Assembly (NCBI GenBank): GCA_965365655.1 | Contig: CBDUCN010000001.1 | Location: 1 to 59,985 of the forward strand | Source of the DNA: an uncultured Gammaproteobacteria bacterium | Lineage (GTDB): Bacteria; Pseudomonadota; Gammaproteobacteria; HK1 | Length of the DNA: 59,985 bases | Direction: 5' to 3' | In this document: positions 1-59,985 of the stretch, one piece after another | Position numbering within the stretch: the stretch's first letter is position 1 | Layout: the number at the start of each line of letters is the position of its first letter | The notes under the pieces: model-generated | What the model saw: only the letters and a program-made list of their open reading frames with translations | What the model was told of the DNA's origin: nothing | Database searches by the model: none | Position numbers and translations under genes: made by a program

Positions 1-567
1 CGCCGCGTCGTCCCACGGCGCGGCCTGCCCGACCAGGCGTTCCGCCGCCGCCTGCTTGCCGGCGGCGCGCCCGTCGCCGGAGTCGCTGCGCGCGGCGCTG
101 GAATAGGCCAGCGCCGCGAGCTTCGCGTACACGTCGCCCAGGTTCTCGTGCGCGACCGCGTAGTCCGGCGCCAGCCGCAACGCCTCGAGCAGCGCCGCGC
201 GCGCCTCCTCGTAACGGCCCTGGGCGGCGTACAGCACGGCCAGGTTGTTGCGGATCTCGGGCAGGTCCGGGCGTTCCGCCGCGAGCGCGCGCACGCTGGC
301 GATGGCCTCGTCGCTGCGCCCGCTGCGTCCGAGCAGCACGCCGCGCAGCAGGCGTGCCTCCACGTCCTGCGGCCGTTCGGCGAGGAACGCGTCCACGGCG
401 CTCAGGGCCGAGCGGAGGTCGCCGCCGCGGGCGTACTCGCGGGCCTCGGCCAGCGACGGCGCCGCGCCCGCCGTCTGCGCGCGGGCGGACGGCGCGAGAG
501 TCGACGCGGCGCACAGCAGCAGCACGGCCGCGCCGCGCACGCGCCACGGATGCACGCGGGCGCTCAC
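1..567 (-). CDS. TPR-repeat protein with N-terminal signal peptide (C-terminus lies beyond the left window edge)
   Basis: Own minus-strand translation from GTG at 567-565 gives VSARVHPWRVRGAAVLLLCAASTLAPSARAQT..., followed by TPR-like units (EIRNNLAVLYAAQGRYEEARAALLEALRLAPDYAVAHENLGDVYAKL). The frame stays open to position 1, so it is absent from the ORF track. GTGA start/stop overlap with the upstream CDS. Confidence 0.6.
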   Translation of the reverse strand, partial: MSARVHPWRVRGAAVLLLCAASTLAPSARAQTAGAAPSLAEAREYARGGDLRSALSAVDAFLAERPQDVEARLLRGVLLGRSGRSDEAIASVRALAAERPDLPEIRNNLAVLYAAQGRYEEARAALLEALRLAPDYAVAHENLGDVYAKLAALAYSSAARSDSGDGRAAGKQAAAERLVGQAAPWDDAA

Positions 568-1463
568 GCGCGCGGCGGCGCGCCTTCGCGCGCCCGGATC
601 GCGTCCGCCATCGCGACGGTGCGGCGGGCCTCTTCGGCGTGCAGGTGCTCGACGAGCCGCCCGTCCACCACGGCCAGGGCGCTGCCCTCGGCCTCGGCCT
701 GGCGCCATGCGGCCAGCACGCGCCGCGCGTGCTCCACCGCGTCCGGGGACGGCGCGAACGCCGCGTTCGCGGCGGCCACCTGGCGCGGATGAATCAGGGT
801 CTTGCCGTCGAAGCCGAGGCGGCGCCCCTGGGCGCACGCGGCCTCGAGAGCGGCGTCGTCCTCCAGGTCCAGGTGCACGCCGTCCAGCACGTCCAGGCCG
901 GCCGCACGCGCGGCGGCGACGCACCACGCGAGCGCCGGGACCAGTCCCTCGCGATCCGCCGTCGGCGGCACCCGCAGGTCCCGCGCGAGGTCCGACGTGC
1001 CGAGCACCGCGCACGCGAGCGGCGGGCCGGCGTCGCACACCGGGCCCGCCTGCAGCACGCCGCGCGGCGTCTCGATCATCACCCACAGCGCGAGCGACGC
1101 CGGCGCGCCGGCGGCGCGCAGGCGGGCCGCCGCGTCGTGCACGGTGCGCGGGTCCTCCACCTTCGGCAGCAGCACCGCGTCCAGCGCCATGCCGGCCGCG
1201 GCGTCCAGGTCGTCGCCGCCCCACGGCGTGTCGGCGGCATTGACCCGCAGCACGCGCTCGCGGCCGCCGAAGCCGCCCGCCGCCAGCGCCTGCGCGGCGC
1301 CCGCGCGCGCGTCGGACTTCGCGGCCGGGGCGACCGCGTCCTCGAGGTCCAGGATCACCACGTCGCACGGCAGCTCGCGCGCCTTCTGCAGTGCCCGCGG
1401 GTTGCTGGCCGGCATGTACAGCGCGGAGCGCCGTGGCCGCGGGGCGTGGGGGGCGGTCGGCAC
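564..1463 (-). CDS. HpcH/HpaI aldolase / citrate lyase beta (CitE)-like acyl-CoA lyase, malyl-CoA lyase/thioesterase-like
   Basis: 299-aa ORF with RSALYMPASNPRALQKA...DVVILDLEDAV, MIETPRGV and GFDGKTLIHPRQV, typical of the CitE family. Starts 7 nt after the glcF stop. Confidence 0.8.
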   Translation of the reverse strand: MPTAPHAPRPRRSALYMPASNPRALQKARELPCDVVILDLEDAVAPAAKSDARAGAAQALAAGGFGGRERVLRVNAADTPWGGDDLDAAAGMALDAVLLPKVEDPRTVHDAAARLRAAGAPASLALWVMIETPRGVLQAGPVCDAGPPLACAVLGTSDLARDLRVPPTADREGLVPALAWCVAAARAAGLDVLDGVHLDLEDDAALEAACAQGRRLGFDGKTLIHPRQVAAANAAFAPSPDAVEHARRVLAAWRQAEAEGSALAVVDGRLVEHLHAEEARRTVAMADAIRAREGAPPRA

Positions 1464-1470
1464 CGGAGGC

Positions 1471-2679
1471 TCAGCCGCCGTCGAGGAGGCTGATCCAGTG
1501 CATCACCGGGCACGCGGTACCGGTCTCCAGGTGCGCGAGACAGCCGATGTTCGCGGTCGCGATCACCTCGGGGCCCGCGGACTCCAGCGCCGTCACCTTG
1601 TTCGCGAGCAGGCGCCGTGACAGCTCGCCCTGCAGGATCGAGTAGGTGCCCGCGGAGCCGCAGCACAGGTGCGCGTCGGGCACCGGTGTCAGCTCGTGGC
1701 CGGCGGCCGCGAGGATGGACTCCACGACGCCGCGCACCTTCAGCCCGTGCTGCAGGGTGCACGGGCTGTGGAAGGCCACGCGCTTCGGCGCGGCCGGCGC
1801 GAGCGCCGACAGGTCCTCGCCGGCGACGACCTCGGCGAGATCGCGGCTCAGCGCGCTGACGCGCCGCGCGCGCTCGGCGTAGCGCGGGTCGTGGGCCAGC
1901 AGGTCGCCGTACTCGCGCACCATCGTCCCGCAGCCGCTCGCGGTGATCACGATCGCCTCGGCGCCGGACTCCACCTCCGGCCACCACGCGTCGACGTTGC
2001 GGCGCATGAAGTCCAGCGCGTCGTCCGGTGCCGCGAGGTGGTGGCTGACCGCACCGCAGCAGCCGGCGTCAGGCGCCGCGAGCAGCGAGATCCCGAGGCG
2101 ATCGAGCACCCGCGCCGCATGCGCGTTGATCTCCGGCGCGATGCCCGGCTGCGCGCACCCCTCCAGCACCAGCATGCGCCGCGCGTGGCGGGGCGCGGGA
2201 CGCGGCGGCGCGCGGCGCCGCGCGGGCACCTTGCGCTTGAGCGGCCCGGGCAGCAGCGCGCGGGTGAGCTGGCCCATGCGCAGCAGCGGCGTGAACAGTC
2301 GCTCGTGCGGCAGCACCTCGCGCAGCGCGCGGCGCATCACGCGCTGTGCGAGCGGGCGCTGCACGCGCTGCTCCACGAGGTCGCGGCCGATGTCCGCGAG
2401 GCGCCCGTAGCGCACCCCGGACGGGCAGGTGGTCTCGCACGAGCGGCAGGTGAGGCAGCGGTCGAGGTGGAGCTGCGTGCGCGCCGTGGGCGCGGCGCCT
2501 TCCAGCACCTGCTTGATCAGGTAGATGCGCCCGCGCGGCCCGTCCAGCTCGTCGCCCAGCAGCTGGTAGGTGGGGCAGGTCGCGGTGCAGAAGCCGCAGT
2601 GCACGCACTTGCGCAGGATGGCCTCGGCCTCCTGGCCTTCGGCGGTGTCGCGGATGAAGTCGGCGAGGTTGGTCTGCAT
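1471..2679 (-). CDS. glcF: Glycolate oxidase iron-sulfur subunit
   Basis: 402-aa ORF with two ferredoxin-type Cys clusters ([24 protein letters not shown]) and CCG-type C-terminal repeats (GCCG, LCCGSAG). Lies downstream of glcD and glcE. Confidence 0.9.
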
Positions 2680-2697
2680 GGGTCCGGGACGCGGCGG

Positions 2698-3849
2698 TCA
2701 GATCTCGCGGTAGAGCCTGCCGGGATTGAAGATCCCCTGCGGGTCGAACGCGTTCTTCAGGCGCCGGTGCAGCGCCAGCAGGCCGGGCGTCAGCGGGTGG
2801 TGCACGTCGCCGCTGCGATCGCCGCCGCGAAACAGCGTCGCGTGGCCGCCGTGGCTGCGCGCCACCGAGCGCACGGCGCTCTCGTCCGCGTCGGTGCGCA
2901 CCCAGCGCACGCTCCCCGCCCAGTCCACCAGCGTCTCGCCGGGAAGCGCCAGCGGCGCGGCGGTGGAGGGCACCGCGACGCGCCACAGCGGCGTGTCGCC
3001 GGCGAAGAACGGCAGCCGCTGCTCGCGCAGGTCGCGCCAGAACGCGTCGTCGTCGTCCAGCGCGTCGCCGCCCAGCGCCGCGACCGCGCTGGCCACGCCG
3101 CCTTCGCTGCCGCTCAGGCGCACGTGAGTGCGGCCCGCGAGGTGGCAGGCCGCGCTCAGCGGCAGCGGGCGCCCGGCCCAGGCGTTGAAGTGGCGCACGG
3201 CGTCGGCCGCGTCGTGCTCGAACACCCGGGTCACCGTCACCGCCGGGCGCGGCAGCACCTTCATCGACACGTCCAGCAGCAGGCCCAGCGTGCCCATCGC
3301 GCCGGTCATCAGCCGCGACAGGTCGTAGCCGGCGACGTTCTTCATCACCTCGCCGCCGAAACGCAGCACCTCGCCGCGGCCGTTGATCATGCGCACCCCG
3401 AGCACGAGGTCGCGGGCGGCGCCGGCGAAGGGGCGCCGCGGGCCGGACAGGCCGCACGCGATGGTGCCGCCCACCGTCGCGCCGTCGCCGAGGTGCGGCG
3501 GCTCGAAGGGCAGCATCTGTCCCTGCTCGTCCAGCGTGCGCTCGAGCTCCGCGAGCGGGGTGCCGGCGCGGGCGGTCACGACCAGCTCGGTCGGCTGGTA
3601 GCTCACGATGCCCCGGTGCTGCGCGACCGGCAGCGCCTGCGCCTGCACCGTGCGCCCGAGGAAGGCCTTGCTCGCTCCGCCCTCGGGAGCGAGCGGCGTG
3701 CCGGCGGCGGCGGCCTCGCTCACGCGGGCGGCGAGCGCGTCGGTGATGTCGCCGCCGCTCACCGCCGGCCTGCGGGCGTGCGCCGCGGTGCGTGGGCGCG
3801 ACGACGCGTGATCGCGGCCGCCGCGTCGCGGGCGTGAGGTGTCGCGCAT
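2698..3849 (-). CDS. glcE: Glycolate oxidase FAD-binding subunit
   Basis: ORF aligns from memory with E. coli GlcE ([54 protein letters not shown]). The start is uncertain. ATG 3849 is the longest option. An in-frame GTG at 3762 ([10 protein letters not shown]...) fits the E. coli N-terminus better. Confidence 0.85.
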
Positions 3850-3883
3850 CGTGTTCCGTTCACGGGGCGGGCGCCGCGGCGTC

Positions 3884-5371
3884 TCAGAACCGCTCGATGT
3901 CCGGGAACGGCAGCTCGCCGTGGTGCACGTGCATGCCGCCGATCTCGGCGCAGTGCGCGAGCGTGGGCACCGCCTTGCCGGGATTCAGCAGCCCGTCCGG
4001 ATCGAAGGCCGCCTTCACGGCGTGGAACTGCGTGAGCTCGGCGGCCGCGAACTGGGTGCACATGCCGCCGATCTTCTCCACCCCGACGCCGTGCTCGCCG
4101 CTGATGGTGCCGCCCACCTCCACGCACAGGTCGAGGATCTTCGCTCCCAGCTCCTCCACCTGCTCGATCGCGCCGGGCTGGTTCGCGTCGTACAGGATCA
4201 GCGGGTGCAGGTTGCCGTCGCCGGCGTGGAACACGTTCATCACCGGCAGGCCGTAGTCCTTCGACAGCGCCTCCATGCGCGCGAGCACCGTCGGCAGCTC
4301 GCGGCGCGGGATCGTGCCGTCCATGCAGTAGTAGTCCGGCGACAGCCGCCCGGCCGCGGGAAAGGCCGCCTTGCGCCCGGCCCAGAAGCGCATGCGTTCG
4401 GCCTCGTCCTTCGCGACCCGCACCTCGGTGGCGCCGCACTCGCCGAGCAGCCTTCGCACCGCGTCGATCTGGTCGGCCACCTCCTCCTCGGTGCCGTCGA
4501 GCTCGCACAGCAGGATCGCGGCGGCGTCGGTGGGGTAGCCGGCCCCGCAGAAATCGTCGGTCGCCCGGATCGCGAAGTTGTCCATCATCTCGAGGCCGCC
4601 AGGCACGATGCCGCCGGAGATGATGTGGCCCACCGCGGCGCCGGCCGCCTCCACGCTGTCGAAGGCCGCGAGCATCACCTTCGCGCACGACGGCTTCGGC
4701 AGCAGCTTCACGGTGACCTCCACGATCACGCCGAGCAGGCCCTCGGAGCCGGTCATCAGCGCGAGCAGGTCGTAGCCCGCGGCGTCCGGCGCGTGCGAGC
4801 CGATGGTGACCCGCTCGCCGTCCACCGTGACCACCTCGAGCTCGAGGATGTTGTGCACGGTGAGGCCGTACTTCAGGCAGTGCAGGCCGCCCGCGTTCTC
4901 CGCGACGTTGCCGCCGATGCTGCACGCGATCTGCGACGACGGATCCGGCGCGTAGTACAGGCCGTGCGGGGCGGCCGCCTCGGAGATCGCGAGGTTGCGC
5001 ACACCGGGCTGCACCCGCGCGGTGCGCGCCGCCGGGTCCACGTCCAGGATGCGGTTGAAGCGCGCGAGGCTGAGCAGCACGCCGTCGGCCAGCGGCAGCG
5101 CGCCGCCGGACAGTCCGGTGCCGGCGCCGCGCGCGACCACCGGGATGCCGTGCGCGCTGCAGCGGCGCATCACCTCCTGCACCTGCTCGATGGTGTCCGG
5201 AAGCACGGCCAGCATCGGCAGCTGGCGATACGCGGTGAGGCCGTCGCACTCGTAGGGCCTCAGGTCCTCGTCCTCGCTCAGCACCGCGGCGGCGGGCAGG
5301 AACTCGCGGAACTCGCGCGCGAGCGCGGCGCCGCCGGCGCGGTTGCGCTCGACCGGGGCCGTGGCGGTCAT
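3884..5371 (-). CDS. glcD: Glycolate oxidase subunit GlcD (FAD-linked oxidase)
   Basis: FAD-binding PCMH-type sequence (VVARGAGTGLSGGALP, HAGDGNLHP, ISGEHGVG). I prefer ATG 5371 (MTATAPVE...) because it forms an ATGA overlap with the iclR stop. The track ORF extends to 5407. Confidence 0.9.
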   Translation of the reverse strand: MTATAPVERNRAGGAALAREFREFLPAAAVLSEDEDLRPYECDGLTAYRQLPMLAVLPDTIEQVQEVMRRCSAHGIPVVARGAGTGLSGGALPLADGVLLSLARFNRILDVDPAARTARVQPGVRNLAISEAAAPHGLYYAPDPSSQIACSIGGNVAENAGGLHCLKYGLTVHNILELEVVTVDGERVTIGSHAPDAAGYDLLALMTGSEGLLGVIVEVTVKLLPKPSCAKVMLAAFDSVEAAGAAVGHIISGGIVPGGLEMMDNFAIRATDDFCGAGYPTDAAAILLCELDGTEEEVADQIDAVRRLLGECGATEVRVAKDEAERMRFWAGRKAAFPAAGRLSPDYYCMDGTIPRRELPTVLARMEALSKDYGLPVMNVFHAGDGNLHPLILYDANQPGAIEQVEELGAKILDLCVEVGGTISGEHGVGVEKIGGMCTQFAAAELTQFHAVKAAFDPDGLLNPGKAVPTLAHCAEIGGMHVHHGELPFPDIERF

Positions 5372-6249
5372 GCCGGCGCCTCGCTGGCCGCCGCGGCACG
5401 CCGCCATGCCGGGACCGCCCCGCCCATGGCCCGCGTCACGTCATCGGCGGCGCGCACGACCATGCGCCCCAGCGGCTCGATGCGCTCGTCGGTGATGCGT
5501 GCGCGCGGGCCCGACAGCGACAGCGAGGCCACCGGCTCGCCGTGCTCGTCGTGCACCGTCGCCGCGACGCAGCGAAGGCCCACGGCGTGCTCCTCGTCGT
5601 CGAACGCGAAGCCGCGGGCGCGTATCCGCTCCAGGTCCGCGGCCAGCGCGTCGGCGGTGACCAGGGTGCTGTCGGTGAAGCCCTGCAGGCCGTGCGCCGC
5701 GACCCGTGCGCGCACCTCCGCAGGCGGCAGCGCGGCGAGCAGCGCCTTGCCGGCGCCGGACGCGTGCACCGGGGCGCGCCCGCCCAGGCGCACCAGCATC
5801 CGCATCATCTCGCGGCACTGCACCTGGGACAGGAACACCACCTCGCGCTGGTCCAGGATGGCAAGGTTCACCGACTCTCCGGACTCTTCCATCAGACGGC
5901 GCATGAACGGCCGCGCGATGACCACGACGTCACGGTCGGCGAGAAACGCGTTGCCGACGGTGAACGCCTTAACGCCGACGAACCACACGCCGCGGTCGGC
6001 GTCCAGCGCCGCGAAGCCGTGCTGCTCCAGGGTGTTGAGCAGGCGGTGGGTGGTGGACGCGGCGAGCCCGACGCGCTGCGCGAGATCGCTGAGCGTGATG
6101 CCCACGTCGGATTCGGCGATGCACTCGAGCAGCCCCAGCGCCCGCGACAGCGACTGCACCTGGGACGCCCCGTGGCGCCCGTTGCCGCGCGGCGGCCGGC
6201 CGCGGCGGCGCGCGGCGGGGGCGGGAATGCAGTCGAGGGGCTTGGTCAT
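5368..6249 (-). CDS. IclR-family transcriptional regulator
   Basis: HTH region QSLSRALGLLECIAESDVGITLSDLAQRVGLAASTTHRLLNTLE plus an IclR effector domain. Start moved to the internal ATG at 6249 (MTKPLD...), because the upstream 48 codons are R/P-rich. Confidence 0.85.
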   Translation of the reverse strand: MTKPLDCIPAPAARRRGRPPRGNGRHGASQVQSLSRALGLLECIAESDVGITLSDLAQRVGLAASTTHRLLNTLEQHGFAALDADRGVWFVGVKAFTVGNAFLADRDVVVIARPFMRRLMEESGESVNLAILDQREVVFLSQVQCREMMRMLVRLGGRAPVHASGAGKALLAALPPAEVRARVAAHGLQGFTDSTLVTADALAADLERIRARGFAFDDEEHAVGLRCVAATVHDEHGEPVASLSLSGPRARITDERIEPLGRMVVRAADDVTRAMGGAVPAWRRAAAASEAPA

Positions 6250-6399
6250 CGGTGACTTCGGTCGCAGATGCGGGCGAGCGCTGGCGGGGCGGGGCAGGCG
6301 CGTCCCGCAGCGTGCGGCGGCTGGCCCGTCGGAAGTGTGCCGAGTGGCTGAAGATGATAGCGGTTTCCGCATCGCAGGAACAATTTCTGCCACGCGGAT

Positions 6400-6807
6400 T
6401 CAGCCCGCGCCATGCGGCGAGGCGCTGTTGATCTCGCTGATCTGGTCGTTCAGCGTCCAGTAGTCGTACACGATGCCGATCAGGAACACGCCGCCGGTGA
6501 GCAGGTACAGCAGCCCGGTCAGTATCTTCCCCAGGTAGAAGCGGTGGATCCCGAAGATGCCGAGGAACGTGAGCAGGATCCAGGTCACGTTGTAGTCCTT
6601 GGGCCCCTCCGTGAAGCGCAGGTCGGCCGAGCGGTCCATGGACGGGATCAGAAACAGGTCGACGATCCAGCCGATCAGGAACAGCCCCAGCGTGAAGAAC
6701 CAGATGGTCCCCGTCACCGGACGCCCGAAGTAGAAGCGGTGCGCGCCCATGAACCCGAAGATCCACAGGACGTAGCCGATCAGCTTGCTGTGGGTGTCCA
6801 TCGTCAC
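6400..6807 (-). CDS. TM2-domain membrane protein (two TM2 units)
   Basis: 135 aa with a duplicated hydrophobic pattern (FGFMGAHRFYFGRPVTG... and LGIFGIHRFYLGKILTG...). Composition is visibly less GC-biased than the surrounding shadow ORFs. Confidence 0.8.
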   Translation of the reverse strand: MTMDTHSKLIGYVLWIFGFMGAHRFYFGRPVTGTIWFFTLGLFLIGWIVDLFLIPSMDRSADLRFTEGPKDYNVTWILLTFLGIFGIHRFYLGKILTGLLYLLTGGVFLIGIVYDYWTLNDQISEINSASPHGAG

Positions 6808-6957
6808 GGTGCTGCCCCGTCCTCATGCGGTTTGCGCGCAGACTCTAAATAGCCGTTCCGAATCGTGCTACTCGCGCGGACTCCGCTCGCGAGCCCGTTG
6901 CCCGCGCCTTCCCGGTCCCCGTCGTCTCGAGGGGAGGGCAACACGCGGACGGGCCCG

Positions 6958-7863
6958 CTACGCATCGTCGATGGCCTTGATCAGCGCGCTGTGGTCCAGG
7001 CCCCCGAGCCCCGCGTCGATGAGCTTGCGGTACAGCGCGCGGTTCAGCGCCGTGGCCGGGAGCTCGAGACCCAGCGAGGCCGCCAGCTCGAGCGCCTGGC
7101 TCATGTCCTTGTGCTGCACCGTGCACCGCGCGCCGGGCTCGAAGCTCCCCTCCACCATGCGACGCCCGTGCACCTCGAGCACCTTCGAGCCGGCGAAGCC
7201 GCCCGCGATCGCGTCGCGCACCCGGGCGGGGTCCACGCCGGCGCGCCGGGCGAGGCTGAGCGCCTCGGCGACGGCGCCGATGTTGAGACCGACGATGACC
7301 TGGTTCGCGGCCTTGGCCACCTGCCCGGCGCCGACGGCGCCGACGTGGGTGATGGTCTCGCCCAGCACCTCGAGCAGCGGCATCGCCCGCGCGAGGTCGG
7401 CGTCGCTGCCGCCGGCCATGATCGCGAGGCGCCCGGACTCCGCGCCCGCGGTGCCTCCGGAGACAGGGGCGTCCACCCAGCCGGCGCCGCATCCGGCGGC
7501 CTGGGCCGCCAGCTCGCGGGTCGCGGTCACGGCGGTGGTGCCCATGTCGATCACGAGCCGGTCGGCCAGCCGGTCGGCCGCATCGCCGGCGCCCATGCCC
7601 TCGAGCAGGCCCTGCGGGCCGGTGACCACCTGCTGCACGGACGGGGTGTCGGTGAGCATCAGAATGCACACGGGCGCCGCGCGGGCGACCTCGGCGGGGC
7701 TCGCCGCCGTGCGCATGCCCGCAGCCCGCATCTCGTCCATCGGTCCGGGGCTGCGGTTGTGGACCACCAGCGTGGCGCCGGCGCGCTGCAGGTTCAGCGC
7801 CATCGGACGGCCCATCAGGCCCAGCCCGATGAAGCCGACGGTGAGGTGTTCGAGGGTGGGCAT
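6958..7863 (-). CDS. NAD(P)-dependent 3-hydroxyisobutyrate dehydrogenase family oxidoreductase (2-hydroxy-3-oxopropionate/tartronate semialdehyde reductase-like)
   Basis: 301 aa with an N-terminal Rossmann motif VGFIGLGLMGRPMALNL, then SGGTAGAESGRLAIMAGG and a 6PGDH-like C-terminal domain. Confidence 0.85.
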   Translation of the reverse strand: MPTLEHLTVGFIGLGLMGRPMALNLQRAGATLVVHNRSPGPMDEMRAAGMRTAASPAEVARAAPVCILMLTDTPSVQQVVTGPQGLLEGMGAGDAADRLADRLVIDMGTTAVTATRELAAQAAGCGAGWVDAPVSGGTAGAESGRLAIMAGGSDADLARAMPLLEVLGETITHVGAVGAGQVAKAANQVIVGLNIGAVAEALSLARRAGVDPARVRDAIAGGFAGSKVLEVHGRRMVEGSFEPGARCTVQHKDMSQALELAASLGLELPATALNRALYRKLIDAGLGGLDHSALIKAIDDA

Positions 7864-7980
7864 GACGGCGTGCGCTGCTCAGGTCGGGAGGACGGACTTT
7901 AGATCGCCGCGGGGCGCCGGCGGTATGCTCGCGCGACCGCCCGCAGGCCGGCCAGGGCCGGCCCGGGCACAGGAGGCCGT

Positions 7981-9507
7981 TTGAGCGCTGCTCGAGGGAC
8001 ACCGACGCGATCCGCGGCGTGGCTGGCGTGCGCGCTGTGGCTGGTTGCCGCCGGCTGCGGGGCCGGCGAGCCGCAGGTGCTGCGATTCGGTATCGCGAAC
8101 GCGCCGGAGAACCTGGATCCGCGAACCGCCACCGACGCGGCATCCACCCGCGTCAACCGGCTGCTGTACGCGCGGCTGGTGGATTTCGACGAGCAGTTCC
8201 GCCCGGTGCCCGCGCTGGCGCGCTGGGAGCAGATCACGCCGCTGCGCTACCGCTTCCACCTGCGCGACGGGCGCCGCCCGTTCCACGACGGCACGCCGCT
8301 CACCGCCCAAGACGTCGTCGCGACCTACCGCGACGTGCTGGACCCGGCCGGCGGCTCGCCGCACCGCGGCTCGCTGCACATGGTGGCCGCCGTGGACGCG
8401 CTGGACGCGGACACGGTCGAGTTCACCCTGTCGGCGCCCGACGCGCTGTTCCCGGGGCGCCTCGTGGTCGGGATCCTCCCGCGCCGGGCGCTGACGGCGG
8501 GCCGCGCGTTGTCCCGCGAGCCGGTCGGCAGCGGGCCCTTCCGCTTCGTGTCGTGGCCCGGTCCGGAGCGCCTGCGCATCCAGCGCCTGGACGACGGCGC
8601 GATGGTGGAATTCCAGCGCGTGTCGCGCCCGGACGTGCGCCTGCTGAAGCTGCTGCGCGGCGAGCTGGACGCGCTGCAGGGCGACCTGCCGCCGGAGCTG
8701 CTCGGCTGGCTGCAGCGCCAGCGCGAGGTGCAGGTGATCGAGCGCGAGGGCACCACCTTCGCGTACCTGGGCTTCAACATGCGCGACCCGGTGACCGGCG
8801 ATCCGCGGGTGCGCAGGGCGGTCGCGCACGCGCTAGACCGCGACGCGATCATCCGTCACCTGTGGGCCGGCGGGGCGCGCCCGGCGAGCGGCGTCCTGAC
8901 GCCGGACCATTGGGCCGGGCACCCGGCGCTCGCGGCGCCGGCGCACGACCTGGACGCCGCGCGTCGGCTGCTCGCGGAGGCCGGCTACGGTCCCGGGCGG
9001 CCTGCACGGCTCGTGTACAAGACGTCGACCAACCCGGTGCGGGTGCGCATCGCGAGCGTGATCCAGCACCAGCTCTCGCGCGCCGGCATCGAGGTGGATC
9101 TGCGCACCTACGACTGGGGCACCTTCTACGGTGACATCAAGAGCGGCAACTTCCAGCTCTACAGCCTGGCCTGGGTGGGCATCAAGATGCCGGACATCTT
9201 CCGCTACGCGTTCCACAGCGCGTCCATGCCGCCGCAGGGCGCGAACCGCGGGCGCTGGGCGGACGACGAGGTGGACGCGCTGATCGCGGCCGCGGAGGCG
9301 GCCCCGGATCTCGCCGCGCAGGCGCGGCTGTACCGGCGCGTGCAGGAGCGCGTGATGGAGGCGCTGCCCTACGTCCCGCTGTGGTACGAGAGCCAGGTGT
9401 TCGCCGCGCGGCCCGGGGTGCGCGGCTACCGGCTGACGCCCGACGGCAGCTACGACGGGCTGGTGCAGGCGCGCTGGGACGAGCCGGCCCGGCAGCGTGC
9501 GCCGTGA
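7981..9507 (+). CDS. ABC-transporter substrate-binding lipoprotein, family 5 (peptide/nickel, DppA/OppA/MppA-like)
   Basis: 508 aa from a TTG start. Lipobox LVAAGC, then typical family-5 sequence (FGIANAPENLDPR, FNMRDPV, YKTSTNP). No permease or ATPase genes are adjacent. Confidence 0.85.
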   Translation: MSAARGTPTRSAAWLACALWLVAAGCGAGEPQVLRFGIANAPENLDPRTATDAASTRVNRLLYARLVDFDEQFRPVPALARWEQITPLRYRFHLRDGRRPFHDGTPLTAQDVVATYRDVLDPAGGSPHRGSLHMVAAVDALDADTVEFTLSAPDALFPGRLVVGILPRRALTAGRALSREPVGSGPFRFVSWPGPERLRIQRLDDGAMVEFQRVSRPDVRLLKLLRGELDALQGDLPPELLGWLQRQREVQVIEREGTTFAYLGFNMRDPVTGDPRVRRAVAHALDRDAIIRHLWAGGARPASGVLTPDHWAGHPALAAPAHDLDAARRLLAEAGYGPGRPARLVYKTSTNPVRVRIASVIQHQLSRAGIEVDLRTYDWGTFYGDIKSGNFQLYSLAWVGIKMPDIFRYAFHSASMPPQGANRGRWADDEVDALIAAAEAAPDLAAQARLYRRVQERVMEALPYVPLWYESQVFAARPGVRGYRLTPDGSYDGLVQARWDEPARQRAP

Positions 9508-9998
9508 GCGCCGCCGGCCCGCGCGTCGTGATCAGCCTGCCGGAGCAGCGGCTTCAGCTGCTGGCGCCCGGCGGCGACGTGGTGTGGGAGGTGGCGGTGT
9601 CGTGCGCGGCCAACGGGCCCGGGGAGCGCATGCACAGCGGCTGCACGCCCCGCGGCCGGCATCTCATCCGCGCGCTCATCGGCGCCGACGCGCCGGTGAA
9701 CACGGTGTTCGTGGGCCGGCGTCCGACCGGCGAGCGCTACAGCCCCGCGCTGCGCGAGCGTTACCCGCAGCGCGACTGGATCCTCACGCGCATCCTGTGG
9801 CTGTCCGGCCTCGAGCCGGGCCGCAACCGGCTCGGCGACGTGGACACCATGCGCCGCTTCATCTACATCCACGGCGCACCGGACGAGGTGCCGATGGGCG
9901 TGCCGGGCAGCCACGGCTGCGTGCGCATGCGCAACGCGGACGTGATCGCGCTGTTCGACCGCGTGCGCGCCGGCACCCGGGTGCTGATCGAAGGCTGA
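9504..9998 (+). CDS. L,D-transpeptidase (YkuD domain) protein
   Basis: C-terminal catalytic motif YIHGAPDEVPMGVPGSHGCVRMRNADV. Start set to GTG 9504, which forms a GTGA overlap with the SBP stop. The track ORF begins at 9381 inside the SBP gene. Confidence 0.8.
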   Translation: MSAAGPRVVISLPEQRLQLLAPGGDVVWEVAVSCAANGPGERMHSGCTPRGRHLIRALIGADAPVNTVFVGRRPTGERYSPALRERYPQRDWILTRILWLSGLEPGRNRLGDVDTMRRFIYIHGAPDEVPMGVPGSHGCVRMRNADVIALFDRVRAGTRVLIEG

Positions 9999-10058
9999 CG
10001 CCCGGCGTCCGGCGGCGACGCGGCCCGCGGGGTTCCATCGCGGGCGCGCGCGCCGCCG

Positions 10059-10078
10059 CGGCCGTCCGTGGACGGCCG
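10059..10078. terminator. GC-rich hairpin between convergent genes (possible bidirectional terminator, no U-tract)
   Basis: GGCCGTCC-GT-GGACGGCC inverted repeat at 10060-10077, between the L,D-transpeptidase stop (9998) and the crotonase stop (10119). Confidence 0.3.
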
Positions 10079-10118
10079 GCGCGGCGCCGGGCGGGCGGCC
10101 TCGTGCACGGCCGCCGGC

Positions 10119-11093
10119 TCACGCCTTCTTCAGGAGCTCCGCCGGCGCGCGCTCGAGCTCGATCTTCATCGCCATCCGCTGCTGGGCGCGCACGAGGTAG
10201 TCGATGGTCGCCAGGTCGCGCTCGCCGAGGCCCAGCGCCGTCTCCACCCACACCTCCGCCATGCGCTGCAGCGCGCTCCGGTCGAGCGGGGTCGCCGCGT
10301 CGACGGCGCGCCGGAACGCGGCGCGAGCGTGGTGCTGGCGGTCGTGGCTGCGGATCCAGCGCGCCACCGCGATCTCGCCTTCGCCTTCTTCGGCCAGCAC
10401 GTCCACCACGCCCAGCGCGTGCAGCTCTTCCGCGCGGTAGGTGCGCCCGCCGAGGATGATGCGCTCCGCCTCGGCCGGGCCGACGCGCCGGCTCAGGAAC
10501 TGCCACGCGCCCATCCCGGGGAACATGTTGAACAGCACCTCCGGCAGGCCCATCTTGCTGCCGCGCTCGGCGACCAGCACGTGCGCCGAGAGCGCCGCCT
10601 CGAAGCCGCCGCCGAGGGCCTGGCCGCGCACCAGCGCGATGGTGGTCACCGTGTGGCCGTAGCCCGTCGCGTTGGCGTGCACGAGGTCCACCGCGTCCAT
10701 CGCGTAGCGGCGCAGCGTGGTCGCGTCCTGGCGGTCGATGCAGTCACGGAACAGCGCGAGGTCGCCACCGAGGCTGAATACGCCGGGCACGTCGGACGCG
10801 AGCACCTGGTAGCGCGGCGCCCGTTCGCCGTGCCGCTCGCTCAGGTACGCGGCGATGCGATCCTGCAGGCCGCGCAGCTCGCCGAGCAGGTCCGGCGTGA
10901 AGCGGGCAGGGCACTCCGGGCGCAGGCGCACCCACAGCGTGCCCGGGTCCTGATCCACGGCCACCTCGCAGTGCTCCGTGGAGCGCGGTGCGGCCGCGGC
11001 GGGCGGGCGGCGGTGTCGGGGCGCGGCCTCGACGAGCCGTGGTATCGCGCCGGTGGATGGCTCATGAGATGAAAAGTCGCTGGAAACGTGCAT
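10119..11093 (-). CDS. Crotonase-superfamily protein resembling DSF-family signal synthases (RpfF / Bcam0581-like)
   Basis: 324 aa with YQVLASDVPGVFSLGGDLALF, ALGGGFEAALS, GLPEVLFNMFPGMGAWQFL and IDYLVRAQQR. From memory these match RpfF-type enzymes rather than ordinary FadB-type hydratases, and both crotonase catalytic Glu positions are present. Strong RBS (GGGAGGGG) 5-7 nt before ATG 11093. Confidence 0.7.
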   Translation of the reverse strand: MHVSSDFSSHEPSTGAIPRLVEAAPRHRRPPAAAAPRSTEHCEVAVDQDPGTLWVRLRPECPARFTPDLLGELRGLQDRIAAYLSERHGERAPRYQVLASDVPGVFSLGGDLALFRDCIDRQDATTLRRYAMDAVDLVHANATGYGHTVTTIALVRGQALGGGFEAALSAHVLVAERGSKMGLPEVLFNMFPGMGAWQFLSRRVGPAEAERIILGGRTYRAEELHALGVVDVLAEEGEGEIAVARWIRSHDRQHHARAAFRRAVDAATPLDRSALQRMAEVWVETALGLGERDLATIDYLVRAQQRMAMKIELERAPAELLKKA

Positions 11094-11247
11094 GGAACCC
11101 CTCCCAGAGGCTTGTTGTCAGCCCCTTTCTTGATTGCTGAGTCGCGTGATTCGCGGCCGTTCGCGACACGGCCTGTTACCAGCATATGAGGGGGTTGCCC
11201 GTGTACCAAGAAACTTCTTCTTTGTGTCGTGAAGCGTTGTCGTGCGC

Positions 11248-11277
11248 CTGTAAAGAACTGTAAAGAAGTGTAACCAA
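11248..11277 (+). promoter_or_regulatory. Three 10-bp-phased direct repeats (CTGTAAAGAA CTGTAAAGAA GTGTAACCAA), candidate OmpR/PhoB-type response-regulator box
   Basis: Read directly in the divergent intergenic region between the crotonase gene (ATG 11093) and the ACP gene (ATG 11457). A near-identical box occurs at 19614-19633. Confidence 0.45.
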
Positions 11278-11302
11278 GCACCTGGATCGGCGACCGCGGG
11301 CG

Positions 11303-11331
11303 TTGTCTGCGCGTGGCCGGGGCCCTACATT
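11303..11331 (+). promoter_or_regulatory. Candidate sigma70 promoter of the ACP-KS-exporter operon
   Basis: TTGTCT-17 nt-TACATT (11303-11308 and 11326-11331), just downstream of the direct-repeat box and about 125 nt upstream of the ACP ATG. Hexamers are weak. Confidence 0.25.
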
Positions 11332-11456
11332 CCCAAACACTGGAACGTTCACCCGCAACGTGATCGGGCCTGACCGGACGGCAGGTGCGGAGGTCCGGAC
11401 GGGAAGACGTCCCCGGCCGTGGGTATCGGCTGTCGTCAGCCTGGAGGTAACGAACC

Positions 11457-11726
11457 ATGTCAGCTGTGATGCGCAACGACAGCGTCGAGAGCCGGGTCCT
11501 GAGGGTGGTCACGGAGGTGCTCGCGCTCGACGAGGAGCCGCGCGACCTCGACCTGTCCATCACCCGCGAGCTGGCGCTGGACTCGCTGGACCAGCTGTCG
11601 CTGTTCATGGCCCTGGAGGACGAGTTCGGCGCGCGCATCCGCGAGGAAGACGCGGAGCGCATCGCGACGCTGCGTGACGTCGTCGAGTACATCCGAACCA
11701 GGATGAGGCTCGCCGCCGCCGAATGA
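11457..11726 (+). CDS. Acyl carrier protein (stand-alone)
   Basis: 89 aa, acidic, with the phosphopantetheine-attachment motif LALDSLDQLSLFMALEDEFG. GGAGG RBS lies about 10 nt upstream. Confidence 0.85.
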   Translation: MSAVMRNDSVESRVLRVVTEVLALDEEPRDLDLSITRELALDSLDQLSLFMALEDEFGARIREEDAERIATLRDVVEYIRTRMRLAAAE

Positions 11727-13096
11727 CGCGGCGGGTGGTCGTCACCGGCCTCGGAGTCATCAGCAGCTTCGGTGACGACCCAGAGGGGTTCTGGCGCGAC
11801 TGCCTCGCGGGGCGCGGCGTCGCGGAACCGATCCCGGACGCGTGGCGGGACTACGCGACGCTGCGCTCCTCGCTGTGGGCGCCGATCACGCTCCCCGATT
11901 TCTCCACCGGCTTCTCGCGCGTCGAGCGCTCGCAGCACGATCCGGTGACGCTGATGGCCTGCGCGAGCGCCGCACAGGCGCTCGAGGGCGCCGGCATCGA
12001 GAGCCGGGTGGTGGACCGCCGCAGCAACGCCCGCGCGCTGGACGGGGTGTCGTCCGAGCGCTGCGCGGTGTTCGTCGGGACCGGGGTCGGCGGCGCGCAC
12101 AGCTTCATGCAGAACCACGCGTACCACGTCCTCGCGCATGCCCGGGAGCGGCTGCAGGGACTGCGTGGGCAGGCGCGTGACCCGGCGCTGGTCGAGGGCA
12201 TGGACGCGCTGCTGGCGAGCATGGAGCACGCGCCGCGCTTCAATCCGTTCGTGGTCTCGATGCTGATGCCCAACGCGCCCTCGGCCTACCTCGGCATCAA
12301 GTACGGGCTGCGAGGGCCGAACGCGGCCTGCGTGCAGGCCTGCGCGTCCGGCACGGTGGCGGTGGGCCGCGCGTGGCAGGCCATCGCCGAGGGGCATGCG
12401 GACTGCGCGCTCGCGGGCGGCACCGAATACCTGGACGACCCGCGGGGCAGCATCTTCCTCGGCTTCGACATCTGCAGGGCCCTCGTGCGCGACTGCGATC
12501 CGCCCGAGACGGCCAACCGTCCGTTCGATGCCGCCCGCTCGGGCTTCCTGTTCGCGCAGGGCGGCGCCGCGATGCTGATGCTGGAGAGCGCAGAGCACGC
12601 GGCGGCCCGCGGCGCGCGCACACTGGCCGAGGTGGTGGCCTTCGCCGAGAGCTTCGACGCGCACAGCATGATGAGCCCGGAGCCGCACGGGCGGGCCATG
12701 GAGGCGATGCTGCGCGATCTGCTCGTGCGCGGCGGGATCGGCCCCGGTGACGTGGACTACGTGAACGCTCACGGCACCGGGACGCACAGCAACGACGCCT
12801 GCGAGGCGGCCGTGATCGAGCGTGTGTTCGGCTCGCGGGTCGCGGTGAACTCGACGAAGTCGCTGCTCGGCCACACCATCGGCGCGAGCGGCGCCATCGA
12901 GGCGGCGGTCACGGCGCTCAGCCTGCGGGACCAGCGGCTGCACCCGAGCCGCAACCTGAGCGAGCCCATCGCGGACCTCGACTTCGTGACCCACGCGCAG
13001 GCGCGCGACCTGCGCTTTGCCGTCAGTCAGTCCTTTGCGTTCGGCGGACACAATGCAGCCCTCCTCATGGCGCGCGCCGACGTCGCCGGGGGCTGA
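11723..13096 (+). CDS. Beta-ketoacyl-ACP synthase (KAS I/II, FabF/FabB-like elongating type)
   Basis: 457 aa with RRVVVTGLGVISSFG, active-site Cys in VQACASGTVAVG, and His residues in VNAHGTGT and LLGHTIGASG. ATGA overlap with the ACP stop. Confidence 0.9.
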   Translation: MTRRVVVTGLGVISSFGDDPEGFWRDCLAGRGVAEPIPDAWRDYATLRSSLWAPITLPDFSTGFSRVERSQHDPVTLMACASAAQALEGAGIESRVVDRRSNARALDGVSSERCAVFVGTGVGGAHSFMQNHAYHVLAHARERLQGLRGQARDPALVEGMDALLASMEHAPRFNPFVVSMLMPNAPSAYLGIKYGLRGPNAACVQACASGTVAVGRAWQAIAEGHADCALAGGTEYLDDPRGSIFLGFDICRALVRDCDPPETANRPFDAARSGFLFAQGGAAMLMLESAEHAAARGARTLAEVVAFAESFDAHSMMSPEPHGRAMEAMLRDLLVRGGIGPGDVDYVNAHGTGTHSNDACEAAVIERVFGSRVAVNSTKSLLGHTIGASGAIEAAVTALSLRDQRLHPSRNLSEPIADLDFVTHAQARDLRFAVSQSFAFGGHNAALLMARADVAGG

Positions 13097-15428
13097 GGGC
13101 GCGAGCGGGTCCGGCAGCCCGCCGCAGCCCGCCCCCGCCGAGCCGCCGCACTCGCCCGTGGCCGATGCCTGGCTGGCGTTCCTGGAGCGCCGGCGTGCGC
13201 TCGTGCTGGCGTTGATCGCGCTGGTGCTGCTCGCGGCCGCCGGCGGCGTGCCGCGGCTGCAGGTTGCCGGCAACTACGAGGTCTACTTCGACGAGACCAA
13301 CCCCCGGCTCGAAGCGCTGAACGCGCTGCACGCACGCTTCTCGCGCAACGACAACGTGCTGTTCGCGCTGGTGCCGGAGGGCGGCAACGCGTTCTCGCCG
13401 GCGACGCTGGCCGCTGCCGCGACGCTGACCGCGCAGGCCTGGCACCTGCCCTACGCGGCGCGGGTGGACTCGGTCACGAACTACCAGCACATCACCTCCA
13501 CCGAGGACGGGATTGCGATCGGCGACCTGGTGCCCGACCCCGCCGCGCTTGACGAGGAGACGGCAGCGCAGGTGCGCGCCACGGCGCTCCACCAGCCGGC
13601 GCTGGTGCGTCGGCTGGTGGCCCCGTCGGGGCAGGTGATCGGCGTGAACGTGCGCCTGGCGCTGGGCGACGACTCCCGTTCGGAGGTGCTCGAGGCCGCG
13701 GCGGCGGCGCGCGAGCTGGCGGCGAGCATCGAGGGCGAGCACCCGGGCCTGCGGGTGCTGCTCACCGGCAACGCGATGCTCAACGCCGCATTCTCCGAGG
13801 CCAGCATTCGCGATCTCACGCACCTGACGCCGTTCATGTACCTCGCCATCGGGCTCGGGCTGTGGCTGCTGCTGCGCAGCGCCGGCGCGGCGCTGCAGGC
13901 GATGACGGTGGTGGCGCTCGCGTCGCTGTTCGCGATGGGCATGGCGGGCTGGCTGGGACTGCCGGTGAGCTCGGGGTCGGTGGTCGCGCCCACCATCGTC
14001 ACCACCGTGGCCGTCGCGGACTGCATCCACCTGCTGGCGAGCTTCCTGGGGCCGCGCTCGCGCGGCGTCCCGACCCGGGAATGCGTGAGGCAGTCGCTGG
14101 GGCTGAACCTGCGTCCCGTCGCGATCACCAGCCTGACCACCGCGGTGGGTTTCCTCAGCCTCAACTTCAGCGACGCCCCGCCGTTCCGGGACCTGGGCAA
14201 CATCACCGCGCTCGGGGTCGCGGCCGCCTTCGCGATGAGCGTGGCGCTGCTGCCGATCATGATGCTGGTCCTGCCGCCGCGGCCCGGACGGCCCCCGCGG
14301 CTGCGGCTGGACGCGCTGGGCGCGAGCATCATCGCCCGCCGCCGGATGGCCTTCGCGGCGGTGCTGGTCGTCACCGCGGCAGGCGCCGCGCTGCTGCCGC
14401 GCATGCAGCTCAACGACGCTTTCGTCGAGTACTTCGACGAGAGCCTGTCGTTTCGCCGCGACACCGATCTCGTGATGGCGACTCTGACCGGGATCTACCA
14501 GGTGGACTACGTCCTCGAGGCCGGCGCGGCGCACGGCGTGAACGCGCCTGAGTACCTCGAGGGCGTGCGACGCTTCGCGGCCTGGTTGCGGATGCAGCCG
14601 GAGGTGATGCACGTCGCCGACATCACCGAGGTGCTCACCCGGCTCAACGGCCACCTCGCCGGGGAGCGCGACGCACTCCCGTCCAGCCGCGATCAGGCCG
14701 CGCAGTATCTGCTGCTCTACGAGATGTCGGTGCCCTACGGGCTGGACCTCAACGACCGCCTGGACGTGGAGCGCGAGGCGAGCCGGGTCACGGTGACCCT
14801 GCGCAACCTCGACAACGCGAGCCTGCAGGCCTTCGAGGCGCGCGCCGCGGCCTGGATGGAAGCGAACCTGGCGCCGCAGCTGCACGCGCCGGCCGTCGGT
14901 GCGTCGGTGATGTTCGCCTACATCGCCGAGCGCAACATCCGCGCGATGCTGCGCGGCGCGGCGCTCGCGGTGGTCGTGATCGCGGCGCTGCTCGCGGTCG
15001 TCCTGCGCAGCGTGCGCCTGGGGTTGCTGAGCCTGCTTCCGAACCTGGTTCCGGCCGTGATCGCGTTCGGCGTCTGGGCGCTGACGGTCGGACAGATGGG
15101 CGTGGCCCTCGCGGTGGTCGCCGCGATGTCGCTGGGCGTGGTCGTGGACGACACCGTGCACTTCACGAGCAGCTTCCTGGCCGCACGTCGGCGCCTGCGG
15201 CTCGGCCCCGACGCTGCGGTGGCGCACGCTTTCGCACGCACCGGTACCGCGCTCGCGTCCACCTCGCTGGTGCTGGTCCTGGGCTTTGGCGTGCTGTCCA
15301 TGTCCGCGTTCGAGGTCAACCACGGCATGGGGCAGCTGTCGGCGCTGGTGATCGCCTGCGCCCTGGTGGCCGACCTGCTCATGCTGCCGCAGCTCCTGGC
15401 GTTCGCCGCGCGGCGCGGCTGGTGCTGA
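13053..15428 (+). CDS. RND-superfamily exporter of the MMPL/HpnN-like (COG1033) type
   Basis: Two 6-TM bundles, each preceded by a large soluble loop (TPFMYLAIGLGLWLLLRS..., GVVVDDTVHF...). The start is uncertain: TTG 13017 (track), ATG 13053, or GTG 13158 (VADAWLAFLERRRALVLAL). Confidence 0.8.
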   Translation: MQPSSWRAPTSPGAEGASGSGSPPQPAPAEPPHSPVADAWLAFLERRRALVLALIALVLLAAAGGVPRLQVAGNYEVYFDETNPRLEALNALHARFSRNDNVLFALVPEGGNAFSPATLAAAATLTAQAWHLPYAARVDSVTNYQHITSTEDGIAIGDLVPDPAALDEETAAQVRATALHQPALVRRLVAPSGQVIGVNVRLALGDDSRSEVLEAAAAARELAASIEGEHPGLRVLLTGNAMLNAAFSEASIRDLTHLTPFMYLAIGLGLWLLLRSAGAALQAMTVVALASLFAMGMAGWLGLPVSSGSVVAPTIVTTVAVADCIHLLASFLGPRSRGVPTRECVRQSLGLNLRPVAITSLTTAVGFLSLNFSDAPPFRDLGNITALGVAAAFAMSVALLPIMMLVLPPRPGRPPRLRLDALGASIIARRRMAFAAVLVVTAAGAALLPRMQLNDAFVEYFDESLSFRRDTDLVMATLTGIYQVDYVLEAGAAHGVNAPEYLEGVRRFAAWLRMQPEVMHVADITEVLTRLNGHLAGERDALPSSRDQAAQYLLLYEMSVPYGLDLNDRLDVEREASRVTVTLRNLDNASLQAFEARAAAWMEANLAPQLHAPAVGASVMFAYIAERNIRAMLRGAALAVVVIAALLAVVLRSVRLGLLSLLPNLVPAVIAFGVWALTVGQMGVALAVVAAMSLGVVVDDTVHFTSSFLAARRRLRLGPDAAVAHAFARTGTALASTSLVLVLGFGVLSMSAFEVNHGMGQLSALVIACALVADLLMLPQLLAFAARRGWC

Positions 15429-15516
15429 CGGCCGCGGAACAGGCGACAGCGGGTGCGGCGCGGCGTCCCGCGCCGGTCCCGGTGCGTAGCGTCGCCTGGA
15501 TTCAGACCGTCTGGTT

Positions 15517-18153
15517 TCAGGCCTTGCGCCGCAGGTAGCTCACGAGCTCGCGGCGGGTGCCGTCGAATGCCTCGCGCAGCTCGTCCAGCGCGGCGCGCAC
15601 GGCCGGCTCGTCGCGTTGCGCGAGCGCCTGGTCCAGCGCCTCGGTGCCGTGCTCCACGGCCAGAGCGCCCACCGTGCGCGCGGCGCCGCGCAGCTCGTGG
15701 GCGTGCTCTCCCGCCGCGCTCCAGCCCTGGCGGTCGCGATCGGCGTCCAGGCTCGCGAGCAGCCGCTCGCCGTCGGCCACGAACTGGTCCAGAACCTCCT
15801 GCAGGAAGCCACCGCCGCCGTCCAGTCGAGACAGCCCCGCCAGCTTGTCGCGGTCGATGCTGGTGCCGGTCCACTGCCCGGCGGGCCCGGGGCGCGGTGC
15901 GCACGTCGCCGCCGCCGGTGCGCATGTCAGCGCGCTCGCGCCGGGGCGCGCCCTGGCGCCCGGAGCGGCCTGCCGGCCCGTGACCTGATCGAGGGTGTCG
16001 AGCAGGCGCCGCGGCTCCAGCGGCTTGGTCAGGTATGCATCGAAGCCTGCGTGGCGCGCAATGGACAGGGCGTCGGTGGTCGCGTTCGCCGTGAGCATGA
16101 TGAACGGGATGTAGCGCCGGTCCGCGTTCGCGATGCGGAACAGCTTCAGGGTGTCCACCCCGCCCAGCTCGGGCATCTGCATGTCCAGGATGCAGGCGTC
16201 GTAGTCGTGGCTGTCGAGGCACTCGAGCGCCTCGCGGCCGTCCTCGGTCAGCGTGACCCGGTGACCGGCCTGCTCCAGCACCCGGCTGATCACCTTGCGG
16301 TTCACCGGGTTGTCCTCCGCGACCAGCAGATCCAGGCTGCCGCCGCGCGGGGCCGGCTCGGCGTCGTCGGCGCGTGCCGGAGCCTCGGTGGCGGCCACCG
16401 CGCCGATGCGCTCGGCCGCCGGCTCGTAACCGGCGCTCGCGGCATGCACCGCGTTGAACAGGTACGCGTCGTCGATGGGGCGGTGCAGGATCGACGTGTA
16501 GCCGGCGCCCACCAGGGTCTCGGCGTCCGCGGTCTGCTCGCCGTCGGCAATCAGCACCAGCGGCAGGTCGGCCAGCGACGGCTCGCGATGCGCGGTGGCC
16601 GCGAAGCGCGCCGGATCGACGCTGAGCGCCTGCTGGTCGATCACCGCGACCTGGCAGCCGCGGTCGCCGCGGGCCCCGTCGACGAGACTCGCGAGCGCCT
16701 GCGCGTCGCTGCTCGCCACCGTGACCTTGTCCGCCCAGTGGCCGAGGCTGCGCCGCAGCCGGGTCGCGTCCAGCTCGGAGTTGCTGAGCAGCAGCACGTG
16801 GCCGATGCGGTTCCCGCCCGGCACGCCCGGCGCGTCGTCCGCCACCTCCGCCTGGCGCGCGAAGGACAGCGTGAACCAGAACCGGCTGCCCTGTCCGGGC
16901 GCGCTCTGCAGCCCGATTCGCCCGCCCATCAGCTCGACGAGCTGCTTCGCGATGGAGGTGCCGAGGCCGGTGCCGCCGTAGCGTCGGGTCACGGACTCGT
17001 CGGCCTGCGTGAAGCTGTCGAAGATGCGCGCCTGCACGTCGGCCGGCATTCCGATTCCCGTGTCGATGACCTCGAAGCGGATCTCGACGCCGTCCTCGCT
17101 GCTGCCCATCAGCGTGAGCCGCAGCTCCACGCTTCCCTCGTGCGTGAACTTCAGCGCGTTGCCGATCAGGTTGATGAGCACCTGGCGCAGGTGCTGCGGA
17201 TCTCCGCGCAGGCGGAACGGCACCGCCGCGTCGATGTAAGTGTTGAGCTGCAGCCCCTTGGCGCGGGCCTGGGGCGCGAACATCTTGCTGGTCGACTTCA
17301 CCAGCATGTGCAGGTCGCAGTCCGCCTCCTCCACCAGGACCTTCCCGGCCTCGATCTTCGAGATGTCCAGGATGTCGTTGAGCAGCTCGAGCAGCGCGTT
17401 GGCCGACGCATGGATCGTCTGCACGAAATCGCGTTGCTCGCGGTCCAGCCGTGTCTGCACCAGCAGGTCGCTCATCCCGATCACGCCCGACAGCGGCGTG
17501 CGGATCTCGTGGCTCATGTTGGCGAGGAACGTGCTCTTCGCACGGCTCGCGTCCTCGGCGCGCTGGATGGCGTCGTTCAGGCGGCGGATGAGCGCCGCGA
17601 CGTACAGCGGCAGCACGATCAGGCCGACCAGCACGCCCACGCCCAGGTACGGGTTCGCGCGCCAGTACTCGCTCATCGCGAGGGTGATGCCGAAGCCGGT
17701 GGCGCTCGCGACCATGGCCAGGTGCAGGTAACGGGTGCCGTAGCGGAAGCCGTTGCCGAAGGTGACCCAGAGGTAGACGACGAACAGCGGCGCGCCCGGC
17801 GCGCCGGTGCATGCCATCGCGTAGGTCGTGAAGCCGATGTCCACCGCCATGCCCAGCAGCCGTCGCAGCACCGAGCGCCGGGGCCACGCCGCCACGGCGG
17901 CGAGGATCACCACCGAAGAGGAGAGGAAGGCGAGACCCACCACGCGGTGGGTCGCGGACATGGTGTCGGGAGAGCCGTGCGCGAACACCCCGCCGCCGTA
18001 CAGATACGCGAGCACCAGCAGACCGATGCACACGCGCACGATGGCCTGCTCCGGCTCCGTGTCGGGGCAGCGCTTCAGGCGGTCGCGCAGCTTCAGTCCC
18101 GTCCTGGCGACGGTGCGGCGCAGCGAGTTCGGAGGAAGCAGATCCAGCAACAC
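15517..18153 (-). CDS. Hybrid sensor histidine kinase: multi-TM input, HisKA, HATPase, degenerate receiver, REC, HPt (RpfC-like domain order)
   Basis: 878 aa from a GTG start preceded by a GGAG RBS. Contains several N-terminal TM helices, H-box [17 protein letters not shown]-box [13 protein letters not shown]-boxes DTGIGM and [25 protein letters not shown]...[11 protein letters not shown], and HPt [12 protein letters not shown]. Confidence 0.9.
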
Positions 18154-18234
18154 GGTCTCCCCGGAATCGCCTGCTGGCCCCGCGGGGGCCTTCGTCAGGG
18201 ATCGTAGCGGATCACGCCGGGCCGCGTGACGGCC

Positions 18235-19455
18235 TCAGCCAACGGCTCGCGCCCGCTGCTCGAGGGCCCGGCCGACGCGCGCGCGCTGGCGCGGGTTGTG
18301 GACGAGCCAGTCGCTGAACTCGCGTGCCGACATGGGCGGGCTGATGTGCAGGCCCTGGCCCACGTCGCAGCCCAGGCGTCCCAGCCAGCGCAGCGTCTGC
18401 TCGCTCTGGATCCCCTCGGCGACCACCGTCAGTCCCACGCTGCGCGCGAGGTCCAGGCTGGACCGGATCATCGCCGCGGCGTCCTCGCTGCGCTCCGCGC
18501 GCATCGCGAACTTCTTGTCCAGCTTCAGCGTCTCGTAGGGGAACTCGTTGAGCTGGCCCAGCGAGAACGCGCCGCTGCCGAAGTCGTCCAGCGCGAGGCG
18601 GATGCCCTTGAGGCGCAGCCGGCTCAGGGTATCGGTCATGCGCTGGCGGTTCTCGGGCATCGTGGTCTCGGTCACCTCGAGCACCAGGTCCTCCGGCCGC
18701 GCGCCGACGCGCGCGAGCAGCCGGCCGATTCGATCCGGCAGTGTCTGGTCGATCAGCAGCAGCGGGGAGACGTTCACCGCGACCTGGATGCGCGTGCTCG
18801 TGGTCTGCCAGTGCACGAGGTCCTCGAGGGCGCGCTGCAGCACCGCGAACGTGAGCGGCTCGATGAGCCCCGTTCGCTCGGCGACGGGCACGAACTGCTC
18901 GGGCAGCACGATCGCGGCGTTCGAGCGGTGCAGGCGCGCCAGCGCCTCGGCGCACACGACGCCTCCGGTGTTGAGGTTCACCATCGGCTGGTAGCACACC
19001 TCCAGCCGGTCGTCGCGCAGCGCCCGCGCCAGCTCCTCGCCGGTGATGGACTCCGGCGACGCGGCGGGCGCACCGGGCTGGTCGCGGAACGCCTTCAGCC
19101 GCCGGCGCACGTCGGCGACCATCAGCGGCTTGCGGATCGGGTCCAGCATCTGCAGTCCGAGGGACTCGCCCAGGGAGTGCGCGGCGCCGAGCAGGCGCTC
19201 GTCCACGCCGCTGGTCACGACGACGTGGGTGTCGCTGCGCTCGGACGCGATGAAGCGCAGCAGCTCGACGCCGTCGATGTTGCGCATGTTCAGGTCGAGG
19301 AACACGAGAGCCGGCTCGAAGGCGCGGAACGACGACTCGAAGAACTCGGCGTCCAGCACCGAGTGCACCTCGTAACCCACGCTCTCGCATGCCCTTTTGA
19401 GCACGCGGAGAATCCGGCGATCGTCGTCGACCGCGACGATGCGGGTACGTGACAT
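18235..19455 (-). CDS. Response regulator with EAL domain (REC-EAL c-di-GMP phosphodiesterase)
   Basis: REC domain: RIVAVDDDRRILRVL...VFLDLNM. EAL domain: CYQPMV, AEALARL, NVSP, LEVTE, LDDFGSGAFS, LKLDK, VAEGIQ, GQG. Start moved to ATG 19455 (MSRTRIV...). Confidence 0.85.
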   Translation of the reverse strand: MSRTRIVAVDDDRRILRVLKRACESVGYEVHSVLDAEFFESSFRAFEPALVFLDLNMRNIDGVELLRFIASERSDTHVVVTSGVDERLLGAAHSLGESLGLQMLDPIRKPLMVADVRRRLKAFRDQPGAPAASPESITGEELARALRDDRLEVCYQPMVNLNTGGVVCAEALARLHRSNAAIVLPEQFVPVAERTGLIEPLTFAVLQRALEDLVHWQTTSTRIQVAVNVSPLLLIDQTLPDRIGRLLARVGARPEDLVLEVTETTMPENRQRMTDTLSRLRLKGIRLALDDFGSGAFSLGQLNEFPYETLKLDKKFAMRAERSEDAAAMIRSSLDLARSVGLTVVAEGIQSEQTLRWLGRLGCDVGQGLHISPPMSAREFSDWLVHNPRQRARVGRALEQRARAVG

Positions 19456-19594
19456 GGCTGCACCGCTTCTTGTTGTCGAGCGGCGTGCCCCGGGCCGATA
19501 CGTGCCGGATCCGGTGACCGCCGCCGTCATCGCCCGCCGATCCTTGGCGGGCGCGTACAAGGGGAACAATAGGCACGCAAGGTGCCTGCGTCCA

Positions 19595-19633
19595 CTAAAG
19601 AATTGATTCCGTACTGTAAAGAACTGTTAAATC
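19595..19633 (+). promoter_or_regulatory. Second copy of the phased direct-repeat box (CTAAAGAA ... CTGTAAAGAA CTGTTAAATC)
   Basis: Positions 19614-19633 match 11248-11267 at 17 of 20 positions, with the first 14 identical. A third half-site, CTAAAGAA, lies 21 bp upstream. The box sits in the 203-bp gap upstream of the REC-EAL gene. Confidence 0.45.
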
Positions 19634-19658
19634 CGGACCCGCGACCCGTTTTGTTGTG

Positions 19659-20405
19659 TCAAGCTGGGTCATGAAAAACGTTTTGTTCTCGGTTTTCGGA
19701 GCCCGGGGGCAGCGTCAGCGAGACCCGGGTGCCGGTCCCCGGCGCGCTCGTGATGCGAAGCTGCCCGCCGCTGGCGCGGGCGAAGCCGTCGACCACGCTG
19801 AGCCCGATGCCGCGGTGCTGCGCGTCCGGGCGGGTCGTGAAGTAGGGCTCGGTGCACCGCGCCAGCACCTCGGCGCTCATGCCCACGCCGTCGTCGGCGA
19901 CGGTGAGCGAGGGCGCGCCGCCGCCGTCCGTGCCGAGCGCGATGACCAGCGTGCCGCCGTCGGGCATCGCGTCGCGGGCGTTGGCGGCGAGCTCCATCAG
20001 CGCGTGCTGCAGCCGGACCGGGTCCACGCTCGCGATCGGCGTCGGCCCCGGGGCCGAGAGCGACACCGTGATCGCGCCGGGCAGGGCGCGCTCCAGCATC
20101 GGCGCCATGTCCCGCGCGAGCTGCTCGAGGTCGGTGGGCCGGGGGTTCAGCGCCTGCCGGCCGGCCCACGCGGTGAGCTGGGCGATGACGTCGGCCGCTT
20201 CGCGTGTCGCGGACACGACGTCGTCGTAGACCTCGTCCAGATCGGTGCCCCACGCCGACGCCGGAATCTCCTCGCGCAGCAGGCTCAGTCCGCCGAGGAT
20301 GATGCTGAACAGGTTGTTGAAGTCATGGCCCATGCGCCGCACCAGGAGCGGGGCGCTCATGGACTCGGGCGGGGGCTGCGGCGGGATCGCGTCTTCTGGG
20401 CTCAT
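19659..20405 (-). CDS. Cytoplasmic histidine kinase lacking an obvious sensor domain
   Basis: H-box VRRMGHDFNNLFSIILGG, N-box ELAANARDAM, G1 DDGVGM, G2 GIGLSVV. Start moved to ATG 20405 (MSPEDAI...), giving about 248 aa consisting essentially of DHp plus CA domains. Confidence 0.75.
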   Translation of the reverse strand: MSPEDAIPPQPPPESMSAPLLVRRMGHDFNNLFSIILGGLSLLREEIPASAWGTDLDEVYDDVVSATREAADVIAQLTAWAGRQALNPRPTDLEQLARDMAPMLERALPGAITVSLSAPGPTPIASVDPVRLQHALMELAANARDAMPDGGTLVIALGTDGGGAPSLTVADDGVGMSAEVLARCTEPYFTTRPDAQHRGIGLSVVDGFARASGGQLRITSAPGTGTRVSLTLPPGSENREQNVFHDPA

Positions 20406-20583
20406 GACCGGGAGCAACCTGGGACGGGGAGAAGCAACGGCGTCGAAGGCTATACTAGCGAAATGTCTGGCGAAGTTATCCGGTCCCGACCGCGCCGTGG
20501 TCCCACCTCCTCGCCGGGCAGCGCTCTGCCGTGCGGCGGCGACGGCGCGACAGCGCGCCGGTAGGCGAGCACGGATCGGCACC

Positions 20584-21306
20584 ATGTCCGCGCCGCCCGG
20601 GATTCTCATCGTCGATGACGATCCGCGGCTGCGCCGGTTGCTCGCGCGCTTCCTTCTGCGCGAGGGCTACCAGGTGCGCGAGGCCGCGAACGCGGACGAG
20701 ATGCGCCGCGCGCTGACGCTGCGCGGAGCCGACCTGATCGTGCTCGACCTGATGCTGCCCGGCGAGGACGGGCTGAGCCTCGCGCGCGAGCTGCGCGCGA
20801 CCTCCGACGTGCCGATCGTGATGCTCACCGGCAAGGGCAGCACGGTGGACAAGGTCGTGGGTCTCGAGGTGGGCGCGGACGACTACATCACGAAGCCCTT
20901 CGACGAGCGGGAGCTGCTGGCGCGGATCCGCACGGTGCTGCGCCGTACCGGCAACCGCCTCGCGTCGGCGCCGGAGTCGCCGGAGCGGCGCATGGCGCGC
21001 TTCGAGGGCTTCTCGGTGGACATGGTCGCGCACGAGGTGGTGGCTCCGGACGGCCGCCACGTCGAGTTCACCGGCAACGAGTTCCAGCTCCTCGCGTCGC
21101 TGATCGTGCGCCCGCAACGCGCGCTGTCGCGCCAGGAGATCCTGGAGCTGGTGTTCCGCCGCGAGTGGTCGCCCAGCGACCGCAGCATCGACGTGCTGGT
21201 CGCGAAGCTCAGGCGCAAGCTCGGCGACGATCCCCGCCACCCCCACATGATCAAGACCGTGCGCGGGGTCGGCTACAAGTTCACCGCCTCGGTGGAGTTC
21301 AGCTGA
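20584..21306 (+). CDS. OmpR/PhoB-family response regulator (REC + winged helix)
   Basis: ILIVDDDPRLRRLL, IVLDLMLPGEDG, and C-terminal VLVAKLRRKLGDDPRHPHMIKTVRGVGYKF. Start at ATG 20584. The track ORF (20245) carries an implausible extension. Confidence 0.9.
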   Translation: MSAPPGILIVDDDPRLRRLLARFLLREGYQVREAANADEMRRALTLRGADLIVLDLMLPGEDGLSLARELRATSDVPIVMLTGKGSTVDKVVGLEVGADDYITKPFDERELLARIRTVLRRTGNRLASAPESPERRMARFEGFSVDMVAHEVVAPDGRHVEFTGNEFQLLASLIVRPQRALSRQEILELVFRREWSPSDRSIDVLVAKLRRKLGDDPRHPHMIKTVRGVGYKFTASVEFS

Positions 21307-21436
21307 CGCAGGCCCCGTCACCGCGCCGGGGCGGCGCGCGGTGTCGCGACCCGCGCGCGGGGCGGCGCGTTGGGCGCACGGCGCCCGCTCCCGTATACTT
21401 CCGTCCCCGGCCGCCGACGGCCGGGGACTGCCCTCC

Positions 21437-21527
21437 GGAGAGGTACCGAAGCGGTCATAACGGCACCGACTCGAAATCGGTTGGTCCTTAACTGGGCACG
21501 TGGGTTCGAATCCCACCCTCTCCGCCA
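21437..21527 (+). tRNA. tRNA-Ser (anticodon CGA), CCA encoded
   Basis: Manual fold: acceptor GGAGAGG/CCTCTCC, anticodon stem ACCGA/TCGGT, loop CTCGAAA (CGA at 21472-21474), long variable arm, T-arm GGGTTCGAATCCC, discriminator G plus CCA. Confidence 0.9.
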
Positions 21528-21779
21528 TCCTCCTCATTCTCCCGTGCGCCCCGGCGCGTGCGCGTCGCCGCCCGTTCGCGTCCTGCGAACCGGCCCCGGT
21601 CGGTTCGCGCCGGCGCGGAGTACGATCCGCCAGGCGGCCGAGGAGCTCGCCATGGCGACCATCTTTCTCTCCCACCGGCGAAGCCACCGTCCCAGTGACG
21701 AGCTCCGCGATGCTGAACCGCCACGGCCCCGACCCGGCACAGCGGCGCGGGCGCTGAGCCGGGTGCCGCGAGCGGTGCG

Positions 21780-22154
21780 ATGATTCCCACCGTCGCTACG
21801 GGTGTCGGCGTGTTCATCGCGGTGCTCGGGCTCCTCGGCTGTGTGCGGCCGCGCACCCTCATGGACCTCGTCGAGAGCGTCTGGCGCCCGCCGTGGGGCC
21901 CGTGGGCAGTCGCCGCGGCGCGCCTGCTGATCGGCAGTGTGCTGCTGCTCGCCGCGCCGGGCTCGCGTTTCCCGACGACCGTCGGCGTCTTCGCCTGCCT
22001 CGCAATCATCGGCGGGCTCGCCGTACCGACCATGAGCCGGGAACGCCGCCTCGCCATTCTCGGCTGGTGGCGGCGCCGGCACGCCACTTTCCTGCGCGCG
22101 TGGTCGGTAGCGGCGCTCGCCTGCGGCGCGTTCGTCGTCTACGCGTGCGGCTGA
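21780..22154 (+). CDS. Hypothetical small membrane protein
   Basis: 124-aa ORF with 3-4 hydrophobic segments (GVGVFIAVLGLLG, LLIGSVLLLAAPG, VGVFACLAIIGGLAV, WSVAALACGAFVVYA). No family recognised. Confidence 0.45.
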   Translation: MIPTVATGVGVFIAVLGLLGCVRPRTLMDLVESVWRPPWGPWAVAAARLLIGSVLLLAAPGSRFPTTVGVFACLAIIGGLAVPTMSRERRLAILGWWRRRHATFLRAWSVAALACGAFVVYACG

Positions 22155-22501
22155 GCCCGTGAACCTCTTGTCAGGATCCCACCACCGTCCGCTGGGGGGA
22201 TGCCTGCGCCGCCGTGTCGGACCTCCCGGTCTGCCGTGCACCGATGCCATGGCGCAGGACGCGCGGTCGGCGCCGGGCGCTGATCCGCGTCACAGAGAGG
22301 TCCTGGCCGAGGTCCCGGACGCGCTCCGGCACGGCCCGTCCGGTGCGGGTCGCGGGCAGCCTGAATCCGGCGCACAGATGCACCCCACCGCCTCGCGCAG
22401 GCGGACGCTCGATGCCCGAGCCGAGCCGTGGCCCGCCTCCCGGGCGAAGCACCGTCGCCCCGCGCCGGTGCGCTCGTGTTCTATTCCCCCGGGATCGGCG
22501 C

Positions 22502-22711
22502 TCAGCTGTCGAGCTTCACGGGATTGTGACGCTCGAGGATCTCGACGACCTCGCGCTCCGAGGCGTCCGGTGTCATCACCTGCACCTGACGCTTGTCCTC
22601 ACTGACCCGGATCTTCTCGGTCGGGATACCGGTCGATACCAGGTCGTCGTATACGTTCGTCAACGTGTCCGTGGATGCGTAAACGGCAGTCACGATTTCT
22701 GTCATGGCCAA
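22502..22711 (-). CDS. Hypothetical small acidic protein (69 aa)
   Basis: Balanced, non-shadow composition (MAMTEIVTAVYASTDTLTNVYDDLVSTGIPTEKIRVSEDKRQVQV...). AGAGGA RBS lies 7 nt upstream of the ATG. Locally lower G+C. Confidence 0.55.
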   Translation of the reverse strand: MAMTEIVTAVYASTDTLTNVYDDLVSTGIPTEKIRVSEDKRQVQVMTPDASEREVVEILERHNPVKLDS

Positions 22712-23280
22712 GTCCTCTGTTCACCCGGTCGTGCGTTCGACCCACGGAAACGCTAGCAGGCAATGCCGTCGGCCAAAGTGGCCCAGATCAAGCTCGCGTG
22801 CGCTCGTGGCGCTCCGGGCCGACTTCACCGTGCGGGGAGCGATGCCGCCCGGTCGAGGCGGCCCCGCGAGCGGGTGTCTCCTGCTTGCGGGGGCCGCGCT
22901 GTCTCGGACAGCCTCATCCGCACCGTCGCACGAGCCAGAACGCGGTCCCCGCTCGCCGGCAACGCCTCGCACGGTGACCGACCCGGGTCGACAAGGCGGT
23001 CGGCACCGCTCGCCAGGCGTCATAATCCCGAGGTTCCCGGCACTTCAGGCCCGGTTCGTGACATGCGCATTCGAGGATTGCCGTCAGTTGCGCCATGCGA
23101 TCACCCGCGGTGACCGTCGCTGGCCAGCGTCGTGAGCATGGCCCTGGGGGCGGCGCGCGGTGAGTCCTGATCCAGGTCACGAGCGCAGGCCGAGGTTGGG
23201 AGACGATCACGCTGCTGCGCGGGAGCCGTGGTGGGGTATCCGGCACGTACGCCGGGAGCGACCTGGATAAGGAGATCTGG

Positions 23281-25968
23281 ATGACCGTCCGCAACCTCGA
23301 GTACCTGTTCAAGCCGCGCTCGGTCGCGGTGATCGGTGCGAGCAACCGCGCGCACAGCGTCGGCGCGGCGGTGATGCGCAACCTGCTCGCGGGCGGCTTC
23401 CAGGGACCGGTGATGCCGGTGAACCCGAAGCACGAGGCGGTGGCGGGGGTGCTCGCGTATCCGAACGTGGGCGCGCTGCCGCTGGCGCCGGAGCTCGCGG
23501 TGGTGTGCACGCCGGCGCCGACGGTGCCCGGGCTGATCACGGAGCTCGCCGGGCGCGGCACGCGCGCGGCGGTCGTGCTGAGCGCGGGGCTGTCTGCGGC
23601 GACCACGGATGACGGGCGCACGCTGCAGCAGGCGATGCTGGACGCCGCGCGCCCGCACCTGCTGCGCATCCTGGGCCCGAACTGCATCGGGCTGCTGGTC
23701 CCGGGCGTCGGGCTCAACGCGAGCTTCGCGCACATCGACGCGCTGCCCGGGCGCCTCGCGCTGGTCCACCAGTCCGGGGCGCTGTGCACCGCGCTGCTGG
23801 ACTGGGCGCGCGGGCGCGGGGTCGGCTTCTCGCACGTGGTCACGGTCGGCGACAGCGCCGACGTGGACTTCGGCGACGTGCTGGACTACCTGGGGGCGGA
23901 CCCGGCGGCGCGCGCGATCCTGCTCTACGTGGAGTCGGTGCGCCACGCGCGCAAGTTCATGTCCGCCGCGCGCGCCGCGGCGCGCAACAAGCCGGTGGTG
24001 GTGATCAAGGCCGGTCGGGTCGCGGAGGGCGCGCGCGCCGCGGCCTCGCACACCGGCGCGCTGGCCGGCAGCGACGACGTCTACGACAGCGCGTTCAAGC
24101 GCGCCGGCATGCTGCGGGTGTACGACACCGACGAGATGTTCGACGCGGTGGAGACGCTCTCTCACGCCCGGCCCGCGGAGGGCGAGCGCCTCGCGATCCT
24201 GACCAACGGCGGCGGGCCGGGCGTCATCGCGACCGACGCGCTGGTGCTCGGCGGCGGCCAGCTCGCCGAGTTCTCGCAGGACACGCTGTCGAAGCTGGAC
24301 GCGTTCCTGCCCGCGACGTGGTCGCGCGGCAACCCGGCGGACGTGATCGGCGACGCCGGCGGCGAGCGCTACGCGAAGGCGCTGGAGGTGCTGCTGGACG
24401 CACCGGAGGTGGACTCGGTGCTGGTGCTGCACGCGCCCACCGCGGTGGTCTCCAGCCTGGACGTCGCGGAGGGGGTGGTGCGCATCGCGCAGGCACGCAA
24501 GGCGCAGGCCCGGCTGCTCGCGTGCTGGCTCGGCGGAGACGGCGTGCAGGAGGCGAGGCGCCGCCTGTATGCGGCCGGCATCCCCGGCTACGAGACGCCG
24601 GACAGCGCGGTGCGCGGATACATGCACCGCGTGCGCTACCGGCGCAACCGGGTGCTGCTGATGGAGACGCCGCCGGCCGCGCCGGAGCGCTTCCAGCCGG
24701 CGGCCGAGGCGGTGCGTCTGGTGATCGATCGCGCGCTCGCCGAGGGGCGCGAGATGCTGAGCGAGCCGGAGGCCAAGGCGGTGCTGTCGGCGTACGGCAT
24801 TCCGGTGGTGGAGACGCGCATCGCGGGCACGCCGGACGATGCGGCGGACGAGGCGGAGGCGATCGGATTCCCCGCGGCGCTGAAGATCCTTTCCGCGGAC
24901 ATCAGCCACAAGTCCGACGTCGGCGGCGTGGTGCTGGACCTCGAGAGCGCCGGGGCGGTGCGCCACGCGGCCGAGCGGATGCTCGAGCGGGTGCGTGCGC
25001 TGAAGCCCGACGCGAAGGTGCAGGGCTTCACCGTTCAGCCGATGGCGCGCCGCGCGGGCGCGTTCGAGCTGATCGCCGGCATGAGCACCGACCCCGTGTT
25101 CGGGCCGGTGCTGCTGTTCGGCGAGGGCGGCACCGCGGTGGAGGTGGTCGCCGACAGCGCGGTCGCGCTGCCGCCGCTGAACGTCAAGCTCGCGCACGAG
25201 CTGATCGGCGAGACACGCATCTGGCGCCGCCTGCGCGGCTACCGCGACCGTGCGGCCGTGGACCTCGACGCGCTGACCACGGTGCTGCTGCGCATCTCGC
25301 AGCTGGTCGTGGAATGCCCGGAGGTCGTGGAGCTGGACGTGAATCCGCTGCTCGTGGACGCGGACGGCGTGCTGGGCCTGGACGCGCGCATGCGCGTGCA
25401 GCGCGCGAGTGGTGCGGCGCGCGACCGCCTGGCCATCCGGCCGTATCCCGAGCGTCTCGAGCAGGTGCTGCACGTCGGCGGCCGTCGCATGCTGCTGCGT
25501 CCGATTCGCCCGGAGGACGAGCCGCAGCACAAGGCCTTCCTGGACGCGCTGTCGCCGCAGGACGTGCGCTTCCGATTCTTCGGCCAGGTGCGCGAGTTCC
25601 CGCACTCGCAGCTCGCGCGCTTCACCCAGATCGACTACGACCGCGAGATGGCCTTCATCCTGACCGAGACGACCCCCGACGGGCCGCGCACGCTGGGCGT
25701 GGTGCGCGCGGTGTCGGACCCGGACGGGCAGCGTGCCGAGTTCGCCATCGTCATCGACGCGTCGCTGAAGGGGCAGGGCCTGGGGCGCGCGATGCTCGAG
25801 AAGATGATCACGTACTGCCGAGAGCGCGGGGTGGGCCAGCTCGTCGGCGAGGTGCTGGCCGAGAACGAGGCGATGCTGGGGCTCGCGAAGCGCCTCGGCT
25901 TCCGGCAGAAGCGCATCGAAGGCGGCGTCGTCGCGGTGACCCTGGCACTGCAGGCCGACGAGGGGTGA
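23281..25968 (+). CDS. Bifunctional ADP-forming acyl-CoA synthetase-like / GNAT acetyltransferase (Pat/YfiQ-like protein lysine acetyltransferase)
   Basis: 895 aa. N-terminal CoA-binding region FKPRSVAVIGAS, then succinyl-CoA-synthetase-like and ATP-grasp regions, and a C-terminal GNAT (LKGQGLGRAMLEKMITYCRERG). AAGGAG RBS. Confidence 0.9.
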   Translation: MTVRNLEYLFKPRSVAVIGASNRAHSVGAAVMRNLLAGGFQGPVMPVNPKHEAVAGVLAYPNVGALPLAPELAVVCTPAPTVPGLITELAGRGTRAAVVLSAGLSAATTDDGRTLQQAMLDAARPHLLRILGPNCIGLLVPGVGLNASFAHIDALPGRLALVHQSGALCTALLDWARGRGVGFSHVVTVGDSADVDFGDVLDYLGADPAARAILLYVESVRHARKFMSAARAAARNKPVVVIKAGRVAEGARAAASHTGALAGSDDVYDSAFKRAGMLRVYDTDEMFDAVETLSHARPAEGERLAILTNGGGPGVIATDALVLGGGQLAEFSQDTLSKLDAFLPATWSRGNPADVIGDAGGERYAKALEVLLDAPEVDSVLVLHAPTAVVSSLDVAEGVVRIAQARKAQARLLACWLGGDGVQEARRRLYAAGIPGYETPDSAVRGYMHRVRYRRNRVLLMETPPAAPERFQPAAEAVRLVIDRALAEGREMLSEPEAKAVLSAYGIPVVETRIAGTPDDAADEAEAIGFPAALKILSADISHKSDVGGVVLDLESAGAVRHAAERMLERVRALKPDAKVQGFTVQPMARRAGAFELIAGMSTDPVFGPVLLFGEGGTAVEVVADSAVALPPLNVKLAHELIGETRIWRRLRGYRDRAAVDLDALTTVLLRISQLVVECPEVVELDVNPLLVDADGVLGLDARMRVQRASGAARDRLAIRPYPERLEQVLHVGGRRMLLRPIRPEDEPQHKAFLDALSPQDVRFRFFGQVREFPHSQLARFTQIDYDREMAFILTETTPDGPRTLGVVRAVSDPDGQRAEFAIVIDASLKGQGLGRAMLEKMITYCRERGVGQLVGEVLAENEAMLGLAKRLGFRQKRIEGGVVAVTLALQADEG

Positions 25969-25975
25969 GGCCCCG

Positions 25976-27280
25976 CTACCAGTAGCGCATCGCGTCTGCG
26001 TAGAGCGCCTCGAGATCGCCGATCGCGACCGGCAGCGGCGCGATGGACAGCAGACGCTGCTGCGCGAACGCGCCCTTCGCGAGCCCCGGAATGTCGGCCG
26101 CGCCGTAGCCGAGGTCCGAGAGTCCGTTCGGAATGCCCGTCTCGCGCATCATCGCGGCCATCGTGTCCGCGAGCAGGGCGCCGGCGTTGTTCGGCGCCAC
26201 GCCGCCGGTGTCCGCGCCGAGCGCAGCGGCCGCCGTGAGGTGGCGCTCCGGCGCCGCGGGGCCGGTGAAGCGGAACGCGGCCGGCGCGTTGACCACCACC
26301 GAGATGCCGTGCGGGCACAGCGCGTGGTCCTGTGGCCAGCCCTCGGGGCGGTAGTCGCGGATCATGCCGGCGACCGAGTAGCTCATCGCGTGCGGCACGT
26401 GCACGCCGGCGTTGCCGAAGCTCATGCCGGCCATCGTGGCGGCATACATCATCGCGATTCGGGCCTGTCGATCGCCGGGGTCGCGCACCGCGCGCACCAG
26501 GAACTCGCCGCCGAGGCGGATCGCCTCCAGGCTGCCGAGATCGCTGTGCGGGTTCGCGCCCTGGTACGGCGGACGCAGCGCCGGGTCCTCCGCCTTCGCG
26601 CGCCGCGTGTACGGCACGGCCGTGAAGCTCTCGATGGCGTGGGTCAGCACGTCGAAGCCGGTCGCGGCCGTGACCAGCGGCGGCAGCGTGTAGGTGAACT
26701 CCGGGTCGATGATCCCGAGGCTGGGCTTCAGGTGCTTCGACGAGATCCCGGTCTTGACCTGCTTCTCGAGATAGTCGAACACGGCCACGCCGGTGGACTC
26801 GCTGCCGGTGCCGGCGGTGGTGGGGCACGCGATGTGGGGCAGGACAGGCCCGGGTACCGCGCGCCCCTCGCCGATCGGCTTGTTCACGTATGCGGCAAGC
26901 TCCGCGGGGTGCGTCGCGTACAGGTTGGCCGCCTTCGCGGTGTCGATCACCGAGCCGCCGCCGATGCTGATCACGCCGTCGACGCCGGCCTCGCGCACGA
27001 AACGCGCGGCGTCGGCGAACGACGCGTCGGTGGGTTCGACGAGCGTGTCGCCGTACGTGATCACCTCCACGCCGGCCGCGCGCAGCGCGTCCAGCGCGCG
27101 GCCGGTCGGCGCCAGGCCGGCGACGGCGGCATCGGTGAACAGTGCGGCGCGCGACATGCCTAGCGCACGCGCGTCGCCGCCGATCTCGGCCACCGCGCCG
27201 GGGCCGAACTTGATCGGGCGGGGGTCCACCGTGAACACGGTCTCGCCGCCTTCGGTGGGCGTGTAGTAGTCGGTGAACAT
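25976..27280 (-). CDS. Iron-containing alcohol dehydrogenase family protein (hydroxyacid-oxoacid transhydrogenase-like)
   Basis: 434 aa with SIGGGSVIDTAKAANL, a metal-binding His cluster (THAIES, GVHVPHAMSY) and a long N-terminus typical of the HOT/ADHFE1-like subgroup. Confidence 0.85.
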   Translation of the reverse strand: MFTDYYTPTEGGETVFTVDPRPIKFGPGAVAEIGGDARALGMSRAALFTDAAVAGLAPTGRALDALRAAGVEVITYGDTLVEPTDASFADAARFVREAGVDGVISIGGGSVIDTAKAANLYATHPAELAAYVNKPIGEGRAVPGPVLPHIACPTTAGTGSESTGVAVFDYLEKQVKTGISSKHLKPSLGIIDPEFTYTLPPLVTAATGFDVLTHAIESFTAVPYTRRAKAEDPALRPPYQGANPHSDLGSLEAIRLGGEFLVRAVRDPGDRQARIAMMYAATMAGMSFGNAGVHVPHAMSYSVAGMIRDYRPEGWPQDHALCPHGISVVVNAPAAFRFTGPAAPERHLTAAAALGADTGGVAPNNAGALLADTMAAMMRETGIPNGLSDLGYGAADIPGLAKGAFAQQRLLSIAPLPVAIGDLEALYADAMRYW

Positions 27281-27569
27281 CGCGCGCTCCCGGTCGGCTT
27301 GCAGCGTTTCGAGTCTGGCACGCGGCGGGCGCGTGCGCCAACGCTGCGGCGCGTGTGCGTGCCGTGGCCGTTCCGGGACACGCGGGCGCTGCCGGCCTGC
27401 ACGGACCGGTCCGACCGCGCCGGCTGCGGACGGTTACCGGAGCCATGCCGGGGAAACCGGCACCGTGTCCGGATGGTCCTTGCGGGCGCCGGGTACGGGC
27501 GGCCGGCCGCGTCGGGCGGTTGCGAGCGGCTCTCCGGCTCACTCGGCGTGGGCCGCTCTCAGCCGCGCG

Positions 27570-27914
27570 TTACAGGAACACCTCTGCGAGCACCAGTGCC
27601 CACACGATCGCGAGGTTCGCGAGGGACAGGAGCACTGCGGCGCTGGCGATGTCCTTGGCGCGGCCGGTCAGCGGGTGGTGCTCCAGCGAGACGCGGTCCA
27701 CCGCCGACTCCACCGCGGAGTTCAGCAGCTCGGTGATCAGCACGAGCATCACGCACGCGAGCAGCATCGCCTTCTGCGTCAACGTCGCGGGCACCGCGAC
27801 GGCGACCGGGATCAGCACCGCCGCGAGCGCCAGCTCCTGGCGGAACGCGGCCTCGCCCTGCCACGCGGCGCGCAGGCCGGCCAGCGAATACAACAGCGCG
27901 CGCCAGATGCGCAT
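27570..27914 (-). CDS. dgkA: Diacylglycerol kinase
   Basis: The last 114 codons of track ORF 27570..29891 read MRIWRALLYSLAGLRAAWQGEAAFRQE...ITELLNSAVESAVDRVSLEHHPLTGRAKDIASAAV, colinear with E. coli DgkA. The upstream part of that ORF is a shadow of the RND gene. Confidence 0.85.
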   Translation of the reverse strand: MRIWRALLYSLAGLRAAWQGEAAFRQELALAAVLIPVAVAVPATLTQKAMLLACVMLVLITELLNSAVESAVDRVSLEHHPLTGRAKDIASAAVLLSLANLAIVWALVLAEVFL

Positions 27915-27985
27915 CAGTCCGGGTCCGGACTTGCCCGGGGCGGCGCCAATCGGGTTCCGGCGGCCGTCGTGCATCGGCGGCGGCC

Positions 27986-30900
27986 CTATTCTCCCGGCGC
28001 GGCGGCCGGAGAGCCGGGCGCGGCAGCGCCCTCGTCCTCGTCCCGGCTTCGCTGTCGGCGCTGCTCGAGCGGTGCGACCAGCACGCTGAGCAGCGGCGGC
28101 ACCATGACGAGGGTGAGCACCGCCGACAATGCGAGGCCTCCGACGACGACCGAGCCGAGGCCGCGGTAGAGCTCGGAGCCCGCGCCCGGGAACAGCACCA
28201 GCGGCAGCATGCCGAACACGCTGGTCAGCGTGGACATGAAGATCGGGCGGATGCGGTTGCGCGTCGCGGTGTCGATCGCCATCTCGGCGCTCATCGCGTC
28301 GTCGCGCAGGTGATACAGCGTCTGGTGCACGATCAGGATCGCGTTGTTCACGACGATGCCGATCAGGATCACGAAGCCCAGCAGGGTCAGCATGTCCAGG
28401 GGCTGGAACACCACGGTGTTGAGCACGGCGAGGCCGGCCACGCCGCCGGCGGCGGCCACCGGCACCGAGGTCAGGATTACCAGCGGGTAGACGAAGCTCT
28501 CGAACAGCACCGCCATCACGAGGTACACGATCGCGAGCGCGAGCAGCAGCTGCACCAGCATCGCGTCCCAGGTCTGGCGCAGCTCGTCGGCGGTGCCGGA
28601 CACGCCCAGCTTCACCCCGGGCGGCAGTCCTTCCGCCTCCAGCGGCTGCATCACCTCGGCGCGCAGCACGTCCAGCGCGGCCTCCAGCGCGACCCCCGGT
28701 GCCGGGCGCACCTCGAGCGTCACCGTGCGCTCGCGCTCGCGGTGGCGGATCTCGGTCGGGCCGGAGGTGAGCACCACGCGCGCCAGCGAGCTGGCCGGGA
28801 TGATGCGCCCGTCCGGCGTCACGACCGGCAGGTCCGCGATGCCCTGCGTCGCGGTGACGCCGCGCTCCGGGCCCTTCAGCGTGAGGTCGATGCGCTTCGA
28901 TCCCGAGGTGACCTCCGCGACGCGCAGCCCGTCGTTGAAGGTGTCCACCGTCTCGCCCAGCGCGCGCGCGGAGATCCCGTTGTCGGCAAGGCGCACCCGG
29001 TCGGGCAGCACCCGCACCTCGGGTGCGCCCAGCTCGAGGCCCGGGTTCGGCCTGAGCTGGTTGCCGGCCTCGCGGGGCAGCGCGCTCGCGAGCTTGCGCA
29101 CGGCGCGCACCGCGACGTCGAGGATCACCTCCAGGTCCGGGCCCGAGATGTCGAAGTCGATCTTGCGCCCCGACCCGATGCCGCGCCCGAAGATGGAGGG
29201 CTGGTTGATGAAGCCGAAGGTGCCCGGCTCGGTGAACACGGGCTCGCGCAGCACCGGGATCAGCTCGCCGGCGCGCTGTGGCTGCTCCGCGGCGGCGCCG
29301 ACGAAGGTCGTCGCGCGCGTGGCGACGAAGAAGAAGCGGTCGATCTTCGGCGGGCCGCCCGGCTCCGGCTCCGGGCCCGACACCGACGCCCACAGCGGCC
29401 GCGTCGCGTCCTCCACGCGCTTCGCGATCTCCTCCATCGTCGCGAGGTTGTAGCCGGGCGGCGGGATGATGATCCCGAACACCAGGTTGCGGTTGCCCTC
29501 GGGCAGGTACTCCAGCTTCGGCAGGTACGCGTACGAGAATGCGCCGGCCGCCCCCACCATCACCGCCACCACCAGCACGGCGACGGGCTTGCTGCGCACC
29601 ACGCGGCGCACGAACCACATGACCAGCGCGACGAAGCGTCCCGCCAGCCAGTCGACGCCCGGCAGGGCCAGGCGCGTCACGCGGACCGCCGCGACGTCGC
29701 CCGCGCGGCCGCGGAGCAGGCGCTGGGAGAGCGCGGGGATCACCGTGATGGAGACCACCAGCGACAGCGTGACCGCGACCGAGATGGCCACCGCGATGTC
29801 GCGGAAGAGCTGGCCCACCTCGAGATCCATCAGCAGGATCGGGATGAACACCATCACCGTCGTGAGCGCCGAGACCAGCACCGCGCCCCACACCTGCGAC
29901 GCGCCCAGGTACGCGGCCTCGCGGGCCGGCCGGCCCTCCTCGCGCAGGCGGAACACGTTCTCCAGCACCACGATGGCCGCGTCCACGACCATGCCCACGG
30001 CGAACGCGAGACCGGCCAGCGAGATCACGTTGATGCTGCGCCCGAGCGCCGCCATCGCGACGAAGGCGCCGACCACCGACACCGGGATCGCGATGGAGAT
30101 CACCAGCGTCGCGCGCGGCGAGCGCAGGAACAGCAGCAGCACCGCGGCGGCCAGCGCGCCGCCCACCCAGATGTTCTGGCGCACGAGGTCGATCGCGGAG
30201 TTGATGTACACGGTCTCGTCGTACACCTGGCGAAGCACCAGTCCGGACGCGGGCACCAGCGTGCGGTTCAGCTCGGCGATGGCCTCCGCGATGCCGGCCA
30301 TGGTCGCGATCACGTTCGCGCCGGTCTCGCGCTTCGCGTTGAACGCGATCGCGTTCTCGCCCAGGAAGCGGATGGTCGCGGTCGGCTCCTTGTAGCCCAC
30401 GCGCACCCGCGCGACGTCGCCGATGGTGACCCGGGCGCTGCGCCCGGTGTCCGCGTCCACCTGCGAGCGCACGACCACGTCGCGCACCGCGGCGAGCGTC
30501 GTGAGCTCCCCTTCGGTGCGCACGACGTAGCGCCGCTTGCCCTCGTCCACGTCGCCCGCGGAGATCGACGCGTTGGCCGCGCGCAGCGCGCCCACGACGT
30601 CGCTCACCGTGAGCCGGTAGCGCGCGAGCAGCTCGGGCTCGACGATCACCTGCAGCTCGCGCTCACTGCCCCCGAAGTAGGTCACCTGGCTCACCCCGGG
30701 CACGCGCTCGATGCGGTCCTTGACCACGTCGTCGATGAAGTCGCCGTACTCGTGGATCGGGCGCTCGTTGCCGTCGGCGCGCGTGATGATGAACCACGCG
30801 ATGGGGTTGTCCTCGCTGCCCGCGGTGTCGAGCGTCGGCTGATCGGCCTCCTCCGGGTAGCCGGTCACTCGGTCGAGGCGGTTCGCGACCAGCAGCAGGG

Positions 30901-31210
30901 CGCGGTTCATGTCCGTGCCCACCTCGAATTCCAGCGTCACCCGCGAGCGTCCCTGCTCCGCGCGCGCGGTGACGGTCTGCAGGCCGGCGAGGCCCGCCAT
31001 CTGCTCCTCCTGGCGGTTGACGATCTCGCGCTCCACCTCCGCCGGCGCGGCCCCGGGCCACAGCGTCTCCACCGTGATCACGGGGCGGTTGACGTCCGGT
31101 GCGAGCTGGATCGGGATGCGCTCCAGCGCCACCAGGCCGAACAGCAAGGTCATCAGCACCGCCGCGATCACGGCGATGGGGCGCTCGATGGCGACCCGGA
31201 TCAGGTTCAC
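27986..31210 (-). CDS. RND efflux pump inner-membrane permease (AcrB/HAE-type)
   Basis: 1074 aa starting MNLIRVAIERPIAVIAAVLMTLLFG, with 12 TM segments and two large periplasmic loops typical of the family. Confidence 0.95.
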   Translation of the reverse strand: MNLIRVAIERPIAVIAAVLMTLLFGLVALERIPIQLAPDVNRPVITVETLWPGAAPAEVEREIVNRQEEQMAGLAGLQTVTARAEQGRSRVTLEFEVGTDMNRALLLVANRLDRVTGYPEEADQPTLDTAGSEDNPIAWFIITRADGNERPIHEYGDFIDDVVKDRIERVPGVSQVTYFGGSERELQVIVEPELLARYRLTVSDVVGALRAANASISAGDVDEGKRRYVVRTEGELTTLAAVRDVVVRSQVDADTGRSARVTIGDVARVRVGYKEPTATIRFLGENAIAFNAKRETGANVIATMAGIAEAIAELNRTLVPASGLVLRQVYDETVYINSAIDLVRQNIWVGGALAAAVLLLFLRSPRATLVISIAIPVSVVGAFVAMAALGRSINVISLAGLAFAVGMVVDAAIVVLENVFRLREEGRPAREAAYLGASQVWGAVLVSALTTVMVFIPILLMDLEVGQLFRDIAVAISVAVTLSLVVSITVIPALSQRLLRGRAGDVAAVRVTRLALPGVDWLAGRFVALVMWFVRRVVRSKPVAVLVVAVMVGAAGAFSYAYLPKLEYLPEGNRNLVFGIIIPPPGYNLATMEEIAKRVEDATRPLWASVSGPEPEPGGPPKIDRFFFVATRATTFVGAAAEQPQRAGELIPVLREPVFTEPGTFGFINQPSIFGRGIGSGRKIDFDISGPDLEVILDVAVRAVRKLASALPREAGNQLRPNPGLELGAPEVRVLPDRVRLADNGISARALGETVDTFNDGLRVAEVTSGSKRIDLTLKGPERGVTATQGIADLPVVTPDGRIIPASSLARVVLTSGPTEIRHRERERTVTLEVRPAPGVALEAALDVLRAEVMQPLEAEGLPPGVKLGVSGTADELRQTWDAMLVQLLLALAIVYLVMAVLFESFVYPLVILTSVPVAAAGGVAGLAVLNTVVFQPLDMLTLLGFVILIGIVVNNAILIVHQTLYHLRDDAMSAEMAIDTATRNRIRPIFMSTLTSVFGMLPLVLFPGAGSELYRGLGSVVVGGLALSAVLTLVMVPPLLSVLVAPLEQRRQRSRDEDEGAAAPGSPAAAPGE

Positions 31211-32361
31211 GACGCGCCGCCCGCCGCGCCCTCGCCGCCGTTGCCCACGCGCACCCGGTCACCGGGGCGCAGCCGCTCGTTGCCGCGCACCACCACCTGT
31301 TCCCCCGGAGCGAGTCCGGACAGCACCTCGAAGCGGCTGCCCAGCGCCTCGCCCAGGGCCACCGGGCGCACCGTCGCGACGCCGTCCTCGACGACGTACA
31401 CCGACGTCTGCTCGCCGGCGCGGTTGACGCCGTCCTTGTGCACCGTGATCACGTCGCGGGGCTTGCCCAGCGGAATGTGCACGGTGGCGGTCTGCCCGTC
31501 GGCGAGGCGGCCGTCGCTGTTGTCCAGCGCCGCGGTGAAGCGCACCGCGCGGGTGCGCGTCTGGCGGTTCTCTTCCGGGATCACCGCGCGCACCCGGGCC
31601 GCGTGGCGGCTGCCGTCGTCCAGCGCGAGCGTGACCTCGACTCCGGGCTCGAGCCCGGCGAGGCGTTCGTACGGCACGTCCGCCTCCACCTCGAGGTCGG
31701 CGTCGGCCAGCATGCGCACCAGCGCGTCGCCGGTGTTCGCGTACGCGCCTTCCTCGCGCCAGCGCTGCACCACGACGCCCGCGTAGGGCGCGGTGACGCG
31801 CGCGTAGTCGAGCTCGATCGCGGCGAGGTTCACGTCGGCGCGGGCGGTGTCCAGCGCCGCGCGCGCCTCGCTGACCCGCGCCGCCGCGATCACCTCGTTC
31901 TGCGCAGCGTCGTCGTACAGCGCGCGGCTGGTGGCCTGGGTGTCCTTCAGCGCGGCGAGGCGCTCGCGCTCCTGGCGCGCGAGCGCGAGCTGCGCCTCGG
32001 CGGTCGCGATGCGCGCGCGCGCCTCCTGCATGCGGCCCTGCGCCTGTGCCAGGGTCGCCTTCAGCGCACGGTCGTCGAGGTTCGCGATGACGTCGCCGGC
32101 GGCGACGCGGTCGCCCACGCGTACCGAGAAGTGCGCGATGGGGCCGCGGGTGCGCGCGGCGACGTTGCCTTCCTGGCGCGCGACCAGGCGCCCGATGACC
32201 GGCACCGTCTGCGACAGGGGCTCGCGGATCACCGCGTCGACGCGCACCAGGGCCGCGGGCGGCTGCCCCGTCTGCGCGGCCGCGGCCGGCAGCCACGCCA
32301 GTCCCGCGAGCGCGAGGGTGAAGGCGAGTGCGCGGGCGCCGCGCGGCGCCTCACACCTCAT
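31207..32361 (-). CDS. RND efflux periplasmic adaptor (membrane fusion protein, HlyD family)
   Basis: The C-terminal 384 codons of track ORF 31207..33906 start at ATG 32361 (MRCEAPRGARALAFTLALAGLAWLPAAAAQ...). They contain a lipoyl/coiled-coil/beta-barrel pattern (DYARVTAPYAGVV). 4-nt overlaps with both neighbouring genes. Confidence 0.9.
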   Translation of the reverse strand: MRCEAPRGARALAFTLALAGLAWLPAAAAQTGQPPAALVRVDAVIREPLSQTVPVIGRLVARQEGNVAARTRGPIAHFSVRVGDRVAAGDVIANLDDRALKATLAQAQGRMQEARARIATAEAQLALARQERERLAALKDTQATSRALYDDAAQNEVIAAARVSEARAALDTARADVNLAAIELDYARVTAPYAGVVVQRWREEGAYANTGDALVRMLADADLEVEADVPYERLAGLEPGVEVTLALDDGSRHAARVRAVIPEENRQTRTRAVRFTAALDNSDGRLADGQTATVHIPLGKPRDVITVHKDGVNRAGEQTSVYVVEDGVATVRPVALGEALGSRFEVLSGLAPGEQVVVRGNERLRPGDRVRVGNGGEGAAGGAS

Positions 32362-33857
32362 GCGACGATGACCTTGATCTTCCGCGGAGGCTCGGGCTGC
32401 GCGCCGGGCGCGAGATCGTTGAGCACCCGGAACCAGTCGGCGTTGAACGGCCCGTACGGGAGCGTCGTCGCGAGCGTCTCGACCCGGTCGCCCGGCTGCG
32501 CCGCGCGCACCGCGAGGCGCAGCGGCCGGATCGCGGCGGCCTGCGCGGCGTCCAGCGCGCGGAAGCTGTAGGTGGTCTCGCGGAACGGGAGGTTCAGCTC
32601 CGCGGTGCGCTGCTGCGGCGAGATGAACAGGAAACGGTAGGCCGAGCGGCCGTCTCGGTTCAGCGCGAGGAGCCGCACGTCCACCGGGCCGCTCTCGGTG
32701 CGCCCCACGGTGCGCCCCGTCGCGCCGTCGAAGCCGTTCACCCGGATCGGCTCGAGGTCCGCGAGACGCGCGTTCGGCGCCCACTCGCCCTGCAGGTACG
32801 CGGGCATGTTGCCCGCCTGGCGAATCGGCGCGATGTCGAACACGATCGCCGCGCCGCGCGCGTCGCTCGCGACCACCTTCTCCGGCGAGTTCTGCATCCT
32901 GAAGCCTTGCGGTGCCGTGAACTCGAAGCGCAGGCCGGGGTGCTGGAAGGTGCGCCCGCGCACGACGCCCTGCTCGGGATCGTCGCCGAACACCATGCCG
33001 TCGATCAGCGCGAGGTACTCGTCGCGGGCGACGCGCGGATTCGGCGGCCGCGACACCTCGGCCGCGGCCTGCGCCGCCCGCACCCGGTCCATCGTGCGCG
33101 GGTGGGTGGCCATCAGGTTGTACTGGTCCACCGAGCCCTCGGGCAGCCCTTTCGAGCGCGCCTCCACCTGGCTCTGCTCGCGCAGGCTGGCGAGGAAGGT
33201 GGCCATCGCGTCGGGGTCGTAGCCGGCGCGGCTCATGTAGCGCACGCCCAGGGTGTCGCTCTCGAGCTCCTGCTCCCGGGAGTAGCTCTGGATCGCGAGC
33301 GTCGCGATGGTCTGCCCGACCTGCGCGACGCTGTCCGCGGGCAGCCCGAGCAGGCTCGCGCCGATGGCGCTCGCGATCACGCCGATCTGGGCCATCTGCT
33401 GCGCGCCGAGCCGCTCCGCCGTGTGGCGCGCGTTGACGTGGCCCAGCTCGTGCGCGAGCACGCCGGCCATCTCGGCCTCGTTGCTCGCGAGCGCGAGCAG
33501 CCCGCGCGACAGGTACACGTAGCCGCCGGGCAGCGCGAACGCGTTGACGATGGGCGAGTTCAGCAGGGTGAAGCGGTAGTTGAACTGCTGGTACTCGGTG
33601 TAGGCGGCGAGGCGGCGCCCGACCGTGTCCACGTAGCGCTGCAGCTTCGGGTCCCGGTACTCGCCGCCGAAGGCCTCCAGCATCTTCGGATGCTCGCTGG
33701 CCCCGAGACGGGCGTCGTCCTCCGGGGAGAAGCCGCCGGTGAAGCTGGAGCGCCCGGTCGCCGGGTTCGTGCTGACGCAGCCCGCGAGGCCGCACGCGCA
33801 CCCGGCGAGCGTGGCGGCGCCGCCGGCGCGGAGCAGGGAGCGGCGGGAAACGGTCAT
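32358..33857 (-). CDS. M48-family zinc metallopeptidase, exported/lipoprotein
   Basis: HELGHVNARH (HExxH) and signal/lipobox MTVSRRSLLRAGGAATLAGCACGLAGC. Start moved to ATG 33857. The stop overlaps the adaptor-gene ATG (ATGA). Confidence 0.85.
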   Translation of the reverse strand: MTVSRRSLLRAGGAATLAGCACGLAGCVSTNPATGRSSFTGGFSPEDDARLGASEHPKMLEAFGGEYRDPKLQRYVDTVGRRLAAYTEYQQFNYRFTLLNSPIVNAFALPGGYVYLSRGLLALASNEAEMAGVLAHELGHVNARHTAERLGAQQMAQIGVIASAIGASLLGLPADSVAQVGQTIATLAIQSYSREQELESDTLGVRYMSRAGYDPDAMATFLASLREQSQVEARSKGLPEGSVDQYNLMATHPRTMDRVRAAQAAAEVSRPPNPRVARDEYLALIDGMVFGDDPEQGVVRGRTFQHPGLRFEFTAPQGFRMQNSPEKVVASDARGAAIVFDIAPIRQAGNMPAYLQGEWAPNARLADLEPIRVNGFDGATGRTVGRTESGPVDVRLLALNRDGRSAYRFLFISPQQRTAELNLPFRETTYSFRALDAAQAAAIRPLRLAVRAAQPGDRVETLATTLPYGPFNADWFRVLNDLAPGAQPEPPRKIKVIVA

Positions 33858-33936
33858 CGACGCACGCCGTGTGGACTGCGTCGAGTATACCCGTCGCGCG
33901 CGGCACGCCGCCGCGGCGGCGGCGGACAGAGGGCGC

Positions 33937-36900
33937 TCAGGCGGGCTCTCGTGCGAGCGCGATCCGCCACTGCTCGCCGTCCAGCTCGTGCTCGGCGCTG
34001 AAGTCGTCCGCTTCGCCGTCGCCCAGCGTGCGGGTGGCCAGCGTCTCCTCGTGGATGTGGTCCGCGAAGCGCTCGAGCGCACGCGCGACGCCGTCACCGC
34101 CGCTGATGCGCAGCGCGATGCGGTCCGCGACGTCGAGACCCGCGCGCTTGCGCGCCTCCTGCACCGTGCGCACGAGCTCGCGGGCGAGGCCCTCGCACTC
34201 GAGCTCGGGCGTGAGCCGCGTGTCCAGCCCCACCAGGAAGCCGCCTTCCTCGGCGCAGGCGTAGCCCTCGGCGGACTCCGTCTCCACCAGCACGTCCTCC
34301 GGCTCGAAGGTGATCGGCGTCCCGCCGACGTCGAGCTCGAAGCTTCGCCCGGCGGCGACGGCGCCGGCGACGGCGGCGCCGTCGGCGGCGCTCAGCGCTT
34401 CGCGGATCGCCGGGATCAGCTTGCCGTGGCGGCGCCCGATCCGTGGCAGGTTGGGCTTCAGCCGGTAGCTCACGAGTCCGGCATCGCGGGCGATCGGCTC
34501 GACCGCCTTCACGTTGAGCTCCTCCAGGATAGGCGCCTCGTGGCGCGCCACCGCCGCCGCGGCCGCCTCGTCGGGCACGCGCACCAGCGCGCGCGACAGC
34601 GGCTGGCGGGTGCGCAGCGCGCTCGCGTTGCGCGCGGCGCGGCCCAGCGACACCACCCGGCGCACGACCTCGAAGCCGGCGAGAAGCTGCTCGTCGATGC
34701 GCGCGGCGTCGGCCTGCGGCCACGGGCACATGTGCACGCTGACGGGCGCCTGCCGGTCGCGTGCGCGAACGAGGTTCTGGTGCATGCGCTCGGCGATGAA
34801 CGGCATGAAGGGCGCGAGCAGGCGCGCGGTCACGGTCAGGCACTCGTACAGCGTGAGGTAGGCGGCCAGCTTGTCGTCGCCGGCGGCGGCCTTCCAGAAC
34901 CGGCGCCGGTTCAGCCGCACGTACCAGTTCGACAGCGCGTCGACGAAGGCCTCGATGGCGCGCCCGGCGCCCAGCGCGTCGTAGTCGTCGAGGCGTGCGG
35001 TGCACTCGCGCACCGTGTCGTGCAGCAGCGCCAGCACCCAGCGGTCCATCTCCGGGCGTTCGGCCAGCGGCAGATCGCGGTCGAGATCCGGCGCGTCCAG
35101 GCGAGCGTACATCACGAAGAATCCGTAGGTGTTCCACAGCGTGTTCAGGAACGAGCTCGCGACGTCGCGCACGATGTCCACCGAGATGCGCTTCTGCACG
35201 TCGGGTGCGATGCGGGCGACGAAGTACCAGCGCAGCGCGTCCGCGCCGACGCTCTCGAACACGTCGTACGGATCGACGATGTTGCCCTGCGACTTCGACA
35301 TCTTCTTGCCGTCGGCGTCGACGATGTGCGCGAGGCAGATCACGTTGCGGTAGGCGACGCTGTCCGAGACCAGGGTCGCGATCGCGTGCAGGGTGTAGAA
35401 CCAGCCTCGGGTCTGGTCGATGGCCTCCACGATGTAGTCGGCGGGGAAATGCTTCTCGAAGGTGTCGGCGTTCTCGAACGGGTAGTGCCACTGCGCGTAG
35501 GACATCGCGCCGGAGTCGAACCAGCAGTCGATCACCTCCGGCACCCGGCGGTACTCGCGGCCGTTGTCGGGGTGGCGGAAGGTGATCTCGTCGATCGCGG
35601 GCCGGTGCAGGTCCACGTCGCGAAGCGGGCGCCCGCACAGGCCCTCGAGCTGCTCGACGGACCCGATGCACAGGTAGTCGCCCTCGCCGTCGGTCCACAC
35701 CGGCAGCGGCGTGCCCCAGAAGCGCTCGCGCGACAGCGCCCAGTCGATGTTGTTCTCCAGCCAGTTGCCGAAGCGGCCGTCGCGGATGTACTCCGGCACC
35801 CAGTGGATCGTGCGGTTCAGCGCCACCATCCGGTCGCGCAGCTCGCTGGTGCGGATGTACCACGCATGCTTCGCGTAGTAGATGAGCGGGTCGCCGGTGC
35901 GCCAGCCGTGAGGGTAGTTGTGGGTGTACTTCTGCACCCGCCACAGCAGCCCGCTCGCCTTCAGCTCGTCCACGAGCACCGGGTCGGCCTCCTTGAAGAA
36001 GCGCCCGGCCACCGGCGTCACCTCGGGGAGGAACAGACCGTCGAGGCCCACCCCGTGCACGACCGGCAGGCCCGCGGCCTGCCCCAGCGCGAGGTCGTCC
36101 ACGCCGTAGGCCGGGGCGATGTGCACGATGCCGGTGCCGTCCTCGATGGTCACGAAGTCCGCCGCGTGCACGGCCCACGCGGCGTCGCAGTCCACCGCCA
36201 GGTAGTCGAAGGGCCGGCGATAGCGCCGGCCGACCAGCTCGGCGCCCTTCACGGTGCGCAGCACCTCGTGCGGTGCGTCGCCGAGCGCCGCGTCCACCAG
36301 CGCGGCGGCCAGGATCAGCGTCTCGTCGCCGACGCGAACGAAGGCGTAGTCCACGTCGGCGGCCACCGCGAGGGCGAGGTTCGACGGCAGCGTCCACGGG
36401 GTCGTGGTCCAGACGAGGAACGACGCGCCCGATTCGTCGGCGAGCGGGAAGCGCACGTATACCGACGGATCCACGACCTCCTTGTAGCCGAGCGCGACCT
36501 CGTGCGAGGACAGGGTTGCGCCGATGCGCGGGTCGTAGGGCACCACCTTGTAGCCCTGATACATCAGGCCCTTGTCCCAGATCACCTGCAGCAGGTGCCA
36601 CACCGACTCGATGTAGTCGTTGTCCAGCGTGTAGTACGCGTGCTTCATGTCGACCCAGAAGCCCATGCGCTCGGTCATGCGCTCCCAGTCGGAGATGTAG
36701 CGCATCACCGACTCGCGGCAGCGGCGCGTGAACTCGGCGATTCCGACCTCGCGCTCGATGCGCGCCTTGTCGAAGATGCCGAGCTCCTTCTCCACCTCGT
36801 GCTCCACCGGCAGGCCGTGGGTGTCCCAGCCGGCCTTGCGCGGGCAGTGGTAGCCGCGCATCGTCTTGTAGCGGGGGTAGAGATCCTTGAACGTGCGCGC

Positions 36901-37089
36901 CAGCACGTGGTGGATGCCCGGGCGGCCGTTGGCGGTGGGCGGGCCGTCGTTCCAGGTGTACAGGTCGCGTCCGTCGCTCGCCTGCAACGTGCGTGCGAAC
37001 ACGTCCTCGCGCTGCCAGAATTCCAGCACCTCGTGCTCCAGCGCCGGGCCGTCGTAGCGCCCGGTCACCGCCTCGAATTTCGTCGCCAT
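33937..37089 (-). CDS. ileS: Isoleucine--tRNA ligase, type 2 (Thermus/eukaryote-like IleRS2)
   Basis: Starts at ATG 37089 (MATKFEAV...), 1050 aa. HIGH-region PPTANGRPGIHHVLAR and KMSKS (GKKMSKSQGN). The N-terminal ~200 aa are colinear, from memory, with T. thermophilus IleRS (KDLYPRYKTMRGYHCPRKAGWDTHGLPVEHEVEKELG, SSHEVALGYKEVVDPSVYVRFPL). Confidence 0.95.
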   Translation of the reverse strand: MATKFEAVTGRYDGPALEHEVLEFWQREDVFARTLQASDGRDLYTWNDGPPTANGRPGIHHVLARTFKDLYPRYKTMRGYHCPRKAGWDTHGLPVEHEVEKELGIFDKARIEREVGIAEFTRRCRESVMRYISDWERMTERMGFWVDMKHAYYTLDNDYIESVWHLLQVIWDKGLMYQGYKVVPYDPRIGATLSSHEVALGYKEVVDPSVYVRFPLADESGASFLVWTTTPWTLPSNLALAVAADVDYAFVRVGDETLILAAALVDAALGDAPHEVLRTVKGAELVGRRYRRPFDYLAVDCDAAWAVHAADFVTIEDGTGIVHIAPAYGVDDLALGQAAGLPVVHGVGLDGLFLPEVTPVAGRFFKEADPVLVDELKASGLLWRVQKYTHNYPHGWRTGDPLIYYAKHAWYIRTSELRDRMVALNRTIHWVPEYIRDGRFGNWLENNIDWALSRERFWGTPLPVWTDGEGDYLCIGSVEQLEGLCGRPLRDVDLHRPAIDEITFRHPDNGREYRRVPEVIDCWFDSGAMSYAQWHYPFENADTFEKHFPADYIVEAIDQTRGWFYTLHAIATLVSDSVAYRNVICLAHIVDADGKKMSKSQGNIVDPYDVFESVGADALRWYFVARIAPDVQKRISVDIVRDVASSFLNTLWNTYGFFVMYARLDAPDLDRDLPLAERPEMDRWVLALLHDTVRECTARLDDYDALGAGRAIEAFVDALSNWYVRLNRRRFWKAAAGDDKLAAYLTLYECLTVTARLLAPFMPFIAERMHQNLVRARDRQAPVSVHMCPWPQADAARIDEQLLAGFEVVRRVVSLGRAARNASALRTRQPLSRALVRVPDEAAAAAVARHEAPILEELNVKAVEPIARDAGLVSYRLKPNLPRIGRRHGKLIPAIREALSAADGAAVAGAVAAGRSFELDVGGTPITFEPEDVLVETESAEGYACAEEGGFLVGLDTRLTPELECEGLARELVRTVQEARKRAGLDVADRIALRISGGDGVARALERFADHIHEETLATRTLGDGEADDFSAEHELDGEQWRIALAREPA

Positions 37090-37110
37090 TGATCGTTCCC
37101 TGGAAGCCGC

Positions 37111-37166
37111 AAATGAAGAACGCCCCGCACGGCGGCGCGCGTCAGCATGCCGTCGTCCGGGGCGTT
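37111..37166 (-). terminator. Leader terminator hairpin of the T-box element
   Basis: AACGCCCCG...CGGGGCGUU is a 9-bp perfect stem, extendable to about 17 bp with two mismatches. It is followed by CUUCAUUU and ends about 20 nt before the ileS ATG. Its 5' arm contains CCCGG, which could alternatively pair with CCGGG of the T-box sequence. Confidence 0.6.
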
Positions 37167-37438
37167 GCCGTTCGGGACCGTGGGCGCCGGGGCGCCCGGG
37201 CCGGGCTCGCGTTACCACCCGGTTTCGCCGCGCCCTCGCGGAGCGCGGCCTCGATGCGTGATCCCTTCGGGGGCACGCGGGTCCGGTGTCGGGGACCAGC
37301 CGGCCGGGCCTACTGGCGCGCGGGCGCGCGTTCGGGCGGCGGCTCGAGGGGGATCTTCTCCGGTGCGCGGCCCGGAGCTTCCACCGTCCTCCGATCGCTG
37401 CCGCCGCGGGATGCCGGGTACTCGGCCCTGTCATCGCC
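37111..37438 (-). promoter_or_regulatory. T-box riboswitch leader (Stem I with K-turn, specifier loop and distal T-loop platform; Stem II region; Stem III; T-box/antiterminator; terminator) with Ile specifier
   Basis: Minus-strand reading: closing helix GGC/GCC with GAUGA//CGA K-turn (37438-37431 and 37346-37341). GAGUA at 37423-37419. AGCGA bulge at 37399-37395. Distal loop GACGGUGGAAG at 37388-37378. AGAAGAUCC with AUC at 37354-37352. Stem III GCCGCGC...GCGCGGC at 37249-37227. AAACCGGGUGGUAACGCG at 37225-37208. Terminator hairpin at 37166-37119. Confidence 0.8.
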
Positions 37439-37450
37439 TCAGGGGCCGGA

Positions 37451-37478
37451 ATTCTACTGGCGGCCGGGCCAATTACAA
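37451..37478 (-). promoter_or_regulatory. Candidate sigma70 promoter for the ileS leader
   Basis: Minus strand TTGTAA (37478-37473) - 16 nt - TAGAAT (37456-37451). The predicted start site falls a few nt upstream of the Stem I K-turn. Confidence 0.4.
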
Positions 37479-37653
37479 CGCCGCGCGTGCCGGCTACACG
37501 TTTGTTTCGTGGATCCGGGCGCGGCGGTGCGGACCGGTTCACCCTTCGTTCAGTCCACGTGCTGTTAGCTTGTATGCATCAGACAACCGATGCGGCGTGC
37601 GACCGCACCCGCACGTGTAACGCGAACATCGCGAACATCTCAGGGAGACTCTC

Positions 37654-38103
37654 GTGAACAAAGCGATCGTAATCCTGCTGGCCGCCGGCGCCGTGGGTGT
37701 GACCGGCTGCCAGGAAGTGCGCAACGAGCACGTGGGCATGGGCGTCGGCGGCGCCCTCGGCGGACTCCTGGGCGCTCAGGTGGGAGGCGGCCGCGGGCAG
37801 CTCGCCGCGACCGCGGCCGGCGCGCTGCTCGGCGCGTACCTCGGCGGCAACGTGGGGCGCAGCATGGACCAGGTCGACCGTCTCAACGCGCAGCGCACAC
37901 TGGAGGGCACGCCGACCGGGCAGAGCACCGCCTGGCAGAACCCCGACAGCGGCAACCGGTACGAGGTCACGCCCACGCGCACCTACCAGGAGGAGGGCCG
38001 GCCGTGTCGCGAGTACACCACAGAGGCGTGGATCGACGGCCGGCGCGAGACCCTCAGAGGAACCGCGTGCCGGGAGCCTGACGGGAGCTGGCGCGCGATC
38101 TGA
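37654..38103 (+). CDS. Outer-membrane lipoprotein with glycine-zipper (17-kDa surface antigen/SlyB-like) N-domain and small C-terminal surface-antigen-like domain
   Basis: GTG start with GGGAGA RBS. Lipobox LLAAGAVGVTGC, glycine zipper GMGVGGALGGLLGAQVGGG...GALLGAYLGG, and C-terminal CREYTTEAWIDGRRETLRGTACREPDGSW. Confidence 0.8.
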   Translation: MNKAIVILLAAGAVGVTGCQEVRNEHVGMGVGGALGGLLGAQVGGGRGQLAATAAGALLGAYLGGNVGRSMDQVDRLNAQRTLEGTPTGQSTAWQNPDSGNRYEVTPTRTYQEEGRPCREYTTEAWIDGRRETLRGTACREPDGSWRAI

Positions 38104-38105
38104 CG

Positions 38106-38125
38106 CGACGCGCGGCCGCGCGTCG
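38106..38125 (+). terminator. Perfect 20-nt GC palindrome immediately after the lipoprotein stop (hairpin, no U-tract)
   Basis: CGACGCGCGGCCGCGCGTCG read directly. Starts 3 nt after the TGA at 38101-38103. Confidence 0.3.
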
Positions 38126-38220
38126 TATTGATGTTCGGACAGGACCGCCCCGCGCCGGGCCGGTCACCCCCGGGAGCCCGGTAACCGCACACGAATGCCG
38201 CGCGTCGCGGCGCGCGCGAC

Positions 38221-38251
38221 GATCCGGCAGCGGCATCGCCGCTGCCGGATC
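38221..38251. repeat. Perfect 14-bp inverted repeat with 3-nt spacer (GATCCGGCAGCGGC-ATC-GCCGCTGCCGGATC)
   Basis: Read directly in the 510-bp intergenic region upstream of the HU gene. Confidence 0.6.
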
Positions 38252-38613
38252 TCCTCAAGTCACATCCGTAGCCACGTTCAGTCGCCGATCGGTGTCGTGG
38301 GACGCCGACCCGTCGGCTCGTCCCCCGCGTTTCCCGTGTCGAAAGGGCGGGCGGGCGTGCGCGCCGCGAGTGTCGCGACGACGCGGTCACCGTCGCGGCA
38401 GTCGGAACACGTCTTCGGGTGCGCGCCGCCGATCGTGCCGGAGCCTTTAATTCAAGGGGCGATTCGCGACTTTCCGCTTTCTTTCCCGGTGATGCGTGTT
38501 TATGATCGCGCGCGCCTCCGGGGGGAGACGAAGGCGACCCCGACGCCTCAGAGGCCAATCCAGCACCCACATCCAACCAACGAACTCGCACGTTTTCGTG
38601 TAGGGAGAATTTC

Positions 38614-38940
38614 ATGGCAAAAGCCACCGCCATCAAGGACCCGCTGACAAAGACTCAGCTGCTCACGACCCTCGCCGAGGAGACCGGGCTGTCGAAGAAG
38701 GAGTGCAGCGTCGTCCTCGACGAGCTGTCGAACGTCATTCACCGCCACCTCAAGAAGCGCGGCGCCGGCACGTTCACGATGCCCGGCATGTTCAAGATCA
38801 AGACTCAGCGCAAGCCGGCGACCAAGGCGCGCAAGGGCATCAACCCGTTCACCGGCGAGGAGACGATGTTCAAGGCCAAGCCTGCGCGCACCGTGGTGAA
38901 GGTGCAGCCGCTGAAGGCCCTGAAGGACATGGTGGAATGA
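38614..38940 (+). CDS. HU/IHF-family DNA-binding protein (long form, 108 aa)
   Basis: LTKTQLLTTLAEETGLSKKECSVVLDELSNVIHRHLKK..GTFTMPGMFKIKTQRKPATKARKGINPFTGEETMFKAKPA shows the typical HU fold pattern. GGGAGA RBS. Confidence 0.85.
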   Translation: MAKATAIKDPLTKTQLLTTLAEETGLSKKECSVVLDELSNVIHRHLKKRGAGTFTMPGMFKIKTQRKPATKARKGINPFTGEETMFKAKPARTVVKVQPLKALKDMVE

Positions 38941-38971
38941 CGCGCAGCTGAAGGCGCGTGAGCGAATCGGG

Positions 38972-39000
38972 AACCCCGCCGTACGGCGGGGTTTTCGTTT
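38972..39000 (+). terminator. Rho-independent terminator after the HU gene (possibly bidirectional with dapD)
   Basis: AACCCCGCC-GTAC-GGCGGGGTT stem-loop followed by TTTTCGTTT. Lies between the convergent HU (stop 38940) and dapD (stop 39019) genes. Confidence 0.7.
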
Positions 39001-39018
39001 GCGCGGCGGCGACCCGCT

Positions 39019-39840
39019 TCAGATGTCGCGCAGCAGCGCGTTGATGCCCACCTTGGCGCGCGTCTTCTCGTCCACGCGCTTCACGATGACCGCGCAGTAC
39101 AGGCTGTAGCGGCCGTCGGCCGACGGCAGGTTGCCGGAGACCACCACGGACCCGGCGGGGATGCGGCCGTAGAGGATCTCGTCGCGTTCGCGGTCGTAGA
39201 TCCGCGTGGACTGCCCGATGTACACGCCCATCGAGATGACCGATCCGGCCTCGACGATCACGCCCTCGACGATCTCCGAGCGCGCGCCGATGAAGCAGTC
39301 GTCCTCGATGATCGTGGGCGCGGCCTGCAGCGGCTCGAGAACGCCGCCGATGCCGACCCCGCCCGACAGGTGCACGTTCCTGCCGATCTGCGCGCACGAG
39401 CCGACCGTCGCCCAGGTGTCCACCATCGTGCCCGAGTCGACGTACGCGCCCAGGTTCACGTAGGACGGCATCAGCACCACGCCCGGCGCCACGTAGGCGC
39501 CGTAGCGCGCCACCGCCGGCGGCACCACCCGCACGCCGGAGGCGCGCAGCTCCTGGTCGCCCATCTGCCCGAACTTCGACGGCACCTTGTCGAAGTAGCG
39601 CGTGAAGCCGCCGTCCATCGCCGCGTTGTCGGTCAGCCGGAACGACAGCAGCACCGCCTTCTTCAGCCACTCGTTGACCTGCCACTCGCCGTCGCGCTTT
39701 TCCGCGACTCGCGCCTTGCCGGAGTCGAGCAGGGCGAGCGCATCGTCGACTGCCTCGCGCACCGAGGGCTCCGCATTCAGGGGCTGGATGTCGGCGCGAC
39801 GCTCGAACGCGTCCTCGATGACGGCCTGCAGGTCGCTCAT
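39019..39840 (-). CDS. dapD: 2,3,4,5-tetrahydropyridine-2,6-dicarboxylate N-succinyltransferase
   Basis: 273 aa starting [18 protein letters not shown], with left-handed beta-helix hexapeptide repeats ([40 protein letters not shown]). Colinear with DapD. Confidence 0.95.
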
Positions 39841-40015
39841 GACTCGGGTCTCCTCGGCGGTGTCGGCGGAAGGCTATGGCGGCGGAATGCTATCAGGATG
39901 GTCGTCAGGGCCGGAACGCACGCGGCGATCTCGCCGGACCCCGGGGAGTCCCCGTGCCGCGCACCCCTCGTTCCGGCGCCGGGCCGGTGGCGCCCGCAGT
40001 GCACGCGCGCGGGAT

Positions 40016-41095
40016 TCAGGGCGCGGCGCCGTGGCGCGCGAGGGCCCACGCGACGTGCTCGCGTACCACGGGGCTCGCGTCGCCGGCGCGCCGGCGCAGA
40101 GCGTCGACGATCCCGGGCGACGTGGGGGCGTTGCCCAGCGCCACTGCGACGTTGCGCAGGAAGCGCTCGTGGCCGATGCGCCGGATGGCGCTGCCGGCGA
40201 AGCGCTGCTCGAAGGACGCCGCGTCCATGGCGAACAGCGCGACGAGTGCCGGGGCGTCGAGCCCGTCGCGGGGTGCGAAGTCCGCCTCGGACGTCGGCGT
40301 CGCGAAGCGGTTCCACGGGCACACGAGCTGGCAGTCGTCGCAGCCGTAGATGCGGTTGCCCAGCGCCGCGCGCAGCGGCTCCGGGATCGACCCCGGGTGC
40401 TCGATGGTCAGGTAGGAGATGCAGCGCCGTGCATCCAGCTCGTACGGCGCGGTGATCGCGCCGGTGGGGCAGGCCGCGATGCACGCGTCGCAGCGTCCGC
40501 AGTGGTCCTGCGAGTGCGGCGCGTCGGCGGGCAGCTCGAGGTCGGTGTACATCTCGGCGAGGAAGAACCAGGAGCCGGCGCCGCGGTTGATCAGGTTGGT
40601 GTGCTTTCCGATCCAGCCGAGCCCGGCGTTGCGCGCGAGCGGCTTCTCGAGCACAGGCGCGCTGTCGCTGTAGCAGCGGTACCGGAACGGGCCGACGGCG
40701 TCCTCGATGCGGTCGGCGAGGCGCTGCAGCCGCATGCGCATGACCTTGTGATAGTCGCGGCCGAGCGCGTAGCGCGAGACGTACCCGAGCTCCGGGCGCC
40801 CCAGCACCTCGCCGGGCGCCTGCGCGTCGCGCGGCCAGTAGTCGAGGCGCGCGCTGATCACGCTCACGGTGCCGGGCAGCAGCTCCGCGGGACGCGAGCG
40901 CCGTGTCCCGTGGCGCGCCATCCACTGCATCTCGCCGTGGCGGCCGTCGGCCAGCCATGCGAGCAGGCGCCGCTCGTCGTCGGCGAGGTCCACCCCCGTG
41001 ATCCCGACCTGCTGCAGGCCCAGCTCCCGGCCCCAGGCGCGGATCGCGGCGGGGAGATCGGGTGGCGCGGAGCGTGCCGGCGGGCGCGCGCTCAC
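40016..41095 (-). CDS. queG: tRNA epoxyqueuosine(34) reductase
   Basis: 359 aa with 4Fe-4S motifs [16 protein letters not shown] and [11 protein letters not shown], plus a C-terminal HEAT-like region. Confidence 0.9.
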
Positions 41096-41291
41096 CCGGG
41101 GCAGCCCGCGGCGCCGGCCCGCCGCCCGCGCGCGCGGGTCTTCGCGCTCCGGCAGCGCCCGTGCGGGGCGGGGAATCCGCTGTCTTGCATTCGACGCATC
41201 CGCTATCCTAGAGCGTTGTCGCGCGTCCGTCCCGAGCGGGCTGCGCAGGCGGGCTCACAGCCCCACCCCACAGCCGACCCGAGCGAGGCCC

Positions 41292-41939
41292 ATGGACGCA
41301 TTCACCCGGCTCAACGGTATCGCGGTGCCGATCGATCGCGCGAACGTCGACACCGACGCGATCATCCCCAAGCAGTACCTGAAGTCGATCAAGCGCACGG
41401 GCTTCGGGCCCGCGCTGTTCGACGAGTGGCGCTACCTCGATACCGGCCAGCCGGACATGGACCACTCCAAGCGCCCGCTGAACCCGGACTTCGTGCTCAA
41501 CCAGGAGCGCTACCGGGGCGCGCAGGTGCTCGTCGCACGTCGCAACTTCGGCTGCGGGTCCAGCCGCGAACACGCGCCGTGGGCGCTCACCGACTTCGGC
41601 ATCCGCTGCATCATCGCGCCCAGCTTCGGCGACATCTTCTTCAGCAACTGCTTCAAGAACGGGCTGCTGCCCGTGGTGCTCGACGAGGACGCGGTGGACG
41701 AGCTGATTCGCGCGATCGAGGCCCAGCCCGGCTACCGCCTCGAGGTGGACCTGGAGCAGCAGACGGTGACGCGGCCGGACGGCGAGGTGCTGCACTTCGA
41801 CGTCGAGCCGTTCCGCAAGCAGTGCATGCTCGAGGGGCTTGACGAGATCGGCCTCACCCTGCAGCGGCGCAAGGACATCGAGGCCTACGAGGAACGCCGG
41901 CGCCGGGAGGCTCCGTGGCTGTTCGGTCTGCAGGGCTGA
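41292..41939 (+). CDS. leuD: 3-isopropylmalate dehydratase small subunit
   Basis: [39 protein letters not shown]...[15 protein letters not shown]. Start at ATG 41292 inside track ORF 40869..41939. Confidence 0.95.
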
Positions 41940-41943
41940 GCGC

Positions 41944-43017
41944 ATGACCCGCAAGATCCTGATCCTGGCCGGCGACGGCATCGGCCCCGAGATCGTCGCC
42001 GAGGCGGAGGCGGTGCTGGGGGCGCTCGGCGCCGCCGGCGACCTCGACCTGAGCATCGAGCACGCGCTGGTCGGCGGCGCCGCGGTGGACGCCGAGGGCG
42101 ATCCGCTGCCCGAGAGCACCCTCGCGCTCGCGCGCGACGCGGACGCGGTGCTGCTGGGCGCGGTGGGCGGCCCGAAGTGGGACGCCAACGAGCGCGCGAA
42201 GCGCCCCGAGCAGGGGCTGCTGCGCCTGCGCGCGGCGCTGGACACCTTCTCCAACCTGCGTCCCGCGATCGCCTATCCGCAGCTCGTCGCGGCGTCGTCG
42301 CTGAAGCCCGAGCTGGTGTCCGGGCTGGACATCATGATCGTGCGCGAGCTCACCAGCGGCATCTACTTCGGTCAGCCGCGGGGGGTGCGCACCAACGCGT
42401 ACGGCGAGCGCGAGGGCTTCAACACCCTCGTGTACTCCGAGTCGCAGATCGAGCGTATCTGCCGCTCCGCGTTCGACATCGCGAGCAAGCGCGACGGGCG
42501 CGTGTGCTCCGTGGACAAGGCCAACGTGCTCGAGGTGAGCGAGCTGTGGCGGGACGTGGCCGAGCGCGTGGCGCGCGACTACCCGAAGGTGTCCCTGAGC
42601 CACCTGTACGTGGACAACGCGGCGATGCAGCTGGTGCGGGCTCCGAAGCAGTTCGACGTCATCGTGACCACCAACATGTTCGGGGACATCCTGTCGGACC
42701 TGGCGTCGATGCTCGCGGGATCCATCGGGATGCTGCCCTCGGCGTCGCTGAACGCCGAGGCGCGCGGGATCTACGAGCCCATCCACGGCGCGGCCCCCGA
42801 CATCGCCGGGCAGGGGGTCGCGAATCCGCTCGCGACCATCCTGTCGGTGGCGATGATGCTGCGCTACTCGCTGGACGAGGCCGAGCAGGCGGCGCGCATC
42901 GAGCGGGCGGTGGGTGCGGTGCTGGAGCAGGGCCTGCGCACGCGCGACATCGCCCCGGCGGGCGCGAACGTGGTCGGCACGCGGGAGATGGGCGCGGCCG
43001 TGGTGGCGGCGCTCTGA
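41944..43017 (+). CDS. leuB: 3-isopropylmalate dehydrogenase
   Basis: [18 protein letters not shown]..., [25 protein letters not shown]. Start at ATG 41944. Confidence 0.95.
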
Positions 43018-43144
43018 GCCGCCGTTCTCCGTTCCGGCGCGCCGTGACGAGCGCCGGCCTCCGGCGGGCGGCGGCGAGAGCGCGGCCGCACGACGGGCAA
43101 TCAGGCGGGACGTCGTCCCGCTCCAGACCTGGGGCAGCGAGCGA

Positions 43145-44167
43145 ATGAGCAACCAGTACAGCGTGGCGGTGGTCGGTGCGACCGGAGCGGTCGGCGAGGC
43201 GATGATCGACGTGCTCGCGCAGCGGGATTTCCCGGTCAGCGAGCTTTTCCCGCTGGCGAGCACGCGCTCCGCCGGCAGCACGGTGATGTTCAGGGGGCGC
43301 AGCCACCGGGTGGGCGTGCTCGAGGAGTTCGATTTCTCGAAGGCGCAGATCGCGCTGTTCTCGGCCGGCGCGTCGGTGTCGGCGGAGTACGCGCCGAAGG
43401 CGGGCGCCGCGGGTTGCGTGGTGATCGACAACAGCTCGCAGTTCCGCTACGAGCCGGACATCCCGCTGGTGGTGCCCGAGGTGAATCCGGGGGACACGGC
43501 CCGCTACACCGCGCGCAACATCATCGCGAACCCGAACTGCTCGACCATCCAGATGCTGGTCGCGCTGAAGCCGCTGCACGACGCGGCCGGCATCGAGCGC
43601 ATCAACGTCGCGACGTACCAGTCCGTGTCCGGCACCGGCAAGGAGGCCATCGAGGAGCTGGCCGGACAGACCGCGGCACTGCTCAACGGCCAGGGGGCGA
43701 CGCCGAAGGTCTACCCGAAGCAGATCGCGTTCAACGTGCTGCCCCACATCGACGTGTTCCTGGACAACGGGTACACGAAGGAAGAGATGAAGATGGTGTG
43801 GGAGACGCGCAAGATCATGGGCGACGACAGCATCCAGGTGAACGCGACCTGCGTGCGGGTGCCGGTGTTCTACGGGCACTCCGAGGCGGTGCACCTCGAG
43901 ACCCGCGAGAAGCTGACCGCCGCGCGGGCCCGGGAGCTGCTCGCCGCGGCTCCGGGAATCGTGGTCATGGACGAGGCGCGCGACGGCGGCTACCCGACCG
44001 CGGTGAGCGAGTCTGCGGGCACCGACCCGGTGTTCGTGGGCCGGATCCGGGAGGACATCTCCCATCCCCGCGGGCTGGATCTGTGGGTGGTCGCCGACAA
44101 CGTCCGCAAGGGTGCAGCCCTGAATAGTGTGCAAATCGCCGAGATTTTGGTAAAAGACTTTCTATAA
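43145..44167 (+). CDS. asd: Aspartate-semialdehyde dehydrogenase
   Basis: VAVVGATGAVGEAM, NPNCSTIQMLVALKPL (active-site Cys), VRVPVFYGHSEAV. Confidence 0.95.
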   Translation: MSNQYSVAVVGATGAVGEAMIDVLAQRDFPVSELFPLASTRSAGSTVMFRGRSHRVGVLEEFDFSKAQIALFSAGASVSAEYAPKAGAAGCVVIDNSSQFRYEPDIPLVVPEVNPGDTARYTARNIIANPNCSTIQMLVALKPLHDAAGIERINVATYQSVSGTGKEAIEELAGQTAALLNGQGATPKVYPKQIAFNVLPHIDVFLDNGYTKEEMKMVWETRKIMGDDSIQVNATCVRVPVFYGHSEAVHLETREKLTAARARELLAAAPGIVVMDEARDGGYPTAVSESAGTDPVFVGRIREDISHPRGLDLWVVADNVRKGAALNSVQIAEILVKDFL

Positions 44168-44464
44168 GCTATAGTTAGTACATAATCATAAAGAGAATTC
44201 TTACGTCGCAGACGCGGCCGGGCAGCCGGTCAGGGGGCCGTTCGCCGGGAAGGCGAGGCAGGCCCGATGACTCCCGGCGGCGAGGCCGCGGCAAGTGTTG
44301 AGGGGGCACCGTGGCGCAGATGCGCGAGGCGTGCAGTCGGACGGTTCCCGCCATGGCGGTGTCGGCCGGGGGTCACGGGCCCGCGGGTACCGGTGCCGGT
44401 GGAGATTTCACAACGTGACGACTGCGGCACCGCTGCCGCGGCCCGACCATTCGCGAATGCGCCA

Positions 44465-47400
44465 ATGATCCGAAAAACCGTCCTGGCGGCCACCGTCGCC
44501 GCGCTGCTCGTCCCGGCGGTCGCCAATGCGCTGGGCCTCGGCAACATCCAGGTCGAGTCCGGCCTCAACGAGCCCCTGCGGGCGCGCATCCCGGTGCGCG
44601 GCGCGGGGCCAGGCGAGCTCCAGGAGCTCAACGCCGCACTCGGCGATGAGGAGCAGTTCCAGCGCGCCGGCCTCGAGCGGGTGTTCGAGCTGACCCGCCT
44701 GCGCTTCAAGGTCGTGGAGACCAGCGGCGACGCCGGATACATCGAGGTGACCACGCCGGGGCCGGTCGCCGAGCCGTTCCTGAACTTCCTGGTGGACGTG
44801 GTCTGGTCGCGCGGTCGGGTGCTGCGCGAGTACACGGTGCTGCTGGACCCACCGGTCTACGGGGCCGCGATCAGCTCCGCGATGCAGCAGCGGGTGCAGA
44901 CCGTGGACACCCTGCCGGAGACGGCGGCGCCGCAGCGCACGCCGTCACCGCCGCCCGCGGTCGCGCCCCCCACGCCGCCGCGCGCCGCTGCGCCGCCGCG
45001 CGTCGCGCCGCCGCCGGTCGCCGCCGCGCCGCGCTACAGCGGCGACAGCTACGGTCCGGTGCGCGACGGCGAGACCCTGTGGTCGATCGCCGACCGCATT
45101 CGTCCGGCGGGGGCCAGCATCCAGAGCATGATGCTCGCGCTGCTGGAAGCGAACCCTGAAGCGTTCACCATCGAGAACATCAACGCGCTGCGCACCGGCG
45201 CGGTGCTGCGCATTCCGCCGGCCAGCGAGCTGCTGGACGACAAGGCGACCGCGCTGGCCGAGGTCGCCAGCCAGCACGCGCTGTGGGAGGAGTACCGGCA
45301 GTCGCTGACCGGCGCCGTGACCGCGCAGCCGGGGCGCGCGGGGTCCATGGAGCCGGCGCCGTCGGCGCCGGCCGCGCCGGCCGCGGCATCCACGACGCCG
45401 CCCGCGGACGGCGCGCGCTCGAAGCTCGAGCTGCTGGGCGCCGGCGCGGCGGGCGCGGGCGCCGCCGGGACCGGCGGCGACGCGGCCCTCGCGCGGCTGC
45501 GCGACGAGCTGAGCGTGGCACAGGAGGAAGCCGACGCCGCGAGGCAGCAGAACACGGAGCTGCGCTCGCGCCTCGGCGAGGCCGAATCGCTGGTCGACGA
45601 CCTGAAACGACTGGTGGAGCTGAAGGAGGAGCAGCTCGCCGATCTCCAGAACCAGCTCGCGCGGGCGGAGGCGGCGCCGCCGGCGCCGCCGGTGGAAACC
45701 GCCCCGGCCCCCACCGTGGCGGCGCCGGCGCAGCCCGCCGAGCCTCCCGCGGTCAGCGAGCCGCCTGCGGCCGCGGAACCGGCCGCGCCCAAGAAGCCCA
45801 GGCGCGCGCCGCCGCCGCCGCCGCCGCCGGCGCCGACGTCGTTCCTGGACGAGATCAACGCGATGCTGCCGGTGCCGCTGTGGTCGGTGCTGGGCGGCCT
45901 GGGCGCGTTGCTGGTGGGCCTCGGGGGCCTGGGCTGGGCACGGCGACGCAAGAAGGCCGCGGCCGACGAGGGTGCGGAGCAGGAGACCGAGCCCACCCGC
46001 GGCTCGATGATCGACCAGTACGCGCGTACCGAGCTGCCCGTCGAGGAGGACGAGGACGCGACCCAGATGCCGGCGGCAGCGGCCGCCGCCGCGGCCGTGG
46101 CGGCGCACGAGGAGGCGGACGAGGAGCGCACCCAGATCGGGGCGCCGGTGGCTCCGCCTCCGTCCGCGGCAGCGCCGCCGGCCGAGGACGAGGAGGATCC
46201 CCTCGCCGAGGTGAACGTCTACCTGGCCTACGAGCGCTTCGACCAGGCCGAGCAGCTCGTGCGCGACGCGGTGGAGCGCTATCCGGAGCGCAACGACTAC
46301 CGCCTCAAGCTGCTCGAGGTGTTCTACGCGGCGAAGAACGTCGCGGGCTTCGAGACCGCTGCCGCCGCGCTGCGGGACGTCGTGGGCGACGAAGACTCGC
46401 TGATGCAGCAGGCGCGTGACTGGTGGGACGACCTCGACACCGGGCGGGCGCTGCTGTCGCCGGAAGGCGCAGGTCCTGACACCGCGCGCACGCCGCCGAG
46501 CGCCACTGACGAGAGCGACGTGTTCGACGTCACCGCCGGTGCCGGGTCCGGCACCGAGGTGGGCGACGAGACCGGCGTGGACTTCGACCTCGGCTTCGAG
46601 GGCGGAGAGAAGACCGAGGCGCCCAGCGGGCTCGATTTCGACCTCGGCAGCGACGAAGGCGAGGGCGAGGCGGGTAGCCTCGACTTCGACCTCGGCGATC
46701 TGGGCGTGCAGCCCGAGGAGCCTGAGGCCGGCGCCGCGGCGAAACGCGAGTCGTCGGACACCGGCCTGGACTTCGACCTCGCTGCGGGCGCGGCGCCCGG
46801 GGAGGAAAGCGGCGGCACGGGCCTCGACTTCGACCTCGGCGATCTGGGCGAGACGCAGGCGGGCGAGACGCAGACCGACAAGACGGCGCCGCTCGCGCCG
46901 GGCGGATCGATCCCCGAGCGCGTCGGCGGCGCGGACGAGGAGATGGACTTCGACCTCACCGGTCTGGACGACGGCTCGCAGACCCTGGACGCCGAGCGCG
47001 GCGGCGAGGGTGCGCAGTCGCTGGACTTCGAGGCGGGCAGCGGTGCGGAGGAGCGCACCGCGCGCCAGGGCGAGGCCGGCGAGGAGAGCGGTCTCGACTT
47101 CGACCTCAGCGACACCATGACCATGGACTCGGACGCGCTGGAACGGGTCAAGGCGGAAGACGATCTGCCGGAAGAGCCGCCCGAGAGCGGCGGTGAGGAC
47201 AGCGGTCTGGACTTCGACCTCAGCGACACCACGGTGTTCGGGGGCGGTGCGGACGCGGCGCAGGGCGACGCGACGGAGGTCGCGGCGGACTCCGACCTCG
47301 ACTTCGACCTCGGTGACCTCGGCGACGAGGACAAGGCGCCCGCGGCCGGCGCCGCCGAGGCGCCGGAGGACACCAGGGCGGAGCTCGATTTCGACCTCGG

Positions 47401-48445
47401 CGACACTGCGACCCTGGAGGGCGCGGGAGCGGCCGGGGAGAGCGGCGAGAAGGCGCTGCCCGGCGAGGAGCCGGAGCTCGATTTCGATCTCGGCGACACC
47501 GGCGCGGGTGCCGCCTCGATCGATGAGGGCGCGGCAGCCGGAGAGGAGTCGCTGGACTTCGATCTGGGCGACACGGGCGGCACGCCCGCGGGCGGCGAGG
47601 AGGAAGAGCCCCTCGACCTGTCCCTGGATGCCGGCGCGTCCGGCGACGAGGAGCTCACGAGCCTGAACGATCCGTTCGGCGACAGCGGGTCCGGCGACGA
47701 GCTGCCGTCGCTGGACATGGAGCTGGACGCCGGCGGCGAAGAGGGGGAGCGCAGCGCCGGCGAGGACCTTTCCCTGGACGGCGAGGACTTTTCCCTGGAC
47801 ATGGACGCCGACGATCTGCGCATCGATCAGGACGCCGCGACCGAGGTGTCGGAGGACGCGTTCGAGGACGCGCGCACCGAGGTGGGCGGCGGTTCGGGGC
47901 TGGACCTGTCCCTGGACGGCGGCGACGGCACCACCCGCGGCGGTGGCGGAACCAGCGAGGACGACGGGCCCGGCACCGTGCAGCTCAGCCCGGACGATGC
48001 CGACGCGCTGCGCCCGCCGGGACTGTCCGGCGACGAGGGCGGCGAGGGCTTCGGGGTGGACACCGAGTTCCGGGGCATCTTCGACGGCGGCGGCGCCAGC
48101 GACGCGGGCGACGCGTCCAGCCTGGACTTCGATCTCGGCACCGACCTCGACGAGCAGCCGTCGGGCGAAGGCGGCAGCGACATGGAAGACACCCAGTTCA
48201 TGCTGCGTGACGCGCCGGGCGCGGACACCCCGGGGTCCGACGACGAGGACGAGGACCACACGCTGGTCCTGGGCCGCGGCGCCTCCGGGGAGGTGGACGA
48301 GATGCAGACCAAGCTCGACCTCGCGCAGGCGTACATGGACATGGGCGACACGGAAGGTGCGCGCAACCTGCTAGGCGAGGTGATGGCCGAGGGTGGCGAG
48401 GCGCAGCAGGACCAGGCCAGGGAGATGCTCGGCAAGCTGAGCTGA
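44465..48445 (+). CDS. fimV: FimV/HubP-family polar landmark protein (LysM, TM anchor, long acidic repeat region, C-terminal FimV TPR-like motif)
   Basis: Signal peptide MIRKTVLAATVAALLVPAVANA. Conserved FimV N-domain LGLGNIQVESGLNEPLRARIPV. LysM YGPVRDGETLWSIADRI. TM segment LWSVLGGLGALLVGLGGLGWARRRK. C-terminal KLDLAQAYMDMGDTEGARNLLGEVMAEG. Start at ATG 44465. Confidence 0.85.
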   Translation: MIRKTVLAATVAALLVPAVANALGLGNIQVESGLNEPLRARIPVRGAGPGELQELNAALGDEEQFQRAGLERVFELTRLRFKVVETSGDAGYIEVTTPGPVAEPFLNFLVDVVWSRGRVLREYTVLLDPPVYGAAISSAMQQRVQTVDTLPETAAPQRTPSPPPAVAPPTPPRAAAPPRVAPPPVAAAPRYSGDSYGPVRDGETLWSIADRIRPAGASIQSMMLALLEANPEAFTIENINALRTGAVLRIPPASELLDDKATALAEVASQHALWEEYRQSLTGAVTAQPGRAGSMEPAPSAPAAPAAASTTPPADGARSKLELLGAGAAGAGAAGTGGDAALARLRDELSVAQEEADAARQQNTELRSRLGEAESLVDDLKRLVELKEEQLADLQNQLARAEAAPPAPPVETAPAPTVAAPAQPAEPPAVSEPPAAAEPAAPKKPRRAPPPPPPPAPTSFLDEINAMLPVPLWSVLGGLGALLVGLGGLGWARRRKKAAADEGAEQETEPTRGSMIDQYARTELPVEEDEDATQMPAAAAAAAAVAAHEEADEERTQIGAPVAPPPSAAAPPAEDEEDPLAEVNVYLAYERFDQAEQLVRDAVERYPERNDYRLKLLEVFYAAKNVAGFETAAAALRDVVGDEDSLMQQARDWWDDLDTGRALLSPEGAGPDTARTPPSATDESDVFDVTAGAGSGTEVGDETGVDFDLGFEGGEKTEAPSGLDFDLGSDEGEGEAGSLDFDLGDLGVQPEEPEAGAAAKRESSDTGLDFDLAAGAAPGEESGGTGLDFDLGDLGETQAGETQTDKTAPLAPGGSIPERVGGADEEMDFDLTGLDDGSQTLDAERGGEGAQSLDFEAGSGAEERTARQGEAGEESGLDFDLSDTMTMDSDALERVKAEDDLPEEPPESGGEDSGLDFDLSDTTVFGGGADAAQGDATEVAADSDLDFDLGDLGDEDKAPAAGAAEAPEDTRAELDFDLGDTATLEGAGAAGESGEKALPGEEPELDFDLGDTGAGAASIDEGAAAGEESLDFDLGDTGGTPAGGEEEEPLDLSLDAGASGDEELTSLNDPFGDSGSGDELPSLDMELDAGGEEGERSAGEDLSLDGEDFSLDMDADDLRIDQDAATEVSEDAFEDARTEVGGGSGLDLSLDGGDGTTRGGGGTSEDDGPGTVQLSPDDADALRPPGLSGDEGGEGFGVDTEFRGIFDGGGASDAGDASSLDFDLGTDLDEQPSGEGGSDMEDTQFMLRDAPGADTPGSDDEDEDHTLVLGRGASGEVDEMQTKLDLAQAYMDMGDTEGARNLLGEVMAEGGEAQQDQAREMLGKLS
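46577..47570 (+). repeat. In-frame degenerate repeats encoding (L/V/M)DFDL(G/S/A/T) acidic motifs within fimV
   Basis: 12 copies of xDFDLx counted in the translated protein in this interval, plus one at 48121-48140 and several degenerate copies (LDFEAG, LDLSLD, LDMELD). The DNA core is GACTTCGAYCTS. Confidence 0.8.
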
Positions 48446-48486
48446 GCGTCCCGTCCGGGGCTCCTGCAGGGTGACAAGGCGCGGCC

Positions 48487-49266
48487 ATGCGGATCGCCAT
48501 CGGCGTCGAGTACGACGGGCGGCGCTTCCACGGGTGGGAGCTTCAGTCCCACGCCCGCACGGTGCAGCAGGTGCTCGAGGCCGCGCTGTCGAGGGTCGCC
48601 GATGCGCCGGTGCGCACCGTGTGCGCGGGGCGCACCGACGCCAGGGTGCACGGCCTCGCGCAGGTGGCCCACTTCGATACCGAGGCCCGGCGCGACGAGC
48701 GCGCATGGGTGTTCGGCGCCAACAGCAACCTTCCGGACGACGTCGCCGTGCTGTGGGCGTTGCCGGTCGCGGACGCGTTTCACGCCCGCTTCTCCGCCGA
48801 GCGGCGCCGGTACCGCTACGTGATCCTGAACCGGCCGGTGCGGCCCGCCGTGCTGCGCGGTCGGGTCACGTGGGAGTGCCGCCTGCTCGACGAGGAGCGC
48901 ATGTCGCGGGCGGCCGAGGCGCTGCTGGGCGAGCACGATTTCTCCGCGTTCCGTGCCGCGGGCTGCCAGGCGCGCACGCCGGTGCGCACGCTGCACCGCC
49001 TCGACGTGCGGCGCGACGGCGACTTCGTCCTGCTGGAGGTGGAGGCGAACGCGTTCCTGCAGCGCATGGTGCGCAACATCGCGGGGGTGCTGATCGCGAT
49101 CGGCTGCGGGCGCGAGGACGTGGGCTGGGCCGCCCGGGTGCTGGCGGGACGCGACCGCAGCCTCGGCGGCGTCACGGCGCCGCCGGACGGGCTGTACCTG
49201 TGCGAGGTGCGCTATCCGGACGACTACCGCCTGCCTCGCCTTTCGCCGCGGATCTGGCTTTGGTAA
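48487..49266 (+). CDS. truA: tRNA pseudouridine(38-40) synthase
   Basis: MRIAIGVEYDGRRFHGWELQ..., AGRTDARVHG (catalytic Asp). Confidence 0.95.
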   Translation: MRIAIGVEYDGRRFHGWELQSHARTVQQVLEAALSRVADAPVRTVCAGRTDARVHGLAQVAHFDTEARRDERAWVFGANSNLPDDVAVLWALPVADAFHARFSAERRRYRYVILNRPVRPAVLRGRVTWECRLLDEERMSRAAEALLGEHDFSAFRAAGCQARTPVRTLHRLDVRRDGDFVLLEVEANAFLQRMVRNIAGVLIAIGCGREDVGWAARVLAGRDRSLGGVTAPPDGLYLCEVRYPDDYRLPRLSPRIWLW

Positions 49267-49399
49267 CGTCTCCGCCTTTGGCCGTTGCGCGGGTGTGCAT
49301 CCAGGTCGCCGGGCGCGCGCACGAGGAGGCTCCGGCGGGCCGCGCGCGACGCCGCCCGGGACGGCCTCGCGGCACGGTGCGGCGGCCGGGGAAGGGACG

Positions 49400-50051
49400 G
49401 TGACGACGGACGCGGAGCCCGGGCCGACGCTCGTTTCGGGCACGCGCGTGCGGGTCAAGTTCTGCGGCATGACGCGCGCCGAGGACGCGCGCGCGGCCGC
49501 GTCGCTCGGGGCCGACGCGATCGGGCTCATCTTCCACCCGCCGAGCCCGCGCGGGGTGGACGCCGAGCAGGCGGCCGCGGTGGTGCGTGGCCTCGCGCCG
49601 TTCGTCACGCGCGTGGGCGTGTTCGTGGATCCGGATCCGGCGACCCTGGAGCACGTGCTGTCGCGCGTCGCGCTGGACCTGCTGCAGTTCCACGGCGACG
49701 AGCCCGCGGATCTGTGCGCCGCGTCCGGGCGGCCGTGGATCAAGGCGGTCGCGATGCGCGGACCGGGGGACGCGCTCGCCGCCGCGCGGCGATACCCGGG
49801 CGCTGCCGCGCTGCTCCTCGACACGTGGAGCGCGCGCAGCAGGGGAGGCACCGGGCGCACCTTCGACTGGTCGATGGTGCCGCGGGATCTGGGCACGCCC
49901 GTGCTGCTGGCCGGGGGGCTCGCGCCGGACAACGTGGCCGAGGCCGTGCGTGCGGTGCACCCCTACGCGGTGGACACCGCGAGCGGGGTCGAGTCCGCGC
50001 CCGGGGTGAAGGATCACGACAAGATGAAGGCATTCATTCGAGAGGTGACGC

Positions 50052-50077
<26 letters not shown>
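49400..50077 (+). CDS. trpF: Phosphoribosylanthranilate isomerase
   Basis: [12 protein letters not shown]..., [30 protein letters not shown] 49400 is preceded by GAAGGGA. GTG 49448 is an alternative start. Overlaps the trpB start by 26 nt. Confidence 0.85.
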
Positions 50078-51280
<1,203 letters not shown>

Positions 51281-51284
<4 letters not shown>

Positions 51285-52090
51285 GCCGCATCGCATCGCG
51301 TTTCGAGGAGCTGCGCGCCGCGGGCCGGCGCGCGCTGGTGACCTTCGTCACCGCCGGCGATCCGCAGCCGTCGGTGACGCTGCCGCTGATGCACGCGCTG
51401 GTGGAGGCCGGGGCCGACGTGCTGGAGCTGGGCGTGCCGTTCTCCGACCCGATGGCCGACGGCCCGGTGATCCAGCTCGGCAACGAGCGGGCCCTGGTGC
51501 ACGGCGTCACGCTGGACCAGGTGCTCGAGACCGTCGCGGCGTTCCGCGAGCGCGACGCGCTGACGCCGGTCGTGCTGATGGGCTATCTCAACCCGATCGA
51601 GCGCAAGGGCTACGCCGAGACCGCGGCGCGCGCCGCGCAGGCCGGCGTCGACGGCTTCATCGTCGTGGACATGCCGCCCGAGGAGGCCGACGAGCTCCAC
51701 GCCGCACTGCGCGAGAAGGGCCTGGATCTCATCTTCCTGCTCGCGCCCACCAGCTCGCCCGCGCGCATTCGCGCGGTGTGCGAGCGCGCCAGCGGCTTCG
51801 TGTACTACGTGTCGCTGAAGGGCGTGACGGGCGCGGGGCACCTCGACGTCGACCAGGTGGCCGCGAAGGTGGCCGAGATCAGATCCGCCACCGAGCTGCC
51901 GGTGGGCGTGGGCTTCGGCATCCGCGACGGCGAGTCGGCAGCGCGCATCGGCCGCGTCAGCGACGCGGTGGTCGTCGGCAGCGCCCTGGTGTCGCGCGTC
52001 GCGGAGCTGGCCGGCGAGCCCGAGCGCGTGCCGGCGCACGTGGCGGCGCTCGTCGCCGACATGCGCGCGGCCCTCGATTCAGCGGCGTGA
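51281..52090 (+). CDS. trpA: Tryptophan synthase alpha chain
   Basis: GTG 51281 forms a GTGA overlap with the trpB stop. [39 protein letters not shown]. Confidence 0.9.
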
Positions 52091-52130
52091 ACGCCGGCGT
52101 CCGCCCGCTGCCCGCCAGGGAGCCGCCGCG

Positions 52131-52991
52131 ATGAGCTGGTTCGAGAAGCTGATCCCGTCGCGCATCCGCACCGAGGGCAACAACAAGCGCAGCATTCCCG
52201 AGGGCCTGTGGAGCAAGTGCTCCGAGTGCCAGTCCGTGCTCTACCGCGCCGAGCTGGAGCGCAACTTCGACGTCTGCCCGCGCTGCTCGTACCACCTGCG
52301 CCAGTCCGCGCGCCGGCGCCTCGAGCAGTTCCTGGACGCGGAGTCCGGGGTCGAGATCGGGGCCGGCGTGACCCCGGTGGACGGCCTGCGCTTCAGGGAC
52401 TCCAAGCGCTACAAGGACCGCCTGCTCGCGGCGCAGAAGGAGACCGGCGAGCAGGACGCGCTGGTCGTGATGGCGGGCCGCGTGCTGGGCGTGCCGCTGG
52501 TGAGCGCCGCGTTCGACTTCCGCTTCCTCGGCGGCTCGATGGGCTCGGTCGTCGGCGAGCGCTTCGTGCGCGCGGTGGATGCGTGCGTGGACGAGGCGCT
52601 GCCGTTGGTGTGTTTCATGGCGAGCGGCGGCGCGCGCATGCAGGAGGCGCTGTACTCGCTGATGCAGATGGCCAAGACCAGCGCCGCGCTGGGCCGGCTC
52701 GCCGACGCGCGCCAGCCCTTCCTGTCGGTGCTCACCGACCCGACCATGGGCGGCGTGTCCGCGAGCATCGGCATGCTGGGCGACGTGAACATCGCCGAGC
52801 CGAAGGCGCTGATCGGGTTCGCCGGGCCGCGGGTGATCGAGCAGACCGTGAAGGAGACGCTGCCGGAGGGCTTCCAGCGCTCGGAGTTCCTGCTCGAGCA
52901 CGGCGCGATCGACCTGATCGTGGATCGCCGCGAGATGCGCGAGCGCATCGCGTCCCTGCTCGCGATGCTCACCCATCAGCCAGCGCCGTAG
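52131..52991 (+). CDS. accD: Acetyl-CoA carboxylase carboxyltransferase beta subunit
   Basis: Zn-ribbon [26 protein letters not shown], then [12 protein letters not shown] and SGGARMQE. Confidence 0.95.
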
Positions 52992-53025
52992 GCGTACGAC
53001 CTCGCGCCCTCCCCACGACCTGTCG

Positions 53026-54318
53026 ATGGCGCCGCAGCGCCCCCGCGACCTCGACGGCTGGCTGGCGTGGCAGGAGCGCATCAATCCCCGTGGCATCGAG
53101 CTGGGCCTGGAACGGCTGCGCCCGGTCGCGGCGCGCATGGGGATCGACGGGCCGGGTGCCGCGCTGATCACGGTCGCCGGCACCAACGGCAAGGGCTCCA
53201 GCGTCGCGTTCCTGGAGGCGCTCGCCATCGCCCACGGCATCACGCCCGGGTGCTACCAGTCGCCGCACCTGCTGCGCTACAACGAGAGCGTGCGCGTCGG
53301 CGGTCACGCGGTGAGCGACGCGGTGCTGGTGGACGCGTTCGCGCGGGTCGAGGCGGCGCGCGGCGACATCGCGCTGACGGCCTTCGAGCACCGTACCCTC
53401 GCCGCGATGGACATCCTGCGCCGCGCCGCGCCGGGGCTCGTGATCCTGGAGGTGGGCATGGGCGGGCGGCTGGACGCGGTGAACCTGCTGGATGCGGACG
53501 TCGCGCTGATCACCGCCGTGGGACTGGACCACCGGGAGTGGCTGGGTGACACCCTGCAGGCCGTCGCGCGCGAGAAGTCCGGCATCATGCGCGCCGGGCG
53601 TCCGGTGGTGTGCAGCGACCCCGGAAGTGCCGCGCTGCTCGCGCCGCTGGCGGCGGGCGCCGGCGCGCGCGCGCTGCTGGCGGGGGAGCACTACCGCTTC
53701 GGTGCGCACGAGGGTGACGGGCGCTGGTGGCTGGAATCGCCCGCGGGGCGCTTCGACGCGCTGCCGCCGCCCCGGCTCGCAGGCGCTCACCAGCGCGCGA
53801 ATGCGGCGGGCGCTGCGATGGCCTGGCAGGCGCTGGGGCCGCGCGTGCCGGCGCTGGACGCGCACGCGCTGCGCGGCGCGCTCGCCGCGGCCTGGGTCGC
53901 GGGGCGGCTGCAGCGCGTTCCCGGGACTGCGGACGCCTGGGTGGACGTCGCGCACAATCCGCAGGCGGCGGCCGCGCTCGCCGGCTGGCTCGCGCAGGGC
54001 CCGCAGGCCCACGTGCTGTGCGCGATGTACCGCGACAAGGACCTCGAGGGCACCGTGAGCGCGATCGCGCCGTGCGTCGCCGAGTGGCACCTCGCGGGGC
54101 TCGCGCCGCCACGCGGCGCGCCCGTGGAGCGCCTCGCGGAGGCGCTCGCGGCCGCCGCGCCCGGTGCGCGCCGCACGCTGCACCCGGACGTGGCCGCGGC
54201 GTGGACTGCGCTGCGTCCGCGGGTGCGCCGCGGCGGGCGCGTCGTTGCGTTCGGTTCCTTCGAGACGGCGCGACGGGTGCTTCGCCTTGAAAGCCCCGGG
54301 ACCACCCTCGACACTTAG
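53026..54318 (+). CDS. folC: Bifunctional folylpolyglutamate synthase / dihydrofolate synthase
   Basis: P-loop VAGTNGKGS, ILEVGMGGRLDA and GLDHREWLG, characteristic of the Mur-ligase family. Confidence 0.9.
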   Translation: MAPQRPRDLDGWLAWQERINPRGIELGLERLRPVAARMGIDGPGAALITVAGTNGKGSSVAFLEALAIAHGITPGCYQSPHLLRYNESVRVGGHAVSDAVLVDAFARVEAARGDIALTAFEHRTLAAMDILRRAAPGLVILEVGMGGRLDAVNLLDADVALITAVGLDHREWLGDTLQAVAREKSGIMRAGRPVVCSDPGSAALLAPLAAGAGARALLAGEHYRFGAHEGDGRWWLESPAGRFDALPPPRLAGAHQRANAAGAAMAWQALGPRVPALDAHALRGALAAAWVAGRLQRVPGTADAWVDVAHNPQAAAALAGWLAQGPQAHVLCAMYRDKDLEGTVSAIAPCVAEWHLAGLAPPRGAPVERLAEALAAAAPGARRTLHPDVAAAWTALRPRVRRGGRVVAFGSFETARRVLRLESPGTTLDT

Positions 54319-54321
54319 CGC

Positions 54322-54951
54322 GTGGAACCGCAGGTCAAAGAGCGCCTGGTCGGGGCCGTGGTGCTGGTGTGCGCGGCGGTGATCGTGCTGCCGATGGTGC
54401 TGTCGGGGAATCGCGACGCGCCGTCCCGCGAGACGCCCGCCGCGCGGCCCGAGCCACCGCCGGCGCCCGAGCCCTCGTTTTCCTCGCGCATCGTGCCCCT
54501 CGCGCCGGTGGATCCGCCGGCGCCGCGCGGCGACGCTCCGGAGCCGGCCCCGGAGACCGCCGCCGCGCCGCCACCGCCCGCGAAGCCCCAGCGTCCCGCG
54601 CCGTCGCCGCCACCGCCCGCGACGCCCCAGCGTCCCGCGCCGTCGCCGCCGCCCGCCACGCGCCCCGCGGCGCCGCCGCCGGCGCCCGCGGCGCCGGAAG
54701 CGCGCGCGGACGGCGACTGGGTGGTGCAGCTCGGAAGCTTTTCCAACGCCCGCAACGCCCGCGCCCTGCGCGACCGGCTGCGCTCGGGGGGATATCCGGC
54801 GTTCACGCGGTCCACCACCCACGACGGTGCCAAGGTCACCCGCGTGTACGTGGGACCGCAGGCAAGCCGCGAGCGGGCCGAGGAGATGGTGTCCCGGCTG
54901 CTGCGCGAGACGCGCCTCAAGGGCATGGTGCTGCGCAATCCCGAGCGCTGA
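54322..54951 (+). CDS. SPOR-domain cell-division protein (DedD-like) with Pro-rich linker
   Basis: GTG start, N-terminal [21 protein letters not shown], Pro/Ala-rich linker, and C-terminal SPOR domain [31 protein letters not shown]. Confidence 0.85.
54571..54648 (+). repeat. Two tandem 39-bp units (one mismatch) inside the SPOR-protein linker
   Basis: Units at 54571-54609 and 54610-54648: CCACCGCCCGCGA(A/C)GCCCCAGCGTCCCGCGCCGTCGCCG. They encode [13 protein letters not shown] / [13 protein letters not shown]. Confidence 0.85.
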
Positions 54952-54968
54952 ACCGGAGCACGACGCAC

Positions 54969-55550
54969 ATGGGCGCACTCGGCTGGATCGACATCGTTCT
55001 CATCGGCGTGGTCGCGCTGTCGGCAGCGATCAGCCTGCTGCGCGGCTTCCTGCGCGAGGCGCTCGCGCTGGCGGGCTGGGTCGCGGCCGTGTGGCTCGCG
55101 CTGACTTTCACCGAGCCGGTGGCGGCGCTGTTCACGGAGCAGGTGAGCGTGCCGTCGATACGGATGGGCATGGCCTTCCTGCTGCTGTTCGTCGGTGCGC
55201 TTGTCGCGTCCGGGATCCTGGTGTGGCTGGTGGGGCTGCTGGTGGACAAGACCGGGCTGTCGGGAACCGACCGCATGCTGGGCGTCGTGTTCGGCGCCGC
55301 CCGCGGCGTCATCATCGCGGCGCTGCTGGTGCTGCTGGCCGGGCTCACGCCGCTGCCGCGCGACCCCTGGTGGCGCGACTCGCTGCTGCTGCCGCACTTC
55401 CAGCAGGTCGCGGAGCAGATGCGCACGCTGCTGCCCGAGGACATCGCGACGCTGGTGGATTTCTCGGCGCTCGCGCCGGCCGCGCCGGCGCGGCCGGATC
55501 CTGCGCCGCCCCCGGGCGCACCGGTTCTCAACCCGGGGGCCAGCGGTTAA
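54969..55550 (+). CDS. cvpA: Colicin V production membrane protein CvpA
   Basis: [32 protein letters not shown]..., four TM segments. Start at ATG 54969. Confidence 0.85.
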
Positions 55551-55606
55551 CATCCGGCGCGGTACCCAGCTCCACCGGCCCCAGCCCAGGACGCAGCCTC
55601 CCGCCC

Positions 55607-57088
55607 ATGTGCGGCATCGTCGGCATCGTCGGACATTCCAACGTCAACCAGGACATCTACGATGCCCTGACGGTGCTGCAGCACCGTGGGCAGGACGCGG
55701 CGGGGATCGCGACCTGCGAGGGGCACGAGCTGTTCCTGCGCAAGGACAACGGGCTGGTGCGCGACGTGTTCCGCACGCGCCACATGCTCAAGCTGCGCGG
55801 CCACATGGGCATCGGCCACGTGCGCTATCCGACCGCCGGCACACCCGACGCCCTCGAGGCGCAGCCGTTCTACACCAGCGCGCCGTACGGCATCACGCTG
55901 GCCCACAACGGCAACCTGATCAACGCCGAGCAGCTCAAGCGCGAGGTGTTCCTCGAGGACCTGCGCCACGTGAACACGAACTCCGACTCGGAGATCCTGC
56001 TCAACGTGCTGGCCCACGAGCTGCAGAAGCTGGGCAAGCTGCGCCTCGCGCCTGAGGACATCTTCCACGCGGTGGCTCAGGTGCACCAGCGCTGCAGCGG
56101 CGGCTACGCGGTGGTCGCGATGATCGTGGGCTACGGGGTGCTCGCGTTCCGCGATCCGCTGGGCATCCGCCCGGTGTGCTTCGGGCGGCGCGACGGCGCC
56201 GACGGCCCGGAGTACATGGTGGCTTCGGAGAGCGTGGCGCTCGACGCGCTGGGCTTCGAGCTGATCCGTGACCTCGTCCCCGGCGAGGCGGTGTACATCG
56301 ACGGCTACTCTCGCCTGCACCTCGAGCAGTGCGCGCCGGAGCACGATCACGCGCCGTGCATCTTCGAGTTCGTGTACCTCGCGCGGCCGGACTCCATCAT
56401 CGACAACGTGTCCGTCTACAAGGCGCGTCTGCGCATGGGCGAGCACCTCGCGGAGAAGATCCTGCGCGAGTGGCCGGACCACGACATCGACGTGGTGATC
56501 CCCATCCCGGACACCAGCCGCACCGCGGCGCTGCCGCTCGCGTACAACCTCGGCGTCAAGTACCGCGAGGGCTTCATCAAGAACCGCTACATCGGGCGAA
56601 CCTTCATCATGCCGGGGCAGACCGAGCGCAAGAAGTCGGTGCGCCAGAAGCTCAACGCGATCGGGCTCGAGTTCGAGGGCAAGAACGTCCTGCTCGTGGA
56701 CGACTCCATCGTGCGCGGCACCACGTCGCAGCAGATCATCGAGATGGCGCGCGAGGCCGGCGCGCGCAACGTGTACTTCGCGTCCGCGGCGCCGCCGGTG
56801 CGCTACCAGAACGTGTACGGCATCGACATGCCGGTGGCGGGCGAGCTGGTGGCGCACAACCGCACGGAGGAGCAGGTGGCGCGCGAGATCGGCGCCGACC
56901 GGCTCATCTACCAGAGCGTGGAGGATCTCATCGAGTCGGTGCGCCGCGGCAACCCCGGGGTGTCGCGCTTCGACCTGTCGTGCTTCACCGGCGACTACGT
57001 CACCGGCGGCGTGTCCACCGACTATCTCGAGCGCATCGCGGAGCAGCGCAACGACGACGCCAAGGAGCGCCAGAAGCTCGCGATGTGA
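55607..57088 (+). CDS. purF: Amidophosphoribosyltransferase
   Basis: [10 protein letters not shown] (N-terminal nucleophile Cys), HRGQDAAGI, PRTase motif [13 protein letters not shown]. Confidence 0.95.
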
Positions 57089-57110
57089 GCGCCGCCGTCG
57101 CGGGCCCCTG

Positions 57111-57244
57111 TTGACACCGCGCCGCCGGCCTCCTACCTTTACCTGACAGCGCCGATTTGATCCGTCAGCTTGCGGGCGCTTTATAAATACGGCTAAAGCG
57201 AGGCAGAACCTGCCTTGGCTTCCGCTGACGGCGGGTTTTTTTTT
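57111..57244 (+). promoter_or_regulatory. Candidate promoter plus ~95-nt structured RNA ending in a U9 tract, upstream of metZ (leader attenuator, riboswitch-like element or sRNA; class unassigned)
   Basis: TTGACA (57111-57116) - 17 nt - TACCTT (57134-57139). 8-bp outer helix CCGTCAGC (57162-57169) / GCTGACGG (57224-57231) encloses two hairpins: CGCTTTA/TAAAGCG (57177-57200) and AGGCAG-AAC-CTGCCT (57201-57215). T9 runs from 57236 to 57244. Confidence 0.4.
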
Positions 57245-57275
57245 GCCCGCGCGGCGCGCGGGCGGGAGCTGTCAG

Positions 57276-58508
57276 ATGAGTACACGCAGGGTGATGCCGG
57301 CGGACGCCGGCCCGGCGACCCGGGCGGTGCGCGCCGGCCAGGAGCGCACCCACGAGGGGGAGCACAACGACCCCATCTTCACGACCTCGAGCTTCGTGTT
57401 CGACAGCGCGGCGCAGGCCGCGGCGCGCTTCTCGGAGACCGAGCCGGGCAACGTCTACTCACGCTTCACGAATCCCACGGTGCGCGCGTTCGAGCAGCGT
57501 CTCGCGGCGATGGAGGGCGCGCGGCACGGCGTCGCGACGGGCTCCGGCATGGGCGCGATCCTGACCACCTGCCTCGCGCTGCTGCGCGCCGGGGATCACG
57601 TGGTGGCCGCGGACAGCCTGTTCGGCTCGACCCTCGGGCTGTTCCGCAACGTGCTGGGCCGCTTCGGCGTGGAGACCGATTTCGTACCGGTCGCCGACGT
57701 CGACGCGTGGCGGGCCGCGGTCCGCCCGCACACGCGGCTGCTGTTCGTGGAGACACCCACCAACCCGCTGGCCGAGGTCGCGGACATCGCGGCCCTCTCG
57801 GCGCTCGCGCGGGACCACGATGCGCTGCTCGCGGTGGACAACTGCTACTGCACGCCGGCGCTGCAGCGCCCGCTGGAATTCGGCGCGCACGTGGTGATCC
57901 ACTCGGGCACGAAGTATCTGGACGGCCAGGGCCGCTGCGTGGGCGGCGCGGTGATCACCGACGACGACAAGGTGCGCGACGCGGTCTACGGCCTCGTGCG
58001 CACCGGCGGCACCAGCCTGAGCCCGTTCAACGCGTGGGTGTTCCTGAAGGGGCTGGAGACGCTGTCGCTGCGCATGCGCGCGCACTGCGAGGCCGCGTTG
58101 GACCTCGCGCGCTGGCTGGCCGTGCAGCCTCGCGTCACCCGGGTGCACTACCCGGGGCTCGAGCAGCACCCGCAGCACGCGCTGGCGGCGCGCCAGCAGT
58201 CCGGCTTCGGCGGCATCGTGGCCTTCGAGATCGACGGCGGGCGGGAGCAGGCCTTCGCGTTCATCGACGCGACGCAGTGGCTGTCCATCACCGCGAACTT
58301 CGGCGACGCGAAGAGCACGATCACGCACCCGGCGAGCACCACCCACGGCCGGCTGAGCGCCGCGGAGCGCGAGGAGGCCGGGGTGCGGGAGAACCTGATC
58401 CGGGTCTCGGTGGGGCTCGAGGACGTGGACGACATCCGCGCCGAGCTCGCCCGCGGCCTGGAAGCCGCCGCTGCGACCGGACGGCTGCGGCCGGCCGCGA
58501 ACGGATGA
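57276..58508 (+). CDS. metZ: O-succinylhomoserine sulfhydrylase
   Basis: PLP-dependent Cys/Met-metabolism family: TSSFVFDSAAQAAARF, NVYSRFTNPTV, HSGTKYLDGQG (PLP Lys). Start at ATG 57276 with a GGGAG RBS. Confidence 0.9.
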   Translation: MSTRRVMPADAGPATRAVRAGQERTHEGEHNDPIFTTSSFVFDSAAQAAARFSETEPGNVYSRFTNPTVRAFEQRLAAMEGARHGVATGSGMGAILTTCLALLRAGDHVVAADSLFGSTLGLFRNVLGRFGVETDFVPVADVDAWRAAVRPHTRLLFVETPTNPLAEVADIAALSALARDHDALLAVDNCYCTPALQRPLEFGAHVVIHSGTKYLDGQGRCVGGAVITDDDKVRDAVYGLVRTGGTSLSPFNAWVFLKGLETLSLRMRAHCEAALDLARWLAVQPRVTRVHYPGLEQHPQHALAARQQSGFGGIVAFEIDGGREQAFAFIDATQWLSITANFGDAKSTITHPASTTHGRLSAAEREEAGVRENLIRVSVGLEDVDDIRAELARGLEAAAATGRLRPAANG

Positions 58509-59761
58509 CCGCGCCCGGCGCGGCCACGGTGCGCGCCGCGATGCTCGCGGCGCACCGGGCGGCGCTCGACGCGGTCGGTGGGCGGCAGGCGGTGCGCCGC
58601 CACCTCGCCGCGCTGCCCGGCGACGCACGGCCGACCCACGCGGCGGCCGTCGGCAAGGCGGCCGCCGACATGATGGCGGGTGCGCTGGACGCCGTCGGCG
58701 GCGGCGTCGACGCGGCGCTGGTGATCACCAAGCACGGGCACGCAGGCGCGCTTGCAGAGCACGCGGCGCGTGTGCGCGTGCTCGAGAGCTCGCACCCGGT
58801 GCCGGACGCGAGCTGTCTCGCCGCCGGCGCGGCGCTGTGGGACTTCGTGGCCGACGCGCCACGCGACGCGCGCTTCCTGGTGATGGTCTCGGGCGGCGCG
58901 TCGGCGCTGATGGAGCACCTCGCGCCGGGGCTGGACGGCGACTTCCTCGCGCGGGTCAACGGCTGGCTGCTGGCGTCGGGACTGTCCATCGGCCCGATGA
59001 ACCGGGTACGCAAGCGCCTGTCGCGGATCAAGGGCGGGCGCCTCGCGCTGGCCCTGGATCATCGCGAGGCGCTGTGCCTGATGATCTCCGACGTGCCCGG
59101 GGACGACCCGAAGGTGATCGGCTCCGGGCCGCTGGTGCCGCACGAGCCCGCGGACATCGAGGTCGCGGACCTGGACCTCCCGCAGTGGCTGGCGCACGCG
59201 TGCGCCGATCCTCCCCCGCTCGCGCCGCCGTCCGCGTTCGACCGGGTGCTGGGCGAGGTGGTCGCGCACCCCGCGCTCGCGCGTGAGGCGGCCGCGGCGG
59301 CGCTCCGCGCGCACGACCTGCCGGTGCGCGAGCACGCGGTGCTGCTGGAGGGGGACGCAGCCGAGACCGGGGAGCACGTGGTGCGCATCGCGCGTGCCGA
59401 GCCCGGCACGGTGCAGCTCTGGAGCAGCGAGACCACGGTGCGGCTGCCGCCGTCGCCGGGCCGCGGAGGGCGCTGCCAGAGCCTGGCGCTCGCCGCCGCG
59501 CTGGCGCTGGCGCACGGTGATGCGGGCGTGGTGCTGGCCGCCGGCACGGACGGCACCGACGGCCCCGGCGAGGACGCTGGCGCGGTGGTCGATTCCGCAA
59601 CGCTGGCGCGCGGGCGCGACGCCGGGCGCGACGCCCGCCGCGACCTCGATGCCGCCGATGCGGGCAGCTTCCTGGACGCGAGCGGCGACCTGCTGCGCAC
59701 CGGGCCCACCGGCACCAACGTGATGGACCTGCTGATGGCCTGGTCGCCGCCGGCCGGCTGA
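58505..59761 (+). CDS. Glycerate 2-kinase / hydroxypyruvate reductase-like protein (DUF4147 + MOFRL domains, TtuD/GckA family)
   Basis: AVGKAAADMM, HPVPD, SGGASALM, ISDVPGDDPKVIGSGP, SETTVRL, GTDGTDGP. ATGA overlap with the metZ stop. Confidence 0.85.
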   Translation: MTAPGAATVRAAMLAAHRAALDAVGGRQAVRRHLAALPGDARPTHAAAVGKAAADMMAGALDAVGGGVDAALVITKHGHAGALAEHAARVRVLESSHPVPDASCLAAGAALWDFVADAPRDARFLVMVSGGASALMEHLAPGLDGDFLARVNGWLLASGLSIGPMNRVRKRLSRIKGGRLALALDHREALCLMISDVPGDDPKVIGSGPLVPHEPADIEVADLDLPQWLAHACADPPPLAPPSAFDRVLGEVVAHPALAREAAAAALRAHDLPVREHAVLLEGDAAETGEHVVRIARAEPGTVQLWSSETTVRLPPSPGRGGRCQSLALAAALALAHGDAGVVLAAGTDGTDGPGEDAGAVVDSATLARGRDAGRDARRDLDAADAGSFLDASGDLLRTGPTGTNVMDLLMAWSPPAG

Positions 59762-59867
59762 GCCGGCAACGGGATCGCCGCGCCCGGGGCGGCGCGTCCC
59801 GGGTCCACGGGACGCGCGCGGGCGTCGGATATACTTCACGGCCCTCCGCGGCCCGGGAAGCGTTCCG

Positions 59868-59985
59868 ATGACCACGATCAAGCAGGACGACCTCATCGCC
59901 AGCGTCGCCGACGCGCTGCAGTTCATCTCGTACTACCACCCGCTGGACTACATCCGCGCGGTGGGCGAGGCGTGGGAGCGCGAGC
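59868..59985 (+). CDS. Class I (Fe-S) fumarate hydratase, N-terminal fragment (continues beyond the right window edge)
   Basis: Own translation from ATG 59868 gives MTTIKQDDLIASVADALQFISYYHPLDYIRAVGEAWERE, matching the conserved N-terminus of class I fumarases as I recall it. Confidence 0.75.
   Translation, partial: MTTIKQDDLIASVADALQFISYYHPLDYIRAVGEAWERE

Follow-up and report, generated by a model that had tools for sequence, protein, structure and literature searches.

The region 10119–21306 of the 59,985-nucleotide stretch analyzed here (the window), from an uncultured high-GC gammaproteobacterium, appears to hold a DSF (rpf-type) cell-to-cell signaling locus of the RpfF/RpfC type; taken whole—signal synthesis on a private carrier combined with a branched regulatory output—we regard this reading as reasonably probable. 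The argument draws on which genes are present, their homology and catalytic residues, their co-conservation, and the conserved repeats. A preliminary description had recognized eight genes and their domains and proposed a possibly undescribed DSF-like variant. Exactly eight coding frames lie within this interval, marked by a third-position GC of 0.87–0.94, and their domains were confirmed with Pfam and NCBIfam. The variant does seem to be undescribed: a search of the published literature turned up no paper on a layout joining ACP/KS, RpfF/RpfC, and EAL/OmpR genes. The features are as follows.

10119–11093, minus strand: rpfF-like putative DSF synthase, a crotonase of 324 aa (Pfam ECH_1, NCBIfam, and PDB matches)
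11106–11126, minus strand: conserved 7-bp hairpin immediately 5′ of the rpfF ribosome-binding site (RNAalifold)
11249–11277, minus strand: three tandem TTCTTTACA copies with a 10-bp period in the divergent rpfF/acp-ks promoter region (exact 9-mer count and alignment)
11457–11726, plus strand: stand-alone acyl carrier protein (ACP), 89 aa (Pfam PP-binding, E = 1.6e-9)
11723–13096, plus strand: FabF-like elongating ketosynthase (KS), 457 aa, with an insertion of ~30 aa (Pfam ketoacyl-synt N and C domains)
13053–15428 (frame from 13017), plus strand: MMPL/HAE3-type RND transporter (Pfam MMPL, E = 7e-27; TIGR00921 HAE3, 123 bits)
15517–18153, minus strand: rpfC ortholog with multi-TM input, HisKA, HATPase, pseudo-receiver, REC, and HPt (Pfam)
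18235–19455 (frame to 19569), minus strand: REC-EAL response regulator, a predicted RocR/PvrR-type c-di-GMP phosphodiesterase (Pfam Response_reg and EAL, E = 3.5e-64)
19593–19633, minus strand: second TTCTTTACA tandem element, upstream of the REC-EAL/rpfC operon (conserved intergenic position)
19659–20405 (frame to 20609), minus strand: soluble minimal histidine kinase, DHp and CA only, ~248 aa (Pfam HATPase_c)
20584–21306, plus strand: OmpR-family DNA-binding response regulator (Pfam Response_reg and Trans_reg_C)

The DSF-like character of the locus is borne out by its crotonase, which is much nearer to RpfF than to ordinary hydratases, and by its RpfC-type kinase. In the comparison that the preliminary description had suggested, the crotonase scored 229.6 bits against the NCBI RpfF equivalog model—under the cut-off of 550—and at most 74 against each generic hydratase model; NF006452 was matched at 323 bits (cut-off 177). 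PDB matches include Xanthomonas campestris (Xcc) RpfF (3m6m, E = 2e-56) and 7zq7 (E = 2e-57), with the Bcam0581 structure 5fus more distant (E = 1e-39). All four RpfF catalytic residues (PMC9040811) are kept: G110, G162, E165, and E185 align to Xcc G86, G138, E141, and E161. The motifs quoted earlier are all found in the protein, which belongs with the RpfF DSF-synthase group.

The ACP carries a DSL serine motif and scores under the AcpP equivalog cut-off (62.7 vs. 70.45; NCBIfam). Its stop codon overlaps the KS start as ATGA, and the identical 4-nt overlap in relatives agrees with the translational coupling posited previously. The KS likewise falls under the fabF cut-off (328.6 vs. 493.75 bits; NCBIfam). 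Aligned to Thermus thermophilus FabF (1j3n), it keeps the Cys (ACASG), both His (NAHGTGT and GHTIGASG), and the Lys, and its insertion places residues 129–167 opposite eight FabF residues.

Co-conservation of crotonase, ACP, and KS, checked by a neighborhood survey, was seen in multiple lineages. The ACP/KS pair adjoins rpfF in relatives L001, L004, L006, L007, L089, and L090, and also in the rearranged L008 with its differing flanks. In a reverse search from the KS, two homologs picked from contigs outside the RpfF match list (L092 and L093) both proved to lie within rpf clusters. In L025, L039, L043, L051, and L057, rpfF is adjoined by an ACP and a KS of another, shorter type, and the RpfFs form separate clades by linked KS type (neighbor-joining tree without support values). 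The pair is therefore linked to rpfF across several gene orders and lineages, in both search directions. In L093, the dedicated ACP/KS occurs together with a canonical RpfC–RpfG pair, so the added biosynthetic genes and the EAL output count as separate innovations.

The preliminary description had also assigned an exporter to the system. The MMPL/HAE3 gene is present in the window, with ~12 hydrophobic segments and a start better placed at ATG 13053 than at 13017, in agreement with the L089 N terminus, but it is not a conserved system part. It is found in L089, whose RpfF is 86% identical to the window's, and in L095; L004 and L005 have a C-terminal remnant of it, situated between KS and rpfC, and the gene is absent from the other relatives. 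The transporter is an optional part of the cluster, confined to the nearest relatives.

The hybrid kinase is an RpfC ortholog, and the RpfC domain logic ascribed to it stands on its receiver match and TM-input homology. The best PDB match of the receiver is the Xcc RpfC REC domain (3m6m_D, E = 1.7e-24), and full-length homology, TM input included, extends to rpfF-adjacent kinases in 56 of 80 genomes; homologs bear the name RpfC at JGI and NCBI. The N terminus has five or six hydrophobic helices, with a sensor motif, D31-T32-E33-x-x-Q36, preceding TM1. Its D, T, E, and Q are in register with Xcc D17, S18, E19, and Q22, so that four of the five ligand-sensing residues are kept, the fifth (Arg15) being shifted by one position; an S18T change leaves Xcc RpfC functional (PMC5391125). 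The extra degenerate receiver is real: Pfam alone gave only E = 0.19, residues 444–600 matched the kinase's true REC domain in profile–profile comparison (97% probability, E = 6e-11), and AlphaFold2 modeled residues 449–573 as a (βα)5 unit with pLDDT ~85–90.

The most consistently conserved output genes are those of the soluble kinase and the OmpR-type regulator. The kinase has the H-box GHDFNNLF, matches NF010076 over residues 93–309 (NCBIfam), and was found to contain no TM segment; its likely start is 20405, and relatives' versions span 230–241 aa. The regulator is 56–82% identical to same-position regulators in L001–L008. The pair is co-conserved in L001 and L004–L008, including the rearranged L008, and is found in every relative whose contig extends to that side of the cluster. 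A sensor-less kinase and OmpR-type regulator, described previously as an extra two-component pair, are thus present but not extra.

By analogy, the target of this pair is probably a conserved operator located at the promoters of the cluster itself. The window contains three exact copies of the TTCTTTACA 9-mer, all of them within the cluster, against 0.26 expected. When the rpfF/acp-ks intergenic sequences are aligned, the repeat is the most strongly conserved block in L089, L001, L004, and L090, and L006 and L007 have degenerate versions; the second element recurs between the corresponding genes of L001, L004/L005, and L090, with partial conservation in L007. Orientation and distance to the start codon (~150–165 nt) are alike at both promoters and in relatives. 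The tandem repeat is likely an operator for autoregulation, for which the OmpR-type regulator is the candidate because OmpR/PhoB regulators bind direct repeats.

All biochemical and regulatory steps of the mechanism we propose are predictions from sequence. The dedicated KS would take an acyl primer supplied by general fatty-acid synthesis and condense it with malonate on the dedicated ACP, and housekeeping FabG would reduce the 3-oxoacyl-ACP. Near the locus there is no gene for a reductase, a malonyl transferase, or a phosphopantetheinyl transferase, so the pathway would rely on housekeeping enzymes outside the window. The RpfF homolog would convert 3-hydroxyacyl-ACP to the cis-2-enoyl form and hydrolyze the thioester to the free acid. 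The private pair may fix chain length, shield the intermediate from FabZ/FabA, and keep the RpfF thioesterase off the bulk acyl-ACP pool; the MMPL-type RND pump, presumably dispensable, probably aids export in the window's lineage. Binding of the acid at the membrane-proximal N-terminal motif of the RpfC ortholog would trigger autophosphorylation, with phosphate passing through REC and HPt to the co-operonic REC-EAL protein for c-di-GMP hydrolysis and probably also to the OmpR-type regulator. The small soluble kinase may also set the phosphorylation state of this regulator, which would bind the repeats upstream of rpfF/acp-ks and REC-EAL/rpfC in an autoregulatory loop.

A linear, RpfG-like wiring, as proposed in the preliminary description, would have RpfC signal to the REC-EAL protein only, as a functional RpfG substitute, and would leave the kinase/OmpR pair as an independent neighbor system. 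The REC-EAL gene does lie directly upstream of rpfC in one operon, the position of rpfG in canonical clusters, and its product (likely start M39, at 19455) has an intact EAL active site: Its best PDB match is RocR (3sy8), the 10 residues used by RocR for catalysis or ligand binding are all kept, as is Asp92, the phospho-acceptor, and among NCBIfam models PvrR scores best (228 bits, under the cut-off of 580). However, its receiver is only 25–27% identical to RpfG receivers, the level seen for unrelated receivers, which rules out an RpfG-type receiver, and the L006 cluster lacks an EAL gene while retaining rpfF, acp-ks, rpfC, and both the small-kinase and OmpR genes. The proposed replacement of RpfG therefore holds for position and not for receiver type, and operon position is the only basis for the putative RpfC-to-EAL link. 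With the kinase/OmpR pair staying with the cluster even in L008 and OmpR-suited repeats conserved at its promoters, we consider the linear wiring unlikely.

It is quite improbable that ACP, KS, and MMPL make and export a separate lipid, such as an envelope lipid, while RpfF uses ordinary fatty-acid intermediates as in Xanthomonas and the genes are neighbors through inherited synteny. In favor of this reading, envelope lipids are the usual cargo of MMPL transporters, and neither a reductase nor a dehydratase gene lies beside the KS. Relatives with RpfF 54–86% identical to the window's also have common flanks (YkuD, SBP_bac_5, and glycolate oxidase), so conservation is partly plain vertical synteny. 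Against this, the trio persists despite rearrangement or changed flanks (L008, L092, and L093), linkage appears in both search directions, and a different KS family has the same divergent ACP-KS/rpfF arrangement, with RpfF clades following KS type; rpfF and acp-ks also have one divergent promoter region with conserved repeats in common. A product other than a free cis-2-enoic acid—for instance a 3-oxo acid, a 3-hydroxy acid, or a derived ketone, with the RpfC-like kinase sensing that compound or membrane state—is very improbable given the four of four RpfF catalytic and four of five RpfC sensor residues kept, even with the crotonase under its equivalog cut-off and one sensor residue out of register. 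Chemically modified products may be suggested by sister clusters, where either a B12-radical SAM enzyme or a cyclopropane-synthase-like methyltransferase is encoded, but a methylated chain would still be DSF-family because DSF itself is methyl-branched.

Like the locus described here, the Xcc cluster (rpfB-rpfF/rpfC-rpfH-rpfG) encodes an RpfF-type synthase, its catalytic residues identical to those in the window, and a hybrid kinase of the RpfC type with multi-TM input, conserved membrane-proximal sensor motif, REC, and HPt, and has a c-di-GMP-degrading response regulator gene just upstream of rpfC. Unlike Xcc, the window lacks rpfB, which was not found anywhere in its 60 kb; has a dedicated ACP and KS (plus the MMPL pump) between rpfF and rpfC, a REC-EAL protein with a non-RpfG-type receiver in place of REC-HD-GYP, and an additional pseudo-receiver in RpfC; and adds the soluble kinase and OmpR-type regulator. 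Burkholderia cenocepacia RpfF(Bc)/RpfR (Bcam0581/Bcam0580) likewise couples a crotonase DSF synthase to EAL c-di-GMP hydrolysis, but with direct signal binding by a cytoplasmic PAS-GGDEF-EAL receptor, whereas the window would combine membrane RpfC sensing with a phospho-regulated EAL receiver protein.

If wired as proposed, the signaling half can be likened to the Pseudomonas aeruginosa Roc (RocS1/RocA1/RocR) and PvrSR/RcsCB networks, which also encode an HPt hybrid kinase, a DNA-binding regulator, and a REC-EAL regulator together. Instead of an OmpR-type regulator, these networks use DNA-binding regulators of NarL/RcsB type. They control fimbrial genes without a linked signal synthase, their sensors are not RpfC-like, and the window's REC-EAL protein does not reach the PvrR equivalog cut-off; the PvrSR/RcsCB network comprises four genes with two kinases (PMC2696094 and PMC3842833). 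In alphaproteobacterial rpfF-rpfC-(REC-PAS-GGDEF-EAL) clusters, an EAL response regulator after rpfC replaces RpfG (~20 of 80 representative genomes), but its receiver is RpfG-type (45–48% identity), it carries PAS and GGDEF domains, and ACP/KS and the small kinase/OmpR pair are missing. Rhizobial NodF/NodE and AcpXL with dedicated ketosynthases are specialized ACP/KS systems that borrow the remaining fatty-acid enzymes for a particular acyl chain. The likeness drawn here is one of private-carrier logic; the rhizobial systems provide the acyl chain of Nod factor or of lipid A rather than a released signal and lack a crotonase/thioesterase.

At the rpfF leader, the hairpin has seven predicted pairs, two of them with compensatory changes (RNAalifold, six relatives).

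At 72% G+C the window yields mechanical ORF lists crowded with false frames, from which eight genes between 10119 and 21306 were singled out (third-position GC at least 0.87). Pfam and NCBIfam searches bore out every domain assignment that the preliminary description had made for these genes. Start codons were revised for four of them using gene lengths in relatives, and the start adopted for the transporter agrees with the N-terminus in the closest relative.

Genes of the cluster at 10119–21306, with revised start codons
Crotonase: ECH_1 domain (Pfam)
Acyl carrier protein (ACP): 89 aa, its stop overlapping the ketosynthase start as ATGA
Ketosynthase (KS): FabF-like (Pfam/NCBIfam)
RND transporter: MMPL/HAE3 type (Pfam/NCBIfam); start at ATG 13053
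Hybrid kinase: HisKA, HATPase, REC and HPt domains (Pfam)
REC-EAL protein (Pfam/NCBIfam); start at 19455
Small kinase: DHp and CA domains only; start at 20405
OmpR-type regulator (Pfam/NCBIfam); start at 20584

By family, the crotonase is an orthologue of the DSF synthase RpfF, with predicted dehydratase and thioesterase activities that would convert 3-hydroxyacyl-ACP to a cis-2-enoic acid. It scores 229.6 bits on the NCBI RpfF model NF053515 vs. at most 74 bits on FadJ, PaaF, β-oxidation, and other hydratase models; it falls below the equivalog cut-off of the RpfF model (550 bits) and clears that of the sister model NF006452 (323 vs. 177 bits). The closest solved structures are an unnamed crotonase (7zq7; E = 2e-57) and RpfF of Xanthomonas campestris (Xcc; 3m6m; E = 2e-56), followed at E = 1e-39 by two 287-aa entries, 5fus and 6dgn, the latter labelled RpfF; ordinary hydratase structures reach about 1e-15 at best. 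The crotonase thus does not group with ordinary hydratases, and both models and structures favor the RpfF-like character first proposed for it. Catalytic Glu141/Glu161 and thioesterase-linked Gly86/Gly138 (Xcc numbering) have been treated as diagnostic (PMC9040811). In the alignment to 3m6m these four positions correspond to E165, E185, G110, and G162, and all four are invariant in 21 homologues.

The hybrid kinase is, judged from its sequence and domain order, an RpfC orthologue. It combines a multi-TM input (helices at 32–189 in an AlphaFold2 model) with HisKA, HATPase, REC, and HPt domains, and its homologues carry RpfC labels from JGI and NCBI. The best receiver match in the PDB for its own receiver is that of Xcc RpfC (E = 1.7e-24), the one co-crystallized with RpfF. 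Full-length matches that include the membrane input link it to the rpfF-adjacent kinase in 56 of 80 representative genomes. Directly before the first membrane helix lies D31-T32-E33-P-E-Q36, a D-T-E-x-x-Q motif conserved across 30 homologues. DSF sensing in Xcc RpfC requires Asp17, Ser18, Glu19, and Gln22, with Thr functional at position 18, and Arg15 is the fifth membrane-proximal sensor residue (PMC5391125). D31, T32, E33, and Q36 are in register with these residues, and the Arg (R28) is one position off. The extra degenerate receiver noticed at the outset is real: residues 444–600 align by profile with the true receiver (97% probability, E = 6e-11) and form a confident (βα)5 unit at 449–573 in the AlphaFold2 model; the N-terminal acidic pair is missing, as is the conserved Lys. 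The RpfC of another genome (L093, 11375–14488; 1,037 aa) matches the membrane input region of the window kinase twice and thus contains a tandemly duplicated sensor module.

The divergent ACP–KS pair adjoins rpfF in six relatives (L001, L004, L006, L007, L089, and L090) whose RpfFs are 54–86% identical to that of the window. These six also share cluster-flanking genes with the window, so that the adjacency there could by itself reflect inherited synteny. A functional link between ACP–KS and rpfF is favored by four more observations. In locus L008 (RpfF 51% identical) the cluster is rearranged and its genomic surroundings differ, yet it still holds rpfF, rpfC, ACP, KS, the small kinase, the OmpR gene, and an EAL protein. 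For a reverse search, we picked two KS homologues (53–56% identical) on contigs outside the RpfF match list; each (L092 and L093) sits in an rpf cluster, with an ACP and a radical SAM enzyme of the B12 type beside it and an RpfF only 44–45% identical to the window's, and L093 carries a canonical RpfC–RpfG(HD-GYP) pair. The same divergent layout recurs with a second, shorter KS type (404 aa, 30% identical to the window KS) in five low-GC gammaproteobacterial genomes; after this KS come a cyclopropane-fatty-acid-synthase-like methyltransferase and a GGDEF-EAL protein of the membrane, and RpfC is absent from these clusters. Finally, the RpfFs tied to each KS type form clades of their own in a neighbor-joining tree of 91 RpfF sequences drawn without support values. 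Many contigs of equal size recur in both the RpfF and the KS match lists, which suggests that the pairing is common in metagenomes.

The window ACP and KS are specialized copies rather than housekeeping genes. The ACP has a PP-binding domain and the DSL serine and falls just under the TIGR00517 AcpP cut-off (62.7 vs. 70.45 bits). The KS reaches 328.6 bits, in two stretches, against a fabF equivalog cut-off of 493.75, and carries an insertion of about 30 residues at 129–167; aligned to 1j3n, it retains the Cys-His-His triad, together with the Lys, that marks a ketosynthase as decarboxylating and elongating. Their ATGA overlap upholds the translational coupling suggested earlier. We also considered a polyketide β-branching cassette, defined by an ACP, a Cys-to-Ser KS, an HMG-CoA synthase, and two crotonases, as an identity for the crotonase, ACP, and KS, and rejected it: the cluster has no HMG-CoA synthase, and the KS active-site Cys is kept.

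Several loci elsewhere vary this theme. In L092 (8156–11374) and L093 (7170–15558), the B12-binding-type radical SAM enzyme (about 509 aa) lies directly upstream of ACP–KS. Its closest similarities, to radical SAM methyltransferases and to radical SAM proteins of lipid biosynthesis, suggest that the signal is methylated along its chain. Loci L025, L039, L043, and L051 (about 5000–10000 in each) represent a separate low-GC gammaproteobacterial rpfF lineage with the second KS type; this lineage, which lacks RpfC, may represent a DSF-type system that uses another receptor. The short contig L057 holds only the KS and ACP of that type. An Arenicellales locus (L009, 6220–10816) keeps rpfF, the dedicated ACP, and rpfC; the gap of about 590 bp between them holds no KS gene, which has apparently been lost.

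The transporter has a narrower distribution. Its protein shows two Pfam MMPL stretches and about 12 TM segments by hydropathy, and lies below the TIGR00921 cut-off (123.5 vs. 351.9). Besides the window, the gene occurs in the 86% relative L089, where it lies at the edge of the contig, and in L095, a fragment of 1.25 kb; scanning metagenomes with the protein gave two short contigs only. Two loci, L004 (7543–7770) and L005 (5967–6194), retain a 76-residue C-terminal remnant, 44% identical, in an uncalled gap exactly between KS and rpfC, and in all other relatives KS is joined directly to rpfC. The remnant together with the absences implies a gene present early in this sub-lineage and repeatedly lost. 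From its family, MMPL probably helps export. We rejected it as a defining part of the system, and it drops out of the core module to which the preliminary description had assigned it: of the proposed crotonase–ACP–KS–COG1033 unit, ACP and KS stay with rpfF across rearrangements, but the exporter is missing from most relatives.

Output regulators beside rpfC differ among genomes. REC-HD-GYP (RpfG) occupies this place in 19 of the 80 representative genomes, and REC-PAS-GGDEF-EAL proteins stand in the RpfG position in about 20, mostly Alphaproteobacteria (L018, L042, L015, and about 17 more alphaproteobacterial loci). Their receivers are 45–48% identical to RpfG receivers, which identifies the alphaproteobacterial proteins as true output-domain swaps of RpfG. 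By Pfam the window regulator carries EAL and lacks an HD domain, and its receiver is only 25–27% identical to six RpfG receivers, which are 46–58% identical among themselves. This comparison speaks against an RpfG with a swapped output domain; the protein does lie upstream of rpfC, at the RpfG position first reported for it, but its receiver is not of RpfG type. Its closest counterparts are RocR (top PDB match) and PvrR (top NCBIfam model, where it falls below the equivalog cut-off with 228 vs. 580 bits). Residues E208, R212, N266, E298, E301, D328, D329, K349, E385, and Q405 align with RocR E175, R179, N233, E265, E268, D295, D296, K316, E352, and Q372, which we take from the RocR literature to be the catalytic and ligand set, and Asp92 aligns with the RocR phospho-acceptor D56. 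Because all ten residues and the phospho-acceptor Asp are kept, we predict that the REC-EAL protein is an active c-di-GMP phosphodiesterase controlled by phosphorylation.

The small kinase and OmpR-type regulator occur in every relative whose contig covers that side (L001, L004, L006, L007, and L008). The EAL gene is less constant: L006 lacks it, and the EAL protein of L007 has no receiver. At L008 (16585–18909) the EAL regulator carries a fused Ser/Thr protein kinase domain (REC-EAL-Pkinase), and a solo receiver beside it is 34% identical to RpfG receivers.

The intergenic regions contain a candidate operator. At 11249–11277, in the divergent rpfF/acp–ks promoter region, TTCTTTACA is repeated three times in tandem with a period of 10 bp, and a second site at 19593–19633, upstream of REC-EAL/rpfC, consists of a tandem pair with one more copy at a distance of two helical turns. 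In 60 kb the exact 9-mer is found three times, always within the cluster, vs. 0.26 expected. In L089, L001, L004/L005, L090, and L091 the tandem element recurs at both of these intergenic positions, and in L006 and L007 it is degenerate; the genomes span 56 to 74% G+C, and conservation in both intergenic alignments is highest at this element. It is oriented toward rpfF or REC-EAL, about 150–165 nt from the start codon, and no further tandem element was found at up to three mismatches in 1.6 Mb of fetched loci. OmpR/PhoB-family regulators bind direct repeats spaced one helical turn apart, which makes the OmpR-type regulator encoded in the cluster the obvious candidate binder. A sigma-70 scan of the cluster gave no promoter-like site, and terminator-like sites in the cluster are not commoner than in shuffled sequence. 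Directly 5′ of the rpfF ribosome-binding site, a 7-bp hairpin (11106–11126, minus strand) is kept in six relatives with two compensatory pairs and may control translation or mRNA stability.

We advance a joint reading tentatively, as possible rather than probable. RpfF, ACP, and KS would form a self-contained pathway, kept apart from the bulk synthesis of fatty acids and with a wide distribution among uncultured Gammaproteobacteria. In it the KS would set the chain length and branching of a DSF-family signal, joined in sister clusters by a B12-radical SAM enzyme or a cyclopropane-synthase-like methyltransferase. The window signal would feed an autoinducing circuit, with RpfC driving both the RocR-like phosphodiesterase and the OmpR-type regulator, the latter acting on the repeats at the synthase and sensor promoters. 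The core of the mechanism is the likeliest explanation of the locus: synthesis would proceed on a private carrier, with NodF/NodE-like logic; MMPL export would be optional; and RpfC would sense the product. One output branch would lower c-di-GMP through the phosphodiesterase, and the other would be a transcription factor autoregulating the locus. The branching would resemble that of the Roc and PvrSR/RcsCB networks (PMC2696094, PMC3842833).

The main rival concerns the wiring only: RpfC would signal to the EAL protein alone, leaving the OmpR-type regulator outside its output. Two other explanations are less likely. ACP, KS, and MMPL could serve a separate lipid pathway, or the product could lie outside the DSF family; co-conservation and the kept catalytic and sensor residues count against both. 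A search of the rest of the window for rpfB/FadD, Clp, FabG, FabD, and a phosphopantetheinyl transferase found none. In classic DSF organisms the synthase draws on the housekeeping acyl-ACP pool, and the acyl-CoA ligase RpfB repairs collateral thioesterase damage. The absence of rpfB from the window fits a private carrier that would lower the need for such repair.

The kind of system is known: rpfF and rpfC are already recognized by automatic annotation. The layout itself had no description in the searchable open-access literature, surveys included; such absence is no proof, and it accords with the earlier suggestion of an undescribed variant. What appears undescribed is the dedicated ACP/KS add-on, with its relatives bearing chain-methylating enzymes, together with the RocR-like EAL output, the conserved small kinase/OmpR pair, and the candidate operator. 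DSF signaling is known almost wholly from Xanthomonas, Xylella, Stenotrophomonas, and Burkholderia. That a large environmental clade equips this synthase with a carrier and a condensing enzyme of its own suggests another way around the thioesterase-damage problem. The private ACP/KS would offer a genetic handle on the determinants of signal structure, with which the chain-methylating sister clusters agree. The locus also indicates that RpfC output has been redirected on at least three occasions: toward HD-GYP, toward REC-PAS-GGDEF-EAL proteins whose receiver is RpfG-type, and toward a RocR-like REC-EAL protein with an OmpR-type regulator. Metagenome surveys relying on rpfF, rpfC, and rpfG alone to count DSF systems would miscount such variants, and the conserved candidate operator provides a directly testable model of autoregulation. 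If true, the joint reading would describe a previously unrecognized route to structurally new fatty-acid signals.

The cluster is flanked by housekeeping genes. After the OmpR gene comes a tRNA-Ser(CGA) (21437–21527), and then about 1.6 kb with weak coding signal (21530–23160) and an AT-rich dip at 22475–22775, beyond which lies an acetyl-CoA synthetase/GNAT gene at 23281. No ORF at 21.4–23.1 kb has a Pfam match. The matching stretch in L001 is only about 550 bp long, and in L007 a phage-type integrase adjoins the OmpR gene; the interval 21437–23160 may be what remains of an integration site after decay. Another RND pump, of AcrB type (27986–31258, minus strand), lies 6.7 kb from the cluster, with no obvious relation to it. 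Farther along, at 57139–57213 (plus strand), an Rfam SAM_alpha (SAM-II) riboswitch match (37.8 bits; gathering score 36) precedes a Cys/Met-metabolism PLP enzyme at about 57.2–58.5 kb; the family is named for Alphaproteobacteria, and the window otherwise looks gammaproteobacterial.

Follow-up and report, generated by a model that had tools for sequence, protein, structure and literature searches.

A conserved tandem repeat before signal-synthesis and signal-perception genes is a candidate operator for the OmpR-like regulator of a DSF-like cluster

The Rpf/DSF system of Xanthomonas (RpfF, RpfC, RpfG and Clp) and the BDSF system of Burkholderia (RpfF and RpfR) are the closest described systems to the gene cluster analysed here. 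To our knowledge, the known DSF systems reach transcription via Clp or RpfR-GtrR, not via an OmpR-type regulator. On the DNA side, the known sites of PhoB, OmpR and CpxR provide the comparison. The pho box consists of 7-bp CTGTCAT repeats separated by a 4-bp spacer, which gives an 11-bp period. The OmpR site spans 20 bp and is composed of two 10-bp sub-elements that are occupied by two molecules in tandem, with arrays of two or three such sites (PMC3050692); its critical core is TGTAAC/GxxAC (PMC7867234). The published CpxR consensus is 5'-GTAAA-N(4-8)-GTAAA-3' (PMC5063474).

The window, that is, the whole stretch of 59,985 nucleotides analysed here, has a GC content of 72.7% and harbors a DSF-like cluster of the following genes.

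10119-11093, minus strand, crotonase, an RpfF-like putative DSF synthase (Pfam, NCBIfam)
11457-11726, plus strand, acyl carrier protein, ACP (Pfam, NCBIfam)
11723-13096, plus strand, FabF-like ketosynthase (Pfam, NCBIfam)
about 13017-15428, plus strand, MMPL transporter (Pfam, NCBIfam)
15517-18153, minus strand, hybrid histidine kinase, HisKA-HATPase-REC-Hpt, domain layout resembling that of RpfC
18235-19455, minus strand, REC-EAL response regulator of the c-di-GMP phosphodiesterase type, nearest gene downstream of box 2
19659-20405, minus strand, small soluble histidine kinase of 248 residues, DHp and CA domains only, H-box MGHDFNNLF
20584-21306, plus strand, OmpR-like response regulator, REC and Trans_reg_C domains, the candidate binder (Pfam, NCBIfam)

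Pfam and NCBIfam models back the calls that the first-pass annotation had made for the crotonase, the ACP, the REC-EAL protein and the OmpR-type regulator. The crotonase scores 323 bits against the PRK08788 equivalog, over its cut-off of 177, and 229.6 bits against the RpfF equivalog, under its cut-off of 550, and its homologues in Gammaproteobacteria MAGs carry the name "DSF synthase" (JGI). The cluster is flanked on one side by glcDEF-type oxidase genes, IclR, TM2, an SBP_bac_5 protein and YkuD; leuB-asd-fimV and others are located farther out. Among sequencing runs, the locus matches only DNA metagenomes of (marine) sediment and mangrove, and none of the RNA runs searched contains it.

Similar to the Xanthomonas Rpf system, the cluster combines an RpfF-like crotonase with a hybrid kinase bearing REC and Hpt domains and a phosphodiesterase-type regulator; an RpfF-like crotonase is also common to the cluster and the Burkholderia system. 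However, RpfG of Xanthomonas is a REC-HD-GYP protein, whereas its counterpart here is a REC-EAL protein. Compared to the known DSF systems, the cluster additionally contains an ACP, a ketosynthase and an MMPL transporter, as well as a second two-component pair with an OmpR-like DNA-binding regulator. In a literature search, no account of such a cluster paired with an OmpR-type regulator was found.

Two intergenic regions of the cluster carry arrays of short direct repeats, termed box 1 and box 2, each accompanied by further units.

11248-11277, plus strand, box 1, three 10-bp-phased units (read from the sequence)
11229-11248, plus strand, two weaker units, CGTGAAGCGT and TGTCGTGCGC, in phase with box 1 (read from the sequence)
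19614-19633, plus strand, box 2, CTGTAAAGAACTGTTAAATC, between the small-kinase stop (19659) and the REC-EAL ATG (19455)
19594-19603, plus strand, extra unit ACTAAAGAAT, part of a 17-nt direct repeat with a spacing of 21 (repeat finder)

Direct reading of the sequence resolves box 1 into the units CTGTAAAGAA (11248-11257), CTGTAAAGAA (11258-11267) and GTGTAACCAA (11268-11277), with the cores (C)TGTAAAGAA, (C)TGTAAAGAA and (G)TGTAACCAA, which read GTAAA-N5-GTAAA-N5-GTAAC. The period is exactly 10 bp, with units at 11249, 11259 and 11269, and a repeat finder returned units 1 and 2 as direct copies of 10 nt, 100% identical and spaced by 10 nt. The triple 10-bp-phased repeat of the first-pass annotation is real, and the distances given to the start codons are right: 155 nt to the crotonase ATG at 11093 and 180 nt to the ACP ATG at 11457. 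The two weaker units at 11229-11248 sit at the crotonase side of box 1 and are possible low-affinity sites; at the equivalent place the locus L083 has a strong unit, TGTGAAGAGGG.

Box 2 consists of CTGTAAAGAA followed by the degenerate CTGTTAAATC, with the cores (C)TGTAAAGAA and (C)TGTTAAATC. It had been described as nearly identical to box 1, which holds for its first 14-17 nt, including the exact 14-mer CTGTAAAGAACTGT common to both boxes, but not for the degenerate second unit. Its start lies 159 nt from the REC-EAL ATG, as claimed, and its orientation is the same as that of box 1, an arrangement kept at both positions in the syntenic loci. The extra unit ACTAAAGAAT is set 21 nt, or two turns of the helix, away from the strong unit in box 2. 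Between box 2 and the REC-EAL gene, a terminator-like hairpin was seen on the minus strand (19575-19591); it was considered as part of the element and rejected, being absent as a conserved feature in the orthologues.

The repeats are rare in the window. Exact matches to TGTAAAGAAC occur only at 11249 and 19615, and the 20-mer with up to three mismatches is found only at box 1, with 0 expected. The pattern GTRAA-N5-GTRAA has one match in the 60 kb against 0.01 expected, and no phased pair appeared in any of 200 first-order Markov simulations of the window (0/200), for which the matrix was built only from loci other than the window. The earlier statement that there is no third copy therefore stands after exact, mismatch-tolerant and pattern searches of the whole window.

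Phylogenetic footprinting relied on metagenome contigs, because the closest crotonases in species-representative genomes are merely 51-54% identical. The contigs with crotonase homologues of 99, 86, 63, 60, 62 and 53% identity all retain the gene order and all have the box; crotonase identity to the window is 86% in L081, 63% in L083, 60% in L087 and 51% in L001. Overall, every syntenic locus carries phased units at the two positions, with their orientation kept, and these loci cover about ten diverged lineages with crotonase identities of 51-86% and GC contents of 56-73%. The units are tandem, roughly 10-bp-phased (Y)GTRAAGAA/GTAAN with a period of 9-11 bp in the orthologues, and they are located in the crotonase/ACP divergent intergenic region (box 1; L081, L082, L083, L087, L088, L089, L001, L091, L098 and L099) and, past the small-kinase stop, ahead of the gene that follows, in most cases REC-EAL (box 2; L083, L087, L088, L091, L092, L093 and L099, and in L098 before the hybrid kinase). 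Representative units are as follows.

L081, crotonase/ACP region: TGTAAAGAAG TGTAAAGAAA TGTAACCAAG
L083, crotonase/ACP region: TGTGAAGAGGG TGTGAAGAAT CGTAAAGAAT TGTATTCCTT
L087, crotonase/ACP region: CGTGAAGAAA TGTAAATAAA TGTATCGTTC
L088, crotonase/ACP region: CGTAAAGAAT CGTGAATAAA TGTATCGTTT
L089, crotonase/ACP region: TGTGAAGTAAA CGTAAAGAAG TGTAAAGAAA
L083, small-kinase stop to REC-EAL start: CGTAAAGAAG TGTGAAGAG TGTGAAGCGC
L087, small-kinase stop to REC-EAL start: TGTAAAGAAG TGTGAAGTTG
L088, small-kinase stop to REC-EAL start: TGTAAAGAAA CGTGAAGTTT

A unit position matrix, with two matches 9-11 nt apart required, was scanned over 1.4 Mb (loci L001-L089); several box-bearing loci, L001 among them, had been left out of matrix building. 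Phased pairs were found only in the syntenic loci, including L001, and in one AT-rich region of L064. The match in L001, an Ectothiorhodospiraceae MAG, lies ~150 nt upstream of the crotonase gene in the same orientation. That in L064 (14072-14220) falls in an extremely AT-rich intergenic region of a Methylophilaceae MAG, and we rejected it as an instance of the same element, judging it to be a chance match or an unrelated OmpR-type site. An independent start from regulator homologues (73, 75, 62, 66 and 71% identity) showed that the cluster recurs, and the loci obtained in this way (L091, L092, L093, L098 and L099) have phased GTRAA/GTAAN units at both positions. The units also follow rearrangements of the cluster. 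In L092, where no crotonase, ACP or hybrid-kinase gene was called, the box is kept upstream of the ketosynthase gene, and in L098, which is devoid of REC-EAL, the second array stands directly before the hybrid kinase, still right after the small-kinase gene. As the boxes track the cluster through genomes of 56-73% GC, chance and mere AT-richness are ruled out. Altogether, the comparison across loci indicates that the repeat is a conserved DNA control site before signal-synthesis and signal-perception genes.

Comparison with described sites gave the closest likeness to the CpxR box. The segment GTAAAGAACTGTAAA at 11250-11264 fits the GTAAA-N(4-8)-GTAAA consensus, and the element shares with the CpxR boxes of Enterobacteria and Pseudomonas an identical half-site, a spacing of N5 within the accepted range and the tandem direct-repeat layout. 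They differ in the number of units, two in the CpxR box compared to three to five in a row here, and in the setting: CpxR, an OmpR-family winged-helix regulator, acts with CpxA on envelope-stress targets, whereas the present sites accompany quorum-sensing-type genes and a soluble sensor-less kinase. The OmpR sites of ompF and ompC (F1-F3 and C1-C3), where several OmpR molecules bind in tandem upstream of weak promoters, are alike in their arrays of 10-bp sub-elements; the promoters predicted here are weak as well. However, the strong units here are GTAAA instead of GxxAC, with the TGTAAC core only in unit 3 of box 1 (11269-11274), and the cluster has neither an EnvZ-like partner nor porin targets. 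In E. coli K-12, the only match of the matrix in 4.5 kb was TGTAAAACAACGTAAAGTCA, a GTAAA-N5-GTAAA in the cpxR-cpxP intergenic region. Upstream of E. coli ompF, the 9-mer of unit 3, TGTAACCAA, recurs and has GTAAA 10 nt after it; otherwise the ompF and ompC regions score poorly with the matrix. Judged from these letters, the half-site of the motif resembles the CpxR type more closely than the OmpR type. The first-pass annotation had drawn the comparison with pho boxes, which is apt for the direct-repeat layout, in the pho box bound head-to-tail by an OmpR/PhoB-family dimer beside a poor -35, but not for the 10-bp period and the GTAAA half-site found here. CpxR and OmpR sites are the better comparison, because the period of the pho box is 11 bp and its half-site is different.

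Apart from the OmpR-like regulator at 20584-21306, the conserved cluster encodes no DNA-binding protein. Among NCBIfam models the regulator scores best against OmpR, at 248.6 bits under a cut-off of 331; against the CpxR equivalog it reaches 156 bits compared to a cut-off of 341, and it is not a CpxR orthologue. Its scores on PhoB models are lower than on OmpR. The C-terminal DNA-binding domain is closest to the solved C-domains of E. coli OmpR, including the OmpR chains of 6LXL-6LXN, and the helix motif RSIDVxxxxLRR is common to the two proteins. With identities of 81% and 78% in L083 and L087, respectively, compared to 63% and 60% for the crotonase and 57% and 56% for the small kinase, the regulator ranks first in conservation among the cluster proteins. 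Orthologues of 62-84% identity show almost no variation in its recognition helix, DRSIDVL[VI][AG]KLR[RK]K, which would fit a conserved DNA specificity.

The regulator gene is found in every locus that extends far enough, divergent from the small-kinase gene, and a small HATPase_c kinase stands divergently beside it in L083, L087, L091, L092, L093, L098 and L099. This kinase is the probable partner of the regulator. Instead of the "extra" two-component system of the first-pass annotation, the pair is an integral and conserved part of the cluster, present in all loci that are long enough. The proposal that this regulator binds the boxes gains plausibility from OmpR being its best family and domain match and from its conservation beside the boxes. 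Because no locus was found that has the box but lacks the regulator, or the reverse, the co-occurrence of the two cannot discriminate, and it is by guilt by association that the boxes most likely belong to the cluster regulator. No unit is present in the intergenic region between the regulator and small-kinase genes in the window or in L083, so autoregulation of the regulator is unsupported.

We propose, with a probability of roughly 0.6, that the boxes are a conserved tandem-repeat operator for the cluster OmpR-like regulator, which would coordinate the synthesis and perception operons, probably by activation. The operator would be made up of tandem, head-to-tail, ~10-bp-phased half-sites with the core GTAAA/GTRAA and the unit consensus YGTRAAGAAN. 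The first array, placed between the RpfF-like crotonase gene and the divergent ACP-ketosynthase-MMPL operon, would serve the promoters of both, and the second, in the same orientation, would act before the REC-EAL/hybrid-kinase operon. Once phosphorylated by the adjacent sensor-less kinase and/or via the Hpt domain of the hybrid kinase, the regulator would form head-to-tail oligomers along the units and bring RNA polymerase to promoters with poor -35 boxes. The outcome might be a coordinated, feedback-type control of signal synthesis and perception. In this model we infer the identity of the binder, the promoters, the transcription starts, the activation and the phosphodonor.

A genuine operator might instead be bound by another OmpR/CpxR-family regulator encoded elsewhere in the genome, for example a housekeeping OmpR or CpxR orthologue, which would tie the cluster to envelope or osmotic stress and leave the cluster regulator to act on other targets. 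The half-site is exactly that of the CpxR consensus and also resembles OmpR sub-elements, the cluster regulator stays under both the OmpR and the CpxR equivalog cut-offs, and no box precedes its own gene; moreover, the genome probably encodes, outside the window, other OmpR/CpxR-type regulators of similar half-site preference. We nevertheless regard this explanation as considerably less probable. The boxes travel with the cluster and its regulator through the GC range and through the rearrangements of L092 and L098, always at cluster promoters; the recognition helix is conserved in parallel with the motif; and the 60-kb window contains no other OmpR-type regulator.

The action of the cluster regulator at these boxes was further considered in the light of the following predicted promoters.

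11181-11209, minus strand, predicted crotonase promoter, -35 TTGGTA (reverse complement of 11204-11209), 17 nt, -10 TATGCT (reverse complement of 11181-11186)
11303-11331, plus strand, predicted ACP-ketosynthase-MMPL promoter, -35 TTGTCT (11303-11308), 17 nt, -10 TACATT (11326-11331)
19566-19595, minus strand, predicted REC-EAL promoter, -35 GTGGAC (reverse complement of 19590-19595), ~18 nt, -10 TATTGT (reverse complement of 19566-19571)

A consensus sigma-70 scan of both intergenic regions reported no promoter, and the predicted crotonase promoter, with 8 of 12 consensus matches, is under the threshold of the promoter scan. The positions are nevertheless conserved. On the crotonase side, a -10-like TATNCT/TACTCT occurs at a fixed position in eight loci (n=8), with a poor -35 located 17 nt upstream, and in eight loci the last strong unit keeps 165-176 nt from the crotonase ATG. 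The hexamers of the predicted ACP promoter are identical in L081, and L083, L087, L088, L089 and L092 have TTTACC-17/18-TAGCAT/TACCAT/TAGTAT on this side. Before the REC-EAL gene, GTGGAC/GTGGAT/GGACTT is followed after 17-18 nt by TATNGT in the window, L083, L088, L091 and L092, and the strong unit of box 2 keeps a constant 18-19 nt from the GTGGAC-like -35 in five lineages. We infer the three promoters, all of them weak (8/12), solely from this conservation of position.

Relative to the predicted starts (~11174, ~11338 and ~19559 for the crotonase, ACP and REC-EAL genes, respectively), the strong pair of box 1 is centred at ~-84 for the crotonase gene and ~-80 for the ACP gene, and the box 2 units cover ~-35 to -75 of the predicted REC-EAL start, with all units spanning ~-35 to -104. 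Units upstream of a poor -35 are the usual activation geometry for OmpR-family regulators. The placement of the boxes upstream of weak, positionally conserved -35/-10 candidates with predicted starts suggests activation with feedback. The repeats were also considered as a promoter in themselves and as a CRP/Clp-type site, and both were rejected. The reverse complement of the box offers a good -35 in TTTACA, yet a -10 is missing at 16-18 nt from it, the conserved candidates for a -10 being ~45-60 nt farther downstream; as for CRP/Clp, some orthologous units contain TGTGA, yet the repeats are direct and not inverted.

The same geometry bears on whether the cluster regulator might bind the boxes as a repressor or roadblock, for example to hold the synthase and receptor genes off at low signal. 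Repression is within reach of OmpR-family regulators, the extra unit at 19594-19603 abuts the predicted -35 at 19590-19595, and an oligomer on box 1, between divergent promoters, could occlude them or loop the DNA. This appears unlikely, as the strong units are centred at ~-65 to -84 of the predicted starts, upstream of poor -35 hexamers.

It is less likely still that the boxes have no dedicated regulator and instead serve a nucleoid-associated or architectural protein (IHF, Fis or H-NS-like), or act as an UP-like element or by intrinsic bending. The boxes do fall in the 100-nt bins that are locally poorest in GC (0.51 and 0.45, compared to 0.73 for the whole window), and their A-tracts are helix-phased. 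However, the conserved feature is a specific GTRAA core, including the G and T positions, which persists in 56% GC genomes where AT-richness is ordinary, and such a strict orientation as direct repeats, with a strict register of the units, is what winged-helix response regulators typically use. Least credible is a similarity that arose by chance or is left from a duplication, or an element acting as RNA in the small-kinase 3' UTR or the ACP 5' UTR, with no DNA-binding role: box 2, 26-45 nt past the small-kinase stop and before the terminator-like hairpin, may be transcribed, yet the element is kept across about ten lineages at two loci, no Rfam family overlaps the boxes, box 1 is upstream of both predicted divergent promoters, and the units have no stem-forming complementarity.

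The preferred reading, an operator for the cluster OmpR-like regulator, concerns a well-known type of element, and its conceptual novelty is limited, since tandem direct repeats for a winged-helix response regulator are a textbook architecture. What is new is the assignment of the element to an uncharacterised DSF-like cluster variant with a REC-EAL protein and an OmpR-type output. Tentatively, the cluster may represent an undescribed type of DSF-family circuit in uncultured sediment Proteobacteria, in which a dedicated OmpR-like regulator, in place of Clp or RpfR, would directly autoinduce the synthesis genes (crotonase and ACP-ketosynthase-MMPL) and the receptor operon via tandem GTAAA repeats, while the CckA-like, sensor-less small kinase would couple phosphorylation of the regulator to the c-di-GMP level set by REC-EAL or to the Hpt domain of the hybrid kinase, closing a feedback loop of phosphorelay, c-di-GMP and transcription. 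Under the operator model, a single type of site would co-regulate the genes for synthesis and perception, and although the organisms are uncultured, a heterologous host would allow this wiring to be tested directly. If confirmed, it would provide a regulator-operator pair and a scanning matrix for the widespread, uncharacterised DSF-like clusters of marine and mangrove sediment bacteria, and an OmpR-type transcription factor would join the known outputs of the DSF family.

Three elements of the cluster lie outside the repeat boxes:

11100-11125, minus strand: small hairpin in the crotonase 5' UTR
19575-19591, minus strand: terminator-like hairpin ACGCAGGCACCTTGCGT, then GCCTATTGTT, between box 2 (the GTAAA-type repeat array at 19614-19633) and REC-EAL
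20451-20458: conserved TATACTAG in the small-kinase/regulator intergenic region

The crotonase hairpin has a GGGGCU/AGCCUC stem with ACAA within the loop, and the GGAGGGG Shine-Dalgarno sequence of the gene follows directly on its 3' side. The hairpin is kept in eight loci, with compensatory changes at three of the six pairs, and may serve as a translational control element or as a binding element for a protein or sRNA. The terminator-like hairpin overlaps the -35/-10 spacer of the predicted REC-EAL promoter and is not conserved among the orthologous loci. Elsewhere in the window, an Rfam search matched a SAM_alpha (SAM-II) riboswitch at 57139-57213 on the plus strand (37.8 bits vs a gathering score of 36), at the beginning of the reading frame of a gene (57147-58508) for a PLP enzyme of Cys/Met metabolism.

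Outside the window, related clusters and other regions gave the following sites:

L092, 3448-3467 and 9125-9154: cluster-variant sites
L098, about 4340-4370 and about 9000-9050: cluster-variant sites
L064 (Methylophilaceae MAG), 14072-14220: unit-matrix match, TGTAAATAAATTGTAACCAAA and ACTAAAGAAGTGTAAAGATT, in an extremely AT-rich intergenic region
L095 (E. coli K-12), 2171-2199, minus strand: phased pair TGAAAAGTGTGTAAAGAAGGGTAAAAAAA at the 3' end of micF

In L092, no crotonase, ACP or hybrid-kinase genes were called, and a box is retained upstream of the ketosynthase gene. REC-EAL is absent from L098, in which the second array is placed upstream of the hybrid kinase. The L064 match, which precedes an ORF starting MQVNKIKLAL that possibly encodes an outer-membrane protein, could be either a chance occurrence or a genuine OmpR-type site. 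The top-scoring phased pair of the E. coli ompC-micF region, TGAAAAGTGTGTAAAGAAGGGTAAAAAAA, sits apart from the known C1-C3 sites and probably reflects chance in AT-rich DNA.

The TATACTAG element is common to the window and the related loci L083 and L090, with near variants TATACTAA in L091 and TATACTAT in L099. It has no GTAAA units nearby, keeps a constant distance of about 40-46 nt to the small-kinase start codon, and is probably the -10 of that gene (TAGTAT on the minus strand). On the other side of the regulator gene, a tRNA-Ser gene (anticodon CGA; 21437-21527, plus strand) lies 130 nt downstream; an integrase gene adjoins the orthologous regulator in the related contig L093. The small kinase itself (19659-20405, minus strand), which adjoins the regulator, has 248 residues comprising only DHp and CA domains, with no sensor or transmembrane domain, and CckA-type kinases are among its best NCBIfam matches. 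Speculatively, its input might come from a protein partner, c-di-GMP or the Hpt domain of the hybrid kinase.

Follow-up and report, generated by a model that had tools for sequence, protein, structure and literature searches.

A divergent T-box riboswitch in the ileS leader of an uncultured high-GC gammaproteobacterium is common to related Gammaproteobacteria

T-box riboswitches count as a Gram-positive hallmark, and antibiotic research pursues them as targets specific to Gram-positive bacteria. Surveys list them in Firmicutes, Actinobacteria, Chloroflexi, Deinococcus-Thermus and Geobacter/Pelobacter only (PMC3766115, PMC2494555, PMC2916919), which is consistent with the claim of a preliminary description of the DNA studied here that none is known to have been described in beta- or gammaproteobacteria. 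In published papers, as distinct from TBDB or Rfam full-alignment entries, no description of a gammaproteobacterial T-box was found, and the text and supplements of TBDB (PMC7778990) do not mention Proteobacteria. The same preliminary description proposed a complete T-box for isoleucine in the ileS leader of an uncultured gammaproteobacterium, on a stretch of 59,985 nt (the window). Is this leader a genuine T-box, and does it belong to the lineage of its host?

Positions 37478–37110 of the minus strand contain a complete class I T-box leader, which is preceded by a sigma-70-type promoter and located 5' of a type-2 ileS gene. The leader elements are arranged in the order Stem I, Stem II, Stem IIA, Stem III, T-box sequence AAACCGGGUGGUAACGCG, antiterminator and terminator, and every element named in the preliminary description is in place on this strand, at the coordinates given there. 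Homology, covariation and anatomy bear out the complete isoleucine T-box. The leader is probably a T-box riboswitch of class I (transcription-attenuating) with specificity for tRNA-Ile, and it would control type-2 ileS in this uncultured high-GC gammaproteobacterium.

33937–37089, minus strand: ileS, type-2 isoleucyl-tRNA synthetase of 1050 amino acids, ATG at 37089 (homology; Pfam tRNA-synt_1, Anticodon_1 and DUF5915)
37096–37101, minus strand: possible Shine-Dalgarno sequence AGGGAA of ileS
37451–37478, minus strand: sigma-70-type promoter with TTGTAA (37478–37473), a 16-nt spacer and TAGAAT (37456–37451) (promoter scan and conservation)

The open reading frame of ileS continues upstream of its ATG by 151 codons, which had been regarded as non-coding. 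Codon-position GC and the alignment of homologues agree with this. GC1/2/3 is 0.74/0.78/0.70 in the extension versus 0.71/0.45/0.96 in ileS, and IleRS homologues align from residue 1–5 of the protein that starts at ATG-37089. Thus, a coding N-terminal extension is ruled out. A leader-peptide attenuator of the type known from enterobacterial aaRS and amino-acid operons was rejected as well, since no ATG-initiated ORF ends inside the leader and the 151-codon frame is non-coding. In the databases, the leaders are swallowed by over-extended ileS ORFs of 1075–1201 amino acids. TTGTAA-16-TAGAAT is the only promoter-like site in 36900–37700 (800 nt, 0.1 expected), and TTGTAAT-N-TAGAAT is kept in the related loci L161, L163, L166 and L001.

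The gathering score of the Rfam T-box model RF00230 is 93 bits, an annotation cut-off that is operational rather than biological. At this threshold, a scan of the whole window found no T-box. In a permissive scan, the search of the minus strand that had been proposed as a check gave a match to Stem I alone (model positions 7–103) with 30.6 bits and a whole-window E of 0.0053; the gathering score was not reached. A second, separate match covers the T-box/antiterminator piece (model positions 161–216) with 11.9 bits (E = 4).

The window leader was compared with those of 23 related ileS loci, giving a clade set of 24 leaders (L162 is without upstream DNA). Among the matches listed, at least 8 clade loci are on genome contigs and at least about 19 on metagenome contigs, none of them closer than 72%; relatives closer than 72% came from contigs encoding related IleRS. 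The RF00230 scores of the clade leaders form a continuous series that descends from 104 to 31 bits as GC rises. Full-length scores above gathering were obtained in the same IleRS clade for L008, L004, L007 and L090 (103.8, 99.4, 98.8 and 95.2 bits, respectively). Intermediate leaders reach 79.7, 71.6, 61, 50.6 and 49.8 bits over the full length, and high-GC members match with Stem I only (40.4, 30.7 and 30.6 bits). As the threshold is reached by only four of the 24 leaders and 20 are below it, GC-rich T-boxes escape annotation. The class I membership of the window leader is based on its homology to the above-threshold leaders and on structural features, not on its own Rfam score.

A covariance model of the clade Stem I (R1) was trained on 19 leaders, with the window and its four closest relatives left out. 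It matches 37441–37338 of the window over its full length with 81 bits (E about 2.6e-26), the sole real match in 60 kb. These analyses confirm the ileS leader as a divergent but genuine T-box, common to the whole clade of related Gammaproteobacteria and mostly missed by standard annotation. The minimum free energy (MFE) of the whole leader is no better than that of shuffles (z = -0.63), a result that is expected at 73% GC and is therefore uninformative.

37341–37438, minus strand: Stem I, predicted tRNA anticodon- and elbow-binding domain (RF00230, R1 model and covariation)
37431–37438 and 37341–37346, minus strand: base helix and K-turn of Stem I, GGCGAUGA (37438–37431) with CGAGCC (37346–37341)
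Within Stem I, minus strand: lower helix AGGG/CCCU
37419–37423, minus strand: S-turn GAGUA of Stem I, with GAA
37395–37399, minus strand: AG bulge AGCGA of Stem I
37378–37388, minus strand: distal loop GACGGUGGAAG of Stem I, GGUG type
37352–37354, minus strand: specifier codon AUC (Ile) on the 3' side of the specifier loop, read GAA-G-AUC-C (clade invariance)
Within 37438–37341, minus strand: Stem I motifs GAUGA/CGAG, GAGUA, AGCGA, GACGGUGGAAG and GAAGAUCC

Stem I has the K-turn (GCGAUGA...CGAGC), the S-turn (GAGUA, GAA) and the AUC codon matching ileS that characterize Stem I of a class I T-box. AGCGA and GACGGUGGAAG fall on AGAGA and GGUGNRA, respectively, of the Rfam consensus, and they also align to the clade model. 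Both motifs are nearly invariant in the clade alignment and are predicted to form the interdigitated T-loop platform. Double changes are found in 18 of the 24 pairs of Stem I (24 leaders). Its pairing is maintained in 92.2% of cells versus 33–51% when slid, and its covariation score of 0.487 (0.07–0.14 when slid) was reached by none of 500 shuffles. Covariation in relatives, also suggested as a check, is strong in Stem I, Stem II and Stem III.

The preliminary description raised the caveat that the specifier lies outside the canonical register, which would read GAU. Comparison of the leaders settles this in favour of AUC. The layout GAA-N-AUC-(A/C/U) is present in all 24 clade leaders, where N is G, C, U or A and AUC is invariant. 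The nearest outgroup T-boxes above the Rfam threshold have the identical layout. Since AUC is invariant and the base before it is variable, the specifier is Ile rather than Asp. Together with the outgroup layout and the ileS gene downstream, this rules out an Asp (GAU) specifier.

37303–37340, minus strand: Stem II with S-turn motifs, GCCGCCCGAA (37340–37331), upper hairpin CGCGCG-CC-CGCGCG (37330–37317) and CAGUAGGCCCGGC (37315–37303) (RNAalifold)
37280–37297, minus strand: Stem IIA hairpin GGUCC-CCGACACC-GGACC with a conserved CGA loop motif (alignment inspection)
37256–37278, minus strand: extra hairpin GCGUG...CACGC, variable among leaders, between Stem IIA and Stem III (leader comparison)
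37227–37250, minus strand: Stem III GGCCGCGC-UCCGCGAG-GGCGCGGC, directly 5' of the T-box sequence (RNAalifold)
37208–37225, minus strand: T-box sequence AAACCGGGUGGUAACGCG (motif search; RF00230, 11.9 bits)

Stem II with its S-turn, Stem IIA and Stem III are located between Stem I and the T-box sequence, as in class I. In the RNAalifold consensus of 24 leaders, the lower and upper helices of Stem II flank the invariant GAA and AGUA and compensatory changes are observed in all eight pairs. The same holds for all five pairs of Stem III. Over both stems, 13 of 16 predicted pairs are compensatory. Stem IIA varies among the leaders (GGUCC/GGACC, GCUC/GAGC, GAUCU/AGAUC, GACCC/GGGU) around the invariant CGA; it was recognized by inspection, as a 1-nt loop indel misaligns it in MAFFT. 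The extra hairpin has equivalents in L161, L001, L004 and L002 and is absent from the shortest leaders L008, L090, L083 and L095.

With 0.05 matches expected, the window has a single perfect match of the T-box sequence, AAACCGGGUGGUAACGCG. It differs at one base, with UGGUAAC instead of UGGUACC, from the T-box consensus AANNNGGGUGGNACCGCG, whose UGGN is complementary to the NCCA-3' end of the tRNA. This AAC variant of the bulge also occurs in L161, and the rest is identical to the clade consensus. A73 is an identity feature of bacterial tRNA-Ile and is suited by UGGU. No tRNA-Ile gene was found in the window or in any clade locus, and the match between UGGU and the discriminator base is predicted from this general identity feature.

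37165–37207, minus strand: 43-nt lineage-specific insertion in the apical loop of the antiterminator, flanks GCC/GGC, hairpin GGGCGCC-CC-GGCGCCC (loop-length comparison)
37157–37164, minus strand: shared strand CGCCCCGG, either the 3' strands of antiterminator helices A2 (CGC) and A1 (CCCGG) or the 5' base of the terminator (conservation and folding)
37110–37166, minus strand: terminator hairpin AACGCCCCGGACGACGGC...GCCGCCGUGCGGGGCGUU (37166–37119) with the U-rich tail UUCUUCAUUUG (37120–37110) (folding and homologous position)

The antiterminator is not compact, which corrects the preliminary description. It carries a 43-nt insertion, and the T-box accordingly pairs with the distal copy of CGCCCCGG in the predicted fold. 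The antiterminator loop comprises 6–14 nt in most leaders versus 39–44 nt in the high-GC subclade (window, L161, L163, L165 and L166). The flanks of the insertion, GCGAGCC...GGCAACGCCCCGG, are conserved; its interior is variable yet hairpin-forming. Its position and its role are predicted from the sequence. The shared strand CGCCCCGG is unchanged in 23 of 24 leaders and reads UGCCCCGG in L008. As the antiterminator helices are invariant, they provide no covariation evidence.

The terminator hairpin alone has an energy of -35.7 kcal/mol and is present in the MFE structure. Its 5' arm CGCCCCGG can alternatively pair with CCGGG/GCG of the T-box. Folding in silico thus yields mutually exclusive terminator and antiterminator structures that share this strand, as the preliminary description had anticipated. 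In the full leader, the enforced antiterminator fold has -53.8 kcal/mol compared to -69.7 kcal/mol for the terminator MFE. In the nascent RNA before the 3' arm of the terminator, the antiterminator (-31.0 kcal/mol) and the MFE (-31.7 kcal/mol) are nearly equal. The modelled energies are compatible with a switch. A second GCGCCCCGG inside the insertion may act as a decoy antiterminator, which would be compatible with the terminator (-64.2 kcal/mol).

A stem CGCCCCGG...CCGGGGCG with a U-run (U5–U9) is found at the homologous position in about 20 of the 24 leaders, including L163 and L166. The inner terminator stems are unrelated in sequence across the leaders and still complementary. In the window, the U-tail is weak and interrupted (UUCUUCAUUU). 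A simple terminator scan of 36900–37700 did not call the window terminator because of its bulged stem and interrupted U-run.

These features suggest the following mechanism. Transcription would begin approximately 7 nt past TAGAAT, near 37445. The nascent Stem I would capture tRNA-Ile(GAU), with the anticodon pairing to the AUC specifier (37354–37352) and the tRNA elbow stacking on the platform of AGCGA bulge and GGUG loop. When uncharged, the tRNA would pair through its free ACCA-3' end with UGGU (37217–37214) and stabilize the antiterminator, in which CCGGG and GCG of the T-box would pair with the distal CGCCCCGG (37164–37157) and the inserted 43-nt hairpin would be placed in the loop. RNA polymerase would then continue into ileS, and readthrough would depend on uncharged tRNA-Ile. 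With charged tRNA the antiterminator would not be stabilized, CGCCCCGG would form the base of the terminator (37166–37119) and transcription would stop at the UUCUUCAUUU tail. For the window leader, binding of the tRNA, sensing of its charging status and efficient termination are predictions from the sequence.

The synteny of beta- and gammaproteobacterial type noted in the preliminary description is in accordance with the further analysis, which places the host in the Gammaproteobacteria by gene order and by the relatives of LeuB and IleRS. The gene order is leuB-asd-fimV-truA-trpB-folC, and relatives of LeuB are named Alkalilimnicola, Thiocapsa, Ectothiorhodospiraceae and Gammaproteobacteria MAGs. 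The window IleRS is 69–87% identical over the full length to 119 others among the matches listed, several of which are named gammaproteobacterial. Related IleRS are encoded in at least 8 GTDB species genomes named Gammaproteobacteria, Woeseiaceae, Chromatiales or Acidiferrobacteraceae. The ileS gene is flanked by gamma-type genes, RND efflux on one side and dapD, queG, leuB, asd, fimV, truA, trpB and folC on the other, and the neighbourhood queG-dapD-HU-lipoprotein-ileS-M48-RND was found again on four independent contigs. The gene at 32361–33900 has no Pfam or NCBIfam match; its label as M48 peptidase comes only from Pfam matches of its relatives.

The gamma IleRS clade groups with Deinococcus as its sister (about 50% identity) in a neighbour-joining tree. 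T-boxes are present at 15 of the 20 nearest outgroup ileS loci. Regex T-box marks on the tree under-call outgroups (L010, L099, L101, L103 and L110 are Rfam-positive), and only the marks of the gamma clade were used. Two clade members, L003 and L092, have lost the element. The suggested co-transfer of enzyme and riboswitch is a plausible hypothesis in view of the position of the IleRS next to Deinococcus and of the outgroup T-boxes. An ancestor of the gammaproteobacterial clade (Woeseiaceae and relatives) probably gained the T-box along with type-2 ileS, after which the element was inherited vertically and occasionally lost.

The deviations from canonical T-boxes are concentrated in the subclade of the window: the ACC to AAC change in the bulge, the pyrimidine after the codon, the 43-nt insertion, the weak U-tail and the possible decoy. 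This subclade also has the lowest Rfam scores, and with the complete losses in L003 and L092 the leader could be regarded as a decaying relic, a T-box descendant that no longer senses tRNA and is either a partial attenuator acting constitutively or nothing more than a structured 5' UTR. Such decay is unlikely. Although the subclade IleRS are only 79–87% identical to that of the window, K-turn, S-turn, AUC, AGCGA, GGUG, UGGU and CGCCCCGG are kept in its five members. The pairing of Stems I, II and III is maintained by compensatory changes in these members too, the promoter is conserved, the insertion retains its conserved flanks and hairpin potential, and L163 and L166 have textbook U8–9 terminators. 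The interrupted U-tail of the window and the lack of a U-run after the hairpin in L165, L081 and L084 could also indicate a functional T-box with another output, either on translation initiation by Shine-Dalgarno sequestration or by Rho-dependent termination. Proteobacterial riboswitches tend towards translational regulation, and the Mycobacterium tuberculosis ileS T-box is translational (PMC10907184). However, the terminator hairpin stops about 17 nt before the putative Shine-Dalgarno sequence AGGGAA and excludes it, Stem I is full length, unlike the truncated Stem I of class II translational T-boxes in TBDB (PMC7778990), and most clade leaders have canonical terminators of stem and U-run at the homologous position. 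A different output is less probable still than decay.

Least credible of all is an origin outside the Gammaproteobacteria, by mis-binning or a chimeric piece from a T-box-bearing phylum, or a chance resemblance or coding region. The closest relatives are metagenome-assembled and the IleRS is of a Deinococcus-like type, but GC is uniform over the 60 kb (0.69–0.78), gamma-type genes are present on both sides of ileS in a neighbourhood shared by the four contigs, and the named relatives of LeuB and the species genomes with related IleRS are gammaproteobacterial. Chance and coding are excluded by the R1 match, the codon statistics and the single T-box match. A class I T-box that attenuates transcription of ileS is thus the preferred reading.

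A wider proposal can be put forward tentatively, as a possibility with somewhat less than even support. The ileS T-box may be ancestral and clade-wide in a major environmental gammaproteobacterial lineage (Woeseiaceae and allied uncultured groups) and may represent the first T-box system operating in Gammaproteobacteria. Its high-GC subclade might be a functional variant, with a loop hairpin of about 40 nt, UGGUAAC and a pyrimidine after the specifier, whose altered discriminator domain senses the charging of tRNA. Gram-negative T-boxes would then be systematically under-counted, since 20 of 24 members are below the Rfam cut-off. If conserved across Woeseiaceae-related Gammaproteobacteria, the ileS T-box would widen the known host range, would be a clear example of a synthetase gene that moved along with its riboswitch and would show the mechanism working alongside proteobacterial transcription machinery. 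As a natural variant, the inserted antiterminator hairpin lends itself to studies of how insertions are accommodated by the discriminator domain.

The window leader resembles class I leaders (RF00230; Bacillus subtilis tyrS and glyQS, Oceanobacillus glyQ) in the order of its elements, the competing antiterminator and terminator and the aaRS gene downstream. It differs from them in its gammaproteobacterial host with 73% GC, its score of 30.6 bits against a cut-off of 93, the 43-nt hairpin in the antiterminator loop, UGGUAAC and the interrupted U-tail. Furthermore, the codon is followed by C, where a purine is usual, and one extra base is found between GAA and the codon. T-boxes of ileS were reported for Deinococcus and Dehalococcoides (Wels et al. 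2008, PMC2494555), where they regulate the same gene as in the window. The metagenomic outgroup ileS T-boxes (L098–L121) share the type-2 IleRS family and the layout GAA-N-AUC-(A/C) with the window. However, their IleRS is only about 50% identical to that of the window, and the clade of the window has its own conserved terminator base CGCCCCGG. At the ileS locus of Deinococcus caeni (L009), no T-box was detected at the Rfam threshold.

The leuA T-boxes of Geobacter and Pelobacter are the only proteobacterial ones in two surveys (PMC2494555, PMC3766115). Like that of the window they have a host among the Proteobacteria (sensu lato) and were presumably acquired horizontally. They are deltaproteobacterial, precede leuA, are specific for Leu and are reported in these surveys from those genera only, whereas the T-box described here is gammaproteobacterial, precedes ileS, is predicted to be specific for Ile and is clade-wide (at least 24 loci). 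In the otherwise canonical staphylococcal glyS T-box (PMC9177973), stem Sa is also a lineage-specific extra stem in the antiterminator/terminator domain; it is unrelated to the insertion of the window, with a different host and Gly specificity. The class II ileS T-box of Mycobacterium tuberculosis (PMC10907184) is similar in Ile specificity, control of ileS and its high-GC host. It acts on translation via a sequestrator helix (PMC10907184), and TBDB recognizes class II by a truncated Stem I (PMC7778990). A class II translational T-box was rejected for the window, whose full-length Stem I includes AG bulge and distal loop and whose hairpin at 37166–37119 ends upstream of the putative Shine-Dalgarno sequence (37101–37096).

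The sequence that the preliminary description had transcribed upstream of the ileS ATG (37089, minus strand) is identical to that of the contig, and all of its elements were mapped to coordinates:

37478–37473 (TTGTAA) and 37456–37451 (TAGAAT), minus strand, sigma-70-like promoter, mapped on the sequence
37438–37341, minus strand, Stem I
37354–37352, minus strand, specifier AUC
37340–37303, minus strand, Stem II
37297–37280, minus strand, Stem IIA
37278–37256, minus strand, variable extra hairpin
37250–37227, minus strand, Stem III
37225–37208, minus strand, T-box sequence AAACCGGGUGGUAACGCG
37207–37165, minus strand, insertion of 43 nt
37164–37157, minus strand, shared strand CGCCCCGG
37166–37119, minus strand, terminator hairpin
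37120–37110, minus strand, U-rich tail UUCUUCAUUUG

Apart from the promoter, no sigma-70-like site occurs in 36900–37700 (0.1 expected), and the T-box core has a single match in 60 kb (0.05 expected). The open reading frame 33937–37542 (1201 aa) is over-extended, with 151 codons running into the T-box leader (37090–37542, minus strand). As proposed, these codons are non-coding: their GC1/2/3 values are 0.74/0.78/0.70 compared to 0.71/0.45/0.96 in ileS. The alignments of 119 other listed IleRS (69–87% identical) start at residues 1–5 of the protein beginning with ATG-37089. A leader-peptide attenuator is ruled out by the ORF and codon statistics of the leader. The IleRS itself is a type 2 enzyme of 1050 aa (Pfam tRNA-synt_1, Anticodon_1 and DUF5915). 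The gene call of the related locus L163 (P0006, 1075 aa) begins within its own leader, an annotation artefact like the 1201-aa frame of the window. Longer database entries of the clade are P0005/P0006 (1075 aa), P0081 (1085 aa) and P0109 (1112 aa); the same over-extension may explain why several entries exceed the norm of 1046–1050 aa by 25–60 residues.

At the gathering threshold of the Rfam T-box family (RF00230, 93 bits) no T-box was found in the whole window. With permissive filters, RF00230 matches Stem I (37437–37342, model positions 7–103, 30.6 bits, E = 0.0053 for the whole window) and the T-box/antiterminator region (37252–37197, model positions 161–216, 11.9 bits, E = 4 in a local scan). 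The Stem I match is statistically significant but far under the curated cut-off, which leaves the expected RF00230 hit only half confirmed. Therefore, comparative evidence was needed.

Homologues of the IleRS were found at 69–87% identity; the named ones among the matches listed belong to metagenome-assembled genomes of Gammaproteobacteria, Chromatiales, Thiotrichales or Ectothiorhodospiraceae. GTDB species genomes contributed at least eight loci of the IleRS clade (L001–L008, IleRS 64–71% identical) from Woeseiaceae (three loci), Chromatiales, Acidiferrobacteraceae and Gammaproteobacteria, and metagenomes contributed L081–L097 among the matches listed. Exact-protein look-ups added the closest relatives, L161 (87%), L163/L164 (80%), L165 (80%) and L166 (79%). 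The layout of the window's leader is shared by the ileS leaders of 23 of the collected clade loci. Four of these exceed the RF00230 threshold over the full length (L008 with 103.8, L004 with 99.4, L007 with 98.8 and L090 with 95.2 bits), further full-length matches score 79.7, 71.6, 61.0, 50.6 and 49.8 bits, and in the high-GC members L161 (40.4 bits) and L165 (30.7 bits) only Stem I is matched. Because these scores grade downward, we regard the homologous T-box leaders as one continuous series, with the window at its divergent, GC-rich extreme. The standard Rfam cut-off misses GC-rich T-boxes for the most part.

A Stem I covariance model was built from 19 leaders, leaving out that of the window and those of its four nearest relatives. 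The full-length model matches the window at 37441–37338 with 81 bits (E about 2.6e-26 on a rough calibration); the window holds no further match better than E = 1. In the alignment of all 24 leaders the consensus of Stem I is canonical, with a base, a lower, a mid and a distal helix, the last capped by a GGUG loop. Standard pairs occupy 92.2% of the Stem I cells (33–51% in controls with the 3' partners slid by 1–3 columns) and 18 of 24 pairs have changed on both sides. The covariation score is 0.487 (slid control 0.07–0.14) and was reached by none of 500 shuffles. RNAalifold places Stems II and III in the segment from Stem I to the T-box, with compensatory changes in 13 of 16 pairs; the three invariant pairs form a small helix inside the T-box sequence and are regarded as a prediction artefact. 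Stem II consists of two helices around invariant GAA and AGUA. Inspection of Stem IIA, which was not scored, shows complementary arms varying around an invariant CGA. Thus, the pairings of Stems I, II and III are retained in the relatives through double or compensatory changes.

The specifier was proposed to be AUC (Ile), although a strict register would read GAU (Asp). All 24 leaders have GAA-N-AUC-X (or a near variant of GAA), N being G, C, U or A. The Asp reading is ruled out, as AUC is invariant while the preceding base varies. The nearest outgroup T-boxes above the Rfam threshold share the register (GAA-A/U/C-AUC-A/C), and AUC matches ileS. The extra base between GAA and the codon is, on this comparison, the lineage norm and the predicted specificity is Ile. 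Most leaders have A 3' of the codon, but the window's subclade has C or U; C is tolerated, because outgroup members above the threshold also have it.

The antiterminator is compact in most leaders (GGG-UGGUACC-GCG, a loop of 6–14 nt, then CGC-CCCGG). CGCCCCGG doubles as the terminator base, which reads CGCCCCGG, a variable stem, CCGGGGCG and U5–U9. The inner stems are always complementary and have no sequence in common between leaders. In the window's subclade the antiterminator loop carries an insertion of 39–44 nt with conserved flanks (GCG-A-GCC ... GGC-AA-CGCCCCGG) and a variable yet hairpin-forming interior. L163 and L166 have textbook terminators with U8–9.

The window's terminator hairpin alone has a folding energy of −35.7 kcal/mol. 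The proposed alternatives were folded at full length (MFE with terminator −69.7 kcal/mol, antiterminator enforced −53.8 kcal/mol) and as a nascent transcript lacking the terminator 3' arm (MFE −31.7 kcal/mol, antiterminator enforced −31.0 kcal/mol). This relationship would be expected of a kinetic switch needing tRNA to hold the antiterminator. There are three weak points. The U-tail is interrupted (UUCUUCAUUU), the bulge reads UGGUAAC instead of UGGUACC (as in L161), and a second GCGCCCCGG within the insertion (37176–37168, minus strand) is a possible decoy antiterminator alongside the terminator (−64.2 kcal/mol). This copy is not conserved in L161 and is probably a by-product of the inner hairpin.

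L163 (2928–2940) and L164, identical in sequence (IleRS 80% identical), have UGGC instead of UGGU. The pairing partner of UGGC would be a discriminator G73, which one would not expect in tRNA-Ile. L081 (about 1190–1500) and L084 (about 1200–1500) have variant leaders with an AGAGA bulge, a GCUG distal loop and an antiterminator-loop insertion of 31–32 nt. In both, the hairpin is not followed by a U-run, and the same holds for L165. Translation or Rho may be the output in these three leaders in place of intrinsic termination.

The suggested beta/gamma-proteobacterial synteny is borne out. GC content is uniform across the window (0.69–0.78). An RND efflux system flanks ileS on one side; on the other are a glycine-zipper lipoprotein, dapD, queG, leuB, asd, a FimV/HubP protein, truA, trpB, folC and metZ, including the order leuB-asd-fimV-truA-...-folC, which is of the Pseudomonas/Xanthomonas type. 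Named relatives of LeuB (73–80% identical) are from gammaproteobacterial metagenome-assembled genomes, Ectothiorhodospiraceae, Alkalilimnicola ehrlichii and Thiocapsa imhoffii, and four independent contigs show the same queG-dapD-HU-lipoprotein-ileS-M48-RND neighbourhood. Gene content thus identifies the host as an uncultured high-GC gammaproteobacterium.

A SAM-II match (SAM_alpha, RF00521; 57139–57213, plus strand; 37.8 bits, gathering score 36) is followed after 30 nt by metZ (O-succinylhomoserine sulfhydrylase, 57243–58508) and is plausibly a second riboswitch of the window in a gammaproteobacterial host. SAH riboswitch matches (RF01057) are located 3' of ileS in L003 (5732–5814, 48.4 bits) and L084 (6071–6132, 41.5 bits). 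The sole tRNA of the window, tRNA-Ser(CGA) (21437–21527, plus strand), is overlapped by a weak sX4 sRNA-like match (27.9 bits, below threshold).

A neighbour-joining tree computed from 160 IleRS sequences shows the gammaproteobacterial clade as monophyletic with a long stem. Deinococcus caeni (about 50% identity) is its sister, and many metagenomic lineages adjoin it. T-boxes (93–110 bits) precede ileS in 15 of the 20 nearest outgroup metagenome loci (L098–L121, IleRS 49–51% identical) with the same GAA-N-AUC layout, and these loci could be pointers to the donor lineage. Both deep branches of the clade have the T-box. Two members are without it, L003 (Acidiferrobacteraceae) and L092, and their nesting among T-box-bearing members implies secondary loss. 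In L092, ileS (1501 onward) directly follows ribF (201–1451; Pfam FAD_syn and Flavokinase); ribF-ileS is a classic proteobacterial linkage. The simplest reading would be a single gain of ileS and T-box together, followed by vertical inheritance with occasional loss. The proposed co-transfer is thus supported by tree and T-box distribution, but the tree is a quick distance tree with taxonomically unassigned outgroups.

Sun et al. (2013; PMC3766115) analyzed 11 proteobacterial groups. In the survey by Wels et al. (2008; PMC2494555), 2 of 125 proteobacterial genomes had T-boxes, located 5' of leuA in Geobacter and Pelobacter; the authors also mention a T-box in Deinococcus radiodurans that is related to Ile-tRNA ligase. 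The phyla in PMC2916919 are those of the other surveys (Firmicutes, Actinobacteria, Chloroflexi, Deinococcus-Thermus, Geobacter/Pelobacter). In agreement with the preliminary description, full-text searches (including Woeseia, Steroidobacter, and ileS with Proteobacteria) turned up no account of a gammaproteobacterial T-box, and Proteobacteria are mentioned neither in the TBDB paper nor in its supplements. As four clade members pass the Rfam threshold, some of the clade may already be flagged by automated annotation or in the Rfam full alignment.

By homology and all testable structural features, we assign the element to the T-box family, which confirms the original observation and supports its interpretation, with function predicted from sequence. 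A class II translational T-box is rejected: unlike in that class, Stem I has its full length, and the putative Shine-Dalgarno sequence stays outside the hairpin. The element is best described as a T-box in an unexpected lineage, with a lineage-specific antiterminator insertion and a presumed regulatory role. This widens the host range of T-boxes to Gammaproteobacteria, in the form of a clade-wide trait.
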